DNA from: an uncultured Gemmatimonadales bacterium
Lineage (GTDB): Bacteria; Gemmatimonadota; Gemmatimonadetes; Gemmatimonadales; GWC2-71-9
NCBI GenBank assembly: GCA_963817715.1
Contig: CAWFPG010000004.1
Coordinates: 199,673-263,672, forward strand
Direction of reading: 5' to 3'
Length of the DNA: 64,000 nucleotides
Part shown: one piece after another, positions 1-64,000 of the stretch
Numbering within the stretch: position 1 is the first letter of the stretch
How the letters are laid out: every line of letters begins with the position of its first letter
Program-made: the position numbers and the translations under genes
The notes under the pieces: model-generated
Seen by the model: the letters and a program-made list of their open reading frames with translations, nothing else
Told to the model about the DNA's origin: nothing
Databases searched by the model: none

Positions 1-4
1 GCAG

Positions 5-1543
5 ATGCTTGCCTTCAACGCCCGTCGCGCGCCCGGCTACTGGATCCAGCTCTCGCTCGCGGCCGGTATCGCAATCCTCGGCCTGGTCCTCGGCAGCACC
101 GCGGTGGTGATCGGTGCGATGCTCGTGTCGCCGCTGATGGGACCGATCGTGGAGCTGGGGATGGGCTTCGCGGTGGGCAGCTCGTTCCTGGTGATCCGCT
201 CGGCACTGCGGGTGGTGATGAGCACCGTGGTGGTGGTCCTCGGCACCGCGCTCTTCACGATGGTGCTCCCGTTCCACGAGGTGACCACCGAGATCGCCTC
301 GCGCACCTCGCCGACGGTCCTCGACCTGCTCGTCGCGGTGTTCTGCGCGCTCACCGCGGCCTACACGACCGTGCGCCGCACCAGCGACACCACCTCGGCG
401 GCGGCGGGTACCGCGGTCGGGATCGCGCTGGTGCCGCCGATCTGCGTGATCGGCTACGGCCTTGGCACCAGCGACAGTCGTATCGCCGGCGGGGCTGCCC
501 TCCTGTTCGTGGCCAACTTCTCGGCAATCCTGCTGCTGGCGGTGGTGGCGTTCCTGGTGCTCGGCTACAACGACGTCGACGCCGAGGCGCTGGAGGCGCG
601 CTTCTTCACCACCCGCGACACCCGCCTCGACCGGGTCGCGGGACGGGCCGAGCAGTGGCTCAAGCGAGCCTTCGGTTCACAGTACAGCTACGCTGCCCGG
701 CTGATGGTGCCCTTGGTCTTCCTGCTGGCGGTCTACTTCCCGCTGCGCTCGGCGCTCGATCGGGTGACCTGGGAGGTCGCGGCGCGGGCCAACGTCCAGC
801 GTATCATGGCTCGCGATGTGCCCGGGGCTGTGCAGCAGTCGGTGACGATCGACCAGCAGGCGATCGTGGTGCATCTCGTGGTGGTGGGCGACGCCGGCGA
901 GGCACTGACGCTGGAACACCGACTCGAGACCGAGCTCGCCGCCGCTACCGGTGTGACCCCGACGGTGAGTGTGCTGGCGGTGCCCGACGCTGCCGCGCTG
1001 GCGCGGGCCACGGCGGCGGCAACGACCGCCGGCCCGACGGCACCGTCTCTTCCGGCCCTCGATCAGGCCCGCTCCCGACTCACCGCGGAGCTGGGCCGGG
1101 TCTGGCCGACCCGGGTGTCGGGACCGCTGGCCGGGTGGGCCCTCGATCTGCCACCGAGCGGTGCTCCGGTGCTCACGCTCTTCCACTTCGGTGTCCCGCT
1201 GGGTGCTGCGGGCGAGGCGCTGGTCGCCGCGGCACTGGCGCCGGCGCTCGAGTCGAATCCGTCGGTGCGCGATGTCCTGCTCGACTCGACCGTGATCGCG
1301 GCAGGCGACGACCCATCGGCCTGGCTCGTTGCGCTCGAGCCGACCCTGGCCCGCTCACGCTGGATGACCGGGGCCGTGGCGTGCATCAGCGGACCGGTGG
1401 TCGATACGGTGGGCCGATTCGCCGACAGCGTGCGGGCCGCCCTGGGGAGGGCCAATGGTCGGGCCACCATCGTGGCTGGCCCACGTTGGCGCTTCCGGTG
1501 GACCACCGGTGCGTGCGTGGCCGACACTGCGGCGACCGGCTGA
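5..1543 (+). CDS. DUF389-family integral membrane protein (may extend upstream of the window)
   Basis: 512-aa ORF. The N-terminal half is a run of hydrophobic helices with the DUF389-like motif VSPLMGPIVELGMG. The C-terminal half is Ala/Pro-rich and soluble. GC3-rich codon usage. Confidence 0.6.
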   Translation: MLAFNARRAPGYWIQLSLAAGIAILGLVLGSTAVVIGAMLVSPLMGPIVELGMGFAVGSSFLVIRSALRVVMSTVVVVLGTALFTMVLPFHEVTTEIASRTSPTVLDLLVAVFCALTAAYTTVRRTSDTTSAAAGTAVGIALVPPICVIGYGLGTSDSRIAGGAALLFVANFSAILLLAVVAFLVLGYNDVDAEALEARFFTTRDTRLDRVAGRAEQWLKRAFGSQYSYAARLMVPLVFLLAVYFPLRSALDRVTWEVAARANVQRIMARDVPGAVQQSVTIDQQAIVVHLVVVGDAGEALTLEHRLETELAAATGVTPTVSVLAVPDAAALARATAAATTAGPTAPSLPALDQARSRLTAELGRVWPTRVSGPLAGWALDLPPSGAPVLTLFHFGVPLGAAGEALVAAALAPALESNPSVRDVLLDSTVIAAGDDPSAWLVALEPTLARSRWMTGAVACISGPVVDTVGRFADSVRAALGRANGRATIVAGPRWRFRWTTGACVADTAATG

Positions 1544-1622
1544 CGGGAACCCCAGCGGCAACGCGACGTTCCCTTGACAGGTTCCGCCCCGCCGGGGCGG
1601 TCGCAATCGTGGAGTGAGAGTG

Positions 1623-2678
1623 ATGACCGAACAGCACAGCCCGTCGCCTGCGGCGGGCCCAGAGATGGTGGTGATCATCGGGTCCGGGCCGGCCGCCTGG
1701 ACCGCGGCGATCTATGCCGCGCGGGCCAACCTCGAGCCGTTGGTCTTTGAGGGTGAGCCCTCGCGCGAGATGATTCCCGGCGGCCAGCTGATGTTCACCA
1801 CCGACATCGAGAACTTTCCCGGCTTCCCCGAGGGGATCGGCGGGATCGAGATCATGCAGCGGATGCGCGACCAGGCGGTGCGATTCGGCACCCGGGTGGT
1901 GAGCGAGAATGTCGCCTCGGTCGACTTCAGCCAGCGGCCCTTCGTGCTGCACCCGAGCTACGGCGCGCCGGTCACGGCCAGCACGGTGATCGTCGCGACC
2001 GGTGCCCGGGCGGTGTGGCTCGACGTGCCCAACGAGGAGCGCCTGGCACAGTCGGGCGGCGGCGTCTCGGCCTGCGCGGTCTGCGACGGAGCGCTGCCGT
2101 TCTTCCGCAACAAGGTGCTCGCGGTGGTCGGCGGTGGCGACTCCGCGATGGAGGAGGCCACCTACCTCACCAAGTTCGCCGAGCAGGTGGTGATCGTCCA
2201 TCGCCGCGACGCGTTCCGGGCCTCGAAGGTGATGGCCGATCGGGTGCTCGCCAATCCGAAGATTCGTGTGGAGTGGAACACCGAGGTGACCGAGGTGCTC
2301 GGCGACGACTTCATCAACGGGCTGCGGCTCCGCGACACGACGACCGGCGCCGAGCGCGAGCTGGAGGTGGGCGGACTCTTTGTCGCGATCGGGCACAAGC
2401 CCAACACCGGTTTCCTCGCCGGGCAGCTCGACCTGTCGCCGGCCGGCTACATCCTGACGCCGACCCCATGGCGGACCGAGACGAGCGTGACCGGGGTGTT
2501 CGCGGCGGGTGACGTGATCGACGACTACTACCGGCAGGCGATCACCTCGGCCGGGACGGGGTGCATGGCGGCGCTCGAGGCGGAGCGCTGGCTGGCTCAT
2601 CACGAGGTGGCCGCAGCCGAGGCGCCGGTGGTCGAGACCGCCGCCGAATCGTCGATCGCTCGCGCCGGCGGAGCGTGA
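1623..2678 (+). CDS. trxB: thioredoxin-disulfide reductase
   Basis: ATG 1623 lies 8 nt after GGAG. FAD motif [17 protein letters not shown], redox-active CAVCDG, NADPH motif [10 protein letters not shown] and C-terminal FAAGDV. Confidence 0.9.
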
Positions 2679-3325
2679 CCGATGCCGCCGCGCCGCTGGT
2701 GGTCGGGATCCCCACCGGCAGCTTCGTCGAGAACTGCTGGGTGCTCGCCGACCCGGTGTCGCGCGACGCCGTGGTGGTCGATCCGGGTGAGGGCCACCAG
2801 CAGATTCTCGACGCGGTGCGCCAACACGACCTCCACGTGTCGGCGATCTGGCTGACTCACGCGCACATCGATCACATCTGGGGAGTCGATGCGGTCCGCC
2901 GGGCGACCGGGGCAGCGGTGTGGCTCCACCCGGGGGATCGCGAGTGGTACGACCGGCTGCCGGAGCAGGGGTTGATGTTCGGGGTCGGCGACCTGCCGAC
3001 CCTGGCGCCACCCGACCATGCGCTCCACCAGGACGACGAGCTCGCCGTCGGGTCGCTGCGGTTCCGGGTTCGCGAGGCGCCCGGCCACTCGCCGGGACAC
3101 GTGGTCTTCCTCGGGCACGGCCTGTGTGTCGGTGGCGACGTGATCTTCGAGGACTCGATCGGCCGCAGCGATCTTCCCGGTGGCGACGGCGCCACGCTGC
3201 TGGCGACGATCCGCCGCGAGATTCTCACGCTGCCCGATTCCACCCGGATCCTGCCGGGTCACGGCCCGGAGACCACCGTGGGACGCGAGCGGCGACGGAA
3301 CCCCTTCGTCGGTGATCCGGGGTGA
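2675..3325 (+). CDS. MBL-fold metallo-hydrolase (glyoxalase II-like)
   Basis: GTG 2675 overlaps the trxB stop (GTGA). Zinc motif [10 protein letters not shown] followed by GHSPGH. The longer track ORF from 2561 overlaps the trxB 3' end and is Arg-rich, so the later start was chosen. Confidence 0.75.
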
Positions 3326-3400
3326 AGGAAACCACCCTTCACCAGCCCAGCCCGTTCGGCTAGCTTCCGCGCCAAACCTCAGCCAGGACCAGTCGTGCCG

Positions 3401-4822
3401 ATGGCATTCCGCACCGAAAAGGACCCGCTCGGCGAGAAGCAGGTGCCGGCAGACGCGCTCTACGGCATCCAGACGCTCCGCGCCGTCGAGAACTATCCCA
3501 TCTCCGGCCTCCGGCCGCTGCCCGCCTTCGTCGACGCGGTGGTGCGGATCAAGAAGGCCGCCGCGCTGACCCACAAGGAGACCGGGCGTCTCGATGCGAC
3601 ACGGGCCGATGCGATCGTCGCGGCGGCCGACGAGGTGCTCGGTGGCCAGTACCGCGACCAGTTCGTGGTCGATCCCTATCAGGCCGGCGCCGGCACGTCG
3701 CACCACATGAACGTGAACGAGGTCCTGGCCAATCGCGCCAACGAGCTGCTCGGCGGCACGCGGGGCAGCTACACGCCGGTGCACCCGAACGACCATGTCA
3801 ACATGGCGCAGTCGACCAACGACGTGATCCCGACCGCGATGCGGCTCGCCTCGCTCGGTGCGCTCCCGGCGCTGCTCGAGGCGATGGACGGGTTGGCGGC
3901 ATCGTTCCTCGATCGTGGCGTGGCATTCGACGGGGTGCTCAAGTCGGGTCGCACCCACCTGCAGGACGCCACGCCGATCCGACTCGGCCAGGAATTCACC
4001 GCCTACGGTCACACCGTGGCGCGGCACCGGGCCAAGCTGGCCCAAGCGGCGACCTGGCTGCTGCCGATGAACATCGGCGGCAGCGCGGTGGGCACCGGGC
4101 TCAACGCCGAGCCGGCGTACCCGGCGCTGATGGTCAAGCACTTGCGAGCGATCACCGGGCTCGAGCTCGAGGTGAGCGAGGACCGGATCCAGCTGATGCA
4201 GTCGATGGGCGACATCGCCACGCTGAGCGGGGCGTTGCGAGCCTTCGTGCTCGACCTCTGCAAGATCGCCGACGACATCCGTCTGCTGGCCTCCGGACCG
4301 CGCACCGGCCTCGCCGAGATCAGGTTGCCCGAGGTCCAGCCGGGATCGAGCATCATGCCGGGGAAGATCAACCCCTCGATCGCCGAGATGGTGAACCAGG
4401 TCTGCTATCAGGCGCTGGGGCTCGACACCACGGTGGCGATGGCCGCGAAGGCCGGCCAACTCGAGCTCAACGTGATGATGCCGGTGATCACCCACAACAT
4501 CGTCTTCGCGCTGCAGATCGTGGCCAATGCGGTGCGAGTCTTCGACCAGCGCTGCATCAGCGGTGTCGAGGCCGACGAGGCGATGTGCGCCCATTGGCTG
4601 GAGCGCTCCCCGGCACTGGTCACCGCGCTGGCCCCCAAGATCGGCTACGCCGAGGCCGCCAAGCTGGCCAAGGAGGCGATCCGGACCGGCCAGACCGTCA
4701 AGGAGCTGGTGGTTGCCAAGCAGCTCCTGCAGGGCCGTGAACTGGAAGACGTGCTCGACCTGCGCGCGATGACGGAGCTGGGCGTGCCCGGCGCGGGAAA
4801 GGGCACAGCGGCCGGCGGGTGA
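3401..4822 (+). CDS. aspA: aspartate ammonia-lyase (class II fumarase/aspartase superfamily)
   Basis: N-terminus RTEKDPLGEKQVPADALYGIQTLRAVENYPISG is aspartase-like. Carries the superfamily signature GSSIMPGKINP. Confidence 0.8.
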   Translation: MAFRTEKDPLGEKQVPADALYGIQTLRAVENYPISGLRPLPAFVDAVVRIKKAAALTHKETGRLDATRADAIVAAADEVLGGQYRDQFVVDPYQAGAGTSHHMNVNEVLANRANELLGGTRGSYTPVHPNDHVNMAQSTNDVIPTAMRLASLGALPALLEAMDGLAASFLDRGVAFDGVLKSGRTHLQDATPIRLGQEFTAYGHTVARHRAKLAQAATWLLPMNIGGSAVGTGLNAEPAYPALMVKHLRAITGLELEVSEDRIQLMQSMGDIATLSGALRAFVLDLCKIADDIRLLASGPRTGLAEIRLPEVQPGSSIMPGKINPSIAEMVNQVCYQALGLDTTVAMAAKAGQLELNVMMPVITHNIVFALQIVANAVRVFDQRCISGVEADEAMCAHWLERSPALVTALAPKIGYAEAAKLAKEAIRTGQTVKELVVAKQLLQGRELEDVLDLRAMTELGVPGAGKGTAAGG

Positions 4823-5994
4823 GTGAGCCGGTGGGGCGGTGGCGGCAGCTGACGCTGCTGGCCACCGTCGAGCTCCTGGGGATGTCGGTGTGGTTCGCCG
4901 CCAGTGCCGTCAAGCCGGCGCTGGCGGCGAACCTTTCGCTTTCGGCGGCCCAGACCGGTTGGCTCACCTCCGGGGTGCAACTCGGCTTCGTGCTGGGCAC
5001 CCTGCTCGCCGCCGTGCTCAACCTCGCCGACATCGTCCCGGCGCGGCGCTATGTCGCCGCCTCGGCCCTGATGGCCGCGGTGGCCAACGCCGGGCTGCTG
5101 GTCGCCCCCGATTTCGCAACGGCAATCACCACCCGGATCCTCACCGGGGCCGCGCTCGCGGGGGTGTACCCGCCGGCGATGAAGATGGCGGCGACCTGGT
5201 TCCGGCAGGGGCGCGGTCTCGCGATCGGCACTGTGGTCGGGGCGCTCACCGCCGGCAAGGCGATCCCCTACCTGCTCGAGGGCCTCGGCACCCTCGATCT
5301 CGCGCGGGCCGTGCTGGTTCCCTCCGGGGCCGCGCTGGCCGCCGCGGTGCTGGTCGGTGTCGGCTATCGCGACGGGCCCTATGCCTTCCCGGCACGGCCG
5401 TTCTCCTGGGGGCTGACCCGGGTGGCGATGGCCGACCCGACCGTCCGGCGGGCCACCGCCGGCTATCTCGGCCACATGTGGGAACTCTATGCCTTCTGGG
5501 CCTGGATTCCCGGCTTCCTCGCCGCCTCGCTGGCGGTCCACGGCCGCTCCAGTGGACCGGCCAACCTGTGGGCCTTCGCAGTGGTCGCGATCGGGGCTGC
5601 CGGGGCGGTGTGGGGTGGGATCGCCGCCGACCGGATCGGTCGGCCGGCAGTGGTGCGCCGTGCGTTGGTGGTGAGCGGCGCCTGTGCGCTCCTCTCCCCG
5701 TTCCTCTTCAGCGGTCCGCTACCGCTGTTGGTGGTCGCCACGCTGATCTGGGGAGTCGCGGTGATCGCCGACTCGGCCCAGTTCTCGGCGATGGTGACCG
5801 AGCATGCCGCGCCACACGCGGTCGGCACCGCCCTCACCCTGCAGACCTCGCTCGGCTTCCTGCTCACGATCGTCACCATCCAGGGGGTCCCGGCAATGGC
5901 CGCGGCGCTGGGATGGCGGTGGGCGTTCGCGGCCCTGGCGTTGGGGCCGCTGGCGGGTCTCTGGGCGGTGCGCCGGGTCGCCCGCACCCCCTAG
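4819..5994 (+). CDS. MFS transporter
   Basis: 391 aa with about 12 hydrophobic segments. GTG start overlaps the aspA stop (GTGA). Confidence 0.7.
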   Translation: MSEPVGRWRQLTLLATVELLGMSVWFAASAVKPALAANLSLSAAQTGWLTSGVQLGFVLGTLLAAVLNLADIVPARRYVAASALMAAVANAGLLVAPDFATAITTRILTGAALAGVYPPAMKMAATWFRQGRGLAIGTVVGALTAGKAIPYLLEGLGTLDLARAVLVPSGAALAAAVLVGVGYRDGPYAFPARPFSWGLTRVAMADPTVRRATAGYLGHMWELYAFWAWIPGFLAASLAVHGRSSGPANLWAFAVVAIGAAGAVWGGIAADRIGRPAVVRRALVVSGACALLSPFLFSGPLPLLVVATLIWGVAVIADSAQFSAMVTEHAAPHAVGTALTLQTSLGFLLTIVTIQGVPAMAAALGWRWAFAALALGPLAGLWAVRRVARTP

Positions 5995-6019
5995 CGGAGG
6001 GCCTCCTCGAGGGTCGCCC

Positions 6020-6040
6020 CTGTCGGGGGGACCCCGACAG
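6020..6040 (+). terminator. GC hairpin after the MFS gene (CTGTCGGGG-gga-CCCCGACAG), no T tail
   Basis: Perfect 9-bp stem read directly, 26 nt after the stop at 5994. Confidence 0.4.
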
Positions 6041-6053
6041 CCGTCGGGTACCG

Positions 6054-6065
6054 CCGACTATATTC
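6054..6065 (+). promoter_or_regulatory. CCGACTATATTC motif containing a TATATT -10-like hexamer; putative leaderless promoter of the Rrf2 gene
   Basis: AT-rich hexamer at 6059-6064 ends 8 nt before ATG 6073, with no SD in between. The identical 12-mer occurs at 49918-49929 in front of uvrB. Confidence 0.35.
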
Positions 6066-6072
6066 TTCGACT

Positions 6073-6528
6073 ATGCGAGTCACTACTTGGACGGAGTATT
6101 CATTGATCATCACCCTCCACCTCGCCCGGCAGCGGGGTGAGGGTGGCGGGCCCACCGCCGCCCGGGAACTGGCCGAATCGGAGCGGCTCCCGGGCGACTA
6201 CGTCGAGCAGATCCTCCTCCGGCTCCGCCGGGCCGGGATCGTCTCCTCGGTACGGGGAGCCAAGGGCGGCTATCGTCTCGCCCACGAGCCCGACAAGGTC
6301 AGCGTCTTCGACGTGATGACCGCCTCCGAGCGGCAGACCTTCCGGTCGAACTGTGAGGATCACCGGATCGACGGCCTGCGCTGTGACCCGGGGCAGTCGT
6401 GCACCATCCGACCGATCTGGACGGAACTCCAGAACCGGATCGACGGTTTCCTTCGCAGCGTGACACTCGCCGACATGATGCAGAGTGAAGCCGCAGTGCA
6501 GGAACTGGTCACCCTCGGCGGTTCCTGA
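6073..6528 (+). CDS. Rrf2-family transcriptional regulator
   Basis: 151 aa. N-terminal wHTH pattern TEYSLIITLHLAR...ELAESERLPGDYVEQILLRLRRAGIVSSVRGAKGGYRLA, typical of Rrf2/IscR-like proteins. Confidence 0.8.
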   Translation: MRVTTWTEYSLIITLHLARQRGEGGGPTAARELAESERLPGDYVEQILLRLRRAGIVSSVRGAKGGYRLAHEPDKVSVFDVMTASERQTFRSNCEDHRIDGLRCDPGQSCTIRPIWTELQNRIDGFLRSVTLADMMQSEAAVQELVTLGGS

Positions 6529-6563
6529 CAGCACCTCCCGCCGGGGGCAGGACGATCACGCCA

Positions 6564-7706
6564 GTGCCTCCCGACCTCACCCCACAGCAACTCCAGCGCT
6601 ACGCCCGGCACCTCACCCTGCCGGAATTCGGGCTGGCCGGGCAACAGCGCCTGGCCGGGGCCCGGGTGCTGCTGATCGGCGCCGGCGGGCTCGGCTCACC
6701 GGCGGCGCTCTATCTCGGCGCTGCCGGGGTGGGCGTGCTGGGCATCGTCGACGACGACGTGGTCGACATTTCCAACCTGCAGCGCCAGGTCCTTCACGGC
6801 AGCGCCACCCTCGGCCAGCCCAAGACCGAATCCGCTGCGGCCCGTCTGGCCGACCTCAATCCCGAGGTGCGGGTCGAGCCCCATCAGGTCCGGCTCTCGA
6901 GCCACAACGCCCGCGACATCGTCGGCGGCTACGACCTGGTGCTCGACGGCAGCGACAACTTCCCGACCCGGTACCTCGTCAACGACGCCTGCGTGCTGGA
7001 GGGAAAGCCGCTGGTCTACGGCAGCATCTTCCGCTTCGAAGGCCAGCTCTCGCTGTTCAACGTCCCCGGTGGGCCGTGCTTCCGCTGCCTCTTCGCCGAG
7101 CCGCCGGCGCCGGAGCTGGTTCCCAGCTGTGCCGATGCCGGGGTGCTCGGGGTCCTGCCGGGGATCATCGGCACCCTTCAGGCCCTCGAGGCGATCAAGT
7201 GGATCGTTGGCGCGGGTGAGACGGCGGCGGGGCGACTGCTGCTCTTCGATGCGCTGGCGCTCAGCTTCCGGGAGATCGCGATCCGGCGAGACCCCGCGTG
7301 CCCGGCGTGCGGCGACGACCCGAGCATCGACCGGCTGATCGACTACGAGGCCTTCTGTGGGGTGGCCCCGCCAGGCATGGCGGGGGAGGACCTGGCGGTG
7401 ACCGTGACCGCGCTGTCGGCCGAGCTTGCCGGCACGGCGCCGCCGGTCCTGGTCGATGTCCGTGAGCCGTGGGAACACGAGCTGGCGCAGATCCCGGGGT
7501 CACTGCTGGTGCCGCTCGCCGAGTTGCCGGGTCGGCTGGCCGAGCTGCCGCGCGGGCGGCCGATGGTGACGGTGTGTCATCACGGTGTGCGCTCGGCGGC
7601 GGCGGCGGCGCTGCTCCGCCGGGCCGGCTTCGCCTCGGTGCGGAATCTCACCGGCGGGGTCGAGGCCTGGGCCACTGCGGTGGACCCGGCCATGCGTCGA
7701 TACTGA
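6564..7706 (+). CDS. moeB: MoeB/ThiF-type adenylyltransferase with C-terminal rhodanese domain (MoeZ-like sulfur-carrier activating enzyme)
   Basis: LTPQQLQRYARHLTLPEFG, nucleotide loop IGAGGLGSPAALYLGAAGVG, CxxC pairs (CFRC, CPAC), and a rhodanese tail with CHHGVRS. Confidence 0.8.
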   Translation: MPPDLTPQQLQRYARHLTLPEFGLAGQQRLAGARVLLIGAGGLGSPAALYLGAAGVGVLGIVDDDVVDISNLQRQVLHGSATLGQPKTESAAARLADLNPEVRVEPHQVRLSSHNARDIVGGYDLVLDGSDNFPTRYLVNDACVLEGKPLVYGSIFRFEGQLSLFNVPGGPCFRCLFAEPPAPELVPSCADAGVLGVLPGIIGTLQALEAIKWIVGAGETAAGRLLLFDALALSFREIAIRRDPACPACGDDPSIDRLIDYEAFCGVAPPGMAGEDLAVTVTALSAELAGTAPPVLVDVREPWEHELAQIPGSLLVPLAELPGRLAELPRGRPMVTVCHHGVRSAAAAALLRRAGFASVRNLTGGVEAWATAVDPAMRRY

Positions 7707-7732
7707 AGCGGAAGATCCTGCGGGAGGGAGAG

Positions 7733-7816
7733 TGCCGAAGGGGGGACTCGAACCCCCACGGGCTTGCGCCCACTGCGCCCTGAACGCAGCGCGTCTACCA
7801 ATTCCACCACTTCGGC
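7733..7816 (-). tRNA. tRNA-Leu (anticodon CAG)
   Basis: The reverse complement folds as a type II tRNA. Acceptor GCCGAAG/CTTCGGC, anticodon arm CTGCG-TTCAGGG-CGCAG, long variable arm, T arm GGGGGTTCGAGTCCCCC. CCA is not encoded. Confidence 0.9.
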
Positions 7817-7886
7817 GTGGGCGGACAAGCTAGCCGACCCGGCCACGGAGCGTCAAGCTGACCGCCGCGCCGACTACCTTTCCCGC

Positions 7887-8388
7887 ATGGCGATCCGCAA
7901 GCCCGACGGCGCAGGGGATGACGATGCCCCGTCTCGCATCTCGGTGGCCCGCAACCCCAAGGCCACGCACGATTATCTACATCCTCGACAGCTTCGAGGC
8001 TGGCCTCGTGCTGACCGGGACCGAGGTGAAGGCAATCCGTCGTCGAGGCGCGTCGATCAAGGAGGCGTTCGCACGGCTCAGTCGGGGCGAGGTCTTCCTG
8101 GAGGGGATGCACATCTCGCCCTACGAGCAGGGCAACCGCTACAACCACGCCCCGATGCGGTCGCGCAAGCTGCTGCTCCACCGCCACGAGATCGAGCGGC
8201 TGATCGGGTCGGTGGAGCGCGACGGGCTCACCCTCGTCCCGCTGGAACTCTACTTCCGCCGGGGCCGGGCGAAGATCAAGCTGGCGGTGGCTCGCGGCAA
8301 GAAGGCCCACGACAAGCGCGAGACGCTCAAGCGTCGCATCGCCGAGCGCGAGGCCGCCCGGGAGGTGTCGGTGCGGAGGCGTCGGTGA
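7887..8388 (+). pseudogene. smpB: SsrA-binding protein SmpB, frame broken as assembled (1-nt insertion near 7977)
   Basis: The N-terminus MAIRK...[13 protein letters not shown] is in the frame of track ORF 7764. The rest, [21 protein letters not shown]...LLLHRHEI, is in the frame of ORF 7918. The join is GAT TAT c TAC. Total length 502 nt, i.e. 3n+1. Confidence 0.85.
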
Positions 8389-8448
8389 GAGTCGCCCTGC
8401 TCGCTCGCCGCACTGTCGCTGGTTGGCCGGCCACCGGAGCAGCTCCAG

Positions 8449-9598
8449 GTGACCACCCAGCGCGGGGTCGAGCGGATCGACCTGCGGCACGACGAACGCC
8501 TCGGGCCCCTGGTGCCCCTCGCCCCGCTGGTGCGGGCGGTGGGAGGCAGCATCGAGGCCGTGGAACCGTGGATTGTCTGGCGGAGTCCGAGCGGGCGTTT
8601 CCGCTTCCTCCCTGGTACACCCCTGATCGATGACGGCAACCAGATCCGCACCCTCCCCGCGTCGGTGCACACCGGTGGCGACACCACCTGGATTCCACTG
8701 GCCTTTGTGGCCGAGGTGCTGGCAGACCCGGCGCGGAAGGCGTGGACCTGGACCGCCTCGAGCGCGACGCTGGCGGAGGGACCGCCGATCTCGCCACTGG
8801 TGTCGCGGCCGGCGGCGACCACCGTCGGGGCCGAGGAGCGCTCCCGACTCCCCGCAGGACTGCGAGCGGGCCATCATGTGACCATCGACGCGGGGCACGG
8901 TGGCACCGATCCTGGCAACCCCGGAATGTTCTTCCCCAACGGACTCAAGGAGAAGGACGTCACGCTCGCGGTGTCGCTGCTCGTGCGTGACGAACTCGAG
9001 CGCCGCGGGGTGAAGGTGACGATGACCCGGACCACCGACACCCTGATCGCCCTGGGACAGCGCGCGCCACGCTACTGTCGCGATCGCTGCGACCTGTTCG
9101 TCTCGATCCACGTGAACTCGCTGCCGAGGCGGCCCGGCTTCACCACAGTGCGTGGTTTCGAGACCTACTTCCAGGCGCGAGGCACGCGACCGCCGACGCC
9201 GCGCGCGTGGCCTCGATGGAGAACGACGCCATGCGCTACGAAGTGGCCGACAGCGACGGCGAGGACCCAGGGACTCGACTTCATCCTCAAGGACCTCCAG
9301 GCCAACGAGTACCTCCGCGAATCGGCGCGCGCAGCCGAGTTGATCCAGTCGTCGCTCGGTGAGGTGGAGACCGGTGGCGATCGCGGGGTGCAAGCAGGCG
9401 AACTTTGCGGTGCTCAACACCGCCCGACGGCCGGCGATCCTGGTCGAGATCGGCTACAGCACCAATCGCGAGGATGCCCGCCAGATGACGACCAGCAGCG
9501 GCCAGCACGAACTCGCCGGTGCGATCGCCCGGGCCATCGTGAGCTATCTCCGCGAGTTCGATCGCAAGACCGGAGTGACCCGGGTGGGCTCGCCATGA
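8449..9598 (+). pseudogene. N-acetylmuramoyl-L-alanine amidase (Amidase_3, AmiC-like), three frame breaks as assembled
   Basis: Catalytic text IDAGHGGTDPG...FVSIHVNS...FETYFQ is followed by TADAARVASMENDAMRYEVADSDGEDPG in another frame (about 9176-9271). It returns to the first frame for LDFILKDLQANEYLRESA. DRGV|KQANFAVLNTARRPAILVEIGYSTN is broken at c9391 and ends in track ORF 9359..9598. The start is uncertain: a signal-peptide-like VRVALL begins at GTG 8385 in yet another frame. Confidence 0.8.
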
Positions 9599-10935
9599 GG
9601 CGAGTCCTCGCCCTGCTCCTGCTGCTCACGGCGTGCGGGTGGTCGAACGCGTTGTACAACGCCCGCCGCCTGTCGGCCTCGGCGGCCAAGGCCGAGCGCC
9701 AGGATCGCTCTTTCGACGCCGGCTCACTCTGGGGTCAGGTGGCGGTGAAAGCGGAGTCGGCCTACGTCCGCAATCCCGATGGCGGCCAGGCCGCCGAGGC
9801 GCTCTGGCTCCGGGGCCGGGCGCTGGCGCACCTCGGCGACTGCGTCACCGCGATGCCGGTCCTCGAGCATGCCCGGGTGGCGGGCGCCGGGGCCGACTGG
9901 ATTGACGCCCTGCGACTGGAACTCGCCCGGTGCCGGGCGCAGGGCGGCGATCCCGAGGGCGCGGTGGCGATGCTGGAACCGTTGCTCGGCAGCGAGGATG
10001 CCGAGCTCCGCTCCGGGGCGATGCAGGTGGCCGGTCGCGCCCTGGTGCGGGCGGGGCGATGGGGCGAGGCGCTCCAGATGCTGGCGGGGGATCCTGATCC
10101 TGATGCGACCTGGGATCGTGCCCTCGCGCTGGCTCACCTCGGCCGTGTCGATTCCGCCCTCGCGGAAGTGTCACCCCGCATCGCCCTGGCCGACTCCAGT
10201 GCCAACTGGGATGAGTTGGTTCGTACCGTCGCCGCGGCGTCCCCCGAGGCCATCGACCCGTTGCTCACGCGCCTCGGCACGATGCGCAAGGTGAACGACA
10301 CCATCATGGCCCGTTGGCGGCTCGCGGCGGCCCAGGGGCTTCTCGCGGCCGACCACGGCGCGGCCGACCGGTACCTCGAGGCCGTGCTCGAGACCCCCAC
10401 GGTCCCGTCGGCCTCGCAGGCGCGGATGCTCCTGACGGAGCGTCGCATGGCGACGGTCGCCGATAGTGCATCGCTGCAATCGGTACTCGACTCACTCGGC
10501 CCGCTGAATCGCGGCGATGGGGTGGCGATGATCTTCGCGCAGGACCTGGCGCGCTGGGGGGATGCGATCCAGGGCGACATCCGCGCCAACCCACCGGGGG
10601 CCGCCACGGGTGACCTGGCGATGTTCTTCGACGCCTCGATCGCCCGGGACAGCCTGAAGGCACGCCACCTGGCGTCGTGGCTGTTCCAACGGATGGAGCA
10701 CGGGTGGCCGCAGTCGCCCTATCTCGCCAAGGGGCTGCTGGCACGGATCGCTCTGGAGCCCGACTCGGCCGAGGCAATCAGGGCTCGGCTCGCTGCGATC
10801 ACCGACTCACCCTATCTCGCGTTCCTGCAGGGGCAGGAAGGGCAGCGCTTCACCGCACTGGAGGATTCGCTGCGATTCTATCTCGACGACCGGATGGCCG
10901 CAGTCATCGCTGGGTCGGGACCGGACGCCAATTGA
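9595..10935 (+). CDS. lipoprotein with TPR-like helical repeats (hypothetical)
   Basis: ATG 9595 overlaps the amidase stop (ATGA). Lipobox MRRVLALLLLLTAC. The rest is Ala/Leu-rich and helical with repeated pairs. It is the in-frame continuation of track ORF 8449..10935. Confidence 0.55.
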   Translation: MRRVLALLLLLTACGWSNALYNARRLSASAAKAERQDRSFDAGSLWGQVAVKAESAYVRNPDGGQAAEALWLRGRALAHLGDCVTAMPVLEHARVAGAGADWIDALRLELARCRAQGGDPEGAVAMLEPLLGSEDAELRSGAMQVAGRALVRAGRWGEALQMLAGDPDPDATWDRALALAHLGRVDSALAEVSPRIALADSSANWDELVRTVAAASPEAIDPLLTRLGTMRKVNDTIMARWRLAAAQGLLAADHGAADRYLEAVLETPTVPSASQARMLLTERRMATVADSASLQSVLDSLGPLNRGDGVAMIFAQDLARWGDAIQGDIRANPPGAATGDLAMFFDASIARDSLKARHLASWLFQRMEHGWPQSPYLAKGLLARIALEPDSAEAIRARLAAITDSPYLAFLQGQEGQRFTALEDSLRFYLDDRMAAVIAGSGPDAN

Positions 10936-11795
10936 CCCGGGCACGATCGGTGGCCGGCCTCACCTTCCCGAACCCGGTCCTGCTTGCCTCGGGCACGGCG
11001 GGCTATGGCCATGAACTCAACGGGGTCGTCGACCTGCGTTGCCTGGGCGGCCTGGTGACCAAGGCGGTCTCGCTCGAGCCACGGGGCGGCAATGCTGCCC
11101 CGCGGGTGGCCGAGTTCCGGGGCGGGATGCTCAACTCGGTCGGGCTTGCCAATCCCGGTGTGGAGGCGGTCCGCGATCGCGAATTGCCGGCCCTCGCGGC
11201 GCTCGGCCTTCCCGGGCGCGTCATCGTGAACGTGGTGGGATTCACGCTCGACGAATACGCCGAGGTGATCCGTCGACTCGATGTCCTCGACCGTCACGAT
11301 GGCTACGAACTCAACCTCTCGTGCCCAAACACCTCCGCGGGCGGTCTGGAGTTCGGGGCGGATCCGGGCCAGGTCGCCGCGGTGGTGTCGCGGTGCCGGT
11401 CAGCGACCGCACGACCGATCTTTGCCAAGCTCTCGCCGGCGCTCGCCGACATCCCGTCGATTGCTGCCGCAGCGGTCGATGCCGGAGCCGATGGGATCAC
11501 CCTGATCAACACCATGCCCGGGATGCTCTTCGACGGTGGCACCCCGCGGCTGGGCAACGGCTTCGGCGGGGTGAGTGGTCCGGCAGTGCTTGCCACCGGC
11601 GTCCTGGCGGTGCAGCGGGTGGCGGCTCGCCTGCCCGAGGTGGCCATTATCGGGGTGGGCGGCATCCGCACGGCCGATGACGCCAGGCAGTACCTGCACG
11701 CCGGGGCCGCGCTGGTGGCCATCGGCACCGCCGCCCTTGCCGATCCGCGACTTCCCGAGCGGGTCGTCCGCGACCTGGAGCAGACCGATGGCTGA
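10932..11795 (+). CDS. pyrD: dihydroorotate dehydrogenase, class 1 catalytic subunit
   Basis: Motifs NPVLLASGTAGYG, NSVGLANPG, ELNLSCPN, GITLINT, GGVSGPAV, IIGVGGI. TTG 10932 overlaps the preceding stop; GTG 10951 is an alternative start. Confidence 0.85.
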   Translation: MTRARSVAGLTFPNPVLLASGTAGYGHELNGVVDLRCLGGLVTKAVSLEPRGGNAAPRVAEFRGGMLNSVGLANPGVEAVRDRELPALAALGLPGRVIVNVVGFTLDEYAEVIRRLDVLDRHDGYELNLSCPNTSAGGLEFGADPGQVAAVVSRCRSATARPIFAKLSPALADIPSIAAAAVDAGADGITLINTMPGMLFDGGTPRLGNGFGGVSGPAVLATGVLAVQRVAARLPEVAIIGVGGIRTADDARQYLHAGAALVAIGTAALADPRLPERVVRDLEQTDG

Positions 11796-12471
11796 ACTGA
11801 TCATTGCCCTCGACCATCCCGACGCCCCGAGCGCCGTCGCCCTGCTCGACCAGCTGCCCGAAGGCGCGGCGGTCAAGGTCGGTTCCGTGCTGGCGACGGC
11901 GGCGGGGGCGGGCTTCCTCCGCGGGTTGGTGTCCGGTGGCCATCCGGTGTTCCTCGACCTCAAGTGGCACGACATCCCCAACACGGTGCGAGGAGCGGTG
12001 ACGGCCGCGCGCGACCTCGGGGTGGAGATGGCGACGGTGCACGCGCTGGGTGGCCCCGCGATGGTCGAGGCGGCGGTCGAGGCGGCCGGCGATGCGATCC
12101 GGGTGGTGGCGGTCACGGTGCTCACCTCGCATGACGCCGAGGGATTCGGCGCGGTGACGGGCCGTTCGATCACCGACCTCGGCGCTGAGGTGACCCGGCT
12201 GGCTTCGATGGCGATGGCGGCTGGGGCCGCTGGGGTCGTCTGCTCGCCGCATGAGGTGGCGTTGGTGCGGCCGATCGTCGGTGAGGGACGGGTGGTGGTG
12301 CCGGGGATCCGTCGCAGCGGCGAGGCGCGAGGCGACCAGGTCCGGGTGGCGACCCCGGCGACCGCGGTCCAGGCCGGGGCAACCCACCTGGTGGTGGGGC
12401 GACCGATCACGGCGTCGGACGACCCGGCGGCCACCTACCGTATGTTTCAGAATGAAATAGCGGCCGGTTGA
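11788..12471 (+). CDS. pyrF: orotidine 5'-phosphate decarboxylase
   Basis: MAELIIALD..., [27 protein letters not shown]. The start overlaps the pyrD end by 8 nt. Confidence 0.85.
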
Positions 12472-12485
12472 GGCGTGGCGGGGGA

Positions 12486-12531
12486 GGGGGGAAGGGGGCC
12501 GACTGGTGTCGGTGGGCATCCCCTTTCCCCC
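12486..12531 (+). terminator. GC hairpin after pyrF (GGGGGGAAGGGGG ... CCCCTTTCCCCC with inner GCCGAC/GTCGGT)
   Basis: Read directly. One bulged base, no T tail. Confidence 0.4.
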
Positions 12532-12568
12532 GCGCTGTTTACCCATCATTTTGGCTGATTCCGGGAGC

Positions 12569-12597
12569 TTGCGTCAGGGAGCGGCCACCGGTATCAT
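12569..12597 (+). promoter_or_regulatory. sigma70-like promoter for rpmJ-rpsM-rpsK-rpsD-rpoA-rplQ (TTGCGT - 17 nt - TATCAT)
   Basis: -35 at 12569-12574 and -10 at 12592-12597 with exactly 17 nt spacing. GGAG at 12626-12629 precedes the rpmJ GTG at 12638. Confidence 0.45.
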
Positions 12598-12637
12598 TCA
12601 AAGCTGTCCCGAAAACCCGGGTTCTGGAGATGATTTC

Positions 12638-12754
12638 GTGAAGGTCCGTTCAAGTGTCAAGCCGATTTGTGAGAGCTGTCGGGTGGTGAAGCGTCGCGGT
12701 GTGACGCGCATCATCTGCAAGCGCACTCCCAAGCACAAGCAGCGGCAGGGCTGA
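12638..12754 (+). CDS. rpmJ: 50S ribosomal protein L36
   Basis: [38 protein letters not shown] (38 aa). The track ORF from 12506 is an upstream extension. Confidence 0.9.
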
Positions 12755-12755
12755 T

Positions 12756-13136
12756 ATGGCGCGCATTGCTGGAGTCGACCTTCCGCGCGAGAAGCGCGTC
12801 GAGATCGGCCTGACCTACATCTTCGGGATCGGTTCGTCGACCAGCCGCAAGCTGCTCGAGGAGACCGGTATTTCCGCCACGACCCGAGTGCGGGACCTGA
12901 CCGAGCAGGAAGTCGGCCGGTTGCGCCAGGTGATCGAGCGGATGGTCAAGACCGAGGGCGCGCTGCGCACCGAAGTCGCGATGAACATCAAGCGCTTGAT
13001 GGACACCGGCAGCTACCGCGGCATCCGGCATCGCCGGGGGCTGCCGGTCCGCGGCCAGCGCACCCATACCAACGCCCGGACGAAGAAGGGCCCGCGTCGG
13101 GCCATCGCCGGCAAGAAGAAGGCGACGAAGAAGTAG
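12756..13136 (+). CDS. rpsM: 30S ribosomal protein S13
   Basis: [26 protein letters not shown]... Confidence 0.95.
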
Positions 13137-13139
13137 CCG

Positions 13140-13538
13140 ATGACAGCTCCCACGACTGGCAGGTCGGGCGCCAAGCGCTCGCGGAAGACAGTGGAGGCCG
13201 AGGGGATGGTGCACATCTCCGCGACCTTCAACAATGTCCTGATCACGATCACCGACATGCGCGGCAACACGATCACCTGGGGCACCGCCGGGAAGGCGGG
13301 GTTCAAGGGCTCGAAGAAGTCGACGCCGTTCGCCGCCACGGTGGCCTCGGAGAACTGTGCCCGTGAGGCGATGAACCTTGGCCTGCGCCGGGTGCACGTC
13401 CGGGTGCAGGGGCCGGGGAGCGGGCGCGAGTCGGCGATCCAGGCGTTGGCATCGGTGGGGCTCAAGGTGGCGTCGATCCGTGACGTGACCCCGATCCCCC
13501 ACAACGGGTGCCGTCCTCCCAAGAAGCGGCGGGTCTGA
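13140..13538 (+). CDS. rpsK: 30S ribosomal protein S11
   Basis: [42 protein letters not shown]... Confidence 0.95.
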
Positions 13539-13541
13539 GCC

Positions 13542-14177
13542 ATGTCACGATACACCGGACCGGCCTGCCGCCTCTGCCGGCGCGAGGGCACCAAGCTGTT
13601 CCTGAAGGGCACCCGCTGCCTCACCGAGAAGTGCGCCGTCGAGCGCCGCGGCTACGCGCCGGGCGAGCATGGCCAGAGCGGTGGCCGCGGGCGCAAGATG
13701 TCGGAATACGCCAAGCAGTTGCGTGAGAAGCAGAAGGTGAAGCGGCTCTACGGCCTCACCGAGGGCCAGTTCCGCACCACCTACGCGAAGGCGTCGACCC
13801 TGCCGGGCGTCAAGGGCACCAACCTCCTGGTGGCGCTCGAGACCCGGCTGGACAACATCGTGTACCGGATGGGCTTCGCCGCGTCGCGGCGCGCTGCCCG
13901 CCAGCTCGTGCGCCATGGCCATGTCGAGGTCAACGGCAAGCGGGTCGACATCCCCAGCTATCGCGTCACCCCGGGGATGGAAGTGCGGGTCGCCCCGGCC
14001 GATCGCGAGATGACGGTGGTCATGGCGTCCATCGAGCAGGCCTCCCGCGGTGCGCCGATGGGCTGGCTCTCGGTCGACAACGAGAAGGTCGCCGGGCGGC
14101 TGCTGGAGTTGCCGACCCGGGATTCGATCCCGGTGAACGCCCAGGAACAGCTCATCGTCGAGCTGTACTCGAAGTAG
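13542..14177 (+). CDS. rpsD: 30S ribosomal protein S4
   Basis: MSRYTGPACRLCRREGTKLFLKGTRC... with the S4 RNA-binding domain LDNIVYRMGFAASRRAARQLVRHGHV. Confidence 0.95.
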   Translation: MSRYTGPACRLCRREGTKLFLKGTRCLTEKCAVERRGYAPGEHGQSGGRGRKMSEYAKQLREKQKVKRLYGLTEGQFRTTYAKASTLPGVKGTNLLVALETRLDNIVYRMGFAASRRAARQLVRHGHVEVNGKRVDIPSYRVTPGMEVRVAPADREMTVVMASIEQASRGAPMGWLSVDNEKVAGRLLELPTRDSIPVNAQEQLIVELYSK

Positions 14178-14195
14178 CCAAAGGACGAGGAGTCG

Positions 14196-15248
14196 ATGGG
14201 CATCGATCTGACCGGTATGGTGCGTCCCCACGTGGTCGAAATGACCAAGTTGGAGGACAACCCCAATATTGCCGAATTCCTGCTGCAGCCGCTCGAACGC
14301 GGCTTCGGCCACACGCTGGGCAACGCACTGCGGCGCATGCTGCTGTCGTCGTTGCAGGGCAGCGCCGTCTGGGCGTTCCGGCTCGAGGGCGTGGTCCACG
14401 AGCACCAGACGGTCCAGGGCGTGCTCGAGGACGTCCACCAGATCGTGCAGCGGCTCAAGGCGCTGACGCTCACCCTCGCTGACGGGGTGGACGAGACGAT
14501 CCTGCGGATCACCAAGCAGGGGCCCGGGCCGGTCTACGCCGGCGACATCCAGGAGTCGGGTCAGGCGACGATCATCGCCCCCGATCAGCTGCTGTTCACC
14601 GTGCAGGATGACCGCGAGGTCACCTGTGAGCTGTACGTGAACAAGGGCCGTGGCTACGTCGAGAGCGAGATGCACCCGATGGACCGGTCCTACCCGGTCG
14701 ACCTGGTGCGGATCGATGCGATCTACAACCCGGTGCGGCGCGCCAACTTCACGGTGAGCGAGACCCGCGTCGGGCAGCGGACCGACTATGACCGCCTGGC
14801 GGTCTCGGTCGAGACCGACGGCACCATCACCCCCGAGGACGCGCTGGCCTACGGCGCCGCCCTGGTGGTGGAGCACTTCCGCTACTTCGTCGATTTCGGC
14901 ACCGTGCCGCAGGTTCCCGACGAGGTCCCCGAGGTCGCCCCGGCGGCCAGTGGGCTGATGGCCAGGCTGGCCCGGCCGATCGACGACCTCGGGCTCTCGG
15001 TGCGCTCGCTCAACTCGCTGAAGAACTCCAACATCCGGTCATTGCGCGACCTGGTCGAGTTCAGCAGCGACGAGCTTCTCAAGGTCAAGAACGTCGGTGA
15101 CAAGGCGCTCCAGGAGATCGCCGAGCTGCTTCAGGCCGAGGGGCTGAACTTCGGGATGCAGTTCGAGGAGGCCGATGGCGACCTCCGGATCGTGGATCAG
15201 GGCAGTGCCCCGGTGGCCGCGGCGAGCGGCACCGACGAGGAAGGCTGA
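14196..15248 (+). CDS. rpoA: DNA-directed RNA polymerase subunit alpha
   Basis: LQPLERGFGHTLGNALRRMLLSSLQGSAV and C-terminal domain LSVRSLNSLKNSNIRSLRDLV. Confidence 0.95.
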   Translation: MGIDLTGMVRPHVVEMTKLEDNPNIAEFLLQPLERGFGHTLGNALRRMLLSSLQGSAVWAFRLEGVVHEHQTVQGVLEDVHQIVQRLKALTLTLADGVDETILRITKQGPGPVYAGDIQESGQATIIAPDQLLFTVQDDREVTCELYVNKGRGYVESEMHPMDRSYPVDLVRIDAIYNPVRRANFTVSETRVGQRTDYDRLAVSVETDGTITPEDALAYGAALVVEHFRYFVDFGTVPQVPDEVPEVAPAASGLMARLARPIDDLGLSVRSLNSLKNSNIRSLRDLVEFSSDELLKVKNVGDKALQEIAELLQAEGLNFGMQFEEADGDLRIVDQGSAPVAAASGTDEEG

Positions 15249-15251
15249 GTC

Positions 15252-15608
15252 ATGCGGCATCGGGTCAAGGGACGCCAACTCTCGCGCACCGCGGCGCACA
15301 AGCGTGCGCTGATGCGCAACATGGCCGCCTCGCTCTTCCGCCACGAGGGGATCACCACCACGGTGGCCAAGGCGAAGGAGCTGCGGCCCTATGCGGAGAA
15401 GCTGGTGACGCTGGCGCGGCGGGGCGACCTGCACGCCGTGCGGCTGGCGGAGCGCAAGATCAAGGATCGCGAGATCCTCACCAAGCTGTTCAAGGAGATC
15501 GGTCCCCGGTTCGCCGCGCGGCCCGGTGGCTACACCCGGATCCTCAAGCTCGGCCACCGGCCGGGCGATGGTGCCGAGATGGCGCGGATCGAGCTCGTCG
15601 CCGAGTGA
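15252..15608 (+). CDS. rplQ: 50S ribosomal protein L17
   Basis: MRHRVKGRQLSRTAAHKRALMRNMAASLFRHEGITTT... Confidence 0.95.
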   Translation: MRHRVKGRQLSRTAAHKRALMRNMAASLFRHEGITTTVAKAKELRPYAEKLVTLARRGDLHAVRLAERKIKDREILTKLFKEIGPRFAARPGGYTRILKLGHRPGDGAEMARIELVAE

Positions 15609-15635
15609 CGACGATGCGGCGGGCGTGGCAGCGAC

Positions 15636-15659
15636 GGGGGACCTTCTGGTCCCCCTTTT
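15636..15659 (+). terminator. intrinsic terminator after rplQ (GGGGGACC-ttct-GGTCCCCC-TTTT)
   Basis: Perfect 8-bp GC stem, tetraloop and T4 tail, 28 nt after the rplQ stop. Confidence 0.7.
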
Positions 15660-15686
15660 CGTACCCGGTCGCCATCCGGATGCCAG

Positions 15687-15717
15687 ATGGGTGGCCGTCC
15701 GAGGGACGGCCACCCAT
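15687..15717. terminator. perfect 14-bp hairpin ATGGGTGGCCGTCC-gag-GGACGGCCACCCAT between convergent rplQ and rpmB
   Basis: Read directly. Could terminate rpmB (minus strand). No U tail on either strand. Confidence 0.4.
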
Positions 15718-15802
15718 GATTGACGCTGCTGGTGCCTCGGGACGACGGCCCGGCTCCGCCCCGTTCGGCCGGGGGTCCCTCGCCTGCGGCTCGGGACGAC
15801 GG

Positions 15803-15997
15803 CTACGCCGTCGCCTTGGCGATCTTGCCGCTGCGGATGCAGCGGGTGCAGACCTGGACCCGGCGGGGGGCGTCATCGACCACGACCCGGACGGTCTGCA
15901 GATTCGGCATCCAGCGCCGCTTGCGCCGGTTGTTGGCGTGGCTGACGTGGTTGCCGGTCGTCGGCCCCTTGCCGCAGACGGTGCAGACGCGTGCCAT
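15803..15997 (-). CDS. rpmB: 50S ribosomal protein L28
   Basis: [34 protein letters not shown]... (64 aa). AGGAG lies 8 nt upstream of this ATG. The track ORF to 16078 is an upstream extension. Confidence 0.9.
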
Positions 15998-16074
15998 GAT
16001 GTAGACTCCTGGGTACTGGGTTCCGTGCAGCCGATAAAGATAACGACCGGGTCGGGCGTCTGGCAACCGATAGG

Positions 16075-21346
<5,272 letters not shown>

Positions 21347-21350
<4 letters not shown>

Positions 21351-22301
21351 CCACCGCGCGCGACCCGGCCTTCATCGCGGGACTCCGCGAGCGGCTCGCC
21401 GGGACGGTGCGCGACGCCGAGCCGCTGGGCCGCTGGTCGACCTACCGGATCGGTGGGCCGGCGACGGTGGTCTTCCCGGCGAACGCCGAGGACGTCGCGA
21501 TCGCGCTCCGGCACGCCGGCGAGGCCGGGGTGCCGTGGTTCGCGCTGGGGCTCGGCAGCAACCTCCTCTTTCCCGACCACGGCCTCGACGCCCTGGTGAT
21601 CCGGATCGGCAAGGGACTCGATCGCCTCGATCAGGACGGCGACCGCTGGCGGATCGGCGCAGGGATGCCGGCGCCGCTGGCGGCCAAGCGGACTGCGCAC
21701 GCCGGCTGGGGCGGGATCCACAAGATGGTCGGGGTGCCCGGCAGCGTCGGTGGCGGGGTCGTGATGAACGCCGGCTGCCACGGCGCCGAGTGGCGCGACG
21801 TGATCGAGTCGGTGGTGGTGGTCGACCCCGACGGGAACGACCGCGTGATCGCCGCGGCGGATGCCGGTTTCACCTATCGCCGGAGCGCGCTGGGCCATGT
21901 GGTGGTGCTCGAGACCACGGTCGACCTCCACCCCGCCGACAGCGCCGCCCTCGATGCCGAGACCGACGAGCTCTATCGCTGGCGCAAGGAGGGCACGCCG
22001 TTCAATCAGCCGTGCTGCGGCAGCGTCTTCAAGAATCCGGTGCTCCCCGACGACTGGGCGCGAGGCGCCGCGGACCAGCGGCCAGTTCATCGAGGCGACC
22101 GGGTGCAAGGGGCTGCGCGAGGGCGGGGCGGAGGTCTCGCCGATGCACGCCAACTACATCGTCAACACCGGCGGGGCCACGGCGGCCGACGTGGTGGCAC
22201 TGATGCGCAACGTGCGCGACCGGGTCGAGGCGCGCTGGGGCGTGCGGCTGGAGCCCGAGGTTAAGCTGATCGGGGCGGCGGGCGGGGCGGGGGAGATTTA
22301 G
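21347..22301 (+). pseudogene. murB: UDP-N-acetylenolpyruvoylglucosamine reductase, frame broken near 22058-22072
   Basis: GTG 21347 overlaps the carB stop. WSTYRIGGPATVVFPANAEDV...LGLGSNLLF...GSVFKNP is in one frame. SGQFIEATGCKGLREGGAEVSPMHANYIVNTGGATAADV is in the frame of ORF 21861. Confidence 0.85.
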
Positions 22302-22303
22302 GA

Positions 22304-22333
22304 TTGCGGATATCGCGGGGGGGGGGGTACGAT
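22304..22333 (+). promoter_or_regulatory. putative promoter TTGCGG - 18 nt (includes G11) - TACGAT for the low-GC cassette
   Basis: Hexamers read directly. The spacer length is set by the homopolymer. No experimental support. Confidence 0.3.
22317..22327. repeat. G11 homopolymer
   Basis: Counted directly (cgc + 11 g + tac). Lies 16 nt after the murB stop and 72 nt before the mini-protein ATG. Confidence 0.9.
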
Positions 22334-22398
22334 GGTTTGAGGTCGTCTTGTGTGATATGGAGATGGCCAGGATCATTTCCCCCGCTGAGGAGAATGTG

Positions 22399-22698
22399 AT
22401 GGAACACGTCCGATCGATTGCACTAAGTGGAGCCCGCCTTGGCCTTGCCGTTCTGGCGTTGGTCTTGGTCACCGGGGCAGAGGCTCAAGCCACGGACGGG
22501 CAAGGCGGCTGCTCGGCGGCGGATCCGGGTTGGTACTGCGCCACGGCCAGTTCGTTCGAGGGGACGAGCTACTGCATTCCGGGGCAGAGTGGCGGGTGTG
22601 AAACCTGTCATCACACCGGTGACACGGACGACAAGTGCTTCTACTCCGGTGGGCCGAAGCACACGGGGTACAAGGCCGAGGCGTATCCAGGCGCCTAG
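22399..22698 (+). CDS. secreted cysteine-rich mini-protein (99-aa precursor, about 69-aa mature, 6 Cys, one CXXCH motif), hypothetical
   Basis: GAGGAG lies 6 nt before ATG 22399. Sec-type signal MEHVRSIALSGARLGLAVLALVLVTGAEAQA. Mature part TDGQGGCSAADPGWYCATASSFEGTSYCIPGQSGGCETCHHTGDTDDKCFYSGGPKHTGYKAEAYPGA. Confidence 0.55.
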   Translation: MEHVRSIALSGARLGLAVLALVLVTGAEAQATDGQGGCSAADPGWYCATASSFEGTSYCIPGQSGGCETCHHTGDTDDKCFYSGGPKHTGYKAEAYPGA

Positions 22699-22711
22699 TC
22701 GCGGAGCCCGG

Positions 22712-23869
22712 ATGTTCCGCTGCCCAACGGTCGAGGACGCAATGTCACGACTCCGGCTCGCATTGGGGTCATGTGCGCAGGTCTGGACGCGAGCGACGCG
22801 ATGGGGAGGGTCTCTCTGGATCCGGAAACGGCATGGCCCAATATCGGTTCGAGTTCTGCGACTAATGCTCGTCGCGACTCTCGGCTGCGTTGGTTCCGAA
22901 GATCCTGGGCTCATGCCGATAGAGGTCAGTTCGTCTGTCCTATCCAGGAACTCTGCGGTCGGTCGAGCGAACTACCTCATGGCGCGGGGGCCATTCCTCT
23001 GGGTGACGGATGCCAGCGGGGAGCCGTTCCTTCACGTCATCGACCTCCGAAGTGGAGCCCTCCTTCATTCCTTGGGGCGACGAGGAGAAGGACCGGGAGA
23101 GTTCGCGTCGATGGGCAGGCCGCTCCCGAGTCCGGCGAGCCCGTACGGAATGCTTGCCTATGACGAAGACCTGAATCGACTCACCGATATTCAGCTCGAT
23201 TCGACCGGTGACGTCCGCATCGGGGCGTTGGCCAGCTTGCCCACGGCTCCGATGCCATCGGCCCTCACCTCATTCGGGAATGGGTACTTAGGCTGGGTTT
23301 CAGACAGCAATGCCAGGTGGATGATCATCCGTCGTGGCGAGTCCGGGCGGCGGCTTGTCGATGGCCCGCTGCTCGGCAATGGATCCGTGCCGTACTCGCA
23401 GCGTGTCCTCGCATCGGCAAATCTCAAAGTCTGTGTCAAGCCCGATCAAACCAAATTCGCGGTGCTTTACGGTTCGGCCGGACGCATCGAGCTGCACGAT
23501 TCGTCGGCAGCCCTGCTCGATTTGGCGGCGACGCCGGATTCGAGTAATGGCGATTTCGAATTGAAGGATGGAGTGGCCCGCTGGAATAGGCATCGCTACT
23601 ACTACTCGGATTGTGCGGCGACCGATCAATATCTGTTCGCCTTGTTTTCCGGACAGGTTGAGGGGGTGGGAGTCGAGATGGCCTATGCCGGGGATCGCGT
23701 GCAGGTTTTCGACTGGTCCGGGGCGTTGCGCGGTGTGCTTGCGCTGCCCTTTAGGGTCGCTCGGATGGCGGTCGATGCAGAACAGCGGAGCCTGTACGGA
23801 TCGGGCACTGACGGGGAGACGATCTATCGTTTCAGTATCCCCGCGGAGTTCCAGGGAGTTGGCCGCTGA
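22712..23869 (+). CDS. beta-propeller-like periplasmic protein or lipoprotein (6-bladed TolB-like / arylsulfotransferase-like fold suspected), hypothetical; start uncertain
   Basis: Repeated strand-like motifs: FLWVTDASGEPFLHVIDLRSGALLHSLG, YLFALFSG, VQVFDWSGALRGVLALP, and the terminal SLYGSGTDGETIYRFSI. There is a possible signal or anchor RKRHGPISVRVLRLMLVATLGC. Candidate ATGs are 22712 (GGAG upstream), 22742 and 22865. The track ORF from 22427 overlaps the mini-protein gene and is rejected upstream of 22712. Confidence 0.5.
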   Translation: MFRCPTVEDAMSRLRLALGSCAQVWTRATRWGGSLWIRKRHGPISVRVLRLMLVATLGCVGSEDPGLMPIEVSSSVLSRNSAVGRANYLMARGPFLWVTDASGEPFLHVIDLRSGALLHSLGRRGEGPGEFASMGRPLPSPASPYGMLAYDEDLNRLTDIQLDSTGDVRIGALASLPTAPMPSALTSFGNGYLGWVSDSNARWMIIRRGESGRRLVDGPLLGNGSVPYSQRVLASANLKVCVKPDQTKFAVLYGSAGRIELHDSSAALLDLAATPDSSNGDFELKDGVARWNRHRYYYSDCAATDQYLFALFSGQVEGVGVEMAYAGDRVQVFDWSGALRGVLALPFRVARMAVDAEQRSLYGSGTDGETIYRFSIPAEFQGVGR

Positions 23870-23892
23870 GCACCCGCCCCATTGCCGTCAGG

Positions 23893-24606
23893 ATGATTGA
23901 CCGAGCGACCATCATAGCGGTGGTTCTGGTGCTCGGCGTTCTCGGTGTCCGGGCCGTCCGCCATTCGGGATTCACGCAGCCGAGCGCACTGCGGGATGCG
24001 AGCGACATCGCTTCAGGCAAATCCGATCAACGCACACCGTCGGGGGTGAGGCTCTCTCGACTCGATTTGCGGCGTCTTGCCTCGACCGACCTCCTGCTCG
24101 GTGATTCCGCCGCCCCAGTGCCTGTCGTGGTCTTCTCCGACTACTCCTGTGGTTGGTGTGCGAGGTACCAGGCCTCGCTCGACTCGCTATTGGATCGCTA
24201 TCCAGGGATTGTAAGCGTGGTCTTCAGGCCGCTTCTGCTCGACTCTGGCGCCTTGGGCGCCATCGACGTGCATATGGGGGCGGCCTGCGCGGCCGAGCAG
24301 GGTGTGTTCGCGGAGTATCATCGCGCGGCCTACTCGAATCAGCAGGCAGTTGGTACTCGCAACGGCTGGATGAGGATCGGCGAGGCTGCTCCTGTGCCGG
24401 ACTTGAAGGAATTTGAACGCTGCGTGCTGAGCGAACGGTATCGTGAAATGATCGTGGCCAGCACGAATGAGGCCCATCGGCTCGGGTTCGTCACGACTCC
24501 TGCGTCGATCATTGGTCTTCACCCAATTGTCGGCCGCCTGACCTTCACGGTCCTTGATTCCCTGGTGAAGGAGCAGCTCGATCGACTGCGGGCAGGATAC
24601 TCCTAG
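23893..24606 (+). CDS. membrane-anchored DsbA-family thiol:disulfide oxidoreductase (CGWC active site)
   Basis: N-terminal TM segment IIAVVLVLGVLGV. Thioredoxin-fold core PVVVFSDYSCGWCARYQASLDSLLDRYPG...VFRPLLL. C-terminal part GFVTTPASIIG resembles the cis-Pro loop region. Confidence 0.75.
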   Translation: MIDRATIIAVVLVLGVLGVRAVRHSGFTQPSALRDASDIASGKSDQRTPSGVRLSRLDLRRLASTDLLLGDSAAPVPVVVFSDYSCGWCARYQASLDSLLDRYPGIVSVVFRPLLLDSGALGAIDVHMGAACAAEQGVFAEYHRAAYSNQQAVGTRNGWMRIGEAAPVPDLKEFERCVLSERYREMIVASTNEAHRLGFVTTPASIIGLHPIVGRLTFTVLDSLVKEQLDRLRAGYS

Positions 24607-24622
24607 GCCCTCTCTCGCGGTC

Positions 24623-24675
24623 GCGCCCCCAGGGGGCGGGGGCGCTGTAGTCCCTCGCTCCCCTCGGGACGAGGG
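24623..24675 (+). terminator. two stacked GC hairpins closing the low-GC cassette (GCGCCCCC..GGGGGCGC; CCCTCGcTCCCctcGGGACGAGGG)
   Basis: Read directly, 17 nt after the DsbA-like stop. No T tail. Confidence 0.45.
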
Positions 24676-24734
24676 TGACGGTGTTCCGGCCGCCACGACG
24701 CAATGTCGGGTATCCCCATCGGAGAGCCCCGCGC

Positions 24735-25645
24735 ATGCGCCGTATCCTGCCTGTCCTGTTCGCCGTCATCATCGCCGCCTGCGGCGGTTCCTCGCCGACC
24801 GGTCCGTCCGGTCCCGGCGGCGGGTCGAACGTCTTCTCCGCCTCGATCGACGGCACGGCCTGGTCGGCGCCGTCGACGGCGATCAGCTCGGCGAGCAACA
24901 CCGGGTCGATCCCGGGTGGGATCCTCTTCACCGGCACCACCACTGTCGGCACCCAGGCGCGGTCGCTGATCCTGTCGCTCGACCGGATCAAGGGACCCGG
25001 CACCTATCCGCTGGGAGTCAACACCGGGACCACCGCGGGCGGCACCCTCACCATGACCTTCGGCTCGGCATCGTGGTGGACCCCGCTCAACGGCAAGTCG
25101 GGCACCCTCACCATCACCTCGCTCACCAGCAGCCGGGTGGTGGGCACCTTCAGCGGTGAGCTGGCCCCGCTGGCGGGTGGCACCGGCAACGTCCACATCA
25201 CCAACGGCACGTTCGATGTGCCGCTCAACCCCGGCTACGCCCCCCGCCGGCCGACGATGAAGGCTCATGGGTCAAGGCGACGATCGGGGGCGCCGACTGG
25301 AACGGGGCGACGGTGATCGGCATCGGTGGCGGGACCGGGACCGCCGCGATCACCGCGACCACCGACGACTATGTGGTGACGGTCACCGCGGGGCCACTCT
25401 CCGGACCGACCAGTGGTCCGCTCACCGATGCCGGCACCGTGCCGATCCGCACGGTGCGGGTCCAGCGCGCCGGCACCACCAATGCCTGGGGTGGACTGAG
25501 CGGTGACGTGGGCACCCTCACCATCACGTCGATCACCGCGACGCGGATGGCGGGGAGCTTCTCCGGCACGCTGGCGCCGATCTCCGGTGGAGGCGCCGGC
25601 CTGGTCGTGCTCAACGGCCAGTTCGATGTGAAGATCGGGCAGTGA
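24735..25645 (+). pseudogene. lipoprotein with an internally duplicated beta-rich domain; frame broken at C6 run 25240-25245
   Basis: Lipobox MRRILPVLFAVIIAAC. Domain 1 ends GTLTITSLTSSRVVGTFSGELAPLAGGTGNVHITNGTFDVPL. Domain 2 (frame of ORF 25313, readable back to PADDEGSWVKATIGGADWNGA) ends GTLTITSITATRMAGSFSGTLAPISGGGAGLVVLNGQFDVKI. Confidence 0.6.
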
Positions 25646-25767
25646 CGATAGACGATAGACGATAGACGATAGACGTGTGGTCCGCGGACGACTGGTGCTC
25701 GGATCCGGGCTCGAGTGCTCGTGATCGAATGCGTCTATCGTCTCTCGTCTCTCGTCTCTCGTCTATC
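25644..25767. repeat. nested palindromic element B: (GACGATA)x4 array, 54-nt core, (GTCTATC)(GTCTCTC)x3(GTCTATC) array
   Basis: Read directly. Fills the gap between convergent stop codons (TGA 25643-25645 and the complement of TAG at 25763-25765). The arms pair about 25/28. The core contains the palindrome GTCCGCGGAC. Confidence 0.8.
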
Positions 25768-26452
25768 GCGCCAGGCGATATCCCGTCTTCCGCACCGTGA
25801 TGATGTGCACCGGGTTGGCGGGATCCTCTTCGAGCTTCCGTCGCAGCTCGAGGATGTGCACGTCGACGGTGCGCGAGATCACGTCGGCTTCGTACTGCCA
25901 GACCTCGTCGAGCAGCTCGGCTCGGGTGGCGACCCGGCCGTCGCGATGGAGGAGCGCGACCAGCAGGTCGAACTCCTTGGGGCGGAGCGCGACTGCCTCT
26001 CCATCACGGGTGACCTCGTGGGTGGCTCGGTCGACGGCCACCGTGCCGAATTGCCAGCGGTCCGGGGCGGGATGCGATTCCTCGGGTGGGGCGTGGCGGC
26101 GCAGCATTGCGGCCACCCGGGCCAGCAGCTCGGGGAGCGAGAACGGCTTGACCACGTAGTCGTCGGCGCCATGGCGGAAGCCGCGCAGTCGGTCGGCTTC
26201 CGAGCCCCGCGCCGAGAGGATAAGCACCGGGACCTCGCGGCCCTCGTCGCGGAGCTGTCGCAGCACGTCGATGCCCTCCATGCCGGGGAGCATGATGTCG
26301 AGGATGAGGAGGTGAGGGTCCCAGTGTCGGGCCTGGCCAAGGCCCTTCTCGCCCGTCGCCTCGACACGCACCTCGTAGCCATCGTGGGCGAGGTTGAGCC
26401 GCAGTCCCTCGGCCAGGGTCTGGTTGTCCTCGATCACCAGGATCCTTCGCAT
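25763..26452 (-). CDS. OmpR/PhoB-family response regulator
   Basis: MRRILVIEDNQTLAEGL...LLILDIMLPGMEGIDV receiver domain, and a winged-helix output domain ending VHIITVRKTGYRLAR. Confidence 0.9.
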   Translation of the reverse strand: MRRILVIEDNQTLAEGLRLNLAHDGYEVRVEATGEKGLGQARHWDPHLLILDIMLPGMEGIDVLRQLRDEGREVPVLILSARGSEADRLRGFRHGADDYVVKPFSLPELLARVAAMLRRHAPPEESHPAPDRWQFGTVAVDRATHEVTRDGEAVALRPKEFDLLVALLHRDGRVATRAELLDEVWQYEADVISRTVDVHILELRRKLEEDPANPVHIITVRKTGYRLAR

Positions 26453-28074
26453 CAGGTCGCCTCCGCCGCGGCCATCAGCCGCACCTCGATTCGTGCTCCA
26501 TGGTCCAGATCGCCCACGACGGCATCGCCCCCGTGGAGCCGTGCCAGGTAGCGCACCACCGCCAGTCCGAGGCCGGTGCCGCCGTCGTCGCCACGGGCAT
26601 AGGGCAACCAGACCCGCTCACGCTCGGCGCTGGGGATCCCGGGGCCCTCGTCCTCGACCACCAGCAGCAGCGCGTCGTCGCGATGATCGACCACGATCCG
26701 CAGCCGCTGGCCCTCGGGGCCGTGGCGGATCGCGTTGTCGAGCAGGTTGACAAGAATCCGCCGCACTGCGCTGCCATCGACAATTGCCGTCGGGGGACCG
26801 AGATGATCGATTTCGACCCGCATGTGGCGGTCGGCGAGCAGCGGCTTGAAGGCGGCAATGACCTCATCGACCAGGCGGACGACATCCTCGGGCCCCGTCT
26901 CGAGCTGTTCGTCGGCACGCGCCATCCGCGCCGATGCCAGGATGTTCTCGACCATGTCGCCGAGGCGGCGGGTCTCCCGGGTGATCGTCTCGAGCGCCGC
27001 GCGTCGCGCTGCCGGTTCGACAATCCGCTCGAGCATCAGCGTCTCGGCATAGAGATGGATGTTGGCGAGTGGGGTGCGCAGCTCGTGTGACACCGACGAG
27101 GTGAACTCGTGCCGCATTCGCGCCAGGGTGAGGGTGCGCCAGGCCAGTGCGGCGGTGCCGGCGAGCAGCAGCAGCGCCAGGCCGATCACCGCCGCGACAC
27201 GGGGACCGGGGGCCGGTGGATAGCCACCCGGCATGAGGTAGGGAATGGCGTCGGCGCCAACGGTGACCACCACGCGACCCGAGAGGGGGGCCAAGGCGAC
27301 CTGGTCCATCGTCCAGCCCTCGAGTGGCTCGTTGTAGTCGAGCAGCGTGATGCCATCGCCGGTCTCCACGTGCACGGCGATCGGAACGATGTGGCTGCTC
27401 GGTCGCTTCTCGGGCAGCGAGTCGTACATCATCTCGAAGAACGCCTCGGTCCGCTGCGGCGCCGGGAGCAGCACGGCGGTGCGGTACTCGTAGAGCGGCA
27501 CCTCGAACCCGATCCATCCGGCGCCCGCCCGGTTGGGTTGGAGCACCGCCAGGGTGGTGTCGGCACCGCGGGCAACGACCGTGGCGCGGAAGGTCAACCG
27601 CTTCGGCAGTGAGTCGGCCAGTCGTGCGTCGAGTCGTGCGACCAGCGTGCTGTCGACCGTGCCGTCGCTGGAAGTCAGCCGCCACCCGAGCGAGTCGCCC
27701 ACGAAGAAGTTGCGCGGCATGACCTTGGCCGGTCCCGTTTCATAGAGCTGTGCCGCGACCCGCGAGGTCCACTCACTCACCGTGCCGGTCGCCGGCGCCC
27801 GGGAGGCATCCTGCGCGGCAAGCAGCAGGTTCCGGAAGGTGTACCAGGTTTCCGAACCGTACAGTTCGCCGTAGTGCCCCGACATGTAGGCGGCGTGGTC
27901 GCGAAGTGTCTCGTCGGCCGTGGCTCGGTGGCGCACCATCGACTGCCACAGCGTCCAGCCGCCCCACGCCACCATGGCGATGGCCAGCACAAACGCCGCC
28001 ATCACGAGGCGTTCGGTGTGCTTCATCGCCGGGGCCAGCGGCCAGCGGCGGCGCGGGTTTCGCGATCCGGACAT
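26452..28074 (-). CDS. sensor histidine kinase (periplasmic sensor, HisKA, HATPase_c)
   Basis: H-box FTSSVSHELRTPLANI, N-box LVNLLDNAIRHG, G-boxes EDEGPGIP and GTGLGLAVV. The stop overlaps the RR start by 1 nt. ATG 28026 (MKHTERL...) is an alternative start. Confidence 0.85.
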   Translation of the reverse strand: MSGSRNPRRRWPLAPAMKHTERLVMAAFVLAIAMVAWGGWTLWQSMVRHRATADETLRDHAAYMSGHYGELYGSETWYTFRNLLLAAQDASRAPATGTVSEWTSRVAAQLYETGPAKVMPRNFFVGDSLGWRLTSSDGTVDSTLVARLDARLADSLPKRLTFRATVVARGADTTLAVLQPNRAGAGWIGFEVPLYEYRTAVLLPAPQRTEAFFEMMYDSLPEKRPSSHIVPIAVHVETGDGITLLDYNEPLEGWTMDQVALAPLSGRVVVTVGADAIPYLMPGGYPPAPGPRVAAVIGLALLLLAGTAALAWRTLTLARMRHEFTSSVSHELRTPLANIHLYAETLMLERIVEPAARRAALETITRETRRLGDMVENILASARMARADEQLETGPEDVVRLVDEVIAAFKPLLADRHMRVEIDHLGPPTAIVDGSAVRRILVNLLDNAIRHGPEGQRLRIVVDHRDDALLLVVEDEGPGIPSAERERVWLPYARGDDGGTGLGLAVVRYLARLHGGDAVVGDLDHGARIEVRLMAAAEAT

Positions 28075-28461
28075 TCGGCAAATGTACCGAGGAGACCCGG
28101 CTGGCGCCGGGGGAGGGCAGCGGCCCTGACCGGGCTCTGACCGGTGGCCCGACGCCGAGCCCAGCCGCGCGTCGGGGCCGGTTCGTCACCGGGAAGAAAA
28201 AACGTCCGGCCGCCGATGGCACCCCGGGAGCGGCTGAATCGGGGCACCTCCAACGACCGGACGCCATTTCCACATCCATCCGTGAACGAGTTCCCCCGTC
28301 CACACCGAACCATACGTCGAAGCGCATCGTGGAGTTGTCAGGACCATGTCCGAACCCGGTTCGAGCCGGGTGGGGTCGGGTCGTGTCATCGCGAAACGCA
28401 GGCCGGCGACGGTGACCGGATTCGAACGATCGGGATCGCTCCGCTCGGTTACCGTTGAACC

Positions 28462-29925
28462 ATGCGTCGCCCTGTCCCGATCTCCCTGCTGCTCCTGATG
28501 ACGGCCACCACGCCACTGGTGGCACAGCGGGCCGATTCCGCTGCGGTCGCCCGGCGACAGGTCCGTGTTGCTGCCCAACTGCTGGGCCGGGGAGATTCGG
28601 CCGCCGCACTCGATAGTGTGCTCGCGGCCACTCGGGCCTGGCCGGCCCAGGGGGCGTATCGGGTGATGGCAGCGCGGTTGGCCGCGGCGACCGGCCGTGA
28701 CACGCTGGCGCTCACCCTGCTGCGAGACCTCAATGTGACCGGATATGCCTGGAACGATGCGGCACCGGAGTATTCCCGACTTGCGACATCGCCGGCGTTC
28801 CGTTCGGCAGCCGACGGTTCGCGAGCCAACCAGGCGCCGGTGATCGGCAGCGCGGTCTTCCGGGTCCTCCCCGACGAACGCCTCCATCCCGAGTCGGTCG
28901 CCTTCGACGCCCGAACCGGTCGGGTCTTCGTGACCAGCGTGCGACAGCGCAAGGTGATCGTGCTCGAGCCCGACGGTCGGGTGCGCGACTTTGTCGACTG
29001 CGATGCGGTGCCGCTCGACGCCGTGCTGGGCGTGGCGGTGGATACCACGCGACAGCGGCTCTGGCTCACCTCCTCTCCGATGCCGGAGGAGGACGGTGGG
29101 GATCGTGGCCCAGCCGCGATCGTGGCGCTCGACCTTGACGACGGGTCGCCGCGAGGGCGCTGGACCGTGCCCGACGACGGCCGCGACCACGTGCTGGGCG
29201 AGGTCACCGTCGCCCCTGACGGCCGGGTCTACGCCACCGACTCGCGTCAACCGGTGATCTACCGGGTACCACGCGAGTCGGCTGACGGGGGCACCCTGGA
29301 GGGGAGTGGCTATCACTCACCGGATTGGGTTTCACTGCAGGGGCTCGCCTTCAGTGCCGACGGTGCGCTGGCCTGGGTCGCCGACTGGACCACCGGGCTC
29401 TATCGCATCGACCTGGAACGTGGCGAGGTGATGCCGGTGCGCGGGGCGGCGACCGACTACCTGCTGGGGATCGACGACCTGCTGGTTGCCGGCCCGCGAC
29501 GCCTGGTCGCGATCCAGAACGGGATCGCTCCCCCGCGGGTGATCAGCCTTTCGCTCGACGAGGGCGGCTCGATGGTGACCGACCTCACCGTCCTCGACCG
29601 CCACCTGCCGCTTGCCGAGGAGCCGAGTGGCGGTGTGCTGGTGGCCGGGGCGCTCCTCTACGTGGCAAACGCCCCCTGGGGACACTACCGGGGCGACGGA
29701 AGCCCCGATCCGGCGAAGCCGTTCCCGAAGCCGGTGCTGTTGCCGACTGCCGTTGCCGCGCTGAGCGCCAGGAGCGCCGGCGGTGGCGGACAACGCCCCG
29801 GTCCCGTCAGCGTTCCGGCTGTTCGACCGTCCGTCTATCTTTCCGCCCGTTCCCGGACCCTGGAGCTGGCGGCATGCCGGACTGGTTCGCCCACGAATCG
29901 AGCTACATCGACGACGGTGCCGTGA
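28462..29925 (+). CDS. secreted protein: N-terminal TPR-like helices plus beta-propeller-like (SMP-30/gluconolactonase/LRE-like) region, hypothetical; 3' end doubtful
   Basis: Signal [22 protein letters not shown]. Strand motifs [68 protein letters not shown]. The last ~55 aa are Arg/Ser/Pro-rich and overlap the next gene. Confidence 0.5.
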
Positions 29926-30457
29926 TCGGTGCCGGCACCAAGATCTGGCACTTCTGCCACGTGATGTCCGGCGCGGTGATCGGTGATCGCTGCAGCCTGG
30001 GGCAGAACGTGGTGGTGATGCCGGGGACCCGGCTCGGGAACAACGTCAAGGTCCAGAACAATGTCTCGATCTATGAGGGCGTCGAGCTCGAGGACGACGT
30101 CTTCTGTGGGCCGAGCTGTGTCTTCACCAACGTGATGAATCCTCGCTCGGCGGTCTCGCGAAAGCACGAGTACCGCCGCACCCTGGTCCGTCGGGGGGCC
30201 ACGGTGGGGGCCAACGCCACGGTGGTCTGTGGGGTGACCCTGGGGAGTACGCCTTCGTGGGGGCCGGGGCGGTGATCACCGCCGACGTTCCGGCCTTCGC
30301 CCTGATGGTCGGCGTGCCGGCCCGCCAGCTCGGCTGGATGTGCCAGTGCGGCGAGCGACTGCCCGAGGCGGCCCCCGAGGTCTCCTGCGGTGCCTGCGGG
30401 GCCCGCTACCGCGCTCGATGGCGGCGGCCCTTCGCCAGATCGCGCCGGGGTGGCTAA
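29874..30457 (+). pseudogene. left-handed beta-helix N-acetyltransferase, WbpD-like; frame broken at G4 run 30242-30245
   Basis: [48 protein letters not shown]...FTNVMNPRS...GVTLG | [33 protein letters not shown]. The second part is in the frame of ORF 30257. Confidence 0.75.
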
Positions 30458-30511
30458 CTTGCAGGGTTGCTTGAGCTTGCATTACATCCCGCAGCCGTGG
30501 AGCGACCCGGC

Positions 30512-31627
30512 ATGAGCGTGCCGATGCTGGACCTGAAGGCGCAGCACGAGGCCATCAAGGAAGCCGTGCTGGCTCGGGTGGGGAGCGTCATCGAGCGTCA
30601 GCAGTTCATCATGGGCCCCGAGATTGGCGAGCTGGAGTGTGCCATCGCCGGGCTCTGCCACACCCCCTGGGCGGTCGGCTGTGCCTCGGGAACCGATGCC
30701 CTGCTGCTGCCGCTCAAGGCGCTGGAACTCCGGCCTGGCGACGAGGTGATCACCACGGCATTCACCTTCTTCGCCACGGCGGGGGCGATCCACAATGCCG
30801 GTGGTCGGCCGGTGTTCGTCGACATCAACCCCGAGACGTTCAACATCGATCCCGATGCGATCGCCGCGGCGATCACGCCGCGGACCCGGGCGATCGTGGT
30901 GGTGCACCTCTACGGCCAGATGGTGCCGATGGAGCGGATCCTGCCGGTCGCCGAGGCAGCGGGGATTCCGGTGATCGAGGACATGGCCCAGGCGATCGGG
31001 GCCCGGCGCCGGATCGACGGCGACTGGCGGATGGCGGGCGAACTCGGGTGGGTCGGGACGATCTCCTTCTTTCCCAGCAAGAATCTTGGCGGCTGGGGCG
31101 ACGCCGGGATGATGGTCTGCCGCGACGAGGCGCTGGCCGGGCGGTTGGCGCGGTTGCGACTGCATGGCGGCTCGAAGCAGTACCATCACGACGAGGTCGG
31201 CTTCAATTCCCGACTCGACGCGTTGCAGGCCGCCGTACTGCTGGCCAAGCTGCCGCACCTCGCCGACTGGAGCGCCGGTCGGCGTGACCGCGCGGCGCGC
31301 TACGACCAGCTGCTCGCCGATCTGCCGACGGTCCGCACTCCGGTGATCGATGCGGCCAATGAGCCGATCTTCCATCAGTACACCGTGCGCGCCGAGCGGC
31401 GTGACGGGCTGCGCGAACACCTGACGGCCCGGGGGATCGCCTCGATGATCTACTATCCGATCGCGCTGCACCTGCAGCCCTGTTTTGCGGATCTCGGAAT
31501 GGGGCCCGGGACACTGCCGGAGACCGAGCGGGCGATGACCGAGGTGATCTCGCTGCCGATCTATCCCGAACTCACCGATGGCCAGCAGGACACGGTGGTC
31601 GCCGCGATCCGGGAGTTCTACGCATGA
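30512..31627 (+). CDS. DegT/DnrJ/EryC1/StrS-family aminotransferase, WbpE-like
   Basis: MSVPMLDLKAQHEAIKEAV...FIMGPEIGELE...GTDALLL...SFFPSKNLGGWGDAG (PLP lysine context). Confidence 0.85.
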   Translation: MSVPMLDLKAQHEAIKEAVLARVGSVIERQQFIMGPEIGELECAIAGLCHTPWAVGCASGTDALLLPLKALELRPGDEVITTAFTFFATAGAIHNAGGRPVFVDINPETFNIDPDAIAAAITPRTRAIVVVHLYGQMVPMERILPVAEAAGIPVIEDMAQAIGARRRIDGDWRMAGELGWVGTISFFPSKNLGGWGDAGMMVCRDEALAGRLARLRLHGGSKQYHHDEVGFNSRLDALQAAVLLAKLPHLADWSAGRRDRAARYDQLLADLPTVRTPVIDAANEPIFHQYTVRAERRDGLREHLTARGIASMIYYPIALHLQPCFADLGMGPGTLPETERAMTEVISLPIYPELTDGQQDTVVAAIREFYA

Positions 31628-32697
31628 GCGGGCGCCCGGGCGAGATCGGTCGGCCGATCACCGGCCGGAAGATCCGGATGGCGGTGGTTGGTTGCGGACG
31701 GATCGCGGGACGGCACTTCGACGCCTTCGAGGCCCACGCCGACGACTGCGAGGTGGTGGCGGTCTGCGACACTGATCCGGCCGCCCTCGCGGCGGCGGTG
31801 GAGCGGACCGGCGCCAAGGGGTTTGCCGTGCTCGACGACCTGCTGGCCGGCTCCGATGCCGATGTCGTGGTGCTCGCGACGCCCAGCGGGCTGCACGCCG
31901 CCCAGGCGATCCGTTGCGCCGAGGCGGGGCGCCACGTGGTGACCGAGAAGCCGATGGCCACCCATTGGCAGGACGGCAAGGCGATGGTGGCGGCGTGCGA
32001 CGCCGCCGACGTGCGGCTCTTCGTGGTCAAGCAGAACCGGCGCAACGCCACGGTGCAGCTGGTCAAGCGGGCCATGGCGGCGGGCCGCTTCGGACGGATC
32101 CACATGGTGACCGTCAATGTGTTCTGGACCCGCCCCCAGGCCTACTACGACTCCGCCCCGTGGCGGGGGACCTGGGAGTTCGATGGCGGCGCCTTCATGA
32201 ACCAGGCGAGTCACTATGTCGACCTGCTCGACTGGCTGGTGGGGCCGGTCGAGAGCGTCCAGGCGTTCACGGCCACCCTGGCCCGCCAGATCGAGGTGGA
32301 GGACACCGGGGTGCTGGCCATTCGCTGGCGAAGCGGGGCCCTGGGCACCATGGCGGTGACCATGCTGACGCACCCCAGGAACTATGAGGGTTCGATCACC
32401 ATCCTGGGCGAGACCGGCACCGTCCGGCTGGGTGGCGTGGCGGTCAACACGATCGAGCATTGGGAGTTCGCCGACAGCCACCCGGATGATGCCAGGGTCA
32501 AGGATGCCTCCTATGCCACGACCTCGGTCTACGGCCACGGCCATCAGGGCTACTACGAGAACGTGCTGGCCACCCTCCGCGGCACGGAACTTCCGGAGAC
32601 GGACGGCCGTGAGGGCTTGCATTCGCTGGAACTCCTGATCGCCACCTACCTGTCGGCCCGCGACGGTCGCCGGGTCGCCTTGCCCCTGGAGTACTGA
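31624..32697 (+). CDS. Gfo/Idh/MocA-family oxidoreductase, WbpB-like
   Basis: Rossmann start IRMAVVGCGRIAGRHF, and EKPMATHWQDGKAMV. ATGA overlap with the upstream gene. Confidence 0.8.
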   Translation: MSGRPGEIGRPITGRKIRMAVVGCGRIAGRHFDAFEAHADDCEVVAVCDTDPAALAAAVERTGAKGFAVLDDLLAGSDADVVVLATPSGLHAAQAIRCAEAGRHVVTEKPMATHWQDGKAMVAACDAADVRLFVVKQNRRNATVQLVKRAMAAGRFGRIHMVTVNVFWTRPQAYYDSAPWRGTWEFDGGAFMNQASHYVDLLDWLVGPVESVQAFTATLARQIEVEDTGVLAIRWRSGALGTMAVTMLTHPRNYEGSITILGETGTVRLGGVAVNTIEHWEFADSHPDDARVKDASYATTSVYGHGHQGYYENVLATLRGTELPETDGREGLHSLELLIATYLSARDGRRVALPLEY

Positions 32698-32702
32698 CCA
32701 CC

Positions 32703-33989
32703 ATGAGTCTTGCAGACGACCTGATTGCCCGCGCCGAGCGCCGTGATCTCACCATCGGCATCGTTGGCCTCGGCTACGTCGGCCTCCCACTGGCGGTCGA
32801 GCTCGGTCGGGCCGGCTTCACGCTGCTCGGCTACGACGTCTCCGAGCGGGTGGTCGCCAGCCTCAACGCCGGCACCTCCCACATCAAGGACGTGACCTCG
32901 GCCGAGGTGGCCGAGCTGCGGGACTCGGGACGCTTCGAGGCGACCACCGACGCCGCTCGGCTCCGCGAGGCCGACGTCATCTCGATCTGCGTGCCGACCC
33001 CGCTGTCGAAGTACAAGGACCCCGACGTCTCGTTCATCGTCGCGGCCACCGAGGCGGTGCGCAATTCCCTCCGCCGTGGCCAGGTCATCATTCTCGAGAG
33101 CACGACCTATCCGGGGACCACCCGGGAGATCGTCCTGCCGGCGCTGGAGAGCACCGGGCTCACGGTGGGCGAGGACTTCTTCCTGGCCTTCTCCCCGGAG
33201 CGAGTCGATCCGGGCAACCCGAACTTCAACACCCGGAACACTCCCAAGGTGGTGGGCGGCATCACCGCCGACTGCGTCCGGGTGGCCTGTGCGATGTACG
33301 CCCCGGCGATCGAGACCCTGGTGCCGGTCAGCACCACCGAGGCTGCCGAGCTGGTGAAGCTGCTGGAGAACACCTTCCGCAGCGTGAACATCGGCCTGGT
33401 CAACGAGATGGCGATTGTCTGCGACAAGCTCGGGGTCGACGTCTGGGAAGTGATCGAGGCGGCGGCGACCAAGCCGTTCGGGTTCATGAAGTTCCTGCCG
33501 GGCCCGGGGCTTGGTGGCCACTGCATCCCGATCGACCCGCACTACCTCGCGTGGAAGATGCGGGGGCTCAACTACAAGACGCGGTTCATCGATCTTGCCG
33601 GCGAGCTGAACAGCGAGATGCCGCTCTTCTGGGTTCGCAAGGTGATGGAAGAGCTCAACCTGGCGGGCAAGGCGATCAACGGCGCCAATGTGCTGGTCAT
33701 CGGCGTGGCATACAAGAAGGACATCGACGACCTGCGCGAGTCGCCGGCGCTCGATATCCTGGGCTTGCTGCATCAGTACGGTGCCGACGTGCACTACCAC
33801 GATCCCTTCGTGCCCCGCTTCTCGGAATCCGGCCACGACTACGAGTCGGTGCCGCTCACGGAGGCGTCGCTGCGGGAAGCCGACGCGGTCCTGATCGTGA
33901 CCGATCACACCAACATCGACTGGGGCATGGTGAAGCGCACCGCGCGCCTGGTGGTGGACACTCGCCACGTCCTCAGCCGGGTGGCGTGA
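32703..33989 (+). CDS. UDP-N-acetyl-D-hexosamine 6-dehydrogenase (nucleotide-sugar dehydrogenase, WbpA/WecC-like)
   Basis: IGIVGLGYVGLPLAVEL, ICVPTPL, FSPERVDPGN, GGHCIPIDP, VAYKKDIDDLRESPA. Confidence 0.8.
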   Translation: MSLADDLIARAERRDLTIGIVGLGYVGLPLAVELGRAGFTLLGYDVSERVVASLNAGTSHIKDVTSAEVAELRDSGRFEATTDAARLREADVISICVPTPLSKYKDPDVSFIVAATEAVRNSLRRGQVIILESTTYPGTTREIVLPALESTGLTVGEDFFLAFSPERVDPGNPNFNTRNTPKVVGGITADCVRVACAMYAPAIETLVPVSTTEAAELVKLLENTFRSVNIGLVNEMAIVCDKLGVDVWEVIEAAATKPFGFMKFLPGPGLGGHCIPIDPHYLAWKMRGLNYKTRFIDLAGELNSEMPLFWVRKVMEELNLAGKAINGANVLVIGVAYKKDIDDLRESPALDILGLLHQYGADVHYHDPFVPRFSESGHDYESVPLTEASLREADAVLIVTDHTNIDWGMVKRTARLVVDTRHVLSRVA

Positions 33990-35293
33990 TGCGGGTGACG
34001 GTGATCGGATCGGGCTACGTCGGCCTGGTGGCTGGCGCCTGCCTGGCCGAGACCGGCAACGAGGTGGTCTGCGCGGACCGTGACGAGGCCAAGGTGGCCT
34101 GCCTCCGGCAGGGCGAGCTGCCGATCTACGAGCCGGGGCTCCAGCCGATGGTTGCCCGCAACGCCGAGGCCGGGCGACTCCGGTTCACCACCGATCTCGG
34201 CGAGGCGGTCCGCCACGCCGAGGTGATCTTCATCGCCGTCGGCACCCCACCCGGCGAGGACGGCTCGGCCGATCTGCAGCACGTGCTCGACGTGGCGCGC
34301 ACCATCGGCCGTCACGTCGAGCACTTCACGGTGGTGGTGACCAAGTCGACGGTGCCGGTGGGGACCGCAGGGAAGGTGCGCGAGGCGATCGCAGCCGAGA
34401 CCGACGTCGAGGTGGCCGTGGCCTCCAATCCGGAGTTCCTCAAGGAAGGCGCCGCGATCGACGATTTCATGAAGCCCGATCGGGTGGTGCTGGGCACCGA
34501 CGATCCGCGGGCCGAGAAGCTGCTGGGCGAGCTGTATGCCCCCTACGTGCGCAGCGGCGCCCCGATTCTCTTCATGGACATCGCGAGTGCCGAGGTGACG
34601 AAGTACGCGGCCAACGCGATGCTGGCGACCCGGATCTCGTTCATGAACCAGGTGGCCGAGCTTTGCGACCGGGTCGGGGCCGACGTCTTCAGCGTGCGCC
34701 GCGGGATCGGCAGCGACTCGCGGATCGGGCCGGCATTCCTCTTCCCGGGCCCGGGCTATGGCGGGTCGTGCTTTCCCAAGGACGTCAAGGCGCTGATCCA
34801 TACCGCTCGCAGTGTCGGGATGGTCCCCGACCTTCTCGAGGCCACCGAGGCGGTCAACGTGCGCCAGAAGGCGCAGCTCTTCACCAAGCTGGTCGACCGG
34901 CTCGGTTCGGTCAGCGGCCGGACGATCGCCGTCTGGGGACTGGCGTTCAAGGCCGGCACCGACGACATGCGCGAGTCGCCGGCGCTCACCCTGGTCGACG
35001 CGCTGCTCGATGCCGGTGCAGCCGTCCGGGCGCACGATCCCCAGGCGATGGCGGTTGCGCGCGGCATCTGGGGCGACCGGGTCGCGTTTGCGGCCGACCC
35101 CTACGCGGCGCTTGCCGGCGCCGACGCGCTGGTGGTGGTCACCGAGTGGCTGGAATACCGCAATCCCGACTTTGGCCGGATCCGCAGCGCACTCGGCCAG
35201 CCGGTGGTGATCGACGGCCGCAACCTCTACGATCCGGCCCGGATGGCGGAGCTCGGCTTCGAACATGCCACCATCGGCCGGGGGACACGCTGA
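33989..35293 (+). CDS. ugd: UDP-glucose 6-dehydrogenase
   Basis: [71 protein letters not shown]. Confidence 0.85.
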
Positions 35294-36225
35294 TGCGGGT
35301 CGCGATCACCGGAGCCGCTGGCTTCCTGGGCTCTCACCTGACCGATCGCTTCCTGGCTGACGGCCACGAGGTGGTCGGGCTCGACAACTTCCTCACCGGC
35401 CGGGCCGAGAACCTCGAGCACCTCGCCGGTGAGTCGCGCTTCACCTTCGTCGAACAGGATGTGAGCGACCCCTACGAGATCGCCGGCCGGCTCGACGGGG
35501 TGCTGCACTTCGCCTCGCCGGCGTCGCCGCCCGACTATCAGGCTCACCCGATCGCCACCCTCCGGGTCGGCTCGGCCGGCACGCTCAACGCGCTCGAGCT
35601 GGCCCGCCAGCATGGGGCGCGGTGCTTCCTGGCGTCGACCAGCGAGGTGTACGGCGATCCGCAGGTGCATCCCCAGCCGGAGAGCTACTGGGGCCACGTC
35701 TCGTGCACCGGGCCCCGGAGCATGTACGACGAGGCGAAGCGGTTCGCCGAGGCCGCCACCATGGCCTACCGGCGCAGTCACGGTGTCGAGACCCGGATCG
35801 TGCGCATCTTCAACACCTACGGTCCCCGGATGCGCCCGGAGGATGGCCGGGTCGTGTCCAACTTCATCGTGCAGGCGCTCCGCGGGAAGGCGATGACCGT
35901 GTACGGGGACGGCAGCCAGACCCGATCGTTCTGCTACGTCAGCGACCTGATCGATGGGATCACCCGGCTGTTCCACTCGGCCCACGCCGGACCGGTGAAC
36001 ATCGGCAATCCCAACGAGTTCACGATGCTGGAGCTGGCGGCGGTGGTGCGCGAGGTGACCGGGGCCGAGGTGCCCGTCCGTCACGACCCGCTCCCCACCG
36101 ATGACCCCAAGGTGCGGCGGCCCGACATCACCCTGGCGCGCGAACTGCTCGGCTGGGAGCCGGCGGTGGAACTCCGCGAGGGAATCGGCAGGACAGTGGA
36201 CTACTTCCGCGAGGTCGTGGGATGA
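35293..36225 (+). CDS. UDP-glucuronate decarboxylase (UDP-xylose synthase)
   Basis: [60 protein letters not shown]. Confidence 0.85.
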
Positions 36226-36929
36226 ACGTCAGCGTGCGGGAACTGATCGGATCGGCGCGTGAGCGTTTCGCGTCGCGCGACTACTACGGGGCGTTGCTGT
36301 GCCTCGAGGATCTCGACGGTTCTGCCCGTGCCTATGCCGACGTCCACCATCTGCGTGGCCTCTGCCTGACGATGCTGGAGCGATCCGACGAGGCACTGGC
36401 CGAGTTCGAGCGCGCCCTGTCGCTCAACCCGCGTTACGTCGAGGCGCATCTCCACCGAGGCCTGGTACTCAACCAGTTGGGGCACCACGCCGAAGCCGGC
36501 GAGGCGTTCGACAACGCGGTGGCCGCCGAGGGGCCCACCGTGGCCGGGCTCTCCGGACCGGTGGCGGCCCGGCTGGCCAATGAGCACGCCCGGCTTGGTG
36601 AGCACTATGCCGAGGCCGGGGCAATCGCCGAGGCGATCGGGCAGCTCCGCCGTGCGGTCGAGCTGGGGCCGGCGTTCCACGACCTGCGGATGCGGCTGGC
36701 GCGGCTGCTGCTCGAGGGCGGCAACCCGCTCCAGGCGCGCGAGGAGCTGGCCGTCATCCTGGCTGCCCGTCCCGACTGGGTCGAGGCTCGGGTGCAGTAC
36801 GGTCTGGCCCGGTATCTGGCCGGCGATGTCTCCGGCGCGCGCGAGACCTGGCAGCAGTGCCAGAGTGAGCGTCCCGACCTGGAACGGGTCAACGCCTATC
36901 TCGCGATGGTCGAGCGGATCCCGGAGTGA
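36222..36929 (+). CDS. tetratricopeptide-repeat protein
   Basis: Consecutive TPR-like units, e.g. [58 protein letters not shown]. Confidence 0.6.
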
Positions 36930-37822
36930 GTCGTTGTGCCTGGCCTCTTCTGGTCCTGGTCCTCGCGGCCTGCGGTTCCCATCCCGATGACGAGGCACTC
37001 GGTGACCTGGCGGCTGGCCAGGGGCGCTGGAGCGACGCGCTCGATGCCTACAACCAGGCGGGCAGTGATGTCGGCCTGATCGCCAAGCGTGCCAACGCCG
37101 CACTCGAGGCCGGTCGACCCGGCACCGCGGCGGTGGCATGGGCCGCCGTCGCCGACGGTGATACCAGCCGTCGGGCTGAAGCAGCGGTCGGCCTCACCAG
37201 GGCCGCCGAGGCGGCCAAGCGACGTGGCGACATGCTGGCCCTCGCCACCGCGATTCGCGGGTTGCGGCAGTTTGCGCCGGGCTGGCCGGTCGGCCGACTG
37301 GCGTTGTCGCTCCGGCTCTCGGCCTTTCCCTCCACCGAGGACGCACTGGCGCTGGCGCCGGCGATCCTGGCGGCCTCTCCGGCCCGGGACGTGGCCGACT
37401 CCGCGCTCGCTCGCTGGGCGGCCGCCTGGCGTGAGCGAGGCGACTGCAGTCGGGCCGCGCCGCTCTACAACGCGCTGGCCCGGGTGACCGAGGGCGATGC
37501 CGCTCGTGACGCCGAACTTGCCTTTGCCGCGTGCCGGCTGCGGCAGGGACTTGCCGCAACCGAGGCCGGGGCGTTCGATTCGGCGCGGGCCGCCCTCGGC
37601 GACGCCGTGAACACCGACCCCAATGGCGCGCTCGGGCGCCGTGCGCTCATCGGCCTGGGCGACGTCCACCTCCAGAACGGGGACCTGTTCGCCGCCCAGC
37701 TGGCGTGGCGCACCGCGGCCACCTCGGCGGCCGAGCCCGATTCGATCACCGACCTTGCCCTCGAGCGGCTTCGCGCCGTGTCGAGCACCGATTCGACCAG
37801 GGAGCCCAGATTCCCGCGATGA
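36926..37822 (+). CDS. lipoprotein, Ala-rich helical-repeat (hypothetical)
   Basis: Lipobox [20 protein letters not shown] overlap with the previous gene. Confidence 0.5.
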   Translation: MSRCAWPLLVLVLAACGSHPDDEALGDLAAGQGRWSDALDAYNQAGSDVGLIAKRANAALEAGRPGTAAVAWAAVADGDTSRRAEAAVGLTRAAEAAKRRGDMLALATAIRGLRQFAPGWPVGRLALSLRLSAFPSTEDALALAPAILAASPARDVADSALARWAAAWRERGDCSRAAPLYNALARVTEGDAARDAELAFAACRLRQGLAATEAGAFDSARAALGDAVNTDPNGALGRRALIGLGDVHLQNGDLFAAQLAWRTAATSAAEPDSITDLALERLRAVSSTDSTREPRFPR

Positions 37823-38616
37823 CCCGACTGTTGCTGCTTCCCGCCCTCCTGCTCGCCGCCTGCGGCGGCGGCACACCGAAGACGACCCCGGCACCCGGGT
37901 CGAACATCCGTGCCTCCGAGGCACAGCTCGATTCGCTCTGGACCTCGGCCCAGGCGCGGATGGCCGACCACGACTGGGAGAAGGCCGCCGTCGTCTACCA
38001 GCGCCTGATGCTCGAGCTGCCCAGGGGCGATCGGCGGCTGGCGGCCTCCCGGCTCGGGATCGGCGAGGCCCGGATGGGCCAGAAGAGCTACCTGCAGGCG
38101 GTGCGCGAGTTCCGGCGCACGGCCGACGAGTATCCGACCGACTCGCTGGCCCCCCACGCGCTGCTGCGGGCCGGTGAAGCCTATGCGAAGCTCTGGCGGC
38201 GGCCGGAACTCGACCCGACCTATGGTGGCCAGGCGATCGCGACGTGGCAGGAGTTGTTGACCCGCTACCCCGAGAGCGCGGTCACCGACACGGCACGGGA
38301 GCGGATCGCCGGGTTGCATGAGTGGTATGCCATCAAGGCCTTCAAGGCGGCCGAGTTCTACATGAAGTACAAGGCGTACGACTCGGCCATCCTGTATCTC
38401 AAGGATCTGGTCGCGACCTACCCGAAGACCGAGATCGTGCCACAGGCGCTGGCCGAGCTGGTGGGTGCCTACCGGAAGCTCGGTTACGACGATGATGTGA
38501 CCGAGACCTGCGACTATTTCCGGCGCATGCGCCCCGACGCGCCGCTCCTGTCCGAGACCTGTCCCGCCGCGGCTGCTGCCGCGACAGCCCCGGCGGCGGA
38601 TGGCCCAGCGTCCTGA
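37819..38616 (+). CDS. bamD: outer membrane protein assembly factor BamD (YfiO-like TPR lipoprotein)
   Basis: Lipobox MTRLLLLPALLLAAC. Typical text EAYAKLWRRPELDPTYGGQAIATWQELLTRYPES...AAEFYMKYKAYDSAILYLKDLVATYP. The track ORF from 37531 is an upstream extension. Confidence 0.7.
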   Translation: MTRLLLLPALLLAACGGGTPKTTPAPGSNIRASEAQLDSLWTSAQARMADHDWEKAAVVYQRLMLELPRGDRRLAASRLGIGEARMGQKSYLQAVREFRRTADEYPTDSLAPHALLRAGEAYAKLWRRPELDPTYGGQAIATWQELLTRYPESAVTDTARERIAGLHEWYAIKAFKAAEFYMKYKAYDSAILYLKDLVATYPKTEIVPQALAELVGAYRKLGYDDDVTETCDYFRRMRPDAPLLSETCPAAAAAATAPAADGPAS

Positions 38617-39186
38617 CGTGCGGCTGGGGATCCTCGGCGGGTCGTTCGACCCGGTGCACAATGCTCACGTGATCGTGGCACAGTTGGCTCGGGAGGCGCT
38701 CGCCCTCGACCGAGTGCTGCTGATGGTGTCCGGGACGCAGCCGCTCAAGGGCGGTCATGGCGCGCCGGCGGTCGACCGACTCCGGATGGTCGAGCTCGCG
38801 GTGGCGACGATCGACGGCCTCGAGGCCGATGGTCGCGAGATCGGCCGGCCCGGCCCCTCCTACATGGTCGACACCCTCATCGAACTCGCCGCGGAAGTGC
38901 CGGGGGCGGAGTTGGTGCTCCTCCTCGGGGCCGATGCAGCCGCGGAGCTGCCGCGCTGGCGCCAGCCCGATCGGATCCGTGCCCTGGCGCGGGTGGCGGT
39001 CTTCCGACGCGGCGACGAGCCGGTGCCCGATGGCATGGCGGCGTTCGACGTGCCGCGACTCGACATCTCGAGCACTGCGATCCGGGCGCGGCTCCGTGCC
39101 GGCCGTGGTGTCCGTGGGTGGGTCCCCGAGGCGGTGGTCAATTACATTTCCGGGCTGGCCCTGTACCAGGGAGAAGGTGGACCGGA

Positions 39187-39190
<4 letters not shown>
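38600..39190 (+). CDS. nadD: nicotinate-nucleotide adenylyltransferase
   Basis: [33 protein letters not shown]. Confidence 0.85.
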
Positions 39191-42354
<3,164 letters not shown>

Positions 42355-42389
42355 TCACCGCCGGGAACGATCGGGGCGGTCGGGAGGGC

Positions 42390-42415
42390 GGGGGACGGCG
42401 GGGCTGCCGTCCCCC
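42390..42415 (+). terminator. GC hairpin after secA (GGGGGACGGC-ggggct-GCCGTCCCCC)
   Basis: Perfect 10-bp stem, 36 nt after the secA stop. No T tail. Confidence 0.5.
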
Positions 42416-42429
42416 GCGTGCGTCGGGGT

Positions 42430-42492
42430 GGCCAACGGCCGAGTCCCCGCCGAGGCATTGCTGCCTCGCGCGGGGACTCGTCGCCGTTGGCC
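42430..42492. repeat. 63-nt near-perfect long hairpin (GGCCAACGGCCGAGTCCCCGCCGAGGCA-ttgc-TGCCTCGCGCGGGGACTCGTCGCCGTTGGCC)
   Basis: Read directly. Two small bulges only. Confidence 0.6.
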
Positions 42493-43154
42493 GGTGGTCT
42501 CTCGGTTCGTCGCCGGCACTCGCGGAGCGTCTACCGGCCTGACCATCGGTCTTTCCCCTCGTCGGACGGGCCCGACTCAGGTGCCCCAGGATCCCGGGGC
42601 TTCGGTTGTGGCCAGCGACCCCACAACCTGTCCGGCAGGGTCGAACGCCTGCCGCACCGCCTTCCGCCAGCGTCCCGGGAGAAGGCCCCATCGCGGGCAA
42701 CCCGTCCCGCGACGCACCGATAGGATACCGCCGTTCCCGAAACGCGCAAGGGGGGACGATCGGGCGCCTTGCGAAGCTGGCGTGGTCGTGGCAATGTTGG
42801 CCCGTCGGGCAACGACGGCCGTCGCTGCCCGACCCATTGGACACGATGCATCAGACACCAACGATCGTTCCGCGATGGGGGCCTCTCTGCCCCGCCACCC
42901 GGCTGGTTGCCGGCGGTTCATCGTACCCGCGCCGAAGGGCGCGTCACGCTCCAGTCACAAGGCCTTCACGTGCTTGACCGTTCCCGGTGGGCGGCGCAGT
43001 TTCCTGCGTGTCGCCAGCACCCGGTGGTCCGGCGCGCTGGAGCGCGATCGTTGCACGACCAGGACGGGACCCGGTGCGGACGTTGCTCCGTGCCGGCTCC
43101 ATGCGGGCTGCCGGCCCCCGTCCCCGGTGGCACCCACGTACGGGGAGGTTCGTG

Positions 43155-46100
43155 ATGCGAAGGTTGCTGACCATCTGCGCGCTCCTGGCCGCAGCGCTGG
43201 TCGTCGGGACTCATTCATTGTCCGCCCAGGGTGTGACGACGGGCGCGGTTCGGGGCACCTTGGTCGACCAGACCGGTGCCCCGGTTGCTGGCGCCAGCCT
43301 CATCCTCGTCAACAGTCGCACCGGCTTCCGTACCACCGCGATCTCGCGGAGCAACGGCGACTTCGGGATGGAGAACGTGACGCCGGGCGGCCCGTTCAGC
43401 CTCACCGCCCGGGCGATCGGCTACCGGCCAGTGGTCCAGAATGACATCGTGGTCAATCTCGGCCAGGTCGTGACGATCCGGTTGCAGATGGAGCAGACGG
43501 CGGTCACCCTGAGCGAACTGACCGTGACGGCGGACGTGAATCCGCTGCTCTCGCGGGGACGGACCGGCGCCTCGGCGACCGTGTCCGACTCCTTCATCCA
43601 GCGCGCTGCCGACGCTGTCGCGGAACTTCACCGACCTGATCGGGATCGTGCCCCAGGTCAACGGCAGCTCGGTGGCCGGCCAGAACAACCGCTACAACAA
43701 CATCCAGATCGATGGTGGCGTCAACAACGACCTCTTCGGCCTCGGCTCCACCGGCACGCCGGGTGGCCAGGTCGGCTCGCGGCCGATCTCGCTCGAGGCG
43801 GTCAAGGAGTTCCAGGTCCTGATCGCCCCGTTCGACGTGCGCCAGGGTGGCTTCACTGGTGGTCTGGTCAATGCCATCACCAAGTCGGGCACCAACGAGT
43901 TCCATGGCTCCCTGTTCGGCTACCGGCAGAACAAGAGCCTGGCCCGTGACATCGTCGATCGCGGCTCGCTGGGCAAGGACGAGCTGACGGACTTCAGCGA
44001 GTGGCAGTACGGCGGGACGCTGAGCGGCCCGATCATCCCCGACCGCCTGCAGTTCTTCGCCGCGGTCGACCTCAAGAAGCGGACCTCGCCGTTCAGCGGC
44101 TACCTGCAGGGCAACGACCAGGTCGACCTGGATGCGTTCGGCGTCACGCAGGCGCTGGCCGACAGCGTGATCGCCTGGTCGACCGCCAACCTCGTCGATC
44201 CGGGCTCGGCCGGTCAGGTGACCCGGCAGACGCCGGACCACGACGTCTTCGTCAAGCTGAATGCGCAGGTCTCCGACCGCAGCCAGCTGGAGCTGTCGTT
44301 CAATCACGTCACTGCCAGCGACGGCTCGCTGATCCGGAGCAGCTCGTTCTCGGGCTACCGGAGCGGATACGAGCTCGGCAACGCCGGCTACACGATCAAC
44401 AACACGACCCAGACCGGCCGCGTCCGCTACAACGTGGCGCTCGGCGACCGCTACACGAACGAGCTGCTGGTCGGCTACCAGCGGATCCGCGACAAGCGCG
44501 ACCCCGGGATGAACACCCCGCTGATCTTCGTGGGGACCGGCAGCGCGATCGCGATCGGTGCCGAGCGGTACTCGCAGGGCAACCGGCTCAACCAGGATGT
44601 CTTCGAGCTGTCGGACAACCTGAGCATCGGGTTCGGCAACCACCTGGTCACGCTCGGGACGCACAACGAATTCTTCAAGTTCTACAACCAGTTCTTCCCC
44701 GGGTCCTACGGGATCTGGGGCTTCGCCAGCGCGGCGGACCTGATTGCCGGGAACGCCTACCACTACGAGATCGCCCTGCCGCTCCGGCCGGGTGGCCCCG
44801 AGGCCTCGTTCAAGGTCAACCAGTTGGGGCTCTACGCCCAGGACATCTGGACCGTGACGCCGAAGCTGTCGCTGACGATCGGCGTCCGGGCGGACTATCC
44901 CAACCTGCCGACCAAGCCCGACGCCAACCCGGACCTGGCGGCGGTGTCGTTCACTCATGCCGATGGCACCACCGACGTGGCCAACACCGCCGACTTCAGC
45001 ACGTCGGCGCTGCTCTCCCCGCGGTTCGGCTTCAACTATGACGCCAACGGCGACCGCAGCCTGCTGGTGCGCGGCGGCCTCGGCGTCTTCACCGGCCGGC
45101 CGCCCTACGTGTGGGTGTCCAACGCCTACGCCAACTCGGGGCTCACGCAGGCCACGCTGTCCTGCAACGGGTCCTCGGTGCCGGGCTTCGTGGGCGACGT
45201 TGCCTCGCAGCCGACGTCGTGCGCCGGGGGCGGCGCGCCCAACCCGCCGACGCCGTCGATCGTCTACTTCGACCACGGCTTCAAGTTCCCGCAGACGTTC
45301 CGGGCCGCGCTCGGGATGGACAAGCAGCTCGGCTGGGGCATGGTCGGCACCATCGACCTGCTCTACACCCGGACGCTGAACCAGTTCTACCTCAACGACG
45401 TGAACCTGACGGGCGTGGTCGCGACCGCGTCGGGCGAGGGCGGGCGCCTGCTGTACGGCACGCCGCGCACCCCGGACGGCAATGGCATCGCCTCGGGGCT
45501 CAGCACCTCGCGGATCAGCTCGGACTACCGCGACGTGATCCGTCAGTCGAATTCCAGCGGTGATCGCTCGATCTCCGCGACCTTCCAGATCGACAAGCGG
45601 TTCAGCGAGGGATTGGCCTTCAACGCAGGCTACACGCACTCGCAGACGAAGGACCGCATGTGCATGTCGTCGAGCATCTCGTCATCGAACCTGCGGTACG
45701 CGGTGCTGCAGGGCCCGCTGGCTGACCGGCCGCTCGAGACCTCGTGCTTCGACGTGCCGAACAAGCTGGCGCTGACGGGGATCTTCGATGTGCCGCTCGG
45801 GTTCGAGGTGTCGGTGTCGTACACCGGCTTCTCGGGCACGCCGTTCACCTACACCGTCAACAACGACGCCAACGGCGACGGCTTCTCGAGCAACGACCCG
45901 ATCTACGTCCCGGCCAACGCGTCGGACATCACCCTGCAGGACCCGAGCGACTGGGCCGAGCTCGACTCGTACATCAGCAGCGAGCCCTGCCTCGACAAGG
46001 CGCGCGGTACGCTGCTCGTGCGGAACAGCTGCCGCAACCCGTGGGCGAGCTTCATCAATGCCCGCGTCACCAAGAAGTTCCCGACCCTCAACGGGCAGGC

Positions 46101-46329
46101 CTTCGAGGTGTCGCTCGACATCTTCAACGTGCTGAACCTGATCAAGTCCGATTGGGGCGTGATGCGCAGCACCACCGGATTCGAGAACCAGGCGATCATG
46201 GACCAGCGCGGCTACGACGTCAACAACAGCCGCGGCGTCTACTCACTGCGGAACCTGCAGTACAAGGACGCGGTCAACGCCTCGGCGTCGCGGTACCGCC
46301 TGCAGCTGAGCGGCCGCTACGTGTTCTAG
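43155..46329 (+). pseudogene. TonB-dependent outer-membrane receptor with N-terminal carboxypeptidase-regulatory-like domain (Oar-like); frame broken near 43605
   Basis: Signal MRRLLTICALLAAALVVGTHSLSAQG. GAVRGTLVDQTGAPVAGASLILVN. The plug text SDSFIQR | LPTLSRNFTDLIGIVPQVNGSSVAGQNNRYNNIQIDGG continues in ORF 43648. The barrel ends ...LQLSGRYVF. Confidence 0.8.
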
Positions 46330-46390
46330 ACCGCGCCCACGGATGCCGGAGCGCGGGTTGCTCAGGCGTCCCGACGCGGAGTGCCTGCGG

Positions 46391-46417
46391 ACGCCGCTCC
46401 CCTCGGGGGGGCGGCGT
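46391..46417 (+). terminator. GC hairpin after the receptor gene (ACGCCGCTCCCC-tcg-GGGGGGGCGGCGT)
   Basis: Read directly. One imperfect position, no T tail. Confidence 0.45.
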
Positions 46418-46424
46418 TCGTGCG

Positions 46425-46493
46425 TCGGGGCGACCCTGCCGGGGATGCTCCGCGCCGGGGTGTCGACCGCCTCGGGGCGACCCTGTCGGGATG
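46425..46493 (+). repeat. 22-nt direct repeat TCGGGGCGACCCTG(C/T)CGGG(G)ATG x2, 47 nt apart; the second copy contains the radC start codon
   Basis: Read directly. A related sequence, CTCGAGGGTCGCCCCTGTCGGGG, occurs at 6006-6028. Confidence 0.5.
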
Positions 46494-47156
46494 ACCACTC
46501 ACCTCGATCGACCCCGCGAGCGCCTCTGGCGACTGGGAGCCGGTGCGTTGACGGCGCCCGAGATTCTGGCGATCCTGCTTGGGACGGGGGATGGGCAGGG
46601 GGATGCCCTTGCCCTGGCCCGGCGGCTGCTCGACCCGGCCGGCGGCACGCTCAGGCGCCTCGCCGCCCGGCCGCCGGCGGAGTTGATGCGGACCGGGGGG
46701 GTCGGACCGGCCAAGGCGGCCCGGCTGCTGGCGGCGTTCGAGCTGGCCCAGCGGCTCGACCGCGAACTCCGGCCGGTAGCACCGAGGATCACCACCCCGG
46801 TCGATGTGCTCCGGGTGGTGGGGCCGGCGCTCCGCGACCTGGCGGTCGAGGAGTTCCACTTGCTGGCGCTGGACACCCGCTCGCGGGTGCTGCGCGATGT
46901 GCTGGTGACCCGGGGGCTGCTCGACAGCTCGCTGGTCCACCCCAGGGAGGTCTTCCGGGCCGCGATCGCCGAGGCGGCGGCCGGGATCATCCTGGTGCAC
47001 AACCATCCGAGCGGGGATCCCACCCCCTCGGCGGAGGATCGGGCAGTGACCCGGCAGCTGGTGGCCGCCGGGCAGCTGCTCGACCTTCCGGTCTACGATC
47101 ACGTGATCGTGGCGGGTGACCGCCACGTGAGCTTCGCCACCGCCGGACTCCTGTGA
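46491..47156 (+). CDS. radC: RadC-family JAB/MPN-domain protein
   Basis: RERLWRLGAGALTAPEILAILLGTG, helix-hairpin-helix GVGPAKAARLLAAFEL, JAMM motif ILVHNHPSGDPTPSAED. Confidence 0.85.
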   Translation: MTTHLDRPRERLWRLGAGALTAPEILAILLGTGDGQGDALALARRLLDPAGGTLRRLAARPPAELMRTGGVGPAKAARLLAAFELAQRLDRELRPVAPRITTPVDVLRVVGPALRDLAVEEFHLLALDTRSRVLRDVLVTRGLLDSSLVHPREVFRAAIAEAAAGIILVHNHPSGDPTPSAEDRAVTRQLVAAGQLLDLPVYDHVIVAGDRHVSFATAGLL

Positions 47157-49333
47157 CGCCTGCCGCGCCCGCCGTCCTCGCCGAGCTCTCGCCGAACTTC
47201 TTCACCACCCTGGAGAAGTACGCCGAGCGGCTCGACATCCCGCTGATCGACCGCGCGCTGCGGTACTCGGCGGCGGCCCATCGCGGCCAGAAGCGGATGA
47301 GCGGCGAGGACTTCGTCGAGCACTCGATCGCGGTGGCGTCGATCCTGGCCGGGCTGCTGGTCGACAGCACCTCCATCTGCGCCGCGCTGCTGCACGACGT
47401 GGTCGAGGATTCCGCGGTCTCGACCGACGACATCGCGCGCGAGTTCGGGGCCGAGGTGGCGACGCTGGTCGACGGCCTCACCAAGATCTCGCACCTGACC
47501 TTCCGCTCCTCCGCCGAGGAGCAGTCGGAGAACTACCGCAAGCTGCTGTTGTCGGTGGCGAAGGACGCCCGGGTCATCATCATCAAGCTGGCCGACCGGC
47601 TCCATAACATGCGGACGCTGGAACACCTGAGCGAGCAGCGCCGCCGCCGGATCGCCACCGAGACCCGGGAGATCTACGCCCCGCTGGCCCATCGCTTCGG
47701 CATGGCCCAGGTCAAGGCCGAGCTGGAGGACCTGGCGCTCAAGTTCCTGGAGCCCGACGACTATGCCACCCTCGCCCAGCAGGTGGCCGCCAAGCGGGCC
47801 GAGCGCCACGAGGCGATCGAGCGACTGCGGGTCCCCCTCGAGGACGAGCTGCGACGCGCCGGGGTGACGGATGTCGAGGTGAGTGGGCGCCCCAAGCATC
47901 TCTGGTCGATCTATCAGAAGATGAAGAAGCGCAACAAGCCGTTCGAGGAGATCTACGACCTGATGGCGATGCGGGTGATCGTGGGCACGGTGCCGGAGTG
48001 CTACCACGTGCTCGGCATCATCCATCACGTCTGGACCCCGCTGCAGGAGCGGATCAAGGACTACATCGCGAGTCCCAAGAGCAACGGCTACCAGTCGCTC
48101 CATACCACGATCTTCGGTCCCGGCGGGCAGCTGTTCGAGATCCAGATCCGGACCCGCGAGATGCACCGCACCGCCGAGTACGGCATCGCGGCGCACTGGC
48201 TCTACAAGACCTCGACCGAGCCCGAGCACGAGGACGAGATCGGCCGCCAGCTGGGGTGGTTCCGCCAGCTGCTCGAGCTGCAGCAGGAGAGTGCCACGCC
48301 GGAGGAGTTCCTCGAGTTCCTCAAGGTCGACCTCTATCACGACGAGATCTTCATCTTCACGCCGCAGGGCGATGTCAAGCAGCTCCCCAAGGGAGCGACC
48401 GCGATCGACTTCGCCTTCCACGTGCACACCGACGTGGGTCTGCATACCACCGGCGCCAGGGTCAACGGCCGGATCGCCCCGTTGCACCGCGAACTCAAGA
48501 ACGGCGACACCGTGGAGATCCTGACGTCGAAGCAGGCCAGGCCGTCGCGCGACTGGCTGGCCCACGTCCGCACCGGGCGGGCCCGCAGCAAGATCAAGCA
48601 GTGGATCCGCCAGGAGGAGGAGACGGTCTCGGCCCAGCTGGGCCGCGAGATCCTGGTGCGCGAATTGAAGCGGCGCCGGCTCGAACTGCCCGAGGAGGGA
48701 CGGCTCGACGCCGCCGGCCGGCAGCTCAACCTGCAGGATGGCACCGCGCTGCAGGTGTCGCTGGGTCGCGGCGACCTGGCCCTCGGTCAGGTGATGAAGC
48801 TGCTCTTCCCCGAGCTGCCGGGCGAGGCGCTGGCCGAGAAGCCGCCGACGATGTTCGGGCGAGTGATCGACCGGTTCCGGCTGGGGCGGGGGATCAAGAT
48901 CCAGGGTGTCGATGGATTGATGGTCCGCTATGCCCAGTGCTGCCAGCCGGTCCCCGGCGACCCGGTGGTCGGCTACGTGACCCAGGGGCGCGGCATCTCG
49001 ATCCACCGGGCCGACTGCCCCAACCTGCTCACCCTCAGCGACCAGGGGCGCCGGGTCGAGATCGACTGGCAGGAGCAGAGCGGCGAGACCTACGCGGTGC
49101 GGCTCTCGCTCACCGGCGATGATCGCCGCGGCCTGTATGCCGACATCATGTCGGCCATCTCGGGCAGCGGCACGAACATCAAGGGCGCCGACCTGCAGAC
49201 CCGCGACGGCACGGCGTTCGGCACGGTGTACGTCGAGGTCGACAACCTGCCCCACCTCGCCAAGGTGCTCAAGGCGATCCGCCGGGTGAAAGGCGTCTCG
49301 AGCGTGGAGCGGCGGGAACAGGGAGAGAACTGA
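47153..49333 (+). CDS. relA: bifunctional (p)ppGpp synthetase/hydrolase (RelA/SpoT homolog)
   Basis: HD domain AAHRGQKRMSGEDFVEHSIAVA...LLHDVVED. Synthetase RPKHLWSIYQKM...DLMAMRVIV...YQSLHTTI. TGS and ACT-like tail. GTGA overlap with radC. Confidence 0.9.
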   Translation: MTPAAPAVLAELSPNFFTTLEKYAERLDIPLIDRALRYSAAAHRGQKRMSGEDFVEHSIAVASILAGLLVDSTSICAALLHDVVEDSAVSTDDIAREFGAEVATLVDGLTKISHLTFRSSAEEQSENYRKLLLSVAKDARVIIIKLADRLHNMRTLEHLSEQRRRRIATETREIYAPLAHRFGMAQVKAELEDLALKFLEPDDYATLAQQVAAKRAERHEAIERLRVPLEDELRRAGVTDVEVSGRPKHLWSIYQKMKKRNKPFEEIYDLMAMRVIVGTVPECYHVLGIIHHVWTPLQERIKDYIASPKSNGYQSLHTTIFGPGGQLFEIQIRTREMHRTAEYGIAAHWLYKTSTEPEHEDEIGRQLGWFRQLLELQQESATPEEFLEFLKVDLYHDEIFIFTPQGDVKQLPKGATAIDFAFHVHTDVGLHTTGARVNGRIAPLHRELKNGDTVEILTSKQARPSRDWLAHVRTGRARSKIKQWIRQEEETVSAQLGREILVRELKRRRLELPEEGRLDAAGRQLNLQDGTALQVSLGRGDLALGQVMKLLFPELPGEALAEKPPTMFGRVIDRFRLGRGIKIQGVDGLMVRYAQCCQPVPGDPVVGYVTQGRGISIHRADCPNLLTLSDQGRRVEIDWQEQSGETYAVRLSLTGDDRRGLYADIMSAISGSGTNIKGADLQTRDGTAFGTVYVEVDNLPHLAKVLKAIRRVKGVSSVERREQGEN

Positions 49334-49338
49334 CGACC

Positions 49339-49746
49339 ATGGCCACCTACCTCCTCAAGACCGAGCCGTCGACCTACTCGTGGGACGAGTTGGTGCGCGA
49401 GCGCCGGACCGTCTGGGACGGCATCCGCAATGCCGCCGCCCTGATCGCCATTCGCCAGATGAAGCGCGGCGACGAGGCGATCATCTATCACTCCGGCAAG
49501 GAGCGGGCGATCGTCGGGATCGCGAAGATCGTGAAGGGCGCCTATCAGGATCCCAAGCACGACGACCCCAAGCTGGCCGTGGTCGACGTGGTGCCGGTGC
49601 GTGCGGTCGATCCGCCGGTGCCGCTGGCGTCGATCAAGGCGGAGCCGAAGCTCAAGCAGTTCCCGCTGGTGCGGATCTCGCGACTCTCGACGATGCCGGT
49701 GAGCCCGGCGGAGCGGAAGGTGCTGGCGAAGCTGGGGGTGACCTGA
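49339..49746 (+). CDS. EVE (PUA-like, DUF55) domain protein
   Basis: MATYLLKTEPSTYSWDELVRERRTVWDGIRNAAALIAIRQMKRGDEAIIYHSG... Confidence 0.8.
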   Translation: MATYLLKTEPSTYSWDELVRERRTVWDGIRNAAALIAIRQMKRGDEAIIYHSGKERAIVGIAKIVKGAYQDPKHDDPKLAVVDVVPVRAVDPPVPLASIKAEPKLKQFPLVRISRLSTMPVSPAERKVLAKLGVT

Positions 49747-49747
49747 C

Positions 49748-49900
49748 GGAGGGCGGAGGACGGAGGACAGGGGCCTTCAGCCGCGGCCGTCAGGCCGCGG
49801 TGATGCGGGACCCAGATTGAGCCAGTCGTCCACATCCCCGCGGCCTGACGGCCGCGGCTGGAGATCATCCGTCGTTCCGTCCTCCGTCCTCCGCCGCTCC
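49748..49900. repeat. nested palindromic element C: GGAGGGC(GGAGGAC)x2 array, perfect 23-nt inner inverted repeat, (GTCCTCC)x2GCCGCTCC array
   Basis: Read directly. The outer arms 49748-49768 and 49879-49900 pair with one bulge. The inner arm CAGCCGCGGCCGTCAGGCCGCGG (49778-49800) is the exact reverse complement of 49838-49860, and each inner arm is itself self-complementary. The element starts 2 nt after the EVE stop. Confidence 0.85.
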
Positions 49901-49917
49901 GAATAGAACCCGAAGAC

Positions 49918-49929
49918 CCGACTATATTC
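49918..49929 (+). promoter_or_regulatory. CCGACTATATTC motif with a TATATT -10-like hexamer; putative leaderless promoter of uvrB
   Basis: TATATT at 49923-49928 ends 6 nt before ATG 49935, with no SD. Same 12-mer as at 6054-6065. Confidence 0.35.
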
Positions 49930-49934
49930 CCCGG

Positions 49935-51963
49935 ATGCCCACGTTCGAGGTCCGCGCCCCGTTCCAGCCTGCGGGGGACCAGCCCCGCGCCATCGCCGAG
50001 CTCACGGCGGGGCTGGCGCGTGGCGACAAGTACCAGACCCTCCTCGGGGTGACCGGCAGCGGCAAGACGATGACGCTGGCGCACACGATCGCGGCCCACG
50101 GCAAGCCGACCCTGGTGATGAGCCACAACAAGACCCTGGCCGCGCAGCTCTACGGTGAGCTCAAGCAGTTCATGCCCGTCAACGCGGTCGAGTACTTCGT
50201 CTCGTACTACGACTACTACCAGCCCGAGGCCTACGTCCCCTCGACCGACGTCTACATCGAGAAGGACGCCTCGATCAACCAGGACATCGAGTCGTTGCGG
50301 CTGCGGGCCACGTCGTCGTTGATGGAGCGCGACGACGTGGTGATCGTCGCCACCGTGTCGGCGATCTACGGCCTCGGCGATCCGGCGGCCTACCGCGCGC
50401 TGATGGTGTCGATCGCGCGCGGCGAGCGGCGCGGACGCGACGGGATCCTGCAGGACCTGGTGGCGATCCAGTACCAGCGCAACGATGCGTCGTTCGAGCC
50501 CGGCACCTTCCGGGTTCGCGGCGACACAATCGAGATCTATCCCGCCTACGACGAGCAGGCGATCCGGATCGAGCTCTGGGGCGACGAGGTGGAGCGGATC
50601 AGCCGCTTTCACCCGCTCACCGGCCACCCGATCGCCCAACTCGACCGCACCGCGATCTACCCGGCCAAGCACTTCGTGACCGAGCGGGCAACGATCGAGC
50701 GCGCCGTGGCGCGGATCCGCGCGGAACTGGCCGAGCGGCTCACGATGTTGCGCTCGGCCGGCAAGCTCCTCGAGGCGCAGCGGCTCGAGTCGCGCACCAC
50801 CTTCGACGTGGAGATGATGCTCGAGGTCGGCACCTGCGCCGGGATCGAGAACTACTCCCGCCACCTCGCCGGTCGCGCGGAGGGCGAGCGTCCGGCCTGC
50901 CTGATCGATTACTTCCCGGCCGACTTCCTGGTGGTGGTCGATGAGAGCCACGTCTCGCTGCCGCAGATCAACGGGATGTTCAACGGCGACCGGGCCCGCA
51001 AGACGACGCTGGTCGAGTACGGCTTCCGGCTGCCGAGTGCGCTCGACAACCGGCCGCTCCGCTTCGAGGAGTTCATGACGCTGGTGCCGCAGATGATCAA
51101 CGTCTCGGCCACCCCGGGCGACCTCGAGCTGCAGCTGTCGGGCGGCGTGGCGGTCGAGCAGATCATTCGCCCCACCGGCCTGGTCGATCCCGAGGTGGAG
51201 ATCCGGCCGGTCACGGGGCAGGTCGACGACCTGCTCGCCGAGATCCGCAAGCGCGAGCAGGCGCGCGAGCGGGTGCTGGTCACCACCCTCACCAAGCGGA
51301 TGTCGGAGGACCTCACCGACTACCTCCAGCAGGCCGGGGTCCGGGTCCGCTACCTGCACAGCGACATCGACGCGATCGAGCGGGTGGAGATCCTGCGCGG
51401 GCTCCGGCTCGGCGACTTCGACGTGCTGGTGGGCATCAACCTGCTGCGCGAGGGCCTCGACCTGCCCGAGGTGTCGCTCGTCGCGATTCTCGACGCCGAC
51501 CAGGAGGGATTCCTGCGGAGCGACCGGTCGCTGATCCAGACCGTGGGCCGCGCGGCGCGCAACGTCAACGGCCGGGCGATTCTCTATGCCGACCGGATCA
51601 CCGGCTCGATGCGCCGCGCGCTCGACGAGATGGACCGTCGTCGCGAGCGGCAGCGGGCGTTCAACATCGAGCACGACATCACGCCGATGTCGATCGTGAA
51701 GTCGCTCGACGAGGTGCGGCTCTCGACCAAGGTCGCCGACTCGCGGACCGAGCGGCCCGACGCCCGGCAAGGCGGCCCGGTCGAAGGCGCTCGACCTGCA
51801 CGACCCGGCCCAGCGGGCCGCGGCCATGGCCGCCCTGGAACAGCAGATGCGCGAGGCGGCGGCCAACCTCGAGTTCGAGATCGCCGCACTGCTGCGTGAC
51901 CAGCTCAACGAGCTGCGAGCCGCCTCGGCGCCCGATGTCCGACGCCCGGTGGCACGGCGATGA
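49935..51963 (+). pseudogene. uvrB: excinuclease ABC subunit B, frame broken near 51755-51768
   Basis: [14 protein letters not shown], Walker [25 protein letters not shown], helicase motifs. The C-terminal UVR domain [29 protein letters not shown] reads in the +1 frame and stops at TGA 51961-51963. Confidence 0.9.
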
Positions 51964-52371
51964 CGGCGCCGGCGCTCGACCAGGTCGCTGCTCGAGGGGC
52001 TCGCGGCGAGGCTTGCCACCGAGCTGCCCGTCGGGACGGTGATCCGGCTCGAGGGGCCACTCGGCGCCGGGAAGACCACCTTCGCACGGGCATTCGTCGC
52101 GGCCCGGGGCGGTGCCACGACCGCCACCTCGCCGACCTACACGTTGGCACACCGCTACGACGGGCCGGGCGGCGAGATCTGGCACCTCGACTGCTACCGG
52201 TTGCGCGATCCCGAGGAGGCGGCCGATCTCGACTGGGAGCGGCTGGTCGCGGCCGACGTGCTGCTGATCGAATGGCCCGAGCGGGCCGGTGCCTGGGTTC
52301 CGGAGGCTGGCTGCACGGTGCGGCTCAACCACACGGTCGACGACCGGCGCACGGTGAGCGTCTCCCGATGA
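51960..52371 (+). pseudogene. tsaE: tRNA t6A biosynthesis ATPase TsaE, frame probably broken near 51984
   Basis: SLLEGLAARLATELPVGTVIRLEGPLGAGKTTFARAF...SPTYTLAHRY...WHLDCYRL is in one frame with no start codon before GTG 52039. ATG 51960 (MTAPALDQ, ATGA overlap with the uvrB stop) is in the neighbouring frame. Confidence 0.7.
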
Positions 52372-53090
52372 TCACCCTCGCGCTCGACACCGCGACCGCG
52401 CGGCTGACGCTGGCGGTGAGCGACGGCGACCGGGTGGCGTCGCGATCGTTGGAGGGACCGCGGCGCCACGCCGCCCAGGTCCTCGCACTGGCCGATTCGG
52501 CCCTGACGGAACTCGGCGCCCGGGTGGGCGACGTCGGCGCAGTGCTCACCGGCGACGGGCCGGGCTCGTTCACCGGGCTGCGCGTGAGTGCTGCGGTGGC
52601 CAAGGCCCTCACCTGGCAGCGGCCGCAGGTGATGTGGCGGACCGCGCCCTCGCTGATGATCCGGGCCGCAGCCCATGCCCCGAGAGGGGGCGGCACCGTG
52701 CTCGCCCTGGCCGACGCCCTCCGCGGCGAACTGTATGCCGGGGCCTGGCGGTTCAAGCCTGGTTGTGTCGTGCAACTCACCACCCCGCTGCGGGCCCTCT
52801 CTCCCGAGGCGCTGGGCGACGTCGGGACGGTCGACGTGGTCATCGGCAGCATTCCCGAACGCCTCGTCGAGCAGGTCCGCCTGGCGACTGGCCGCGAGCC
52901 GGTGCGTGACGAGCGGGCGCTTCCCGAGGCGACCTGGTTGCTGCGACTCGACCAGCTCGATGGCGGCACCTCGCCGGTGGCCGACCCGGCTGCCTGGCAA
53001 CCCGAGTACGGCCGCCCTGCCGAGGCGCAGGCGGTCTGGGAACGGAAGCATGGCCGACCGCTGCCGGATTCGACCCACCACGCCCGCTGA
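52368..53090 (+). CDS. tsaB: tRNA t6A biosynthesis protein TsaB
   Basis: MITLALDTATARLTLAV...GDGPGSFTGLRVSAAVAKAL. ATGA overlap with tsaE. Confidence 0.8.
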   Translation: MITLALDTATARLTLAVSDGDRVASRSLEGPRRHAAQVLALADSALTELGARVGDVGAVLTGDGPGSFTGLRVSAAVAKALTWQRPQVMWRTAPSLMIRAAAHAPRGGGTVLALADALRGELYAGAWRFKPGCVVQLTTPLRALSPEALGDVGTVDVVIGSIPERLVEQVRLATGREPVRDERALPEATWLLRLDQLDGGTSPVADPAAWQPEYGRPAEAQAVWERKHGRPLPDSTHHAR

Positions 53091-53526
53091 TCTCCCGGAG
53101 CTGACGCTGCTCGAGCAGGGAGCGTTCAGCGATCCGTGGAGCAGCGAGATGATCGCCGACGCGATATCCGCCCCCGGGGCGGTCGCGCTGGTGGCAGAGG
53201 CCGGCGACGGCGAGATTGTCGGCTCGGTGTTGGGGCGGGTGGTGGACGACGAGGCCGAGATCCTCACCATCGCAGTGTCACCGGCTGCCCGTCGCCAGGG
53301 ACTTGGCCGAGAGATGCTCGACGCCGCCCTGGCCGACCTCGGTGCGGCGGGCGCCACCTCGGTCTGGCTCGAGGTCAGGCCGTCGAATCATGCGGCCCGG
53401 GCGATGTACCGGGCAGCCGGTTTCGTCGCCGCCGGCGTGCGACCGCGCTATTATCGGCGTCCGGCCGAGGACGCCCTGATCCTGCGACTCGGCCCGCTCG
53501 CGCCGACCGGTACCGCCAGGCAGTGA
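53050..53526 (+). CDS. rimI: ribosomal-protein-alanine N-acetyltransferase (GNAT)
   Basis: IRPTTPADLPELTLLEQGAFSDPWS..., acetyl-CoA motif RRQGLGREML, EVRPSNHAARAMYRAAGF. Standard tsaE-tsaB-rimI context. Confidence 0.8.
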   Translation: MADRCRIRPTTPADLPELTLLEQGAFSDPWSSEMIADAISAPGAVALVAEAGDGEIVGSVLGRVVDDEAEILTIAVSPAARRQGLGREMLDAALADLGAAGATSVWLEVRPSNHAARAMYRAAGFVAAGVRPRYYRRPAEDALILRLGPLAPTGTARQ

Positions 53527-53611
53527 TCAGTGACCGCCGGCTCGGCGCCGGCAGCGAGCTTCCCGAGTATGATCCATCACTTCGATTCCCGAACCACTGC
53601 TGGAGTGCATC

Positions 53612-54109
53612 ATGAGCAAGTCCCTCAACAAGGCGATCCTCATCGGCAACCTGGGGGCCGACCCCGAGGTGCGGTCCACCTCCAACGGCGGCCGGGTGGC
53701 CAACTTCTCGATCGCCACCTCGCGTCAGTGGAAGGGGGCCGACGGACAGCGCCAGGAGAAGACCCAGTGGCACCGGGTGGTCTGCTGGAACGCCTCCCGC
53801 GGCCAGCAGCTCGCCGACATTGCCGAGCGCTATTGCAAGAAGGGCGAGCGGGTCTACATCGAGGGGGAGATCGAGTACCGCACCTGGCAGGACAAGGACG
53901 GCCAGACCCGATATTCGACCGAGATCAACTGCCGTGAGCTGATCCTCCTCGGCAGCCGTGGCGGCGGCGACGACGATGGCAGCTCCTGGGGCGGCGGTCG
54001 CTCGAAGGCGTCGTCACCGGACAACTCGGCGCCGGCCGCGAAGAAGGAGGAGTCGTTCAACGACTTCCCCGACGCGCTGGATGGCGAGGACGACGACCTG
54101 CCGTTCTGA
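53612..54109 (+). CDS. ssb: single-stranded DNA-binding protein
   Basis: SLNKAILIGNLGADPEVRSTSNGGRVANFSIATS...WHRVVCW. Gly-rich linker and acidic tip DDDLPF. Confidence 0.9.
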   Translation: MSKSLNKAILIGNLGADPEVRSTSNGGRVANFSIATSRQWKGADGQRQEKTQWHRVVCWNASRGQQLADIAERYCKKGERVYIEGEIEYRTWQDKDGQTRYSTEINCRELILLGSRGGGDDDGSSWGGGRSKASSPDNSAPAAKKEESFNDFPDALDGEDDDLPF

Positions 54110-54173
54110 TCGGCCCACGGCTCACCCCCCACCAGCGGTACCCTGCCGGAGGGGGGTGGCTGCCGTGCCGTGA

Positions 54174-55949
54174 TCACTGCGGCCGGGGGCGGTGGTGCTG
54201 CAGCCCCGGTATGCCGTGCGCCGTCGGGGCCTGGAATATCCCCGGGGCGACACGCAGCCCGGCGAACGCTGGGAGCAGCGTCGGGGTGGGCGCATCCGAG
54301 AAGTTGCCGATGCCGAGCTGGCCGTCGGCATTCCATCCCCAACAAAGCGCCCGGCCATCGATGCGGAGTCCGCAGAAGTGATAGCCGATACCGTCGGCCA
54401 GGCTCGCGAAGGTGAGCCCGCCGGCGACGGCCACCGGCTGCAGCTGGTTCGTGGTGCTGCCGTTGCCCACGGCACCAGCGTCATTGCTGCCCCAGCACTT
54501 GACCGTGCCACCGACCAGTCGTCCGCAGCTGCCCCATCCCGAGGCGCTCACCTCGGCGAACTGGTCACCGCCAGCCACCTGGCTGGGAATGCTGGAATCG
54601 TATGTCGTGCCGTCGCCCAGCTCACCGTAGGCGTTCCAGCCCCAGCACCACAGTGACCCGTTGGCCTCGCGGCCACAGCTGTGCCAATCGCCGACCGAGA
54701 GCTCGACGAAGACATGGCCGCCGCTGACCTGGACCGGATCGGCTGAGCCGCTGGTGGTCCCGTTGCCGAGCTCGCCTTCGTCGCCGTAGCCCCAGCACCA
54801 GGCGGCCCCGGTCGAGTCCAGGCCGCAGGCGTGGAGCGCCCCGGTGTCGATCATCTGCCAACTGTGCCCGCCACTCACCAGTTCCGGGCTGGACGACGGG
54901 GTGTAGCTGCCGTTGCCGAGTTGCCCATCGCCGTTGAGCCCCCAGCACCAGCCCTCGTGCTGGTCGGTGACGCCGCAGACGTGGGCGTCGCCGGAGTTGA
55001 GCGAGGTGAAGGTGTGCCCACCGCTGACGGCAACCGGGACGGTGCTGTTGGCGTTGGTGCCCTGACCCAGGCCGCCCTCGGAACCGTCGCCCCAGCACCA
55101 GGCCTTGCCGTCGAGCGCCACCCCGCAGGTGAAGGCCCAACTCGGGACGATGCTCATGAAGCGGAGCGCGGTATTGACCTTGGTGGGATTCGGGATGCCG
55201 GTCGTCGAGCTGCTGCCCGTGCCGAGCTGGGCGGCGCCGTTGCGCCCCCAGCACCAGGCCTCACCGTCGCTCTTCAGGGCGCAGGTATGGTAGTAGCCGG
55301 TGGCGAGCACGGCGAAGTCGAGTGGCACCGTGACAGTCACCAGGGCGCTGTCGGACTTGCCCTCGCTTATCGCCGTGATCGCGACCGGTCCGCCGTTGGC
55401 GATGGCGGTGACCAGGCCGCTCGAAGAGACCGTCGCGACATCGGTGTCGCTCGACGACCAGGCGATCGGTCGACCAGTGAGCACCGCTCCGTTGGCCGCC
55501 CGGAGGGTTGCGGCCAGCTGGACCGTTTCGCCCGGTTCGAGGCCAGTGCTGTCCGGCGCCACATCGATGCTGGCGACCGGCGGGGCCGAGACGGTGATGG
55601 TGGCCTCACCCGACTTTCCCTCGCCAGTGGCGGTGACCGTGGCGCTGCCTGGCGCCACCGCCGTGACCAGCCCCCCGGTCGACACCGTGGCGACGCTCGA
55701 GGCACTGGAGTGCCAGGTCATTGTCCGGTCGAGCACAGCGCCGCCGGCGTCCTTCGCCTGGGCCGTGAGCTGGGCCGTCTCCCCGACCTCGAGGTCTGCT
55801 GTGGCTGGCGTGACGCTGATCGTCGAGACGGTCGGCGCGGGCGGCGGCGGGGGCGGGGGCGGCGGATTGGAGCCGCTCGGGCTCTGGGAGGCGGCACATC
55901 CCAGCAGGAGGAGGGAGGCGGCGAGGGGCATCAGTCGTGAGCGGCGCAT
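54174..55949 (-). CDS. lipoprotein with poly-Pro linker, Big_2 (bacterial Ig-like) domains and a 7-repeat RCC1-like beta-propeller
   Basis: Lipobox MRRSRLMPLAASLLLLGC, P9 linker, Big_2-like ISVTPATADLEVGETAQLTAQA... and IDVAPDSTGLEPGETVQLAATL.... Seven (W/K/L)CWG...G(Q/E/A/G)(L/V)G repeats. The track ORF to 56123 is an upstream extension. Confidence 0.75.
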   Translation of the reverse strand: MRRSRLMPLAASLLLLGCAASQSPSGSNPPPPPPPPPAPTVSTISVTPATADLEVGETAQLTAQAKDAGGAVLDRTMTWHSSASSVATVSTGGLVTAVAPGSATVTATGEGKSGEATITVSAPPVASIDVAPDSTGLEPGETVQLAATLRAANGAVLTGRPIAWSSSDTDVATVSSSGLVTAIANGGPVAITAISEGKSDSALVTVTVPLDFAVLATGYYHTCALKSDGEAWCWGRNGAAQLGTGSSSTTGIPNPTKVNTALRFMSIVPSWAFTCGVALDGKAWCWGDGSEGGLGQGTNANSTVPVAVSGGHTFTSLNSGDAHVCGVTDQHEGWCWGLNGDGQLGNGSYTPSSSPELVSGGHSWQMIDTGALHACGLDSTGAAWCWGYGDEGELGNGTTSGSADPVQVSGGHVFVELSVGDWHSCGREANGSLWCWGWNAYGELGDGTTYDSSIPSQVAGGDQFAEVSASGWGSCGRLVGGTVKCWGSNDAGAVGNGSTTNQLQPVAVAGGLTFASLADGIGYHFCGLRIDGRALCWGWNADGQLGIGNFSDAPTPTLLPAFAGLRVAPGIFQAPTAHGIPGLQHHRPRPQ

Positions 55950-56356
55950 CAGTCCAGCCTTTCGGAGGTGGGGTACTGAAGGCACGCGCAAACGAGGCTC
56001 GGGGCAGCTCATCGCCATCGACCCGGGATTCCCACCTCCCCCTGTCCGATGCCGGAATCGTCTCATTCCACCACGGCTGGGCGGGATGGACGGCCCGGCC
56101 GGTCGGTCGCCGGCGCCCGGCACTCCGGTGGGTCTGGGCCGCCCCGGCGGGGGTCACAGGGTGTCGGGCCCCAGGGGGCCCCGGCGTGGCCGATCGGGGC
56201 GGTGGCGCGGCGATGCTCACCGTGGCTGGGGGGGCGGACGATACTGTGGGAACCAGTTACCATTCAGATGTCGGAGTCGGCCGGGGGTCGGCTCCGGTCC
56301 CTTGGCACGGTTCGTGTCGCACGGACCGACATCTGCCGCCACCCGGAGGCTCCTCG

Positions 56357-57196
56357 ATGCGTGCCACGCTGCTCTTCTTCGCCGCTGCTGTCCTCGTCGC
56401 CCCCTTGGCGGCCCAGGAGGCCAGCTCCGACACCACCCCCTTCTTCCTGCGCAAGCCGGTGCCGCCCAGCGAGGCGCTCAAGGCATATCGCGAGAAGCCC
56501 TATCGACCGGTTCGTCCGGCCGAGGTGCGCTCGGCGGGCTTCCTGACCGAGGGCCAGATGCTGCCGTTCGGTCGAGCGCTGGGTCCGACCACCCCGCCAG
56601 TGGTGCGCGGCATCGGGGCCAGCGCGGTGACCGAGCTGGGCAGCAGCTTCGCGGTCCTGCCTCCCGCAGGCGGCAGCTACCGGGCCGGCGACACCCTGTT
56701 GGTGGCGACGCGGCACCTCGGTCCCAAGGGGTGGGGCGACGTGATCGAGCCGATGGGGCTGCTCGAGGTGACCGATGCCAGTGGCCGCCAGACGGTGACC
56801 AAGGTGATCCGGATCTACGGCCCGATGCGCGACGGCCAGGTGGTCCTTCCTGCCGGCCCGGTGCCCGAGGCGGGCGAGGTGACGCCGGTGCCCACCCCCG
56901 ACGGGCCGACCGGCACGGTGATCGCCGCGGCCGACCCGCGGGACCTGCTGCTGCCTGCTGCCCAGATCTTCATCGACCTCGGTCGCGACGACGGCATCCG
57001 GATCGGCGACTTCGTCATGATCCGGCGTCGCAGCGGGCCACGACTCAACGCGCCGGACACCATCGACGAACCAATGGCCACCGGCCAGGTCGTGGCCGTG
57101 AACGGGGCCAGCAGCACCGTCAAGCTGATCGACGTGAAGGAGCCCGTGATCGCCTCCGGGACGCCCGTCGTGCGGATCGCCACGCTGCCGAACTGA
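56357..57196 (+). CDS. secreted hypothetical protein
   Basis: GGAGG lies 7 nt before ATG 56357. Signal MRATLLFFAAAVLVAPLAAQ. No family recognised by eye. Confidence 0.5.
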   Translation: MRATLLFFAAAVLVAPLAAQEASSDTTPFFLRKPVPPSEALKAYREKPYRPVRPAEVRSAGFLTEGQMLPFGRALGPTTPPVVRGIGASAVTELGSSFAVLPPAGGSYRAGDTLLVATRHLGPKGWGDVIEPMGLLEVTDASGRQTVTKVIRIYGPMRDGQVVLPAGPVPEAGEVTPVPTPDGPTGTVIAAADPRDLLLPAAQIFIDLGRDDGIRIGDFVMIRRRSGPRLNAPDTIDEPMATGQVVAVNGASSTVKLIDVKEPVIASGTPVVRIATLPN

Positions 57197-57252
57197 AGCG
57201 TGGCGGGGACCGCACTATCTTCCTCTCCCAACAACAGCGATTCCCCCCTTGA

Positions 57253-57276
57253 GGCGGGCGCCACCCGGCGCCCGCC
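57253..57276 (+). terminator. GC hairpin GGCGGGCGCC-accc-GGCGCCCGCC
   Basis: Perfect 10-bp stem between the stop at 57196 and the epimerase start at 57289. Confidence 0.5.
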
Positions 57277-57288
57277 CGTGAGGCCTGC

Positions 57289-58238
<950 letters not shown>

Positions 58239-58242
<4 letters not shown>

Positions 58243-58946
58243 TCCAGGCCGATTCCGCGACGGTCTCCCTCAATCTGGTGGGGCTGGTCCTCAGCGCCTC
58301 GGTCGAGACCAAGGTGGTGCTGCTCCTCTGCGCCATCTTCTCGCTGGTATCGTGGTACCTGATCTTCGCCAAGACGGTCGAGTTCCGGCGGCTGCGCCGT
58401 GAGCACGATCGCTTCGCGCGGGCGACCCAGGGACGCCGCTCGCTCGAGGATCGCGAGCAGGCCCTGGCGGCGATCGGCCACTCGCCCTTTGCCGACCTGG
58501 TACGGACCGTGGCCGGCTTTCTCGGCGACCTCAAGAGCGCCAACGAGCGCGAGGGCATCAGCCGGAGCGGCCTGTCGCTCACCCAGCTCGAGGCGCTGAC
58601 GCTGGCTCTCGACACCCAGGTGCGTGCCGAGGCCGAGTCGGCGGGCCGCCGGGTGCCGTGGCTGGCGACCATCGCCGCCACCTCCCCGTTGCTCGGCCTC
58701 TTTGGTACCGTGCTCGGCATCATGCAGGCGTTCCAGCGGATCGCCGTGACCCAGAGCAGCAACATCGCTGCGGTGGCGCCGGGCATCGCCGACGCCTTGG
58801 TCGCCACCGCGGCCGGTCTCGGGGCCGCGATTCCGGCGGTGATCGCCTACAACATCTTCACCTCGCGGGTCGATCGCTACGAGGGCGAGCTCGAGCGCGC
58901 GGCACAGGCCGAGATTGCCGCTCTCGGTCGTGAGGGGAGGCTGTAG
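58239..58946 (+). CDS. tolQ: MotA/TolQ/ExbB proton-channel protein (TolQ by context)
   Basis: Three TM segments and the conserved LATIAATSPLLGLFGTVLGIMQAF...APGIADALVATAAGL. Confidence 0.8.
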
Positions 58947-58948
58947 CG

Positions 58949-59371
58949 GTGCCGCTCCGGGGGATCGGGACCGGTCGCCAGAAGCGCCACCTCAATGCCG
59001 AGGTGAACATCATCAACCTCGTCGATGTGGTGCTGGTGCTGCTGCTGATCTTCATGCTCACCGCGCCGATGTTGCAGGGCGGGGTAGAGGTGAAGCTCCC
59101 CAGGGCCGCCACCCGGCCGCTCGTGGCGCGCGACGGCGTGACGATCACCGTGACCCGCGGCGGGCAGGTCGCGATCGGCGAGGCCCGGATGAGCCTCACC
59201 GATTTCCGGGCCCAGGGCGCCGCCGCGCTCAAGCTCAAGAACCCGGAGGCGGTCTACATCCGGGGTGATGACGCCGCCAGCTACGGCACCGTGATCCAGG
59301 TCCTCGCGGCGGTCCGCGAGGCGGGGATCACCAATGTGGGGCTGGTCGTCGAGCAGGAGTCGCGGCAATGA
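58949..59371 (+). CDS. tolR: ExbD/TolR biopolymer transport protein
   Basis: NIINLVDVVLVLLLIFMLTAP... and the periplasmic domain VYIRGDDAASYGTVIQVL. Confidence 0.8.
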   Translation: MPLRGIGTGRQKRHLNAEVNIINLVDVVLVLLLIFMLTAPMLQGGVEVKLPRAATRPLVARDGVTITVTRGGQVAIGEARMSLTDFRAQGAAALKLKNPEAVYIRGDDAASYGTVIQVLAAVREAGITNVGLVVEQESRQ

Positions 59372-60057
59372 CCGCTGCCACCGTCCCGGGCGCCAATCGC
59401 GCCGGGTTGGTGGGCAGCGCCGCGGTGCACCTGCTGCTGGTGGCCGGGCTGGTGGTCGTGGCACGCCGTGCCAGCCCACCGCCACCGCTCGTCTACGAGG
59501 TGAACCTGGTTGCCGCACCGGCACCGGGTCCGGCACCACGCCGTGCCGCGGAGGCCGCCACGCCGGCCCGCCGCGACGAGGAGGTGGCGCCGCCGGTGAA
59601 GCAGCCGACACCCAAGCCGAAGGAAGCACCGCCCAAGCCCAAGCCGGCGACCACCCCGGCTCGGGATGAGCCGGCGGTGCCGACCAAGAGCGACGTCACG
59701 CCGCTCCCGGGCGAGACGCCGAGTACCGGGACCGACCAGCTCACCTTCCGGCAGGAGGGGATGCGGTTTCCGTATCCCGACTATCTCGAGAACATCGTCA
59801 CCCAGGTCAAGAAGCGCTGGGCCAACCCGGTCGGACAGGGATTGCGGCTGCGCACCGAGGTGGCCTTCACGATTCAACGCGACGGTACCGTGACCGACAT
59901 CAGCCTGGCCCGACGATCGGGCAACTTCACCTTCGACACCGAAGCCCAGGGGGCGATCGAGCGTGCCGCCCGCGACCGGGCCTTCGGGCCGTTGCCGACG
60001 GGCTGGAACGGCGAGTCGCTGCCGATCGCGTTCTCATTCACCCCGGAGGACCGGTGA
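59368..60057 (+). CDS. TonB-C-domain protein (TolA-like by context)
   Basis: N-terminal TM, Pro/Lys/Ala-rich linker, C-terminal TonB_C-like YPDYLENIVTQVKKRW...VAFTIQRDGTVTDISLARRSGN. Confidence 0.7.
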   Translation: MTAATVPGANRAGLVGSAAVHLLLVAGLVVVARRASPPPPLVYEVNLVAAPAPGPAPRRAAEAATPARRDEEVAPPVKQPTPKPKEAPPKPKPATTPARDEPAVPTKSDVTPLPGETPSTGTDQLTFRQEGMRFPYPDYLENIVTQVKKRWANPVGQGLRLRTEVAFTIQRDGTVTDISLARRSGNFTFDTEAQGAIERAARDRAFGPLPTGWNGESLPIAFSFTPEDR

Positions 60058-61349
60058 GGCGGAAGTGGTGGTTCGTGCTGTCCTTGTGCGGTCTGGCGGG
60101 GCTGCACGCGACGCCCCTCCGGGCCCAGGACCCGATCAAGCTGGGGATCCGCTACCAGCCCGGTGTCCAGCCGGGGCTCATCGTGGTGGCCGGACCGGGG
60201 CTCGACTCGGTGCGCAAGGTGGTCGAGCGCGACCTGCAGTTCTCCGATCGATTCCAGATGGCGATGTGGCCCGATTCGGCTGGGCCGCTCACCGGGCCGC
60301 TCAACCTGCAGCTCTATCGCGAGACGCTGGGACTCACCTGGGCGGTGGAGCTGCAGCCGGCGGTCGGCGGGGTGCGGGTCCAGCTGCACCACCTGCCCAG
60401 CGGCGAGACCCGGCTCGATGCGGTGCGGGGGATGCTCCCCACGGCCATCGGGCCGGACCGCATGCCGATCCATGAGTTGAGTGACGAGATCGTCAAGGCG
60501 GCCACCGGGGCACAGGGGATCGCCGCGACCCGGATTCTCTTCCAGTACGGCACCGCGATCTGGTCGATCGACAGCGACGGCGCCAACATGACCCAGGTGA
60601 CCCGGGGCACGGGCATCGCGACCTCGCCAACGTGGTCCGGCGATGGCTCCCGGATCGCCTTCACCGAGCTGCGCGACTACGGTGGGGTCATCATCCTGCA
60701 GAACCTCGCCACCGGGGCCCGCCAGACCGTGCCGAGCACCACCGGATCGGGTCAGGCGATCACCCCGGCGATTTCGCCCCTGGGCGGGGAATTGCTGTTC
60801 GGATGGTCCACCGACCGGGGTACCGACATCTACCGGGTCGACATCGCCAGGATGTGCTGCGTGCTGGCGCTCACGGCCGGTGGCAAGCTGGCGGATAACT
60901 TGTCACCTGCGTATTCTCCGGACGGTCGGCGGGTGGCCTTCATGAGCACGCGACCGGGCCGTCCCCAGATCTACGTGATGGACCAGGACGGGGCGAACCA
61001 GCGGGCGCTGGTGCCATTCGATGGCAGCGAGACCGGTGCCTCGTTCGCGCCGGAGTGGTCCCCGGATGGCGAGCGGATCGCCTTCCATCGCGACATCGCG
61101 GGCGGGCGGCAGGTGATGGTCTTTGATTTCGCCTCCGGGCGGGCCACGGCGGTCACCTCGGTCGGGCGTAACGAGGACCCGAGCTGGGCACCGGACTCGC
61201 GCCACCTGGTCTTCCGGTCGAGCCGGTCTGCGGGCCAGCAACTCTGGGTGCTGGACCTCGAGACCGGGATGACCCGCCAGCTGACCAACGTCAACGGACG
61301 AGCCAGGCTCCCGGCCTGGTCGCCATCGTTTGCCGGATCCCATCCATGA
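60054..61349 (+). CDS. tolB: Tol-Pal system beta-propeller protein TolB
   Basis: Signal peptide, N-terminal TolB domain, repeated WD40-like PD40 units (SPTWSGDGSRIAF, SPAYSPDGRRVAF, APEWSPDGERIAF, DPSWAPDSRHLVF). Confidence 0.85.
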   Translation: MRRKWWFVLSLCGLAGLHATPLRAQDPIKLGIRYQPGVQPGLIVVAGPGLDSVRKVVERDLQFSDRFQMAMWPDSAGPLTGPLNLQLYRETLGLTWAVELQPAVGGVRVQLHHLPSGETRLDAVRGMLPTAIGPDRMPIHELSDEIVKAATGAQGIAATRILFQYGTAIWSIDSDGANMTQVTRGTGIATSPTWSGDGSRIAFTELRDYGGVIILQNLATGARQTVPSTTGSGQAITPAISPLGGELLFGWSTDRGTDIYRVDIARMCCVLALTAGGKLADNLSPAYSPDGRRVAFMSTRPGRPQIYVMDQDGANQRALVPFDGSETGASFAPEWSPDGERIAFHRDIAGGRQVMVFDFASGRATAVTSVGRNEDPSWAPDSRHLVFRSSRSAGQQLWVLDLETGMTRQLTNVNGRARLPAWSPSFAGSHP

Positions 61350-61948
61350 ACTGGAGTCGATCGATGTCCCGTAGCCTCACCGCCCTTCTTGGCCTTGCGA
61401 TCGTGGTCACCGCCTGCGGCAAGAAGGAAGAGCCGGTGGTGACGCCCACGCCGACCCCGACCGAGCAGATGGGTCCCAACCAGGACTCGATCAACGCGGC
61501 GAACCGGGCACGCGCCGAGCAGGCCCGCCGCGATTCGCTCGCTGCCGCCGCGCAGGCCGCTGAGGCGGCCCGCGCCGCGCTGGTCAACGAGGTGGCAACG
61601 CTGATCCACTTCGACTACGACAAGTTCGACATCCGCAGCGAGGATCGCGCCCTGCTCGACCGCAAGGCGGCGATCATGCGTGCCAACCCGGCGCTCCGGA
61701 TCCGGATCGTGGGCAACGCCGACGAGCGCGGCTCCGACGAGTACAACCTCGCGCTCGGCATGCGCCGCGCCGGCTCGGCCAAGGACTACCTGGTCCGCCT
61801 CGGGGTCGAGGAGGGCCGCATCGAGACCGCCTCGCTCGGCGAGGAAGTGCCGCTCGATCCGGGGTCGAACGAGGCCGCCTGGGCCATGAACCGCCGCGAC
61901 GAGTTCGAGGTGATCGCCGGGGCCCAGACGCTGGTCGCCCCACGGTGA
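61346..61948 (+). CDS. pal: peptidoglycan-associated lipoprotein (OmpA-family), Pal
   Basis: Lipobox LGLAIVVTAC. OmpA_C text IHFDYDKFDIRSEDRALLD...IVGNADERGSDEYNLALGMRRA...NRRDEF. ATG 61364 is an alternative start. Confidence 0.85.
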   Translation: MNWSRSMSRSLTALLGLAIVVTACGKKEEPVVTPTPTPTEQMGPNQDSINAANRARAEQARRDSLAAAAQAAEAARAALVNEVATLIHFDYDKFDIRSEDRALLDRKAAIMRANPALRIRIVGNADERGSDEYNLALGMRRAGSAKDYLVRLGVEEGRIETASLGEEVPLDPGSNEAAWAMNRRDEFEVIAGAQTLVAPR

Positions 61949-62733
61949 CCTGCCGGCCCCGGGCGCTGGTCCTGCTGCTGCTGGGCGGCGTGGCGGCGTG
62001 CGCCACGCCGGGACAGGTGCGTCGCATCGAGACCCAGCTGGCGGTGCAGCAACGGGACCAGGAACGCCGTGACTCGGCCACGGCCGCGATGCTGCGGCAG
62101 ATCCTGGTGGCGCAGCAGGCCACCCTCGACTCGCTCGAGAACACCCGCCAGCAGGTCTCGCTCGCCAAGGGTGAGAGTTCGGCCGAGACGGTCGAGTTGC
62201 AGCGCAAGATCCTGAACCTCCAGGAGCAGATGTCGCAGCAGAACCAGCGGATGAGCGACTTCCTGGCGCAGCTCGATGCGCGACAGGCGGCGATCACCCA
62301 GCCGCCGATGGTTGCCGACAGCGGCGACTCCACCGCGGTGGCCGCCGGTACCGGCACCGCGACCGCGGTCCAGATGCTCGAGGCTGGCAACACCCAGCTC
62401 CGGCGCGGTACCTTCAGCACGGCGCGGGTGGCGTTCCAGCAGCTGCTGGTGAGTCATCCACTCTCGCCGCTGGTGCCCGACGCCCTGTTCGGGTTGGCCG
62501 AGACCTACGCCAGCACCAATCCCGATTCAGCGGTGGCCTACTACCGCGAGGTGGCCCGCAACTACCCCGAGTCGCCCCGGGCGGCCTCGGCGATGTGGAA
62601 GCTCGGCGACCGGGCCCAGAAGGCCGGTGACCTGGCCGAGGCGAAGCAGTGGTTCACGCGCATCGTGGACGACCGCTATCGCGGCACCGCGGAGTACGAC
62701 CTGGCGCGCGACCGGCTGCGCCAGCTGCCGTAG
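61945..62733 (+). CDS. ybgF: Tol-Pal system protein YbgF/CpoB (coiled coil + TPR)
   Basis: N-terminal coiled coil. C-terminal TPR block FQQLLVSHPLSPLVPDALFGLAETY...YYREVARNYPESPRAASAMWKLG. Confidence 0.7.
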   Translation: MTCRPRALVLLLLGGVAACATPGQVRRIETQLAVQQRDQERRDSATAAMLRQILVAQQATLDSLENTRQQVSLAKGESSAETVELQRKILNLQEQMSQQNQRMSDFLAQLDARQAAITQPPMVADSGDSTAVAAGTGTATAVQMLEAGNTQLRRGTFSTARVAFQQLLVSHPLSPLVPDALFGLAETYASTNPDSAVAYYREVARNYPESPRAASAMWKLGDRAQKAGDLAEAKQWFTRIVDDRYRGTAEYDLARDRLRQLP

Positions 62734-62749
62734 CCCCCGCGGTCCGCCC

Positions 62750-63538
62750 ATGGCCATGTCGACGGGAGAGATGCCGTTCCTCGACCATCTCGAGGAGCTG
62801 CGATCCCGCATCCTGAAGTCACTCGCCGCGATCGTGATCGCGGTCGGCATCGGCCTCTGGATGGTGCTCCGGTTCGGGGTGCTCGATTTCCTCAAGTCGC
62901 CGATCGCGGCGTACGTTCCCAACGGCAAGTTGACGGTGACGGCGGTGACCGAGCCGTTCATGATCACCCTCAAGCTCGGCGCCGTTCTCGGGATGGTGCT
63001 GGCCTCACCATTCATTCTCTACCAGCTCTGGGCCTTCCTCTCGCCGGCGCTCTACGAGCGCGAGCGCAAGGCGATGGTGCCGTCGTTGGGGGTGGGGCTG
63101 CTGCTGTTCCTGCTGGGGGCTTGGGTCGGGTGGGCGTTCGTGCTCCCCAGGGCGATCCCGATCATGCTCGGCTTCCAGGCCGGGTCGTTCAACCAGCTGA
63201 TCACCTACGACTCCTACTTCTCCTTCGTCATCCAGATCATGCTCGCCTTCGGGATCTCGGCCGAGGTGCCGCTGGTGATGGTGATGCTGTCGGCGATCGG
63301 GCTGGTCGAGGCGCGCAAGTGGAACAAGTTCCGTCGCTTCGCGATCGTCTTGTCGTTCGTGGCCGGGGCACTGCTGTCGCCGGGTGGCGACGCGTTCCTG
63401 ATGATGTTGGTGACGGTGCCACTGATCCTGCTCTACGAACTCGGTGTCGCCGGGGCGTTGCTGGCCCAGCGGGCGCGGCGAGGCACCCTCGACGCGCAGC
63501 GGCGTGCCAGGGAGAATGACACCGGCGGCGACGATGAT
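62750..63538 (+). CDS. tatC: twin-arginine translocase subunit TatC (no stop codon at its expected end; frame stays open to the window edge)
   Basis: Not in the supplied ORF track because this frame has no stop before 64000. MPFLDHLEELRSRILKSL, six TM segments, FILYQLWAFLSPALYERERK, LLSPGGDAFLMMLVTVPLILLYELG. About 255 aa up to ...RRARENDTGGDDD. Confidence 0.8.
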
Positions 63539-63598
63539 GGCGGGGGAGGGAGCGGTGGTGGTGGTGGCGGCGGCGGTGGCGGGGGGGGCGGCGGCGGC
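63539..63598 (+). repeat. (GGN)20-like tract encoding GGGGSG15, containing a G8 run at 63581-63588
   Basis: Codons counted directly in the tatC frame. Confidence 0.85.
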
Positions 63599-64000
63599 CT
63601 GCTCGGGATCCTGCTGGTGGCACTGCTGCTCGCCGGGGTCGCTGCGCCGCTTGCGGCGCAGAATCGGCCGCCGCCACGCGCCGGTGGGCTGAGCGGTGTG
63701 CTCTCCGGGGGACGGGACACCCTGGGTCGCGGCATCCAGCCGGCGAAGGAGATGGACAGCGCGACCGCCAAGCGGCTCGGCCTCCCCACGAAGCCGAGCC
63801 GCACCTTTCCGGGCCCCGACTCGGTCATGGCCGCGCTGCTGGCACGTCGTGGCTTCGCCATGACCCGGTATCTCGGCGATTCGGCGGTGCTGGTGGCCGA
63901 CTCACAGCGCATCATCCTCTCGGGCCATGCCGCAACCTCGCGCGACAGCGCGGTGATGGAGGCGGGCCGGATCGTCTACGACGACCACCGCTGCGAGCTG
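63599..64000 (+). CDS. 5' part of a secreted protein (OstA/LptD-like N-terminus suspected), in frame with tatC, truncated by the window end
   Basis: Signal-like LLGILLVALLLAGVAAPLAAQ, then ...AVLVADSQRIILSGHAATSRDSAVMEAGRIVYDD, resembling OstA_N strand pairs. The true start codon is unresolved. Confidence 0.35.
   Translation, partial: MLGILLVALLLAGVAAPLAAQNRPPPRAGGLSGVLSGGRDTLGRGIQPAKEMDSATAKRLGLPTKPSRTFPGPDSVMAALLARRGFAMTRYLGDSAVLVADSQRIILSGHAATSRDSAVMEAGRIVYDDHRCEL

Follow-up and report, generated by a model that had tools for sequence, protein, structure and literature searches.

A recurrent Gemmatimonadales operon predicted to encode a six-cysteine mini-protein, a propeller lipoprotein and a DsbA-like oxidoreductase

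The 64-kb stretch of DNA analyzed here (the window) comes from an uncultured soil bacterium of the Gemmatimonadales and carries a three-gene operon downstream of murB. The operon is read as a self-contained, relocatable extracytoplasmic unit, most likely specifying a binding pair matured by its own DsbA-like protein, a functional reading to which we assign a probability of about one half.

Composition and products of the operon

The cassette (22302-24675) has a GC content of 62.3%, compared with 73.3% in murB and 69.4% across the window. No other 2.4-kb stretch of the 64 kb is as poor in GC, the value lying about 4.4 standard deviations below the mean (69.3%, sd 1.6). GC3 is 0.73 in the mini-protein gene, 0.69 in the propeller gene and 0.71 in dsbA, while all other coding-like ORFs of at least 200 aa fall between 0.73 and 0.94, nearly all of them at or above 0.78. 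Read from stop to stop, two cassette frames have the lowest GC3 of the window (0.67 and 0.70). Downstream of about 24650 the GC content is back to 0.67-0.71. The drop in composition after murB described by the first-pass annotation was thus borne out, as were its three same-strand genes. Its counts on single 60-nt lines were exact (58.3% at 22861-22920 and 78.3% at 21361-21420); both lines are, however, extreme ones.

The first gene (P0015; 22399..22698, plus strand) follows a GAGGAG Shine-Dalgarno sequence and encodes a 99-aa Sec precursor. Residues 1-31 (22399-22491) form a Sec-type signal peptide with an invariant A-x-A at its end, and the 68-aa mature part has six invariant cysteines, the motif GQSGGCETC and an invariant histidine. 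Across the family the invariant positions are C38, C47, C59, G62, S64-G65-G66-C67-E68, C70, C80 and H88, the six cysteines being retained in all 14 aligned mini-proteins. The family has 13 members of 96-101 aa among 5.8 billion protein clusters. No match was found in Pfam, NCBIfam, PADLOC or the PDB, and the PDB profile search detected no similarity to nDsbD or to anything else. It therefore appears to be a new secreted family with no annotated relatives, and its structure model was poor (pLDDT 65). A PDB match to a tetrahaem cytochrome had E = 0.9. A c-type cytochrome (CxxCH) was considered and rejected: the window protein reads CETCH, but most homologs have Phe, Trp, Glu, Tyr, Ala or Thr in place of the histidine.

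The second gene lies in an open frame at 22427-23869 and is taken as 22712..23869 (plus strand). Its likely start is ATG 22712 (385 aa, with GGAG upstream) or ATG 22742, the choice being uncertain, and the window codon homologous to the start of the relatives is GTT. Both carB and murB are frameshifted in this assembly, which therefore contains indel errors that make exact start codons uncertain. The lipobox cysteine is at 22886-22888, and the N-terminal lipobox aligns across homologs. Against Pfam TolB_like (PF15869) the window protein scored E 1.1e-5 and 25.4 bits, below the cut-off of 29.2. A family profile built on it collected 16,085 clusters at E<=0.001, several sampled members pass the PF15869 cut-off (32-61 bits), and the record of one is named 'BF3164 family lipoprotein [Gemmatimonadales]'. 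On these sequence matches the protein is probably a divergent member of the PF15869 TolB_like/BF3164 family. The first-pass annotation would have counted clear unrelated annotated families for the propeller and the mini-protein against itself; the mini-protein has none, and PF15869/BF3164 is uncharacterized.

The AlphaFold2 model of the propeller has a pLDDT of 83 overall and above 90 in the barrel, and its 24 strands are read as six four-stranded blades. Foldseek matched the model to NHL propellers (target TM-scores 0.64-0.73), and NHL repeats were also matched in the PDB profile search. One cysteine pair, residues 241 and 301 in the 385-aa reading, is conserved as a unit: among 144 relatives 73 have both, 66 have neither and five have a single one (both or neither in 139/144). 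All invariant residues are repeats of the structural NHL motif (D..N.R[IL], AGRIE), and for this reason the propeller resembles a binding platform more than it does an enzyme whose active site can be recognized.

The third gene (23893..24606, plus strand) encodes 237 aa. Its product matches Pfam Thioredoxin_4 (PF13462; 2.4e-21, 77.1 bits, cut-off 23.2) and DSBA (PF01323; 2.1e-12, 47.7 bits, cut-off 25.6), and it is predicted to be a DsbA-fold oxidoreductase anchored in the inner membrane through a single N-terminal hydrophobic transmembrane segment, as the first-pass annotation had also described. The active site CGWC is encoded at 24148-24159 (CSWC in L008). T202-P203, the conserved Thr-Pro loop, is invariant in the alignment of all cassette DsbAs, which also share a second conserved cysteine pair (C132/C177) and a linker motif specific to them, PSGRRLSRL.

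The conserved CETC, Glu and His of the mini-protein could equally form a metal or redox site in place of a simply DsbA-folded structure. A periplasmic copper- or metal-handling module, in which metal would be bound by the CxxC, Glu and His of the mini-protein, with the DsbA-like protein as a counterpart of ScsC, was considered on the strength of the invariant C-E-T-C and His88 and of PDB relatives of the oxidoreductase deposited as copper-sensitivity-suppressor or copper/metal-resistance proteins (4gxz, 6nen and 6mhh, E 3e-7 to 3e-8). Nevertheless, the best PDB matches are ordinary DsbA entries (4pwp and 4pwo), and copper-resistance genes are absent near the cassette in every locus examined. 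Hypervariable alleles would be unexpected for metal homeostasis, and six invariant cysteines in a secreted protein encoded beside a DsbA point to disulfides. A metal-handling role is thus very unlikely.

Downstream of the dsbA stop, a GC-rich region (24607..24690, plus strand) is a possible terminator. It folds with a minimum free energy of -48.3 kcal/mol, which is no better than expected from its composition (z = -0.9; 37/200 shuffles fold as well), and it has no T-run. The two stacked hairpins claimed earlier for this region therefore lack statistical support.

Recurrence, divergence and origin

A gene-neighborhood check found the trio elsewhere, always in the order mini-protein, propeller, DsbA-like protein, and by this pattern it appears to be a real unit. 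The mini-protein gene precedes the propeller gene in 9/9 distinct loci found (the window, L001/L002, L004, L017, L006/L007, the P0019 contig, L008, L011/L012 and L013). The DsbA-like gene is third in all seven loci with visible downstream DNA, and in five of these (L001, L004, L017, L008 and the P0019 contig) the propeller stop and the dsbA start overlap by 4 nt. At least five genomic contexts are represented: murB; an unnamed 211-aa ORF with mutS; an integrase, an IS3-type transposase and a TIR protein; an AraC-like gene; and cinA. Neighboring genes differ between loci, and none of the loci has a further gene belonging to the cassette.

One alternative would be three unrelated, weakly expressed accessory genes that are neighbors by chance, with low GC as a mark of weak codon bias. 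Low GC3 does occur in other accessory ORFs of the relatives, such as a 269-aa ORF of L001 (0.64). This alternative is, however, effectively refuted by co-occurrence: the same order is kept in at least seven loci and at least five contexts by families that are 35-76% identical between loci, with stop/start overlaps and matched divergence, and the mini-protein family occurs nowhere outside the cassette in the protein clusters and species genomes searched.

The trio was found in two of 185,579 species genomes, both Gemmatimonadales, which suggests a very rare cassette restricted to this order; the sample is about 10 loci in all, every one from an uncultured organism. In L008 an integrase and an IS3-type transposase lie directly upstream of the trio with a TIR protein alongside, and in L001 a 300-nt, 95% identical direct repeat flanks the cassette. 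L010 has a second propeller and L005 a propeller alone.

Three further Gemmatimonadales genomes have the cassette at this murB site too. The cassette proteins of these relatives are 42-60% identical to those of the window, compared with 75-88% for flanking genes. Synonymous differences are saturated in the cassette (pS 0.67-0.80) versus 0.48-0.56 in the flanks. At the murB site GC3 of the cassette is depressed in the relatives as well (0.61-0.76 against 0.81-0.86), so their composition is not host-like either. The low GC3 and high pS could partly reflect the weak codon bias of a poorly expressed accessory operon, as opposed to foreign or older alleles.

The suggestion that the module was acquired stood only in part. 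Its composition is foreign; nevertheless, the window has no integrase adjoining the cassette, its 15-32 kb interval contains no tRNA, flanking repeats are limited to one exact match of 10 nt (E = 0.06), and same-site relatives already carry the cassette. The shared site in three genomes with 75-88% identical flanks implies either an old insertion or a replacement hotspot.

Purifying selection acts on all three genes. Between L004 and L017 the mini-protein, propeller and DsbA-like protein have amino-acid identities of 0.76, 0.73 and 0.73 and dN/dS values of 0.15, 0.19 and 0.16, and at the available resolution nothing indicates positive selection. The mini-proteins P0017 and P0019 share 31/31 signal peptide residues and are only 46% identical in their mature parts, a pattern that points to mosaic exchange at the junction of the two. 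Diversification has not been wholesale, as the purifying selection and the invariant GQSGGCETC motif show that a core is conserved.

A new finding is a poly-G/C tract that precedes the mini-protein gene by 72-89 nt in three divergent loci. In the window it is a G11 (22317..22327, no strand assigned) in the murB-mini-protein intergenic region, 72 nt upstream of the start codon, and it is the only homopolymer of at least 9 nt in the 64 kb. Equivalent tracts lie 77-89 nt upstream in L001 (C10) and L006 (G10), and the cassette-upstream tracts are three of only four tracts of at least 10 nt in the sequence scanned, which by estimate totals about 140 kb. L007, a strain 99.4% identical to L006, has G11, one G different, a difference that could be an assembly error, as tract lengths were read from assemblies containing indels. 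The tract is a candidate for phase variation by slipped-strand mispairing. A promoter scan found no sigma-70 consensus.

Relation to known systems

The analogies proposed earlier, with assT-dsbL-dsbI and with mauB/mauA/mauD, failed every homology test run here. Arylsulfate sulfotransferase (ASST) has a beta-propeller fold. As an identity for the cassette propeller it was rejected, since the only Pfam matches of the propeller at E<=1 are TolB_like and DUF5128 and NCBIfam gave none. The DsbL/DsbI redox pair, of DsbA type, may act on particular substrates (PMC6067686), and Grimshaw et al. 2008, as cited there (reference 23), tie it to arylsulfate sulfotransferase. On that cited account, the locus of uropathogenic E. 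coli resembles the cassette in placing a periplasmic propeller gene beside a presumed dedicated DsbA paralog (PMC6067686), and both are accessory and patchily distributed. Unlike that locus, the cassette has no DsbI/DsbB partner and begins with a six-cysteine mini-protein; its propeller is a lipoprotein and its DsbA-like protein is membrane-anchored.

Methylamine dehydrogenase (mauB/mauA/mauD) likewise combines a propeller with a small Cys-rich subunit and an accessory protein of thioredoxin-like type. MauB, however, is seven-bladed. A quinoprotein-type enzyme (methylamine dehydrogenase or QHNDH) with the propeller as large subunit, a cofactor-bearing small subunit and a maturation factor is already disfavored and, in our view, extremely improbable, the resemblance being a formal one of parts lists. 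No heavy-chain, light-chain or MauD-type Pfam or NCBIfam family was matched at E<=1 by any of the proteins, and the propeller is six-bladed and of NHL type, with nothing but structural motif residues invariant. A TTQ- or CTQ-type cofactor was rejected because the Trp it needs is not conserved: the only candidate, W45 before the second cysteine, is Tyr, Phe and Phe in P0024-P0026, and the alignment has no second conserved Trp. Genes like mauE or mauG, radical-SAM genes and electron-acceptor genes are absent from every locus.

The sublancin locus of B. subtilis SPbeta (sunA-sunT-bdbA-sunS-bdbB) encodes its own BdbA and BdbB oxidoreductases. Like the cassette, it pairs a small secreted Cys-containing peptide with its own thiol-disulfide oxidoreductases, and SPbeta is a mobile element. 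It differs in being Gram-positive, in its double-glycine leader, ABC exporter and glycosyltransferase, and in having neither a propeller nor homology to the cassette.

The thioredoxin module of NHLRC2 and SOQ1 is of a TlpA/redoxin-like type. These two proteins, from human and plant respectively, resemble the cassette in coupling a thioredoxin fold to a six-bladed NHL-type propeller (PMC6107167; bioRxiv 10.1101/2021.03.16.435614). In the NHLRC2 crystal structure the Trx-like domain is joined to the NHL-repeat propeller (PMC6107167). [quoted passage not shown] SOQ1 further resembles the cassette in that its two modules lie beyond a membrane anchor, on the extracytoplasmic (lumenal) side, and in its small Cys-bearing third part (bioRxiv 10.1101/2021.03.16.435614). 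Both are single fused polypeptides, whereas the cassette has three separate genes and a DsbA-type module.

The three proteins might by this comparison form a split thiol-redox machine, a stable DsbA-propeller complex with its redox motif at the interface and the mini-protein, through its CETC, as a relay or regulated target instead of a passively folded substrate. Such an arrangement would suit the translational coupling of propeller and dsbA, the invariant CxxC with its conserved flanking Gly, Glu and Thr, and the cassette-specific linker motif. It is nevertheless unlikely: the thioredoxin module here matches DSBA and Thioredoxin_4, NHLRC2 and SOQ1 are absent from the PDB profile matches and from the top 50 fold matches, and no similarity was detected between the mini-protein and nDsbD.

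PF15869 TolB_like/BF3164/DUF5128 is the propeller's own family, with the lipobox in common. A literature search did not find these names used in a functional sense, and no prior description linking the propeller family to a mini-protein and a DsbA was found.

Proposed role of the trio

In the preferred reading, a DsbA-matured binding pair, the DsbA-like protein would oxidize or isomerize the cysteines of the mini-protein, forming up to three disulfides, and may also act on the single conserved cysteine pair of the propeller. Once folded, the mini-protein would bind the propeller as its specific ligand or partner, either in the periplasm or on the cell surface. The DsbA-like protein would be re-oxidized by a DsbB or VKOR of the host, as neither is encoded in the cassette. 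The upstream homopolymer tract may switch expression. A dedicated disulfide catalyst for a Cys-rich partner, as we infer along with the first-pass annotation, fits the strict co-occurrence, the 4-nt overlap in 5/7 loci, the six invariant cysteines and the co-varying cysteine pair of the propeller.

A more specific version of the binding-pair model would make the mini-protein a bacteriocin-like toxin, Sec-dependent and disulfide-stabilized, with the propeller as immunity lipoprotein and the DsbA-like protein for maturation. The sublancin operon, with oxidoreductases of its own, would be a precedent. Among periplasmic immunity proteins, Tsi1 has a partial beta-propeller fold and a conserved disulfide (PMC3391265). 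In the cassette, the gene for a small secreted Cys-rich peptide lies directly next to that of a membrane-tethered partner, alleles are highly diverged with a mosaic signal peptide/mature junction, the propellers of L010 and L005 resemble orphan immunity genes, the L008 trio adjoins an integrase, an IS and a TIR protein, and distribution is rare and patchy. Nevertheless, the cassette has neither an exporter nor a lysis gene and shows no double-glycine leader, and in a diderm Sec delivers proteins no further than the periplasm. The propeller, at about 330 aa, is large for an immunity protein, dN/dS (0.15-0.19) gives no hint of positive selection at the available resolution, and the cassette proteins have no match in the PADLOC or PHROGs libraries. 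The toxin version is therefore possible but tentative.

For the binding pair in general, no outer-membrane exporter accompanies the cassette, which weakens an effector role, the weakest step of the proposal. The cassette nevertheless behaves like a contingency or conflict locus, given alleles far more diverged than their flanks, a mosaic mini-protein gene, extra and orphan propellers and a homopolymer tract. It is on account of this behavior that we would prefer, as the specific role, a secreted effector or ligand with its cognate binding or immunity lipoprotein.

Cassette genes and composition

The cassette (22302–24675) comprises three ORFs, all on the same strand. The gene for the secreted six-Cys mini-protein (22399–22698; 99 aa) is preceded by a GAGGAG ribosome-binding site at a distance of 8 nt, and the N-terminus of its product aligns with those of all homologues. 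The propeller frame is open over 22427–23869, with candidate starts at ATG 22712 (385 aa; GGAG 5′) or ATG 22742. Reading from the former matched the size of about 385 aa given in the first-pass annotation; the exact start is uncertain because the window has GTT where the relatives' start codon aligns. The DsbA-like gene (23893–24606) encodes 237 aa with an N-terminal hydrophobic anchor and CGWC. The frame 5′ of its ATG (23860–23892) reads …STRPIAVR-MIDRAT, aligning with the N-terminal tail of the homologues (QRPKAARLLDKAT), and this segment contains no ATG, GTG or TTG. Either the start has shifted downstream in this genome or it is masked by an indel.

The essential genes carB (about 19437–19774) and murB are both frameshifted in the window assembly relative to intact orthologues, the murB frame switch falling between about 22051 and 22071 by comparison with the intact gene of the related locus L006. 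These splits are probably assembly indels, perhaps of long-read origin; the assembly therefore has indel errors, and start codons need caution. The same two-frame split of murB was seen in L001, another relative's locus.

The cassette had been described as a low-GC block on the basis of two hand counts. These were exact (58.3% and 78.3%), both being taken from extreme lines. The GC content is 62.3% for the cassette, 73.3% for murB and 69.4% for the whole window, and no 2.4-kb stretch of the window is poorer in GC than the cassette, which falls about 4.4 sd short of the mean. GC recovers past about 24650, as had been claimed. As called, the mini-protein, propeller and DsbA-like genes have GC3 values of 0.73, 0.69 and 0.71, and all other coding-like window ORFs of at least 200 aa range from 0.73 to 0.94, nearly all being at least 0.78. 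Read from stop to stop, two cassette frames have the lowest GC3 of the coding-like ORFs (0.67 and 0.70). The proposed terminal hairpins 3′ of dsbA did not hold up: the segment is GC-rich, folds no better than shuffles (z = −0.9) and has no T-tract. Rfam and tRNA scans of the cassette region found nothing.

Co-inheritance of the trio and the murB site

The trio is a real unit. At every locus listed here the mini-protein gene is followed by the propeller gene, and a DsbA-like gene lies 3′ of both in all seven loci in which the contig continues. In the window, murB lies 5′ and a sugar operon farther 3′. The relatives' loci L001/L002 also have murB 5′, L006/L007 have murB 5′, an extra propeller 5′ and the sugar operon 3′, and the contig of mini-protein P0019 has the sugar operon 3′. 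L004 is flanked by an unnamed 211-aa ORF (5′) and mutS (3′), L017 is a 2.4-kb contig with the trio alone, and L008 has an integrase and IS3-type transposase 5′ and a TIR protein 3′. In L011/L012 (AraC-like gene 5′) and L013 (cinA 5′) the contig ends after the mini-protein and propeller genes. The propeller stop overlaps the dsbA start by 4 nt in five loci. For the closest pair, L004 and L017, amino-acid identities of the mini-protein, propeller and DsbA-like protein are 0.76, 0.73 and 0.73, a matched divergence, and dN/dS values of 0.15, 0.19 and 0.16 indicate purifying selection in all three.

As an exception, L005 encodes a propeller alone, with neither mini-protein nor DsbA gene, and L006/L010 carry a second propeller paralogue 5′ of the mini-protein gene (5124–6089). 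This extra copy is 82% identical to the propeller P0005, which probably shares a JGI contig with mini-protein P0017. In the more distant L008, the tyrosine integrase and IS3-type transposase pair (4835–7446) is directly 5′ of the trio, and the TIR-domain protein 3′ of it (10915–11685) matches ThsB/TIR defence models. Distribution is narrow: the mini-protein is encoded in 2 of 185,579 species-representative genomes, both uncultured Gemmatimonadales MAGs, and searches of plasmids, viral contigs and the JGI metagenome contig collection gave no relatives of the mini-protein or propeller.

Three genomes share the same cassette site, with carB and murB 5′ and a hexapeptide-transferase/DegT/GFO/UDP-sugar-dehydrogenase operon 3′. 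In the window this operon has been moved away from the cassette, with two Riean_0653-like ORFs and a two-component system in between. The former (24675–25645) are tandem lipoprotein-like ORFs resembling NCBIfam Riean_0653 (under cut-off), with an internal 81-nt repeat common to both; together with the two-component system (25763–28074) they stand between the cassette and the DegT/GFO/UDP-sugar-dehydrogenase operon, which in L006/L007 is directly 3′ of the cassette. Between two convergent genes at 25641–25768, GACGATA tandem heptamers (4–5 copies) lie opposite an inverted CGTCTCT/CGTCTAT array 56 nt away, the 32-nt arms being 91% complementary. A bidirectional terminator is one possible reading of these arrays, a repeat element another.

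Protein identity between the window and the related loci L009/L010 is 75–88% for flanking genes and 42–60% for the cassette. The proportion of synonymous differences (pS) is 0.48–0.56 in flanking genes and 0.67–0.80, saturated, in the cassette, and in the relatives GC3 is 0.81–0.86 and 0.61–0.76, respectively. The view of the cassette as acquired is supported as to foreign composition and relocatability but not as to a recent strain-specific insertion, since relatives carry it at the same murB site; there, either its presence is ancient or it has undergone repeated replacement. If this accessory operon is poorly expressed, weak codon bias could account in part for the composition and pS signal.

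At the window locus there is no integrase, tRNA or significant flanking repeat. An 18-nt att-like repeat, seemingly in a suitable position (22284–22301 and 24633–24650), was rejected, being a G-rich match with 10 exact nt (E = 0.06) and taken as chance. The L001 cassette lies between the two copies of a direct repeat of the transketolase 3′ end (300 nt, 95%; 4968–5267 and 8162–8461), and there is a second copy of the murB 3′ end, 78% identical (4375–4462 and 8014–8101). An independent assembly confirmed this structure as far as the second copy. The arrangement resembles the product of a single-crossover integration through homologous recombination; a duplication is a further possibility.

Properties of the three proteins

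The mini-protein represents a new family. Searching 5.8 billion clusters with a profile gave only 13 proteins, of 96–101 aa, and there was no match in Pfam, NCBIfam, PADLOC or PDB; its family appears from these sequence searches to have no relatives outside the cassette. PADLOC and PHROGs gave no meaningful match to any of the three cassette proteins, the mini-protein having one marginal match to a PHROG of unknown function (E = 0.009). The P0027 contig is 1.3 kb, without genomic context. The signal peptide ends at an invariant A-x-A (residues 29–31), leaving a mature part of 68 aa, and the invariants are six Cys, a G-x-S-G-G-C-E-(T/S)-C motif, C-F and one His. The Trp before Cys2 was rejected as an invariant residue, being Tyr, Phe and Phe in the homologues P0024–26, as was a CxxCH haem motif, the His of the window's CETCH not being conserved. 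The AF2 model was poor (pLDDT 65).

The signal peptides of mini-proteins P0017 and P0019 are identical (31/31 residues), but their mature parts are only 46% identical and fall nearer to different allele groups. Signal peptides are no better conserved than mature parts in most other pairs. Because the two share a signal peptide while their mature parts diverge, the comparison points to a recombination event where the two segments meet.

The propeller is a divergent PF15869 member. Its own match to PF15869 TolB_like is under cut-off (1.1e-5) and that to DUF5128 is weak; one relative carries the name 'BF3164 family lipoprotein [Gemmatimonadales]', and alignment of homologues revealed a lipoprotein signal whose end is the lipobox Cys at 22886–22888 (…VATLG-C). 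A 13-relative profile retrieved 16,085 clusters (50% identity clusters) at E ≤ 0.001 among 1.84 billion representatives, and 7 of 10 sampled members passed the PF15869 cut-off. The AlphaFold2 model was good (pLDDT 83; 237 residues at 90 or above), with 24 strands that are read as six blades. Foldseek and a PDB profile search gave NHL-repeat propellers (Thin, Brat, TRIM2/3/71) and generic propellers. One alternative is that the cassette encodes a split Trx–NHL redox machine like SOQ1 and NHLRC2, in which a redox motif lies at the Trx–NHL interface (PMC6107167; bioRxiv 10.1101/2021.03.16.435614).

The invariant propeller residues, including D151, R156, T158, R202, A-G-R-I-E 256–260 and D355, belong to repeats of the structural NHL motif, with no distinct catalytic constellation evident among them. 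This would favour a role in binding; a quinoprotein-type enzyme is disfavoured. Among 144 family representatives, Cys 241 and 301 (385-aa reading) are both present in 73, both absent in 66 and single in 5, a pattern as would be expected for a disulfide. A literature search on BF3164, DUF5128, PF15869 and NVEALA found no functional account. Bacteroides six-bladed propeller genes may be neighbours of genes for small 'NVEALA' proteins. In the related locus L014 (541–4902), an ECF sigma factor, a zf-HC2 anti-sigma factor and a secreted 69-aa three-Cys ORF precede the distant PF15869 propeller P0011. Small secreted Cys proteins may adjoin PF15869 propellers more widely.

The DsbA-like protein is a clear member of the DsbA superfamily, passing the Pfam cut-offs for Thioredoxin_4 (2.4e-21) and DSBA (2.1e-12). 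The cassette DsbAs have in common CxxC, a Thr-Pro loop, a second Cys pair (C132/C177) and a PSGRRLSRL linker motif. The nearest solved relatives are deposited DsbA chains (4pwp, 4pwo) and copper-sensitivity-suppressor or copper/metal-resistance proteins (4gxz, 6nen, 6mhh). Metal handling is an alternative, unlikely reading of the cassette's role.

Upstream tracts and a proposed function

Homopolymer tracts are a hallmark of slipped-strand contingency loci in Neisseria, Bordetella and Haemophilus. Three divergent loci, whose upstream regions cannot otherwise be aligned, each have a homopolymer of at least 10 nt placed 72–89 nt 5′ of the mini-protein start codon: G11 in the window (22317–22327), C10 in L001 (5653–5662) and G10 in L006 (6130–6139). 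In L007, from a strain 99.4% identical to L006, the tract is G11 (5–15), one G different. These are three of only four homopolymers of at least 10 nt in the sequence examined (estimated at about 140 kb), and G11 is the window's sole homopolymer of at least 9 nt. The tracts may reflect slipped-strand phase variation, their lengths being open to assembly error. A scanner search for a sigma-70 promoter near the tracts found nothing in the window, L001 or L006, and TTG-N17–18-TAC arrangements picked out by eye were dropped, the scanner being negative. An alignment of nine upstream regions contained no conserved regulatory motif.

Sequence, homology and structure modelling show three predicted extracytoplasmic proteins with defined folds, encoded by one operon that has been inherited and relocated together under purifying selection. 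The anchored DsbA-like enzyme would form or shuffle disulfides of the mini-protein and propeller, the mini-protein being the putative partner of the propeller. Allele hypervariability and mosaicism, together with the orphan or extra propellers and the homopolymer tract, lead us to suggest that the mini-protein and propeller could be an allele-specific effector/immunity or ligand/receptor pair. The full reading is that of a phase-variable contingency locus with recombination-shuffled alleles, in which a secreted, disulfide-knotted mini-protein and its cognate propeller lipoprotein form an allele-specific pair matured by a private DsbA. It is tentative, and we put it at roughly one chance in five.

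The first-pass annotation's picture of a periplasmic module with a dedicated disulfide catalyst was largely upheld at the genomic level; its functional part is what we infer from sequence. Neither of its analogies, to arylsulfate sulfotransferase and to methylamine dehydrogenase, showed homology in any test run. The nearest functional precedent is DsbL/DsbI, a DsbA-type redox pair possibly dedicated to specific substrates (PMC6067686). Grimshaw et al. 2008, as represented by reference 23 of PMC6067686, connects DsbL/DsbI with arylsulfate sulfotransferase. A literature search for a DsbA with a propeller and a cysteine-rich partner found nothing functional.

An accessory DsbA paralogue gene adjoining that of its presumed extracytoplasmic client is already known in principle. 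What is new is that the mini-protein is obligatorily paired with a propeller from PF15869/BF3164, a very large and functionally blank family. Also new is how the locus behaves: its alleles at a fixed chromosomal site are hypervariable, it has relocated elsewhere, and it has a mosaic signal peptide/mature junction and a conserved 5′ homopolymer tract.

The Gemmatimonadales are an abundant, almost uncultured soil lineage, and the cassette would be among the first accessory envelope systems described in them. Were the contingency-locus reading true, it would provide the first functional handle on PF15869/BF3164 propellers and a bacterial split-gene counterpart of the NHLRC2/SOQ1 Trx–NHL architecture. 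If the mini-protein is the propeller's ligand, a testable function would be suggested for these propellers, together with a simple bacterial model of the thioredoxin-fold/NHL cooperation that is also at issue in human NHLRC2.

Follow-up and report, generated by a model that had tools for sequence, protein, structure and literature searches.

A conserved three-gene cassette for a predicted disulfide-rich mini-protein, a propeller lipoprotein and a DsbA-like oxidoreductase in Gemmatimonadales-like bacteria

The stretch of DNA analysed here (64,000 nucleotides, hereafter the window) carries a small gene for a mini-protein with six cysteines, followed by the genes for a beta-propeller lipoprotein and for a membrane-anchored DsbA-like oxidoreductase. 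We lean towards the reading that the mini-protein is exported via Sec, is oxidised by the DsbA-like enzyme to a form with three disulfides and partners the propeller lipoprotein in the cell envelope, and that the three genes form a mobile operon.

The sequence-only reading had proposed that the small gene is real, and this is borne out by homologs with E-values reaching 1e-47, six invariant cysteines, pN < pS and a conserved neighbourhood. The value of pN was below that of pS in all 21 pairwise comparisons between seven copies of the gene, in which synonymous sites are saturated, a pattern that favours the mini-protein frame. The Shine-Dalgarno motif and its spacing were found as described (Table 1), and the signal peptide ending in AQA also stood: such a Sec signal peptide is predicted because the N-terminal sequence, MEHVRSIALSGARLGLAVLALVLVTGAEAQA, combines an n-region with two Arg, a hydrophobic core and A-x-A at positions -3/-1, and because the A-x-A site is conserved (A29 and A31 are invariant among close homologs, and no less than 70% of the family keep the site). 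The mature protein had been given one residue too many, 69 instead of the 68 counted here. In the cysteine pattern, C-x8-C-x11-C-x7-C-x2-C-x9-C (precursor residues 38, 47, 59, 67, 70 and 80), the first four gaps agree with the original reading, while the last comprises nine residues and not ten. The richness in Gly (13), Thr (7) and Tyr (5), the absence of Met and the single Trp within PGWYC were confirmed for the mature protein. The remark that such small ORFs are easily missed was likewise justified, as the copy in L005 is absent from the ENA/NCBI gene calls. Further copies of the peptide or the propeller were not found in the 64-kb window, nothing recognisable was returned by a promoter/terminator scan and an Rfam search around the cassette, and neither the peptide-propeller spacer nor the region 3' of the DsbA-like gene folded, as RNA, better than shuffled sequences (z about -1).

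The mini-protein gene overlaps with an ORF of 480 aa (22427-23869) that had been regarded as spurious. This is correct for its 5' extension, but not for the 3' two-thirds, which from about 22865 onwards represent the real propeller gene. The extension is considered non-coding because, in homologous loci, the propeller gene begins past the stop codon of the peptide gene or within its last ~35 nt, and because propeller homology begins near the lipobox, which reads LVATLGC in the window. The start of the propeller gene is uncertain, the candidates being ATG 22865, which would leave a very short signal peptide, CTG 22856 and ATG 22742.

Table 1. Features of the cassette and its surroundings in the window
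Feature	Position	Strand	Basis or remark
Shine-Dalgarno motif GAGGAG	22387..22392	+	6-nt spacer to the ATG; read from the sequence
Six-Cys mini-protein precursor gene, 99 aa	22399..22698	+	ATG 22399, stop 22696-22698 included, 99 codons; ORF, homologs, pN < pS
Predicted Sec signal peptide, residues 1-31	22399..22491	+	predicted cleavage between AQA and T; sequence features, A-x-A conservation
Mature mini-protein, 68 aa, acidic (net -5)	22492..22695	+	translation, alignment, AlphaFold2
CETCH	22597..22611	+	C-E-x-C is the family motif, the His is lineage-specific (family alignment)
5' extension of the 480-aa ORF	22427..22864	+	non-coding in this frame; overlaps the mini-protein gene
NHL/TolB-like six-bladed beta-propeller lipoprotein, BF3164-family-like	22865..23869	+	PF15869, homologs, AlphaFold2, Foldseek
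Membrane-anchored DsbA-like thiol-disulfide oxidoreductase, CGWC, cis-Pro (TP)	23893..24606	+	Pfam, ortholog alignment

The mini-protein belongs to a very small family: about 20 homologs, all of them unnamed, were found among ~15 billion proteins, the most distant being P0042 (E=3e-4). The relatives retain all six cysteines, which are invariant in the 19 aligned members, including the two of the C-E-x-C motif, in which the Glu is present in 17 of the 19. The mature peptides are 64-71 aa long, rich in Gly and aromatic residues and without exception acidic (net charge -2 to -8 in 19/19). Searches of Pfam, NCBIfam, PADLOC and PHROG with the mini-protein gave no meaningful match, a sequence search of the PDB found nothing, and scans of viral contigs for the peptide and the propeller were negative. 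A degenerate DNA pattern for C-x2-G-x-[ST]-G-G-C-E-x-C retrieved at least 120 stretches from metagenome contigs, all of which proved to be chance matches upon re-screening with an HMM. The family is without a name, a domain model or a structure, and gene callers sometimes overlook it.

The linkage of the three genes is strict. In all seven verified loci (the window, L001, L002/L003, L004, L005/L006, L008 and L009) the peptide gene is directly followed by the propeller gene, and on every contig that extends far enough the third gene is of the Thioredoxin_4/DSBA type; one more contig, from JGI, has matching gene sizes and gene order, and even P0042, the remotest relative in the family, shows this linkage. 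In L004, L005/L006 and L008 the cassette genes are 1-3 nt apart or overlapping. Divergence rates are similar across the cassette (30-50% identity for the three genes), the mini-protein evolving no faster than its partners. The cassette has a GC content of 0.62, compared with 0.70 in the flanks, and a low GC3, and its neighbours vary among loci, with an AlpA-like gene in the context of L009 and a PIN gene in that of L008. The flanks of the L005 cassette contain a 300-nt repeat of 95% identity and a duplicated 3' end of murB; this is the only real flanking duplication, and the search for att-like flanking repeats in the window gave only a weak, non-significant G-rich repeat of 18 nt. Taken at face value, these sequence features describe what appears to be a compact, horizontally mobile three-gene operon, so far found in Gemmatimonadales-like bacteria. 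It should be noted that two loci, L007 and L132, contain propeller and Trx-fold genes with no peptide gene within reach, and therefore the DsbA-like gene may serve the propeller instead of the peptide. Extra or orphan propeller paralogs occur in L004 (propeller 1), in L007 and, as three tandem copies, in L132.

The AlphaFold2 model of the propeller is of high quality (pLDDT 91, pTM 0.90), and the window protein has both the six-bladed fold and the lipoprotein signal. NHL domains were the best matches with Foldseek as well as with sequence profiles, and among the best structure and sequence matches examined there was no enzyme, but only generic NHL/WD40 scaffolds. The window propeller matches PF15869 with E=1.1e-5 and 25.4 bits, which is below the Pfam cut-off of 29.2; many of its homologs carry a precomputed PF15869 assignment and one is named BF3164 family lipoprotein. 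On the basis of these similarities, the propeller is likely to belong to, or to border, the BF3164/TolB_like (PF15869) family. The lipobox cysteine is aligned in 16 of 22 propeller sequences, and a pair of cysteines, C190/C250, is present in 12 of the 22, covaries and tracks the DsbA-like partner. The propeller residues D49, H57, R72, D100, R105, Y247 and W284 make up an invariant patch. The product of the third gene scores 77.1 bits with PF13462 (Thioredoxin_4; cut-off 23.2) and 47.7 bits with PF01323 (DSBA; cut-off 25.6), the active site is CGWC in four of five close orthologs (CSFC in L009), and the cis-Pro is invariant in the aligned cassette orthologs, so that domain match, CxxC and cis-Pro loop are all those of a DsbA-like protein.

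For the mini-protein, one of five AlphaFold2 models is confident (mean pLDDT 83, with most of the mature region >90), whereas the other four reach 58-64. The confident model is small and all-beta, with the CxxC in a strand, and Foldseek detected no structural neighbour of it in the PDB and BFVD. This search gave no match to the inhibitor cystine knot (knottin) fold, which is defined by I-IV, II-V and III-VI connectivity, either. A peptide with three disulfides had been an alternative in the sequence-only reading, and it is this alternative that the evidence favours, because of the six invariant cysteines, the co-encoded DsbA-like gene, the small all-beta model and the acidic, Gly- and aromatic-rich character of the family. 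A signal peptide, an even number of invariant cysteines and a co-encoded oxidising catalyst are what is generally seen in disulfide-rich secreted mini-proteins, the disulfides themselves being predicted.

The following course of events would be consistent with these features. The 99-aa precursor would be exported by Sec and cut after AQA. In the periplasm, the DsbA-like enzyme of the cassette would oxidise the six invariant cysteines, resulting in three disulfides and a small, acidic, all-beta mini-protein; co-encoding, cysteine invariance and precedent point to this enzyme, which probably also forms the propeller disulfide C190-C250. The folded mini-protein might then dock on the propeller lipoprotein, giving rise to a membrane-tethered complex of two proteins in the envelope, as is suggested by the strict gene linkage, the tight spacing or overlap of the genes and their parallel divergence. 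A recurring arrangement of peptide, propeller and Trx-fold partner in a distant propeller subfamily (described below with L133 and L134) also speaks for this reading. With regard to the purpose of such a complex, we slightly prefer a pair for antagonism and protection, consisting of a secreted peptide effector and a lipoprotein as binder or immunity protein, to a Trx-NHL-type thiol-disulfide relay.

It is possible, though on the unlikely side, that the mini-protein is a Sec-exported, disulfide-stabilised peptide with an antibacterial or other antagonistic action, which the propeller binds to protect the producer, with the DsbA-like protein acting as folding catalyst. The traits of an accessory mobile unit (the low GC content, the varied contexts with the AlpA-like and PIN genes and the duplication in L005) fit this view, the extra and orphan propeller paralogs resemble immunity arrays, such pairs typically have a binder gene directly 3' of the peptide gene, where the cassette encodes the propeller lipoprotein as a candidate binder or immunity protein, and a dedicated thiol oxidoreductase has a precedent in bacteroidetocin loci (PMC6671954). 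However, the cassette contains no outer-membrane exporter and the peptide no double-glycine leader. The lack of an outer-membrane export component, together with the anionic charge of all 19 mature peptides, argues against a classical membrane-active bacteriocin. The peptide also evolves no faster than its partners, there was no match in PADLOC or PHROG, and the Pfam and NCBIfam results included no bacteriocin family. Assignment to the class II bacteriocins or microcins fails at the leader and exporter, as the leader is of the Sec type with A-x-A and no cassette contains a transporter gene. If the genes nevertheless encode an antagonistic pair, it would represent a Sec-dependent, anionic and disulfide-rich type of effector in a little-studied soil phylum.

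A second view, which we think unlikely, is that the cassette encodes a split thiol-disulfide relay, in which a membrane-anchored Trx-fold protein, an NHL propeller and a small CxxC beta-protein, as a three-piece form of the module fused in SOQ1 and NHLRC2, act on envelope targets or in redox sensing. The combination of a Trx-fold protein and a propeller is the most constant pairing that was observed: the partner is DsbA-like in the window, L004, L005, L007, L008 and L009, and a small Trx-like protein with a CAEC motif in L132. In addition, a different secreted peptide, with five cysteines, is encoded directly upstream of the propeller in three loci of a distant propeller subfamily; two of these loci, L133 and L134, have an adjoining gene for an anti-sigma factor fused to a Redoxin domain, which lies next to an ECF sigma gene. 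The odd number of cysteines in these sibling peptides and the single-Cys CAPS motif of the Redoxin domain in L134 would suit a relay, as would the C-x-x-C of the mini-protein with its nearly constant Glu after the first Cys, and for SOQ1 a disulfide exchange between a Trx-like motif and a pair of cysteines in the C-terminal domain has been proposed (bioRxiv 10.1101/2021.03.16.435614). Against this stand the invariance of all six cysteines, which looks structural, and the cassette partner, which is of the DsbA type (an oxidase) and not of the TlpA/Redoxin type. Moreover, the fact that the covarying cysteine pair of the propeller tracks the DsbA-like partner suggests plain substrate oxidation, the peptide model is unlike nDsbD-like or SOQ1 C-terminal-domain-like folds, and a rare mobile cassette would be odd for redox housekeeping.

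A more elaborate version is decidedly improbable in our view: a three-component envelope device in which the free 68-aa CxxC mini-protein would shuttle or sense disulfides between the Trx-fold membrane protein and targets held by the propeller, while the sibling five-Cys peptide and its propeller would be wired to the ECF sigma factor via the anti-sigma factor ending in a single-Cys redoxin domain. Such a device would be previously undescribed, a 'split SOQ1/NHLRC2', and in the sibling wiring secreted Cys-rich mini-proteins would serve as redox ligands in signalling across the membrane.

A role as the small subunit of a cofactor-bearing periplasmic enzyme is very improbable. The model for it is methylamine dehydrogenase, in which a light chain rich in Cys carries a quinone derived from Trp, the heavy chain is a propeller and MauD is thioredoxin-like. 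The cassette indeed resembles mauA, mauB and mauD in that it combines a small, disulfide-rich exported protein with a propeller and a membrane protein of the Trx fold. Sequence similarity to methylamine dehydrogenase was, however, not detected for the cassette. The mini-protein has one Trp instead of the pair that forms the tryptophylquinone, and relatives have Y, A, L, H or G in its place, so that identity with the TTQ light chain was rejected; nor is there any other conserved Trp/Tyr cofactor site in the family. The propeller is six-bladed and NHL-like and not seven-bladed, the residues conserved throughout its family fit the NHL repeat consensus rather than an obvious active site, and no cassette contains a gene for a MauG-like or radical-SAM maturase, for MauE or for an electron acceptor.

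The headline proposal of the sequence-only reading, a small c-type cytochrome with heme bound covalently at CETCH and a distal His, retains next to no probability. Apocytochromes c are exported, as the mini-protein is predicted to be, and CXXCH is present in the window sequence and in its closest homolog, P0002, so that the likeness to c-type cytochromes exists for the window sequence viewed alone. The His of CXXCH is the obligatory proximal heme ligand in c-type cytochromes, yet it follows the CxxC in only two of the 19 family members (the others have T, F, A, Y, E, Q, V, S, K or C), although both cysteines are invariant along with the other four. The proposed distal His (in PKH) is not conserved either, the confident model places the CxxC in a strand of an all-beta fold, the co-encoded enzyme is of the oxidising DsbA type, and neither a cytochrome family in Pfam and NCBIfam nor a sequence or fold in the PDB was matched. 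Judged by its family, the mini-protein is not a c-type cytochrome; unless the His is conserved, the presence of one CXXCH in a small exported protein does not indicate heme. The view that the protein is not HiPIP-like was upheld: the n-region contains no twin-arginine motif (R5 and R13 are apart), the six cysteines depart in number and spacing from the four-Cys [4Fe-4S] pattern and no family match was obtained.

To return to the preferred reading, a disulfide-rich mini-protein that partners a propeller lipoprotein, the closest known counterparts of the second component are the BF3164/TolB_like (PF15869) and DUF5128 (PF17170) propellers, which have the six-bladed fold and the lipobox in common with the window protein. 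The family descriptions found for BF3164/TolB_like do not link these proteins to a six-Cys mini-protein and a DsbA-like gene, and no functional study on BF3164, PF15869 or DUF5128 was found in the literature. BF3164/TolB_like propellers are widespread and abundant in Bacteroidota and have no assigned function, and the linkage described here offers a first testable handle, namely, that such propellers may bind small disulfide-rich secreted proteins.

Three known systems can be compared with the cassette as a whole. AssT and AstA are beta-propeller proteins with an essential disulfide. Substrate-dedicated DsbA paralogs share an operon with these arylsulfotransferases, as assT-dsbL-dsbI in uropathogenic E. 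coli and Salmonella and as dsbA2-dsbB-astA in Campylobacter (PMC4460558). Both there and in the cassette, an extra DsbA-type oxidase is encoded in the operon of its periplasmic substrate (a presumed one in the present case), and the covarying cysteine pair of the cassette propeller can be compared with the AssT/AstA propeller disulfide. In contrast to the AssT systems, the cassette has no DsbB/DsbI partner, its propeller is an NHL/TolB-like lipoprotein without a match to the arylsulfotransferase family, and the six-Cys mini-protein has no counterpart among them.

In bacteroidetocin loci, a Cys-containing peptide toxin requires a dedicated thiol oxidoreductase; these class IIf bacteriocins of Bacteroidetes have a double-glycine leader, a C39-peptidase ABC exporter, a 5-TM protein and a mature peptide of 42 aa with four cysteines (PMC6671954). 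Common to these loci and the cassette are a small Cys-containing secreted peptide beside a thiol oxidoreductase and a mobile, patchy occurrence within the FCB group. The cassette differs in its Sec signal peptide, the lack of an exporter, the six cysteines, the anionic peptides of 64-71 aa and the propeller lipoprotein, and there is no sequence similarity between the mini-protein and bacteroidetocins.

SOQ1 of the plant thylakoid lumen and human NHLRC2 consist of a Trx-like domain, a six-bladed NHL propeller and a small beta C-terminal domain (bioRxiv 10.1101/2021.03.16.435614; PMC6107167), and in SOQ1, where this last domain contains a pair of cysteines, the interface between Trx and NHL has been proposed as the site of a disulfide exchange (bioRxiv 10.1101/2021.03.16.435614). 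Modules of these three types, i.e., a membrane-anchored Trx-fold with CxxC, an NHL propeller and a small Cys-bearing all-beta unit, recur in the cassette in an extracytoplasmic type of compartment. They are, however, fused in one chain in SOQ1/NHLRC2 and encoded by three separate genes in the cassette, the Trx class of which is DsbA-like, so that the cassette does not belong to this architecture. The resemblance is best described as a functional analogy and not as membership, with only the NHL-type fold in common. Nevertheless, if the cassette should turn out to be a redox module, it would represent a bacterial equivalent, in split form, of SOQ1/NHLRC2, the mechanism of which remains debated.

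The neighbourhood of the six-cysteine mini-protein gene is the real finding. The order peptide, propeller lipoprotein and DsbA-like protein recurs in the comparison loci L004 (from a Gemmatimonadales MAG), L005/L006, L008 and L009 and, judged by gene sizes and families, in one JGI contig; in L001 and L002/L003, the peptide gene is followed by the propeller gene, where the contig then ends. Gene context was examined in about a dozen loci, and the order is kept even with P0042 (E = 3e-4), the peptide that has diverged furthest. The three genes of this cassette abut or overlap in L004, L005/L006 and L008, and they have diverged in parallel, with 30-50% identity between loci. It should be noted that L004 contains an extra propeller paralog (4672-5862) between murB and the peptide gene, to which the window propeller is nearer (49.5% identity) than to the L004 propeller that follows the peptide (43%), and that the DsbA-like gene of this MAG is split over two frames (7345-8072). 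L007 carries a propeller and DsbA-like pair without the mini-protein (6001-7862), in place of which an upstream ORF (5293-5589, +) looks like a LuxR-type HTH protein.

Features of the window and of the sibling loci
Locus	Feature	Coordinates	Strand	Remark
window	GAGGAG	22387-22392	+	six bases 5' of ATG
window	mini-protein ORF	22399-22698	+	99 codons and stop
window	CETCH of mini-protein	22597-22611	+	sequence
window	480-aa ORF	22427-23869	+	5'-extended frame of the real propeller gene
window	propeller lipoprotein gene	from about 22865	+	lipobox LVATLGC
window	DsbA/Thioredoxin_4 protein, membrane-anchored	23893-24606	+	conserved CGWC site, cis-Pro
L131	five-Cys sibling peptide	97-360		directly upstream of distant TolB_like propeller
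L133	five-Cys sibling peptide	3704-3958		directly upstream of distant TolB_like propeller
L134	five-Cys sibling peptide	3552-3776		directly upstream of distant TolB_like propeller
L133	ECF sigma gene and 711-719-aa AhpC-TSA/Redoxin protein	5145-7866	-	
L134	ECF sigma gene and 711-719-aa AhpC-TSA/Redoxin protein	4992-7642	-	

The mini-protein ORF is a real gene, and its family is undescribed. Two relatives emerged when 5.8 billion proteins were searched by word index, 16 sequences at E <= 1e-3 came from an exhaustive HMM search over 1.84 billion cluster representatives, and the fetched loci L004 and L006 supplied two further copies. Each member is a singleton whose label says no more than "hypothetical protein", with no match in Pfam, NCBIfam, PADLOC, PHROG or PDB sequences. 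The six cysteines are the only invariant columns of the 19-sequence alignment; strong conservation is also seen in G-C-E-x-C, in the SGG preceding it, in the CF after the last cysteine and in G-[YW] close to the C-terminus, and the A-x-A cleavage site is kept. Among the seven gene copies with DNA, pN was below pS in 21 of 21 pairs (pN 0.26-0.61; pS 0.64-0.88, saturated). The mini-protein gene of L005 is absent from the ENA/NCBI gene calls and present in the Logan copy of the same DNA, bearing out the expectation that such small ORFs are missed.

The precursor starts with a typical predicted Sec signal peptide, MEHVRSIALSGARLGLAVLALVLVTGAEAQA, and the mature mini-protein of 68 residues contains 13 Gly, 7 Thr, 5 Tyr, one Trp and no Met, with a net charge of -5. 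Its cysteines occupy precursor positions 38, 47, 59, 67, 70 and 80 (spacing 8, 11, 7, 2, 9). The sequence-only reading had described the gene accurately, including the Shine-Dalgarno motif with 6-nt spacing, the signal peptide and the composition, apart from two small miscounts (a mature length of 69 and a last cysteine spacing of 10). AlphaFold2 modelling of the mini-protein, based on 16 sequences, yielded one confident model only (mean pLDDT 83, most of the mature region >90; four other models, 58-64); its fold is small and all-beta, one strand contains the CxxC, and it has no structural neighbour in PDB or BFVD.

The overlapping 480-aa ORF had been dismissed as spurious, which holds for its 5' part, a mere frame extension, and fails for the lipoprotein gene that it contains. 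In-frame start candidates are ATG 22865, CTG 22856 and ATG 22742, and the start is ambiguous (22742-22913): ATG 22865 would place just seven residues ahead of the lipobox cysteine, ATG 22742 would bring in a second lipobox-like LALGSC, and the source's own gene call began far downstream (252-aa product). The propeller scores just under the cut-off of PF15869 (TolB_like); it has about 30 relatives, one of which bears the name "BF3164 family lipoprotein [Gemmatimonadales bacterium]", and PF15869 is present in most of them. Its model has six blades (pLDDT 91, pTM 0.90), with NHL-repeat domains as best structural and profile matches. The cysteine pair C190/C250 covaries perfectly and is present in 12 of 22 sequences, including, among the loci examined, every propeller with a DsbA-like or Trx-like neighbour. 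Both partner genes belong to known families, DsbA-like and BF3164/TolB_like, the latter without known function; no paper was found on the function of BF3164, PF15869 or DUF5128.

In L131, L133 and L134, propellers of a distant subfamily (about 28% identity) are directly preceded by another small secreted peptide, which has five cysteines in the motif D-A-C-x4-5-C-C-x2-E-P-x-S-x-C ... C and is apparently unrelated to the mini-protein. Convergent with this peptide-propeller pair in L133 and L134 are genes for an ECF sigma factor and for a protein of 711-719 aa that ends in an AhpC-TSA/Redoxin domain (single-Cys CAPS motif in the translated L134 copy); from its zf-HC2-like N-terminus, membrane segment and long repeat region, the L134 protein looks like an anti-sigma factor. 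In L132 (2786-6625), a small Trx-like protein with CAEC and a membrane anchor comes after three propeller paralogs in tandem (DUF5128, unassigned, TolB_like); no small Cys-rich ORF lies near this array, which adjoins proteasome-like and AAA genes. The sibling loci therefore reveal a recurring propeller arrangement, in which the peptide and Trx parts are interchangeable.

The genes flanking the cassette in the window share 77-84% protein identity and order (murB ... hexapeptide transferase, DegT, GFO) with L004, and the window thus stems from an organism related to that MAG. With a GC content of 0.62, the cassette lies below its surroundings (about 0.70), and it does not show the extreme GC3 of the host. 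Elsewhere it lies beside ECF sigma and PIN genes (L008) or adjoins an AlpA-like gene (L009), and the peptide-less set of L007 follows a TonB-dependent receptor gene. In L005, from a 3.2-Mb genome, the cassette is bracketed (4400-5267 and 8039-8461) by a direct repeat of 300 nt (95% identity) and by a second murB 3' end, which suggests insertion downstream of murB with duplication of flanking sequence; no significant flanking repeat was found in the window. The duplicated murB end of L005 still translates ...LEPEVKVIGRDG...*. The window murB (21314-22301, +) is in two frames, with a break near 22045-22070; the L004 MurB aligns to 21314-22051 and 22071-22271 in different frames (1-nt indel), so that either the assembly is wrong here or an essential gene has become a pseudogene. 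The hexapeptide-repeat transferase gene (29874-30412, +) is likewise in two frames (29874-30269, 30242-30412), which hints at an indel-prone assembly, and these two apparent frameshifts make local indel errors possible. Directly after the cassette, two tandem genes (24675-25316 and 25313-25645, +) with host-like GC3 and internal Gly/Thr-rich repeats are missing from the syntenic L004 locus; the first matches the NCBIfam family Riean_0653 below its threshold (48.7 vs 57 bits).

The mini-protein, which has a predicted signal peptide for export and six invariant cysteines, is inherited together with an NHL-type propeller lipoprotein and a DsbA-like enzyme. Propellers of the NHL type usually serve as binding scaffolds. 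We infer that the DsbA-like enzyme would introduce three disulfides into the mini-protein and probably also oxidize the propeller pair C190/C250, and that the folded mini-protein would bind the propeller. Models for this oxidation are the DsbL/DsbI-AssT and dsbA2-dsbB-astA operons (PMC4460558) and, in bacteroidetocin loci, the thiol oxidoreductase (PMC6671954).

As the output of the system, an antagonism/immunity pair, which is unlikely but rated slightly ahead of a thiol-disulfide relay, would fit the mobility of the cassette, the gene order and the occurrence of propellers as orphans or in several copies, but outer-membrane export is lacking, the peptides are uniformly anionic and their evolution is not accelerated. 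It is rather improbable that the system is a thiol-disulfide relay or sensor resembling SOQ1 and NHLRC2, proteins in which Trx, NHL and beta domains are fused (bioRxiv 10.1101/2021.03.16.435614; PMC6107167). In favour of it, the Trx-propeller pairing is constant, the CxxC is invariant and the sibling system has a sigma/anti-sigma link; against it, the partner is of DsbA type and the six invariant cysteines look structural. A small subunit like that of methylamine dehydrogenase is very unlikely.

The His of CXXCH is indispensable for attaching and ligating heme c. Heme c, the headline of the sequence-only reading, is the least probable explanation and was rejected: of the 19 members, just 2 have this His, namely the window protein and its nearest relative, the position being otherwise taken by T, F, A, Y, E, Q, V, S, K or C, and conservation is also absent for the proposed distal His. 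Since both CxxC cysteines are invariant, together with the four others, the CXXCH is a coincidence limited to this lineage, built on the conserved C-E-x-C element.

A disulfide-rich, secreted mini-protein served by its own oxidase is of a familiar kind, whereas its constant pairing with an NHL propeller lipoprotein is unfamiliar, and so is the sibling version with an anti-sigma factor.

Follow-up and report, generated by a model that had tools for sequence, protein, structure and literature searches.

Paired inverted heptamer arrays overlap both stop codons of a convergent gene pair in an uncultured Gemmatimonadales bacterium and have counterparts of other sequence in related genomes

Results

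The element described here, element B, lies between two converging genes in a 64,000-nucleotide stretch of DNA from the metagenome-assembled genome (MAG) of an uncultured Gemmatimonadales bacterium, the whole of which was analyzed and is called the window below. A lipoprotein gene (24675..25645) runs toward it on the forward strand, and the gene of an OmpR/PhoP-type response regulator with Response_reg and Trans_reg_C domains (25763..26452) approaches from the other side on the reverse strand, in one operon with the histidine kinase gene upstream of it (26452-28074). The lipoprotein gene is an ortholog of genes of 302-303 aa in three related genomes (L089, L100, and L101), whose products have a signal peptide with an A-C-G-G lipobox. 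The first-pass annotation called it a lipoprotein gene; the forward open reading frame represents only the C-terminal part of a gene of about 300 aa that is frameshifted near 25.25 kb in the present assembly. The lipoprotein terminates in ...KIGQ* in the window versus ...RIGQ* in L089, and the C terminus of the response regulator, GYRLAR*, is intact and identical to that in a distant relative, L081.

Element B is composed of two inverted tandem arrays of 7-nt units. The left arm (25644..25675, forward strand) is a perfect array of GACGATA (x4.6; 100% matches), and the right arm (25732..25768, forward strand) reads CGTCTAT, three copies of CGTCTCT, CGTCTAT, and a final CG (x5.3). Direct sequence reading, Tandem Repeats Finder, and a second repeat search gave the same result, and the arrays that had been reported are real. 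Apart from a C in place of A in its three central units, the right arm is made of the left unit in reverse complement. The paired arms, of 32 nt each (25644-25675 with 25732-25763), are complementary at 29/32 positions (91%), and the three mismatches follow one another at 7-nt intervals, which bears out the long stem, interrupted three times by the C of those central units, that had been drawn from the sequence. Six additional registers, offset by multiples of 7, pair at 89-94%, so the earlier suggestion that the register can slip in such steps was correct. The core between the arms (25676..25731) measures 56 nt, not the 54 nt claimed; the expected 10-nt palindrome, GTCCGCGGAC, lies within it at 25680-25689, and a sub-hairpin with imperfect pairing surrounds GGATCC (25701-25706).

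The element overlaps the stop codons of both converging genes. The TGA of the lipoprotein gene occupies 25643-25645, and the left array begins on its G (25644), inside the stop codon as had been noticed. On the opposite side, the response-regulator stop (CTA at 25763-25765 on the forward strand, TAG on the reverse strand) lies inside the right array, which had been described as ending there; the array does reach the stop, but it extends 3 nt past it, into the last codon. The array and stop-codon coordinates support the description of a register-slippable stem that exactly fills the convergent gap.

A chance origin of element B is excluded. When the window was simulated 100 times with a first-order Markov model, no inverted heptamer pair arose and the mean number of arrays was 0.2, against five heptamer arrays and two strict inverted pairs observed in the window. 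None of 200 shuffles was as stable as the RNA fold of 25641-25768 (z = -5.49 on the forward strand and -5.48 on the reverse strand), the predicted RNA folding energies of the element are -68.7 and -57.9 kcal/mol, and its DNA fold has a z of -5.03.

Compared with an intrinsic terminator, element B has the stable G+C-rich stem-loop just 3' of a gene and lacks the U-run; no T-run follows either arm on either strand. A terminator scan of 24500-27000 returned 0 sites, and a canonical hairpin with TTTT is present elsewhere in the window, after rplQ. At the gathering score, Rfam 15 found only a tRNA (7733-7816) in the window and nothing at element B, and a permissive Rfam scan of 25550-25850 yielded only a chance-level miRNA match (E = 0.83). 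A search of plasmids with distant BLAST gave no match to the element.

Two other elements in the window, A and C, exist as described in the first-pass annotation, and its remark that the three are alike in design only holds as well, as they have no common sequence. Element A (16073..16173) comprises (GGTCAAT)x4.3, a 44-nt core, and a degenerate (TTCACCA)x3.9 array, with three of four units mismatched between the arms. It is situated between the divergent genes rpmB (start codon 15995-15997, reverse strand) and gmd (ATG at 16198), and an rpmB promoter-like TTGCCA-18-TATCTT (16066..16037) abuts it, the -35-like hexamer being adjacent. Element C (49745..49893) consists of a (GACGGAG)x3.4 arm, an inner 21-bp hairpin (49780-49800 with 49838-49858), and a (TCCGTCC)x2.6 arm. 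It begins in the TGA (49744-49746) of an EVE-domain gene, and directly 3' of it the uvrB ATG (49935) is preceded by a conserved promoter-like block of that gene (TATATT, 49923). No unit-plus-core turned up a second time, either in the 64-kb window or over 41 kb from the genome of L089/L103, and the sole recurrence of a unit was GGACGGA, in a solitary array of L103.

At the site of element B, the gap between the response regulator and lipoprotein genes, five relatives have elements alike in design but differing in unit sequence, copy number, and core. In L099, units of ACGAGAG and ACGATAG form a perfect 31-bp stem in which the variant units stand in mirrored order (E E T E in both arms); L101 has the same unit family, with 4-5 units per arm. 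L089 pairs AAGAGAG x2 with ACAGAGA x6.4, leaving four units of one arm unpaired, and L100 has GAGAGAA x3 with a 7-nt loop. A third, degenerate unit family occurs in L111 and L112, which are identical, and the L111 element folds weakly (z about -1.9). In all these orthologs, both ends of the element lie within a few nucleotides of both stop codons, and the core or loop ranges from 7 to about 76 nt, conserved in neither sequence nor length. In two relatives that are heptamer-free here, L096 and L102, the response-regulator gene ends in an ordinary hairpin, with the stop codon in its loop. A histidine kinase search of metagenomes gave one true ortholog, the distant L081, in which no array follows the GYRLAR* terminus; a search for relatives in genome contigs through the TolB-like protein (22427-23869) found none.

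The other two sites show the same positional conservation and turnover of units. The A-site unit is GGTGAAT in the window, GGTGAAG in L089, and GGAAGTC in L096 and L102, and the site is empty in L090. At the C site, the unit is GACGGAG in the window, CGACAGG in L103, and GCTTCGA in L105, and L002 and L007 have no element there. The edges of the elements fall -6 to +2 nt from stops or promoters at every gene-proximal end examined. Six assemblies with the L105-type element, at least 99.94% identical, have identical arrays, and these arrays are thus not hypervariable among near-clonal genomes. Outside the phylum, an Omnitrophota example of a heptamer-array element was found in an intercistronic position, inside the groES-groEL spacer.

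The complementarity of the arms is high inside one genome and absent across unit families. At site C, left-versus-right complementarity is 17/18, 24/26, and 26/28 within genomes versus 3/3 to 8/10 across genomes; because the arms pair within but not between genomes, they co-evolve. Variant units form identical runs and copy numbers vary from 2 to 6.4, which points to slippage. Moreover, solitary heptamer arrays without a partner exist (L103, 7032-7091, x9.5; also L105 and L102), so the 7-nt periodicity does not require the hairpin. A UvrB search of genome contigs served for the taxonomic placement and provided controls at 73 loci from other phyla; its seven Gemmatimonadota loci (L001-L007) are without heptamer arrays. 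Per 100 kb, the clade has 10.2 strict period-7 arrays, other phyla have 0.56, and Gemmatimonadota outside the clade have 0; for period 8, the values are about 1 in the clade, 0.08 in other phyla, and 0 in the other Gemmatimonadota. Period 7 is specifically enriched in the Gemmatimonadales clade, and building from heptamers is a microsatellite phenomenon of the whole lineage.

Mismatches affect three of the five units in element B of the window, and all mismatches in B and A are transversions, for which no G-U pair is possible. Given the periodic mismatches, the unpaired units of L089, and the weak fold of L111, selection for a perfect stem looks weak. A hint of selection at the RNA level comes from the A site of L096 and L102, where 7-8 predicted G-U pairs give the gmd-sense strand a folding advantage of 13-15 kcal/mol; strand asymmetry of folding is clear in these two elements and inconsistent over all elements. 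A possible GAC/GTC core in many units and a polarity with the purine-rich arm first were also seen; with about six independent families, neither pattern is significant.

Discussion

The closest precedent for element B is the set of convergent GGGAATC heptamer pairs of Xanthomonas, whereas the units here are locus-specific. Intergenic GGGAATC heptamer repeats were described in Xanthomonas campestris and X. axonopodis (Rehm et al. 2015, PLoS One, PMC4692102), where each genome has 70-75 facing pairs of opposite-strand arrays capable of forming a stem-loop or cruciform. These arrays have mostly about four units, about 90% of them are intergenic, and they lie very near the stop codon of the upstream ORF or overlap it; their site and type (single or inverted pair) are kept between species, with varying length and sequence, and transcript starts and stops are more frequent at G4-capable repeats than at control repeats (PMC4692102). 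Element B resembles them in its tandem 7-nt arrays (x4.6 and x5.3), inverted and 56 nt apart, and in the overlap with stop codons, which recurs in its five orthologous genomes and at site C. Furthermore, at A, B, and C alike, site and pair type are kept among relatives and length and sequence vary. The difference is that Xanthomonas has one G-rich unit genome-wide (GGGANTN), for which a G-quadruplex interpretation was given, whereas the units in Gemmatimonadales are locus-specific, none is G4-capable, and they are replaced in parallel in both arms; the host phylum is also another one, Gemmatimonadota. A Xanthomonas-like architecture built from non-quadruplex units that differ between loci implies that the hairpin and the 7-nt period are conserved, not the sequence. 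Our literature search found no report of such repeats in Gemmatimonadota, and its matches to the GGGAATC string were primer noise only.

Among the long microsatellites of bacteria, those with heptanucleotide units are over-represented the most. As relayed from Mrazek et al. 2007 in PMC4679880 and PMC4692102, long simple sequence repeats of heptanucleotides are over-represented in prokaryotes. The present elements are like those repeats, including the cyanobacterial ones and the TAACTGA repeats of Beggiatoaceae, in the favored period of 7, the intergenic location, and the lineage-specific abundance, for which slippage of the polymerase is a proposed explanation. However, the known repeats consist for the most part of direct arrays built from a few units used throughout a genome, and those considered here are paired, inverted, and locus-specific; the TAACTGA sets lie upstream of start codons, with only one inverted set reported. 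With rho-independent or bidirectional terminators, element B shares a stable stem-loop immediately 3' of both converging stops, and since this stem-loop is symmetric, it folds in both transcripts. In contrast to terminators, it has no U-tract, its arms are tandem repeats, and its stem of about 30 bp and core of 56 nt are far above the usual size.

REP, BIME, and REPIN sequences and bacterial MITEs are intergenic and palindromic, often lie just 3' of stops, and can stabilize upstream mRNA. These families have a conserved multicopy sequence and a cognate transposase (RAYT in the case of REP, BIME, and REPIN), whereas the three elements of the window form no sequence family and show no target-site duplication. 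Foldback transposons (FB and Galileo) have inverted arms of short tandem repeats in variable number, as element B has. They belong to eukaryotes, are mobile, have transposases, and reach kilobase size, and element B gives no sign of mobility.

The reading that we favor, at about even chances, is that element B is an intergenic extended stem-loop acting in RNA at converging 3' ends, with arms inflated by heptanucleotide microsatellite expansion. Its role at transcript ends would probably be to aid termination or, once termination has occurred, to block 3'-exonucleases. The stricter role of a bidirectional terminator, proposed in the first-pass annotation, is weakened by the missing T-run, the negative scan, and the canonical terminator elsewhere in the window. 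In addition, the place of element A between divergent genes and of the Omnitrophota example between cistrons means that the class is not defined by termination, and no single function obviously covers all of it.

The route that we infer to such an element runs through slippage and the re-matching of arms. Members of this Gemmatimonadales clade would set hairpins directly on stop codons and would have a strong bias toward slippage in steps of 7 nt; any short proto-repeat within an arm would have its complement opposite, making expansion possible in both arms. Fast turnover of units within each arm would then leave runs of variant units and periodic mismatches, and complementarity would be restored by selection for pairing, by intrastrand template switching (quasipalindrome correction), or by both. 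Flanking functional sequence under selection, such as the promoters at A and C, would limit growth and give the exact ends at stops.

It is possible, if somewhat unlikely, that element B is instead a non-functional, self-perpetuating palindromic microsatellite with no RNA role, in which slippage acts in unconstrained intergenic DNA, the arms are copied by hairpin-templated template switching, and a deletion bias strips all else, so that the gap is filled up to the first selected base. The abutment of stops and promoters at every gene-proximal end would fit such a process, and the mirrored unit order of L099 is the outcome expected from arm-to-arm copying. Partnerless arrays, the grossly unequal arms of L089 (2 versus 6.4 units), the tolerated periodic transversions, the decay in L111, the absence from L090, L002, and L007, and the occurrence in 5', 3', and intercistronic contexts point in the same direction. 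On the contrary, the persistence at three sites, though the surrounding intergenic DNA is unalignable among genomes, and the G-U-biased mismatches of the gmd-sense strand in L096 and L102 argue against it. Template switching at quasipalindromes is based on work in E. coli, and its operation in Gemmatimonadales is an assumption of this explanation. In Xanthomonas, moreover, repeat-bearing intergenic regions exceed controls in gene-context conservation (PMC4692102).

Explanations at the level of DNA fare worse. Action as a cruciform, as a platform to which a nucleoid protein or the neighboring OmpR-type regulator binds, or as a supercoiling sink would profit from the unusual stability of the predicted DNA hairpin (z = -5.03), from a symmetry that makes both strands look alike, and, at A, from negative supercoiling between divergent promoters that would favor extrusion. 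At B, however, positive supercoiling from convergent transcription opposes extrusion, similar elements stand beside unrelated genes, and units that differ per locus and per relative do not fit a sequence-specific binder; we regard such action as improbable. OmpR-family half-sites are spaced roughly 10-11 bp, to which a 7-bp period is mismatched. Even less probable is a MITE- or foldback-type mobile element inserted at stop codons, although terminal inverted repeats made of subrepeats are found in eukaryotic Foldback elements and L090 has an empty A site where other genomes have an element. We sought both target-site duplications and extra copies and disfavor a MITE because neither was found: no duplication occurs at A, B, C, or their orthologs (a weak TA at A only), and the sequence searched holds no second unit-plus-core copy, the GGACGGA unit in L103 excepted. 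Plasmids (distant BLAST) and Rfam gave no match either, and the different sequences per site and graded similarity of units argue for evolution in place rather than repeated insertion. Formation of a G-quadruplex or i-motif has been proposed for the heptamers of Xanthomonas and Nostoc; for element B it was rejected on unit composition and is extremely improbable, its sole argument being analogy (PMC4692102). GACGATA and GACGAGA have no G-runs, and no unit seen carries the G3 tract that each repeat would need.

Beyond the RNA stem-loop favored for element B, it is conceivable, but doubtful, that the heptamer-array hairpins of Xanthomonas, Gemmatimonadales, and at least one member of Omnitrophota represent an unrecognized cross-phylum class of self-renewing transcript-boundary elements. 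In these, slippage would rebuild the stem from 7-nt units, hairpin-templated copying would make it symmetrical again, and growth would always proceed to the stop codon. In that case, the number of units may govern mRNA stability, termination, or read-through, and the terminating ribosome, which would have to melt the outer units, possibly interacts with this control. If this were the case, the orthologous series would be natural evidence for quasipalindrome template switching shaping bacterial intergenic regions.

For the paired, stop-codon-hugging repeats of Xanthomonas, the G-quadruplex idea has been the sole explanation so far. The orthologous series gathered here is a rare natural record of hairpin arms evolving in concert, in which variant units are mirrored, mismatches recur periodically, and units are replaced in parallel, and it could be used to tell selection on RNA structure apart from conversion by template switching. 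Additionally, heptamer-array elements serve as markers for gene ends and for the boundaries of promoters in genomes of a poorly studied phylum, and they cause errors of assembly and annotation, such as spurious ORFs called within the arrays.

Architecture of element B

Element B, the pair of inverted heptamer arrays at 25644-25768, lies between the converging genes for a lipoprotein (24675-25645, + strand) and an OmpR/PhoP-type response regulator (25763-26452, - strand, with a histidine kinase gene upstream). A perfect left array, (GACGATA)x4.6 on the + strand (25644-25675), is separated by a 56-nt core (25676-25731) from a right array (25732-25768) whose outer units, CGTCTAT, complement the left unit exactly and whose three central units read CGTCTCT. 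The left array begins at the G of the TGA at 25643-25645, and the right array takes in the response-regulator stop codon (CTA at 25763-25765, TAG on the - strand) and the last codon. Re-reading of the sequence thus bore out the first-pass annotation, which had described heptamer arrays overlapping the stop codons. The longest arm pairing gives 29 matches over 32 nt, and six further registers, offset by multiples of 7, pair nearly as well, in agreement with the proposal that the register can slip by multiples of 7 without loss of pairing. A likeness in design only to the sister elements A and C had also been claimed, and it holds: both are present in the window, and the sequences are unrelated.

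Predicted folds of the element are far more stable than those of shuffled sequence, both as RNA (z = -5.49 and -5.48 for the two strands) and as DNA (z = -5.03). Among 100 Markov simulations of the window, none contained an inverted heptamer pair, and heptamer arrays averaged 0.2 per simulation versus 5 observed. Comparison of element B with Rfam families gave no match.

Concerted evolution of the arms

Contigs of relatives, all from metagenome assemblies, were reached via homologs of the response regulator and the EVE protein, and three intergenic sites, orthologous to elements A, B and C, were compared across them (loci carry L-numbers; L103 and L089 belong to the same genome). The closest homologs of the window response regulator carry a Gemmatimonadales label, and the window UvrB, 84% identical to the protein of a Gemmatimonadota MAG, assigns the organism to Gemmatimonadota. 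In the direction from response regulator to lipoprotein gene, and writing E for ACGAGAG and T for ACGATAG, site B is T E E E T / core / T T T T in the window, E E T E in both arms in mirror order, forming a perfect 31-bp stem, in L099 (response regulator 90% identical), and T T E E versus E E E E in L101 (87%). Other units occupy the site in L089 (89%; AAGAGAG x2 versus ACAGAGA x6.4, so that arm lengths may be very unequal), in L100 (88%; GAGAGAA x3, loop of 7 nt) and in L111/L112 (87%; degenerate GGCGGAG/GGACGGA with a weak fold, z about -1.9). All of these arrays start and finish no more than a few nucleotides from the two stop codons; which stop codon is used differs among genomes (TAG, TGA, TAA), and the core sequence is unconserved among those compared.

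Element A (16073-16173; GGTCAAT and an imperfect complement) lies between the divergent rpmB and gmd, where a promoter-like TTGCCA-18-TATCTT of rpmB starts 7 nt off the array. Site A units are GGTGAAT in the window, GGTGAAG in L089 and GGAAGTC in L096 and L102, and the site is empty in L090-L095. Element C (49745-49893; GACGGAG / TCCGTCC around an inner 21-bp hairpin) is placed between the stop of the EVE-domain gene and a conserved promoter-like block of uvrB. Its site carries GACGGAG in the window, CGACAGG in L103 and GCTTCGA in L105-L110; the element is absent from L002, L007 and L104.

To score co-variation, every left arm was set against the reverse complement of every right arm. Complementarity is strong between arms of one genome or one unit family and virtually nil between families. 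At site C it reaches 17/18, 24/26 and 26/28 within genomes versus 3/3 to 8/10 across genomes, and at sites A and B it divides into two groups each. Several unit positions show matching changes in the two arms (at A, from GGTGAAT to GGTGAAG; at B, from ACGAGAG to AAGAGAG/AACAGAG; at C, from GACGGAG to GACGGGC/GACAGGC), so the arms of these hairpins evolve in concert. Each arm is also homogenised independently, and tandem repetition of a variant unit produces transversion mismatches at regular intervals (elements A and B of the window, site B of L089).

In nearly all elements (window A/B/C, L089, L096, L099-L103, L111) a purine-rich arm comes first, 5' to 3' on either strand, and a pyrimidine-rich arm second, and GAC or GTC is found in many units. 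The independent unit families number about six, too few to make either trend statistically secure.

Distribution of heptamer arrays

Strict period-7 arrays reach 10.2 per 100 kb in the sampled clade, a figure inflated by repeated sampling of the three sites; the window by itself has 7.8 per 100 kb. Other Gemmatimonadota (114 kb sampled) have none, and the rate over 1.25 Mb of sequence belonging to other phyla was 0.56 per 100 kb; arrays with periods of 8, 10 and 11 are rare in all groups sampled. A more sensitive scan for inverted period-7 pairs recovered, among Gemmatimonadota loci, only the window, L089/L103, L096, L099, L101 and L105. Beyond them it found a single case, in the Omnitrophota MAG contig JAFGJL010000077.1 (L008, 16596-16669): (ATAGCGT)x4.5 / (CTAAACG)x4.7 with a 6-nt loop, occupying the groES-groEL spacer from within the groES TAG to just short of the groEL ribosome-binding site. 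Its design is that of the window elements, in an unrelated phylum with 52% G+C.

Solitary intergenic arrays with no inverted partner also exist in close relatives (L103 7032-7091; L105 7659-7683 and 7703-7743; L102 8064-8096). The one in L103 has 9.5 units of GGACAGA/GGACGGA, and the orthologous window region upstream of radC (about 46330-46480) contains no heptamer array. In the available sequence every unit is restricted to its own locus, except GGACGGA, which recurs in this solitary array.

Comparison with known repeats

The GGGAATC heptamer repeats of Xanthomonas are the closest published case. Each genome has about 185 arrays, mostly of 4 units and 89-93% intergenic, with a strong bias to positions at or over the upstream stop codon; 70-75 convergent pairs are capable of forming stem-loops; between two species, position and pair type are kept and length varies; and transcript starts and stops are commoner at repeats capable of forming G4 than at control repeats (PMC4692102). 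Element B shares every listed architectural feature but is without the single G-rich, quadruplex-capable unit that defines GGGAATC repeats. We rejected an intrinsic terminator in the usual definition, as there is no U-tract, and consider a MITE or REP-type family unlikely, as the sequence available showed neither target-site duplication nor a sequence shared among the elements. Element B is therefore classed as a representative, in a different phylum, of the architecture seen in Xanthomonas; its units are specific to their locus, and the evidence for co-evolution of its two arms is direct.

Origin and possible role

Slippage and template switching are both general mechanistic ideas. Solitary arrays exist, and surplus units without a partner are tolerated; the best explanation of the heptamer period is accordingly a mutational tendency of the lineage, with slippage favouring 7-nt units. 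Slippage was proposed earlier to account for the overall abundance of heptanucleotide repeats among bacteria (Mrazek 2007, summarised in PMC4679880 and PMC4692102). The inverted pairing is best explained by array growth in a pre-existing stem: arrays would have grown within both arms, and any proto-repeat on one side of a stem is necessarily matched by its complement on the opposite side. Later concordant changes would require selection for pairing or arm-to-arm copying. The mirror-image order of variant units in L099 resembles the outcome of such copying, and the G-U-rich, strand-asymmetric pairing of element A in L096 and L102 resembles that of selection acting on the gmd-sense RNA. Growth would be limited by selection on adjoining functional sequence, a view that fits the way all ends examined abut exactly on a stop codon or a promoter block.

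It is quite possible, as the main rival explanation, that the elements are non-functional, self-perpetuating palindromic microsatellites. For element B we favour a putative function at the RNA level: the hairpin would take part in termination of the two converging mRNAs or protect their 3' ends from exonucleases. Hairpins positioned on stop codons are the rule in this neighbourhood. In L096, L098 and L102, whose response-regulator gene faces murB in convergent orientation, no heptamers occur at this site, and the gap (10690-10741, 4522-4622 and 10690-10775, respectively) holds an ordinary hairpin with the response-regulator stop codon in its loop, CCGCGAGC-TGAC-GCTCGCGG. This gap also carries tandem repeats that take in the gene end, a 15-nt unit with 2 copies in L096 versus 5 in L098, whose response-regulator proteins are identical, and a 25-nt unit with 3 copies in L102; they are another fast-changing repeat type at this gene end. 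A simple-terminator reading of element B is weakened by the missing U-tract, by a terminator scan that returned nothing there, by the canonical terminator after rplQ elsewhere in the window, and by the location of other members in a divergent promoter region and an intercistronic spacer.

Genomic surroundings

Relatives differ in the genes that lie between murB and the response regulator (window 21350-25645 compared with L089, L090, L096, L100 and L101): no genes in L096, DUF4440 and AraC in L090, the lipoprotein alone in L089 and L101, and TolB-like, DsbA and lipoprotein genes in the window. The genes between the two fall under a cut-off in third-position G+C (GC3 > 0.80) that neighbouring genes pass. 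This variable content and low GC3 place element B at the border of a variable island. Relative to intact L089 orthologs, the lipoprotein gene is frameshifted near 25.25 kb and carB (17900-21350) near 19.63 kb, the latter with a further short off-frame stretch at about 18.36-18.54 kb; as an essential gene is among those broken, this suggests assembly indel errors rather than pseudogenes.

Near element C, the uvrB block has TATATT about 7 nt 5' of the ATG (49923-49937), conserved in L103, L002 and L007 and preceded in the window and these three by a conserved CCGAAGA...CCGA block. So short a distance suggests that the uvrB mRNA is leaderless or nearly so. In L104 (2164-2698) the EVE gene (protein 84% identical) lies on the strand opposite relA and uvrB, all three being co-directional in the window, which looks like a local single-gene inversion. 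Finally, at 4892-4933, just 3' of a gene ending at 4822 and within an ORF called mechanically (4819-5994), there is a hairpin with a perfect 18-bp stem (GGTTCGCCGCCAGTGCCG ... CGGCGCTGGCGGCGAACC) and, after it, TTTCGCTTTC. This is a probable terminator; if so, the start of the next gene lies further downstream than called.

Follow-up and report, generated by a model that had tools for sequence, protein, structure and literature searches.

What is a 153-nt, three-layered palindrome doing in the short spacer between two genes, and does it belong to the DNA-repair gene that follows it? The question is raised by element C (49748–49900), which lies in the intergenic spacer between an EVE-domain gene and uvrB within the 64-kb stretch of DNA analysed here (the window). 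Pfam EVE is present in all homologs of the window's EVE protein, and these homologs are named Gemmatimonadales proteins; an exact look-up of the protein itself gave no matching record.

Structure and folding of element C

On re-checking, all coordinates and sequences given for element C in a preliminary description were found to be correct, as was its account of three nested layers, namely outer heptamer arrays, inner 23-nt inverted repeats and local hairpins (Table 1). The left array, read there in the register GGAGGGC GGAGGAC GGAGGAC, overlaps the EVE stop codon with its first heptamer, since the TGA lies at 49744–49746 and the array runs from 49745. In the right array, TRF reported TCCGTCC in 2.6 copies with period 7 at 49876–49893, plus one degenerate unit. 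The outer arms are 100% complementary over 17 nt (49752–49768/49879–49895) and 94% complementary in an extended form (49747–49764/49876–49893), and the outermost units, GGAGGGC and GCCGCTCC, pair with the single bulge originally described. Equally in keeping with that account, the inner 23-mers (49778–49800/49838–49860) are exact reverse complements around a 37-nt loop, and each is itself self-complementary, with an 8-bp stem and a 4-nt loop. The inner complementarity reaches arms of 34 nt at 91% (49775–49808/49830–49863).

Table 1 Features of element C, its surroundings and its two sister elements in the window
Feature	Position	Strand	Description
EVE-domain gene stop codon TGA	49744–49746	+	ORF 49339–49746; overlapped by first heptamer of left array
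Left purine-rich heptamer array	49745–49768	+	GACGGAG GGCGGAG GACGGAG GAC; TRF unit GACGGAG, period 7, 3.4 copies; pairs with 49876–49895
Left linker, array to REP	49769–49777	+	AGGGGCCTT
REP copy 1	49778–49800	+	CAG + CCGCGGCC-GTCA-GGCCGCGG; 8-bp stem, 4-nt loop
REPIN spacer	49801–49837	+	Ends TGATG...CATCC lengthen REPIN stem; middle unique
REP copy 2	49838–49860	−	Identical to REP copy 1, in inverse orientation
Right linker of degenerate units	49861–49878	+	GAGATCATCC GTCGTTCC; partnerless on left; 10-nt bulge in fold
Right pyrimidine-rich heptamer array	49876–49900	+	(TCC)GTCCTCC GTCCTCC GCCGCTCC; pairs with left array; common to relative L086
Conserved uvrB upstream region, outside element C	49901–49934	+	GAAT (49901–04)-N7-GAAG (49912–15); TATATT (49923–28) 6 nt before ATG
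Element A	16073–16173		Arrays GGTCAAT x4.3 and TTCACCA x3.9 around GC-rich core; no REP; between divergent gene starts
Element B	25644–25768		Arrays GACGATA x4.6 and CGTCTCT x5.3; no REP; overlaps both stops of convergent genes

Folded as RNA, the whole element reaches −132.1 kcal/mol on the + strand (z = −14.6, 0/200 shuffles) and −127.5 kcal/mol on the − strand (z = −11.1); as DNA, the values are −73.2 kcal/mol (z = −11.7) for the whole element, −43.3 kcal/mol (z = −10.5) for the REP doublet, and −12.5 and −11.6 kcal/mol for the single 23-mer hairpins. Among local inverted repeats of the whole 64-kb window, element C and element B (25641–25768) take most of the top ranks, their arms being the longest and the most complementary. 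The palindrome is real and lies far beyond chance, and the folding test bears out the structure first described. An Rfam 15 scan of the element gave no match at the gathering threshold, and at E ≤ 1 it returned generic miRNA-precursor hairpin models alone, far under their thresholds. Downstream of the element, the motif CCGACTATATTC occupies 49918–49929 and the uvrB ATG is at 49935. The window's uvrB carries at least one likely sequencing frameshift.

A dispersed REP family associated with RAYT-like genes

The inner layer (49778–49860, 83 nt) consists of two inverted copies of a dispersed REP hairpin, arranged as in a REPIN. The 20-mer core of the REP occurs in at least 120 metagenome stretches, and the full 23-mer in at least 61 copies over all loci (metagenome and genome contigs), including identical copies at L007, L100, L103, L132, L184, L194, L218, L219 and others; L007, a different locus in another species, has the identical doublet. 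Among the matches listed, 55 copies carry the same CAG flank, with two or three copies on several contigs, and 20 head-to-head doublets (≤4 substitutions per arm) have CAG outermost and unrelated spacers of 7–117 nt, 19 of them sharing the geometry of the window's own. Perfect 8-bp stems around a GTCA loop all fall into 13 stem types, of which most carry the CAG tail, compared with 0 such stems around the control loop GACT, and stem variation between subfamilies takes the form of compensatory changes. The TT that precedes CAG in the left linker is the commonest 5′ context of the family (top 5′ flanks CTT, TTT and ATT), and other doublets likewise have their REPIN stem extended by the spacer ends (GGATG...CATCC). 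The 23-mer is a short palindrome with many extragenic copies, as a REP is, and it forms the inverted doublet of a REPIN (100% over 23 nt, 91% over 34 nt). Within the 64-kb window, a search with at most three mismatches found the REP only in the two arms of element C; two weak matches at 9663 and 30864 look like chance. Element C had been taken as a single designed unit, but its inner layer belongs to a separate, dispersed REP/REPIN family that is also found without GGAGGAC arms.

In relatives, the REP flanks its own RAYT-like gene. At L161, a REPIN of element C's REP lies just upstream of a 154-aa ORF with PDHIH and YILNNP motifs, which matches NCBIfam REP_Tyr_transpos at E = 1.1e-11 (positions 8–137 of 146; 44.9 bits, under the 80-bit cut-off) and Pfam Y1_Tnp at E = 0.0018 (18.8, under the cut-off of 23). 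Its cluster mates at ≥90% identity are, judging from the names of the cluster members, MAG proteins of Gemmatimonadales/Gemmatimonadetes, one of them annotated RayT; in a tblastx comparison, the metagenome loci overlapped too little with the Gemmatimonadota loci for taxa to be assigned that way. In L218 and L219, an exact copy of the 23-mer precedes the RAYT-like gene by about 270 nt. The syntenic slot of these two loci is shared by L217, where a 64% homolog has a variant REP, CAGCCGCGCATGTCAATGCGCGG, on both sides as singlets and doublets; REP variants are specific to each RAYT homolog (CCGCGGCC stem versus CCGCGCAT stem). A search of PDB sequences with the L161 protein brought up no transposase, and a word-indexed homolog search returned six proteins only. 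No RAYT gene lies within the 64-kb window of this genome, and the REP–RAYT link is drawn from these relatives and not from the window's own genome.

REP copies frequently adjoin heptamer arrays, as is the case for 19 of the 55 CAG-flanked copies versus 2 of 72 chance matches without CAG, and 35% of REP copies among the matches listed have an array within 80 nt. At four unrelated loci (the window, L100, L116 and L158), TGACGGAGG lies 4–27 nt 5′ of the REP. Because of this excess of adjacent arrays and the recurrence of TGACGGAGG, the REP and heptamer layers may not be independent.

Heptamer arrays and the EVE–uvrB spacer in relatives

Related genomes show an excess of period-7 arrays. In 652 kb of Gemmatimonadota loci we counted 40 arrays of period 7, 11 of period 6 and 6 of period 8, and the corresponding counts in REP loci were 101, 15 and 0. 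By a crude gene call, nearly all period-7 arrays are intergenic, and the typical array starts 0–12 nt past the upstream stop. Arrays were present at 34 of 339 gene junctions and inverted pairs at 14 of the 339, that is, at about 40% (14/34) of the array-bearing junctions. Small genes (EVE, rpmB) escape the GC3-based gene caller, which makes junction-orientation statistics and near-stop and near-start purine averages unreliable, and what is said below on polarity uses per-pair polarity alone. The arrays have the 7-nt head-to-tail units, period-7 excess, non-coding concentration and close convergent pairs of heptamer long SSRs. Within that class, the G-quadruplex subclass of GGGNATC repeats known from Xanthomonas and Nostoc has at least four G3 tracts, which are found in some lineages (L031, TTGGGGG) and not in element C; the G-quadruplex argument is inapplicable here because G3 tracts are absent from GGAGGAC and GACGGAG, which have GG runs only.

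Elements A and B carry such arrays as well. The fold of A is weak (z = −2.2); for B, z is −4.8 on either strand. Three successive units in the middle of an array of B are the variant CGTCTCT, bounded on each side by a CGTCTAT unit, which is what slippage predicts. The three elements had been grouped as one A/B/C design family; they do share outer inverted heptamer arrays with a locus-specific unit, but the inner REP is missing in A and B.

The relA–EVE–uvrB–tsaE synteny is conserved, and an array occupies the EVE–uvrB spacer in more than half of the examined lineages. Nine different units were found, with complementary arms in each (window, L001, L007, L010, L020, L029, L031, L060 and L087), and four loci have one-armed arrays (L002, L004, L008 and L018). 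In five others the spacer is empty and 14 nt long (L006, L011, L013, L015 and L221), and in L019, L023–25, L036, L039 and L040 EVE and uvrB abut or have no array between them. The REPIN is missing from the spacer in L001, L086, L221 and all other relatives but L027, the only other lineage with one, an independent variant. L086 has the window's right array with no REPIN, and the window's right linker is homologous to that array and to sequences flanking REPINs in L103 and L194. A variant unit in one arm has its mirror image in the other, as with AAGCTGC/GCAGCTC in L087 and the outermost pair in the window. L002 and L008 have an orthologous array in common, with drift in the unit and four versus three copies. 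Within species, arrays do not differ among 10 samples of one (L087–L096) or four of another (L222–L225), nor among three loci of the L002 species (L002, L003 and L009), and the identity extends to assemblies from short and from long reads; slippage therefore does not proceed quickly. The uvrB upstream motif is conserved in every spacer-bearing Gemmatimonadales locus, with or without arrays.

Given that orthologous spacers are empty or carry different units, with a variant REPIN in one other lineage, element C is lineage-specific repeat DNA and not a conserved uvrB element. The preliminary description had noted that orthologous spacers lacking any comparable structure, with no other copies, would make the element a one-off palindrome. 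The spacer is indeed empty in some relatives, but others carry arrays of different units, and the many further examples in related genomes show that the palindrome is not a one-off. Its question of whether the alternative folds covary receives a divided answer: the local REP hairpin covaries between subfamilies and the outer arms are complementary even though the unit differs between lineages, but the comparisons made gave no evidence that the element alternates between the long hairpin and the pair of local ones.

Origin, possible role and relation to known systems

Element C is probably a REPIN nested inside inverted heptamer arrays, that is, a combination of two known kinds of bacterial repeat that colonise short spacers between Gemmatimonadales genes. 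The REPIN, two head-to-head REPs of the form CAG-CCGCGGCC-GTCA-GGCCGCGG plus a GATG/CATC extension with a unique spacer between them, would be the product of copying on single-stranded DNA by the RAYT, a REP-associated tyrosine (HUH/Y1) transposase present in single copy. The heptamer arrays may be born and turned over by replication slippage, in which interior units would homogenise and edge units stay old, and the arms could stay complementary through selection for pairing, or else through inverted duplication or correction templated by the hairpin. Of the parts of element C, the right array would be the oldest, as it is common to the relative L086, and the REPIN most likely came to lie in the apical part of a palindrome that already existed. 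RNA reading through from relA–EVE would form one very stable hairpin beginning in the stop codon. The most probable consequence would be a transcription barrier or 3′-end protection, by which EVE would be set apart from an independently promoted uvrB.

A possible but rather unlikely alternative is that the hairpin is a selected RNA element for which the repeats are only raw material, acting as a non-canonical terminator, as an insulator or 3′ stabiliser of the relA–EVE transcript, or through a purine arm that masks a C-rich Rho loading site. The position of this extremely stable hairpin, beginning in the stop codon, and the retention of arm complementarity through changes of unit between lineages are consistent with this, as are the invariance of arrays within species and the location of element B between convergent genes. 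Polarity with respect to transcription is strong: of about 12 co-directional inverted pairs, 10 have the purine-rich arm leading on the sense strand and none has the opposite order, and the one-armed arrays of the spacer are all C/T-rich, G-poor on the sense strand and rut-like. Some REPs are transcription attenuators. Effects of REPs on mRNA turnover and on the expression of neighbouring genes are reported in PMC3479197 and PMC3337134. However, the empty 14-nt spacer suffices in the close relatives listed above, the weakly folding element A lies between divergent promoters, the arms of B contain one mismatch per heptamer with no G–U bias, and the two strands of element C fold with near-equal stability. 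A scan of 49300–50300 for terminators and promoters found none, the hairpin being followed by GAATAGAACCC with no U-tract; with the U-tract absent and A placed between divergent gene starts, a role as terminator would be neither a canonical nor a general one.

It is unlikely, though of wider consequence, that the arrays are self-renewing, structure-constrained and tied to the REP/RAYT system. They would then be seeded from the REP flank or loop (TGACGG...) and grown by RAYT nicking and rejoining or by hairpin-templated synthesis, the arms would be kept complementary, and the purine-first polarity would reflect a role in the transcript, such as Rho-site masking. If true, this would offer a mechanism for the long-unexplained excess of heptamers in bacteria.

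An improbable reading is that the complete 153-nt unit is one MITE, with GACGGAG-type terminal inverted repeats around a REP-doublet core and arrays that are part of, or made by, the RAYT reaction. The adjacency of arrays to REP copies points in this direction, as do the GCGAACR arrays that precede the REP in 6–7 different loci, the GTGAGGG arrays that follow it in 10–11, and CCTGACGG at the EVE stop, which matches the REP loop plus stem. The recurrence of TGACGGAGG at four loci, one of which (L100) has TCCGTCA on the other side of the REP as well, is the sole hint that the whole element is repeated. Yet only the REP doublet recurs, with differing flanks; most doublets are without complementary flanks past CAG/CTG, and none has a target duplication. 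The arrays that adjoin REPs have many different units, often non-complementary across the REP (L177 and L196), most inverted heptamer pairs, A and B among them, have no REP, and the window's right array is also present in the REPIN-free L086.

That the palindrome is cis-regulatory DNA of uvrB, a cruciform or protein-binding array modulating a downstream SOS-type promoter, is very improbable. The element ends 17 nt before the conserved GAAY-N7-GAAS/TATATT region, and arrays are common in the spacer, but its sequence is unconserved, unlike the promoter-proximal motif, several lineages have abutting or array-less genes, like elements occur at junctions of unrelated genes, and copy number is constant within species. 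No functional tie to uvrB is supported, close relatives having an empty spacer or unrelated arrays. That the palindrome arose by chance or from faulty assembly, for which the high G+C content and the likely frameshift in uvrB might speak, has a negligible probability in view of fold z-scores of −11 to −15, the recurrence of the REP doublet in independent assemblies and the identity of equivalent arrays in 10 and in four independent samples from short-read and long-read assemblies.

Other ideas were also discarded. Mimicry of SD/anti-SD sequences by GGAGG/CCTCC was rejected on account of the unrelated units in other lineages, phase variation on account of the housekeeping neighbours and the lack of copy-number variation within species, and 7-bp transposon target-site duplications as the source of the arrays because they leave inverted arrays unexplained.

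If element C is a REPIN within heptamer arrays, a striking, stable palindrome beside a DNA-repair gene is repeat DNA of two known classes, which guards against over-reading elements A, B and C. The data document a REP/REPIN–RAYT system and unusually diverse paired heptamer arrays in Gemmatimonadota, a phylum known mostly from MAGs; a narrow literature search found no earlier description of such repeats, and no published description of REPINs, for this phylum. The EVE–uvrB spacer provides a natural series (empty, one-armed, and two-armed with nine units, with or without a REPIN) that can be used to study the turnover of arrays and palindromes, the 7-nt preference of bacterial SSRs and any mechanistic link between REPs and arrays.

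Element C resembles several known systems to different degrees. Like an intrinsic terminator, it places a GC-rich hairpin directly past a stop codon, but it has no U-tract, its stem is about 60 bp instead of 5–15 bp, and its design is also found between divergent gene starts (element A). Enterobacterial BIMEs, as they are generally described, are likewise intergenic mosaics in which REPs of alternating orientation are combined with other short motifs. The linkers of BIMEs are a few conserved motifs and not tandem heptamers. The SDRs of Nostoc, reportedly described by Elhai and colleagues in 2008 in a study to which PMC3116915 refers as its ref. 43, are said to be mobile repeats of 21–27 nt in conserved stem-loops of heptamer-rich genomes; the likeness is to that description, and their sequences are unrelated to the REP of element C.

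The inner layer finds its closest counterpart in the REP/REPIN–RAYT systems (Nunvar 2010; Bertels & Rainey 2011; PMC3116915, PMC3337134), the properties of REPINs and RAYTs being set out in PMC3337134. Shared features are a hairpin repeat of about 23–28 nt with a conserved 5′ tail in many extragenic copies, inverted doublets folding into a long hairpin around a variable spacer, a repeat flanking a short HUH/Y transposase-like gene whose syntenic slot is conserved, a REP variant specific to each RAYT homolog, and presence or absence at orthologous sites with no target duplication. In contrast to the known systems, the REP stem here pairs without a mismatch as an 8-bp GC helix closed by a GTCA loop, the RAYT-like protein of Gemmatimonadota is too divergent for the NCBIfam and Pfam cut-offs, and the copies are often contiguous with heptamer arrays, the doublet being nested in an inverted pair.

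The outer layer corresponds to heptamer SSRs, the commonest class of long SSR in bacteria (PMC4692102, PMC4679880), which were also treated by Mrazek (2007), as cited in those two papers. Paired convergent arrays have been described with GGGAATC in Xanthomonas and GGGGA(C/T)T in Nostoc (Rehm et al. 2015, PMC4692102), Xanthomonas having 70–75 convergent heptamer pairs with the same bias of position and strand as here (PMC4692102, PMC4679880), and cyanobacteria have STRR heptamers and TAACTGA repeats (PMC4679880). The arrays studied here resemble those of Xanthomonas and Nostoc in their period-7 excess, intergenic location and convergent pairs with stem-loop potential, and in lying 0–50 nt from, or overlapping, a stop codon with the G-rich strand coding, or just upstream of an ORF in antisense. 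Further points in common are that relatives retain the single or paired type although their arrays vary in length and sequence, and that there is no association with IS elements or surface-antigen genes. They differ in that one unit dominates each genome there and many occur here (three in the 64-kb window alone), in that the arms here co-vary between lineages, and in that the arrays here are physically associated with a REP family.

Structure and setting of element C

Element C, the 153-nt palindrome between the EVE gene and uvrB, is a composite of a REPIN (a head-to-head doublet of REPs, dispersed short hairpin repeats) and paired arrays of a heptamer SSR. Both are repeat types already known from bacteria, here documented in Gemmatimonadales. 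Inverted-repeat search, TRF and folding confirmed its sequence, arrays and inverted repeats as first described. The outer arms (49752-49768 and 49879-49895) are complementary at 17 of 17 positions, and the outermost heptamer units are paired with one bulge. TRF found period-7 arrays at 49745-49768 and 49876-49893, the first unit on the left overlapping the EVE stop codon (TGA, 49744-49746). The 23-mer at 49778-49800 is the exact reverse complement of that at 49838-49860; inner complementarity extends beyond the two to 34-nt arms (91%), and each 23-mer contains an 8-bp stem and a 4-nt loop (DNA folds of -12.5 and -11.6 kcal/mol). The whole element folds at -132.1 kcal/mol (z = -14.6) as plus-strand RNA, -127.5 kcal/mol (z = -11.1) as minus-strand RNA and -73.2 kcal/mol (z = -11.7) as DNA, and no shuffled sequence was as stable in any of the three. 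In the window, which has a G+C content of about 70%, elements C and B took most of the top ranks of local inverted repeats.

The gene order radC, relA/spoT, EVE, uvrB, tsaE, tsaB is kept in relatives. Every spacer-bearing relative carries GAAC-N7-GAAC as a direct repeat and then TTATATT, 6-8 nt 5' of the uvrB ATG; this block starts just past the end of element C, which lies outside it. GAAC-N7-GAAC resembles the alphaproteobacterial LexA box (GTTC-N7-GTTC), and TTATATT a -10 box at a spacing that would suit an mRNA with no leader or a very short one. The 3' end of uvrB is frameshifted in the window, the called ORF ending in an Arg/Gly/Pro-rich tail; tblastn with the UvrB of a close relative (L001, 95% identical) revealed another frame that restores the C-terminal UVR domain, which points to a sequencing error or else to a pseudogene.

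Features of the window and of the compared loci (L numbers, loci of relatives or metagenome contigs)
Feature	Locus	Position	Unit or motif	Remarks
Element A	window	16073-16173	GGTCAAT / TTCACCA	inverted arrays; weak fold; no REP
Element B	window	25644-25768	GACGATA / CGTCTCT	inverted arrays; no REP
Region of ~600 nt	window	42355-42986		no convincing ORF; nested inverted repeats 42679-42696 / 42870-42887; palindrome 42804-42833; Rfam search without family match, even at E <= 1
EVE/PUA-like protein ORF	window	49339-49746		upstream of element C; homologs named Gemmatimonadales
Element C	window	49748-49900		153 nt
Left array (+)	window	49748-49768	GGAGGGC GGAGGAC GGAGGAC	pairs with 49879-49900
Right array (+)	window	49879-49900	GTCCTCC GTCCTCC GCCGCTCC
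uvrB upstream block	window	49901-49934	GAAT 49901-04, GAAG 49912-15, TATATT 49923-28
uvrB upstream block	L001, L002, L004, L006, L008, L011, L013, L015, L018, L020, L027, L029, L086, L087, L221		GAAC-N7-GAAC, TTATATT
uvrB ORF	window			downstream of element C
uvrB frameshift	window	51773-51939		restoring frame 51793-51939
Empty spacer	L221, L006, L011, L013, L015			~14 nt from stop to GAAC box
EVE and uvrB abutting	L019, L023-25, L032, L036, L039, L040
Single pyrimidine-rich array in spacer	L002, L008, L004, L018		TTCCCAC x4 (L002), CCACTAC x3 (L008), CTCTCGC x11 (L004)
Inverted pair in spacer	window, L001, L007		GGAGGAC, GCGACAG, GGAGGAT
Inverted pair in spacer	L010, L020, L029		GAGTCCT, GAGAGAC, GAGATCC
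Inverted pair in spacer	L031, L060, L087		TTGGGGG, AGCGAGA, GAGCTTC
Gene-bracketing arrays	L026	8470-8492, 10453-10489
Gene-bracketing arrays	L020	9955-9983, 10412-10438
Gene-bracketing arrays	L031	9416-9463, 9969-10001

The inner REPIN and RAYT-like genes

The inner layer of element C is a REPIN. An inverted pair of the motif GGCCGTCAGGCC is also present in L007, from a different species and at a different locus, where the 23-mer doublet is identical to that of the window and the 66-nt spacer is unrelated. A metagenome scan with the 20-mer REP core returned at least 120 stretches. Among the matches listed, 55 REP copies had the CAG 5' flank and were intergenic, while 72 copies lacked it and lay mostly in coding DNA, so that the latter are chance GC-rich matches. 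Several contigs carried two or three REP copies each. With up to four substitutions tolerated per arm, the matches listed included 20 head-to-head doublets with CAG outermost, whose spacers (7-117 nt) usually start with (G/T)GATG and end with CATCC, lengthening the stem. Perfect 8-bp stems around the GTCA loop fell into 13 types in the collected loci, most commonly CCGCGGCC (133 times) and CCGCGCAT (14 times), the remaining types being rarer; a control loop with matching composition gave none. Most of the 13 types carry the CAG tail, so the hairpin has been kept through compensatory changes. The covariation of folds raised in the preliminary description was borne out in part, for the REP hairpin as compensated stem types around a GTCA loop and for the outer arms as complementary, lineage-specific units. 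Metagenome loci (e.g., L113, L120, L121, L134, L140, L198) also contain GTCATCCCGAGCG(A/T)AGCGAGGGACCTGCG, another dispersed motif, which forms part of a hairpin and adjoins REPs and GTGAGGG arrays.

A motif search of all collected DNA revealed one HUH...Y ORF, in L161, with the motifs PDHIH and YILNNP. Its match to NCBIfam REP_Tyr_transpos is almost full-length (E = 1.1e-11; 44.9 bits, below the 80-bit cut-off), and that to Pfam Y1_Tnp is weak. Directly upstream of this gene for a RAYT-like protein (RAYT, REP-associated tyrosine transposase) is a REPIN of element C's REP family, one arm of which is a compensated stem variant, and the protein's 90% cluster comprises Gemmatimonadales and Gemmatimonadetes MAG proteins, one entry being annotated RayT. 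Two other loci (L218, L219) carry element C's exact 23-mer about 270 nt upstream of a RAYT-like gene and a second copy 5-6 kb away. In L217, a 64% identical homolog occupies the same syntenic slot, with the variant REP CAGCCGCGCATGTCAATGCGCGG on both sides as singlets and doublets. No RAYT gene of this genome was seen within the 64-kb window, nor was any transposition seen directly.

Heptamer arrays at the EVE-uvrB junction and elsewhere

In the orthologous EVE-uvrB spacer, inverted pairs have a different unit in each lineage and their arms co-vary. The spacer of L001 (UvrB 95% and EVE 85% identical) is alignable with that of the window only in its outermost units and in CTCCGAA close to the promoter. 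The right array is common to the window and L086 (EVE 83%; GTCGTTCx GTCCTCx), which has neither a matching left arm nor the REPIN, suggesting that the right array is the oldest part of element C. The orthologous array of L002 and L008 differs by unit drift and copy number (4 vs 3), and arrays are identical within the species of L087 (10 samples), L007 (4 samples) and L002 (three loci, L002, L003 and L009). Variant units are mirrored across the arms (AAGCTGC / GCAGCTC in L087; GGAGGGC / GCCGCTCC in the window), indicating that the arms are inverted copies of each other and not independent expansions. Among the relatives compared, a REPIN of element C's REP is present in this spacer in the window alone; the REPIN of L027 is independent and made of variant REPs. 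In L007 (6843-7900) and L222-L225, a 256-aa gene without a match in a Pfam search lies between EVE and uvrB, both its junctions being filled with inverted arrays (GGAGGAT/ATCCTCC and GCGAGGG/CGCCCTT); L086 has a palindrome related to the latter arrays.

Arrays were surveyed in 80 loci from a genome scan with EVE alignment, plus more obtained by exact look-up. Arrays of at least three copies in 652 kb of Gemmatimonadota DNA comprised 40 of period 7, 11 of period 6 and six of period 8, and the REP-found loci, among the matches listed, gave 101, 15 and 0, respectively. Period-7 arrays were nearly all intergenic, usually starting 0-12 nt past the upstream stop codon; 34 of 339 gene junctions had an array and 14 an inverted pair. 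The proposed "design family" of elements A, B and C, the window's inverted heptamer arrays, holds for the outer array layer and not for the REP core, which A and B lack. On either side of element A are divergent gene starts, one rpmB-like (15997, minus strand), the other GDP-mannose dehydratase-like (16199). Element B extends over the stop codons of two convergent genes, and each of its heptamers contains one mismatch; in one arm only, a variant unit fills the three middle positions, a signature of slippage-driven homogenisation.

Multi-layer palindromes of heptamer arrays alone, with two units each, occur in L205 (~2500-2624; outer GTGAACG/CGTTCAC, inner GTAACCA/TGGTCAC) and L110 (~9000-9110), indicating that nesting is common in these genomes. 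Arrays of complementary units 0.4-2 kb apart also enclose entire genes (either EVE or both relA and EVE) and are potential substrates for inversions like that in L085 (93-3875), where EVE is in its usual place but in reversed orientation with respect to relA and uvrB and the uvrB promoter block adjoins the EVE start.

Relation of the layers, possible function and known systems

Given that inverted heptamer pairs mostly lack a REP (A, B and most junction pairs) and that REPIN doublets mostly lack complementary flanks, the two layers can exist apart. The nesting would be most simply explained if a REPIN inserted near the apex of an older palindrome, a history that the unpaired linkers fit (left, 9 nt; right, 18 nt, degenerate units). 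The REP and heptamer-array layers are not statistically independent: among the matches listed, a period-7 array lies within 80 nt of the REP in 19 of the 55 CAG-flanked copies vs two of the 72 chance matches. Among the loci listed, the REP has GCGAACR arrays on its 5' side in 6-7 and GTGAGGG arrays on its 3' side in 10-11. In four unrelated loci, one of them that of the window, TGACGGAGG lies 4-27 nt to the 5' side of the REP, and the REP loop and stem recur at the EVE stop as CCTGACGG. This association is the basis for an unlikely reading that would tie the arrays to the REP/RAYT mechanism.

A terminator and promoter scan around element C found no U-tract or promoter-like site, and element C matched no Rfam family. 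Of about 12 co-directional inverted pairs, 10 have their purine-rich arm 5' of the other on the sense strand and none shows the opposite order; where an array upstream of uvrB has a single arm, its sense strand is always rich in C/T and poor in G. Together with the same strand bias reported for heptamer arrays of Xanthomonas and Nostoc (PMC4692102), this polarity argues for a constraint at the transcript level, whereas the empty spacer in several close relatives, the position of element A between divergent starts and the mismatch in each heptamer of element B argue against an essential or specific role. Element C is best read as repeat DNA tolerated only in a transcription-compatible orientation; it probably gives the EVE message a very stable 3'-terminal hairpin that would act as a barrier or a protective structure, an effect that may be incidental or mildly selected.

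Heptamers are the most abundant long SSRs in many bacteria, and polymerase slippage is their proposed cause (Mrazek 2007, as cited in PMC4679880 and PMC4692102). Convergent GGGAATC pairs number 70-75 in Xanthomonas and differ in length and sequence among close relatives while the single or paired type stays (PMC4692102); like the arrays described here, they tend to lie on the coding strand directly past a stop codon and on the antisense strand directly ahead of an ORF (PMC4692102). REPIN-RAYT systems are defined by RAYT-specific REP pairing, a conserved single locus and REPINs on the flanks (PMC3337134), and the sequences of relatives suggest that the REP of element C and the RAYT-like genes near which it occurs there share these properties.
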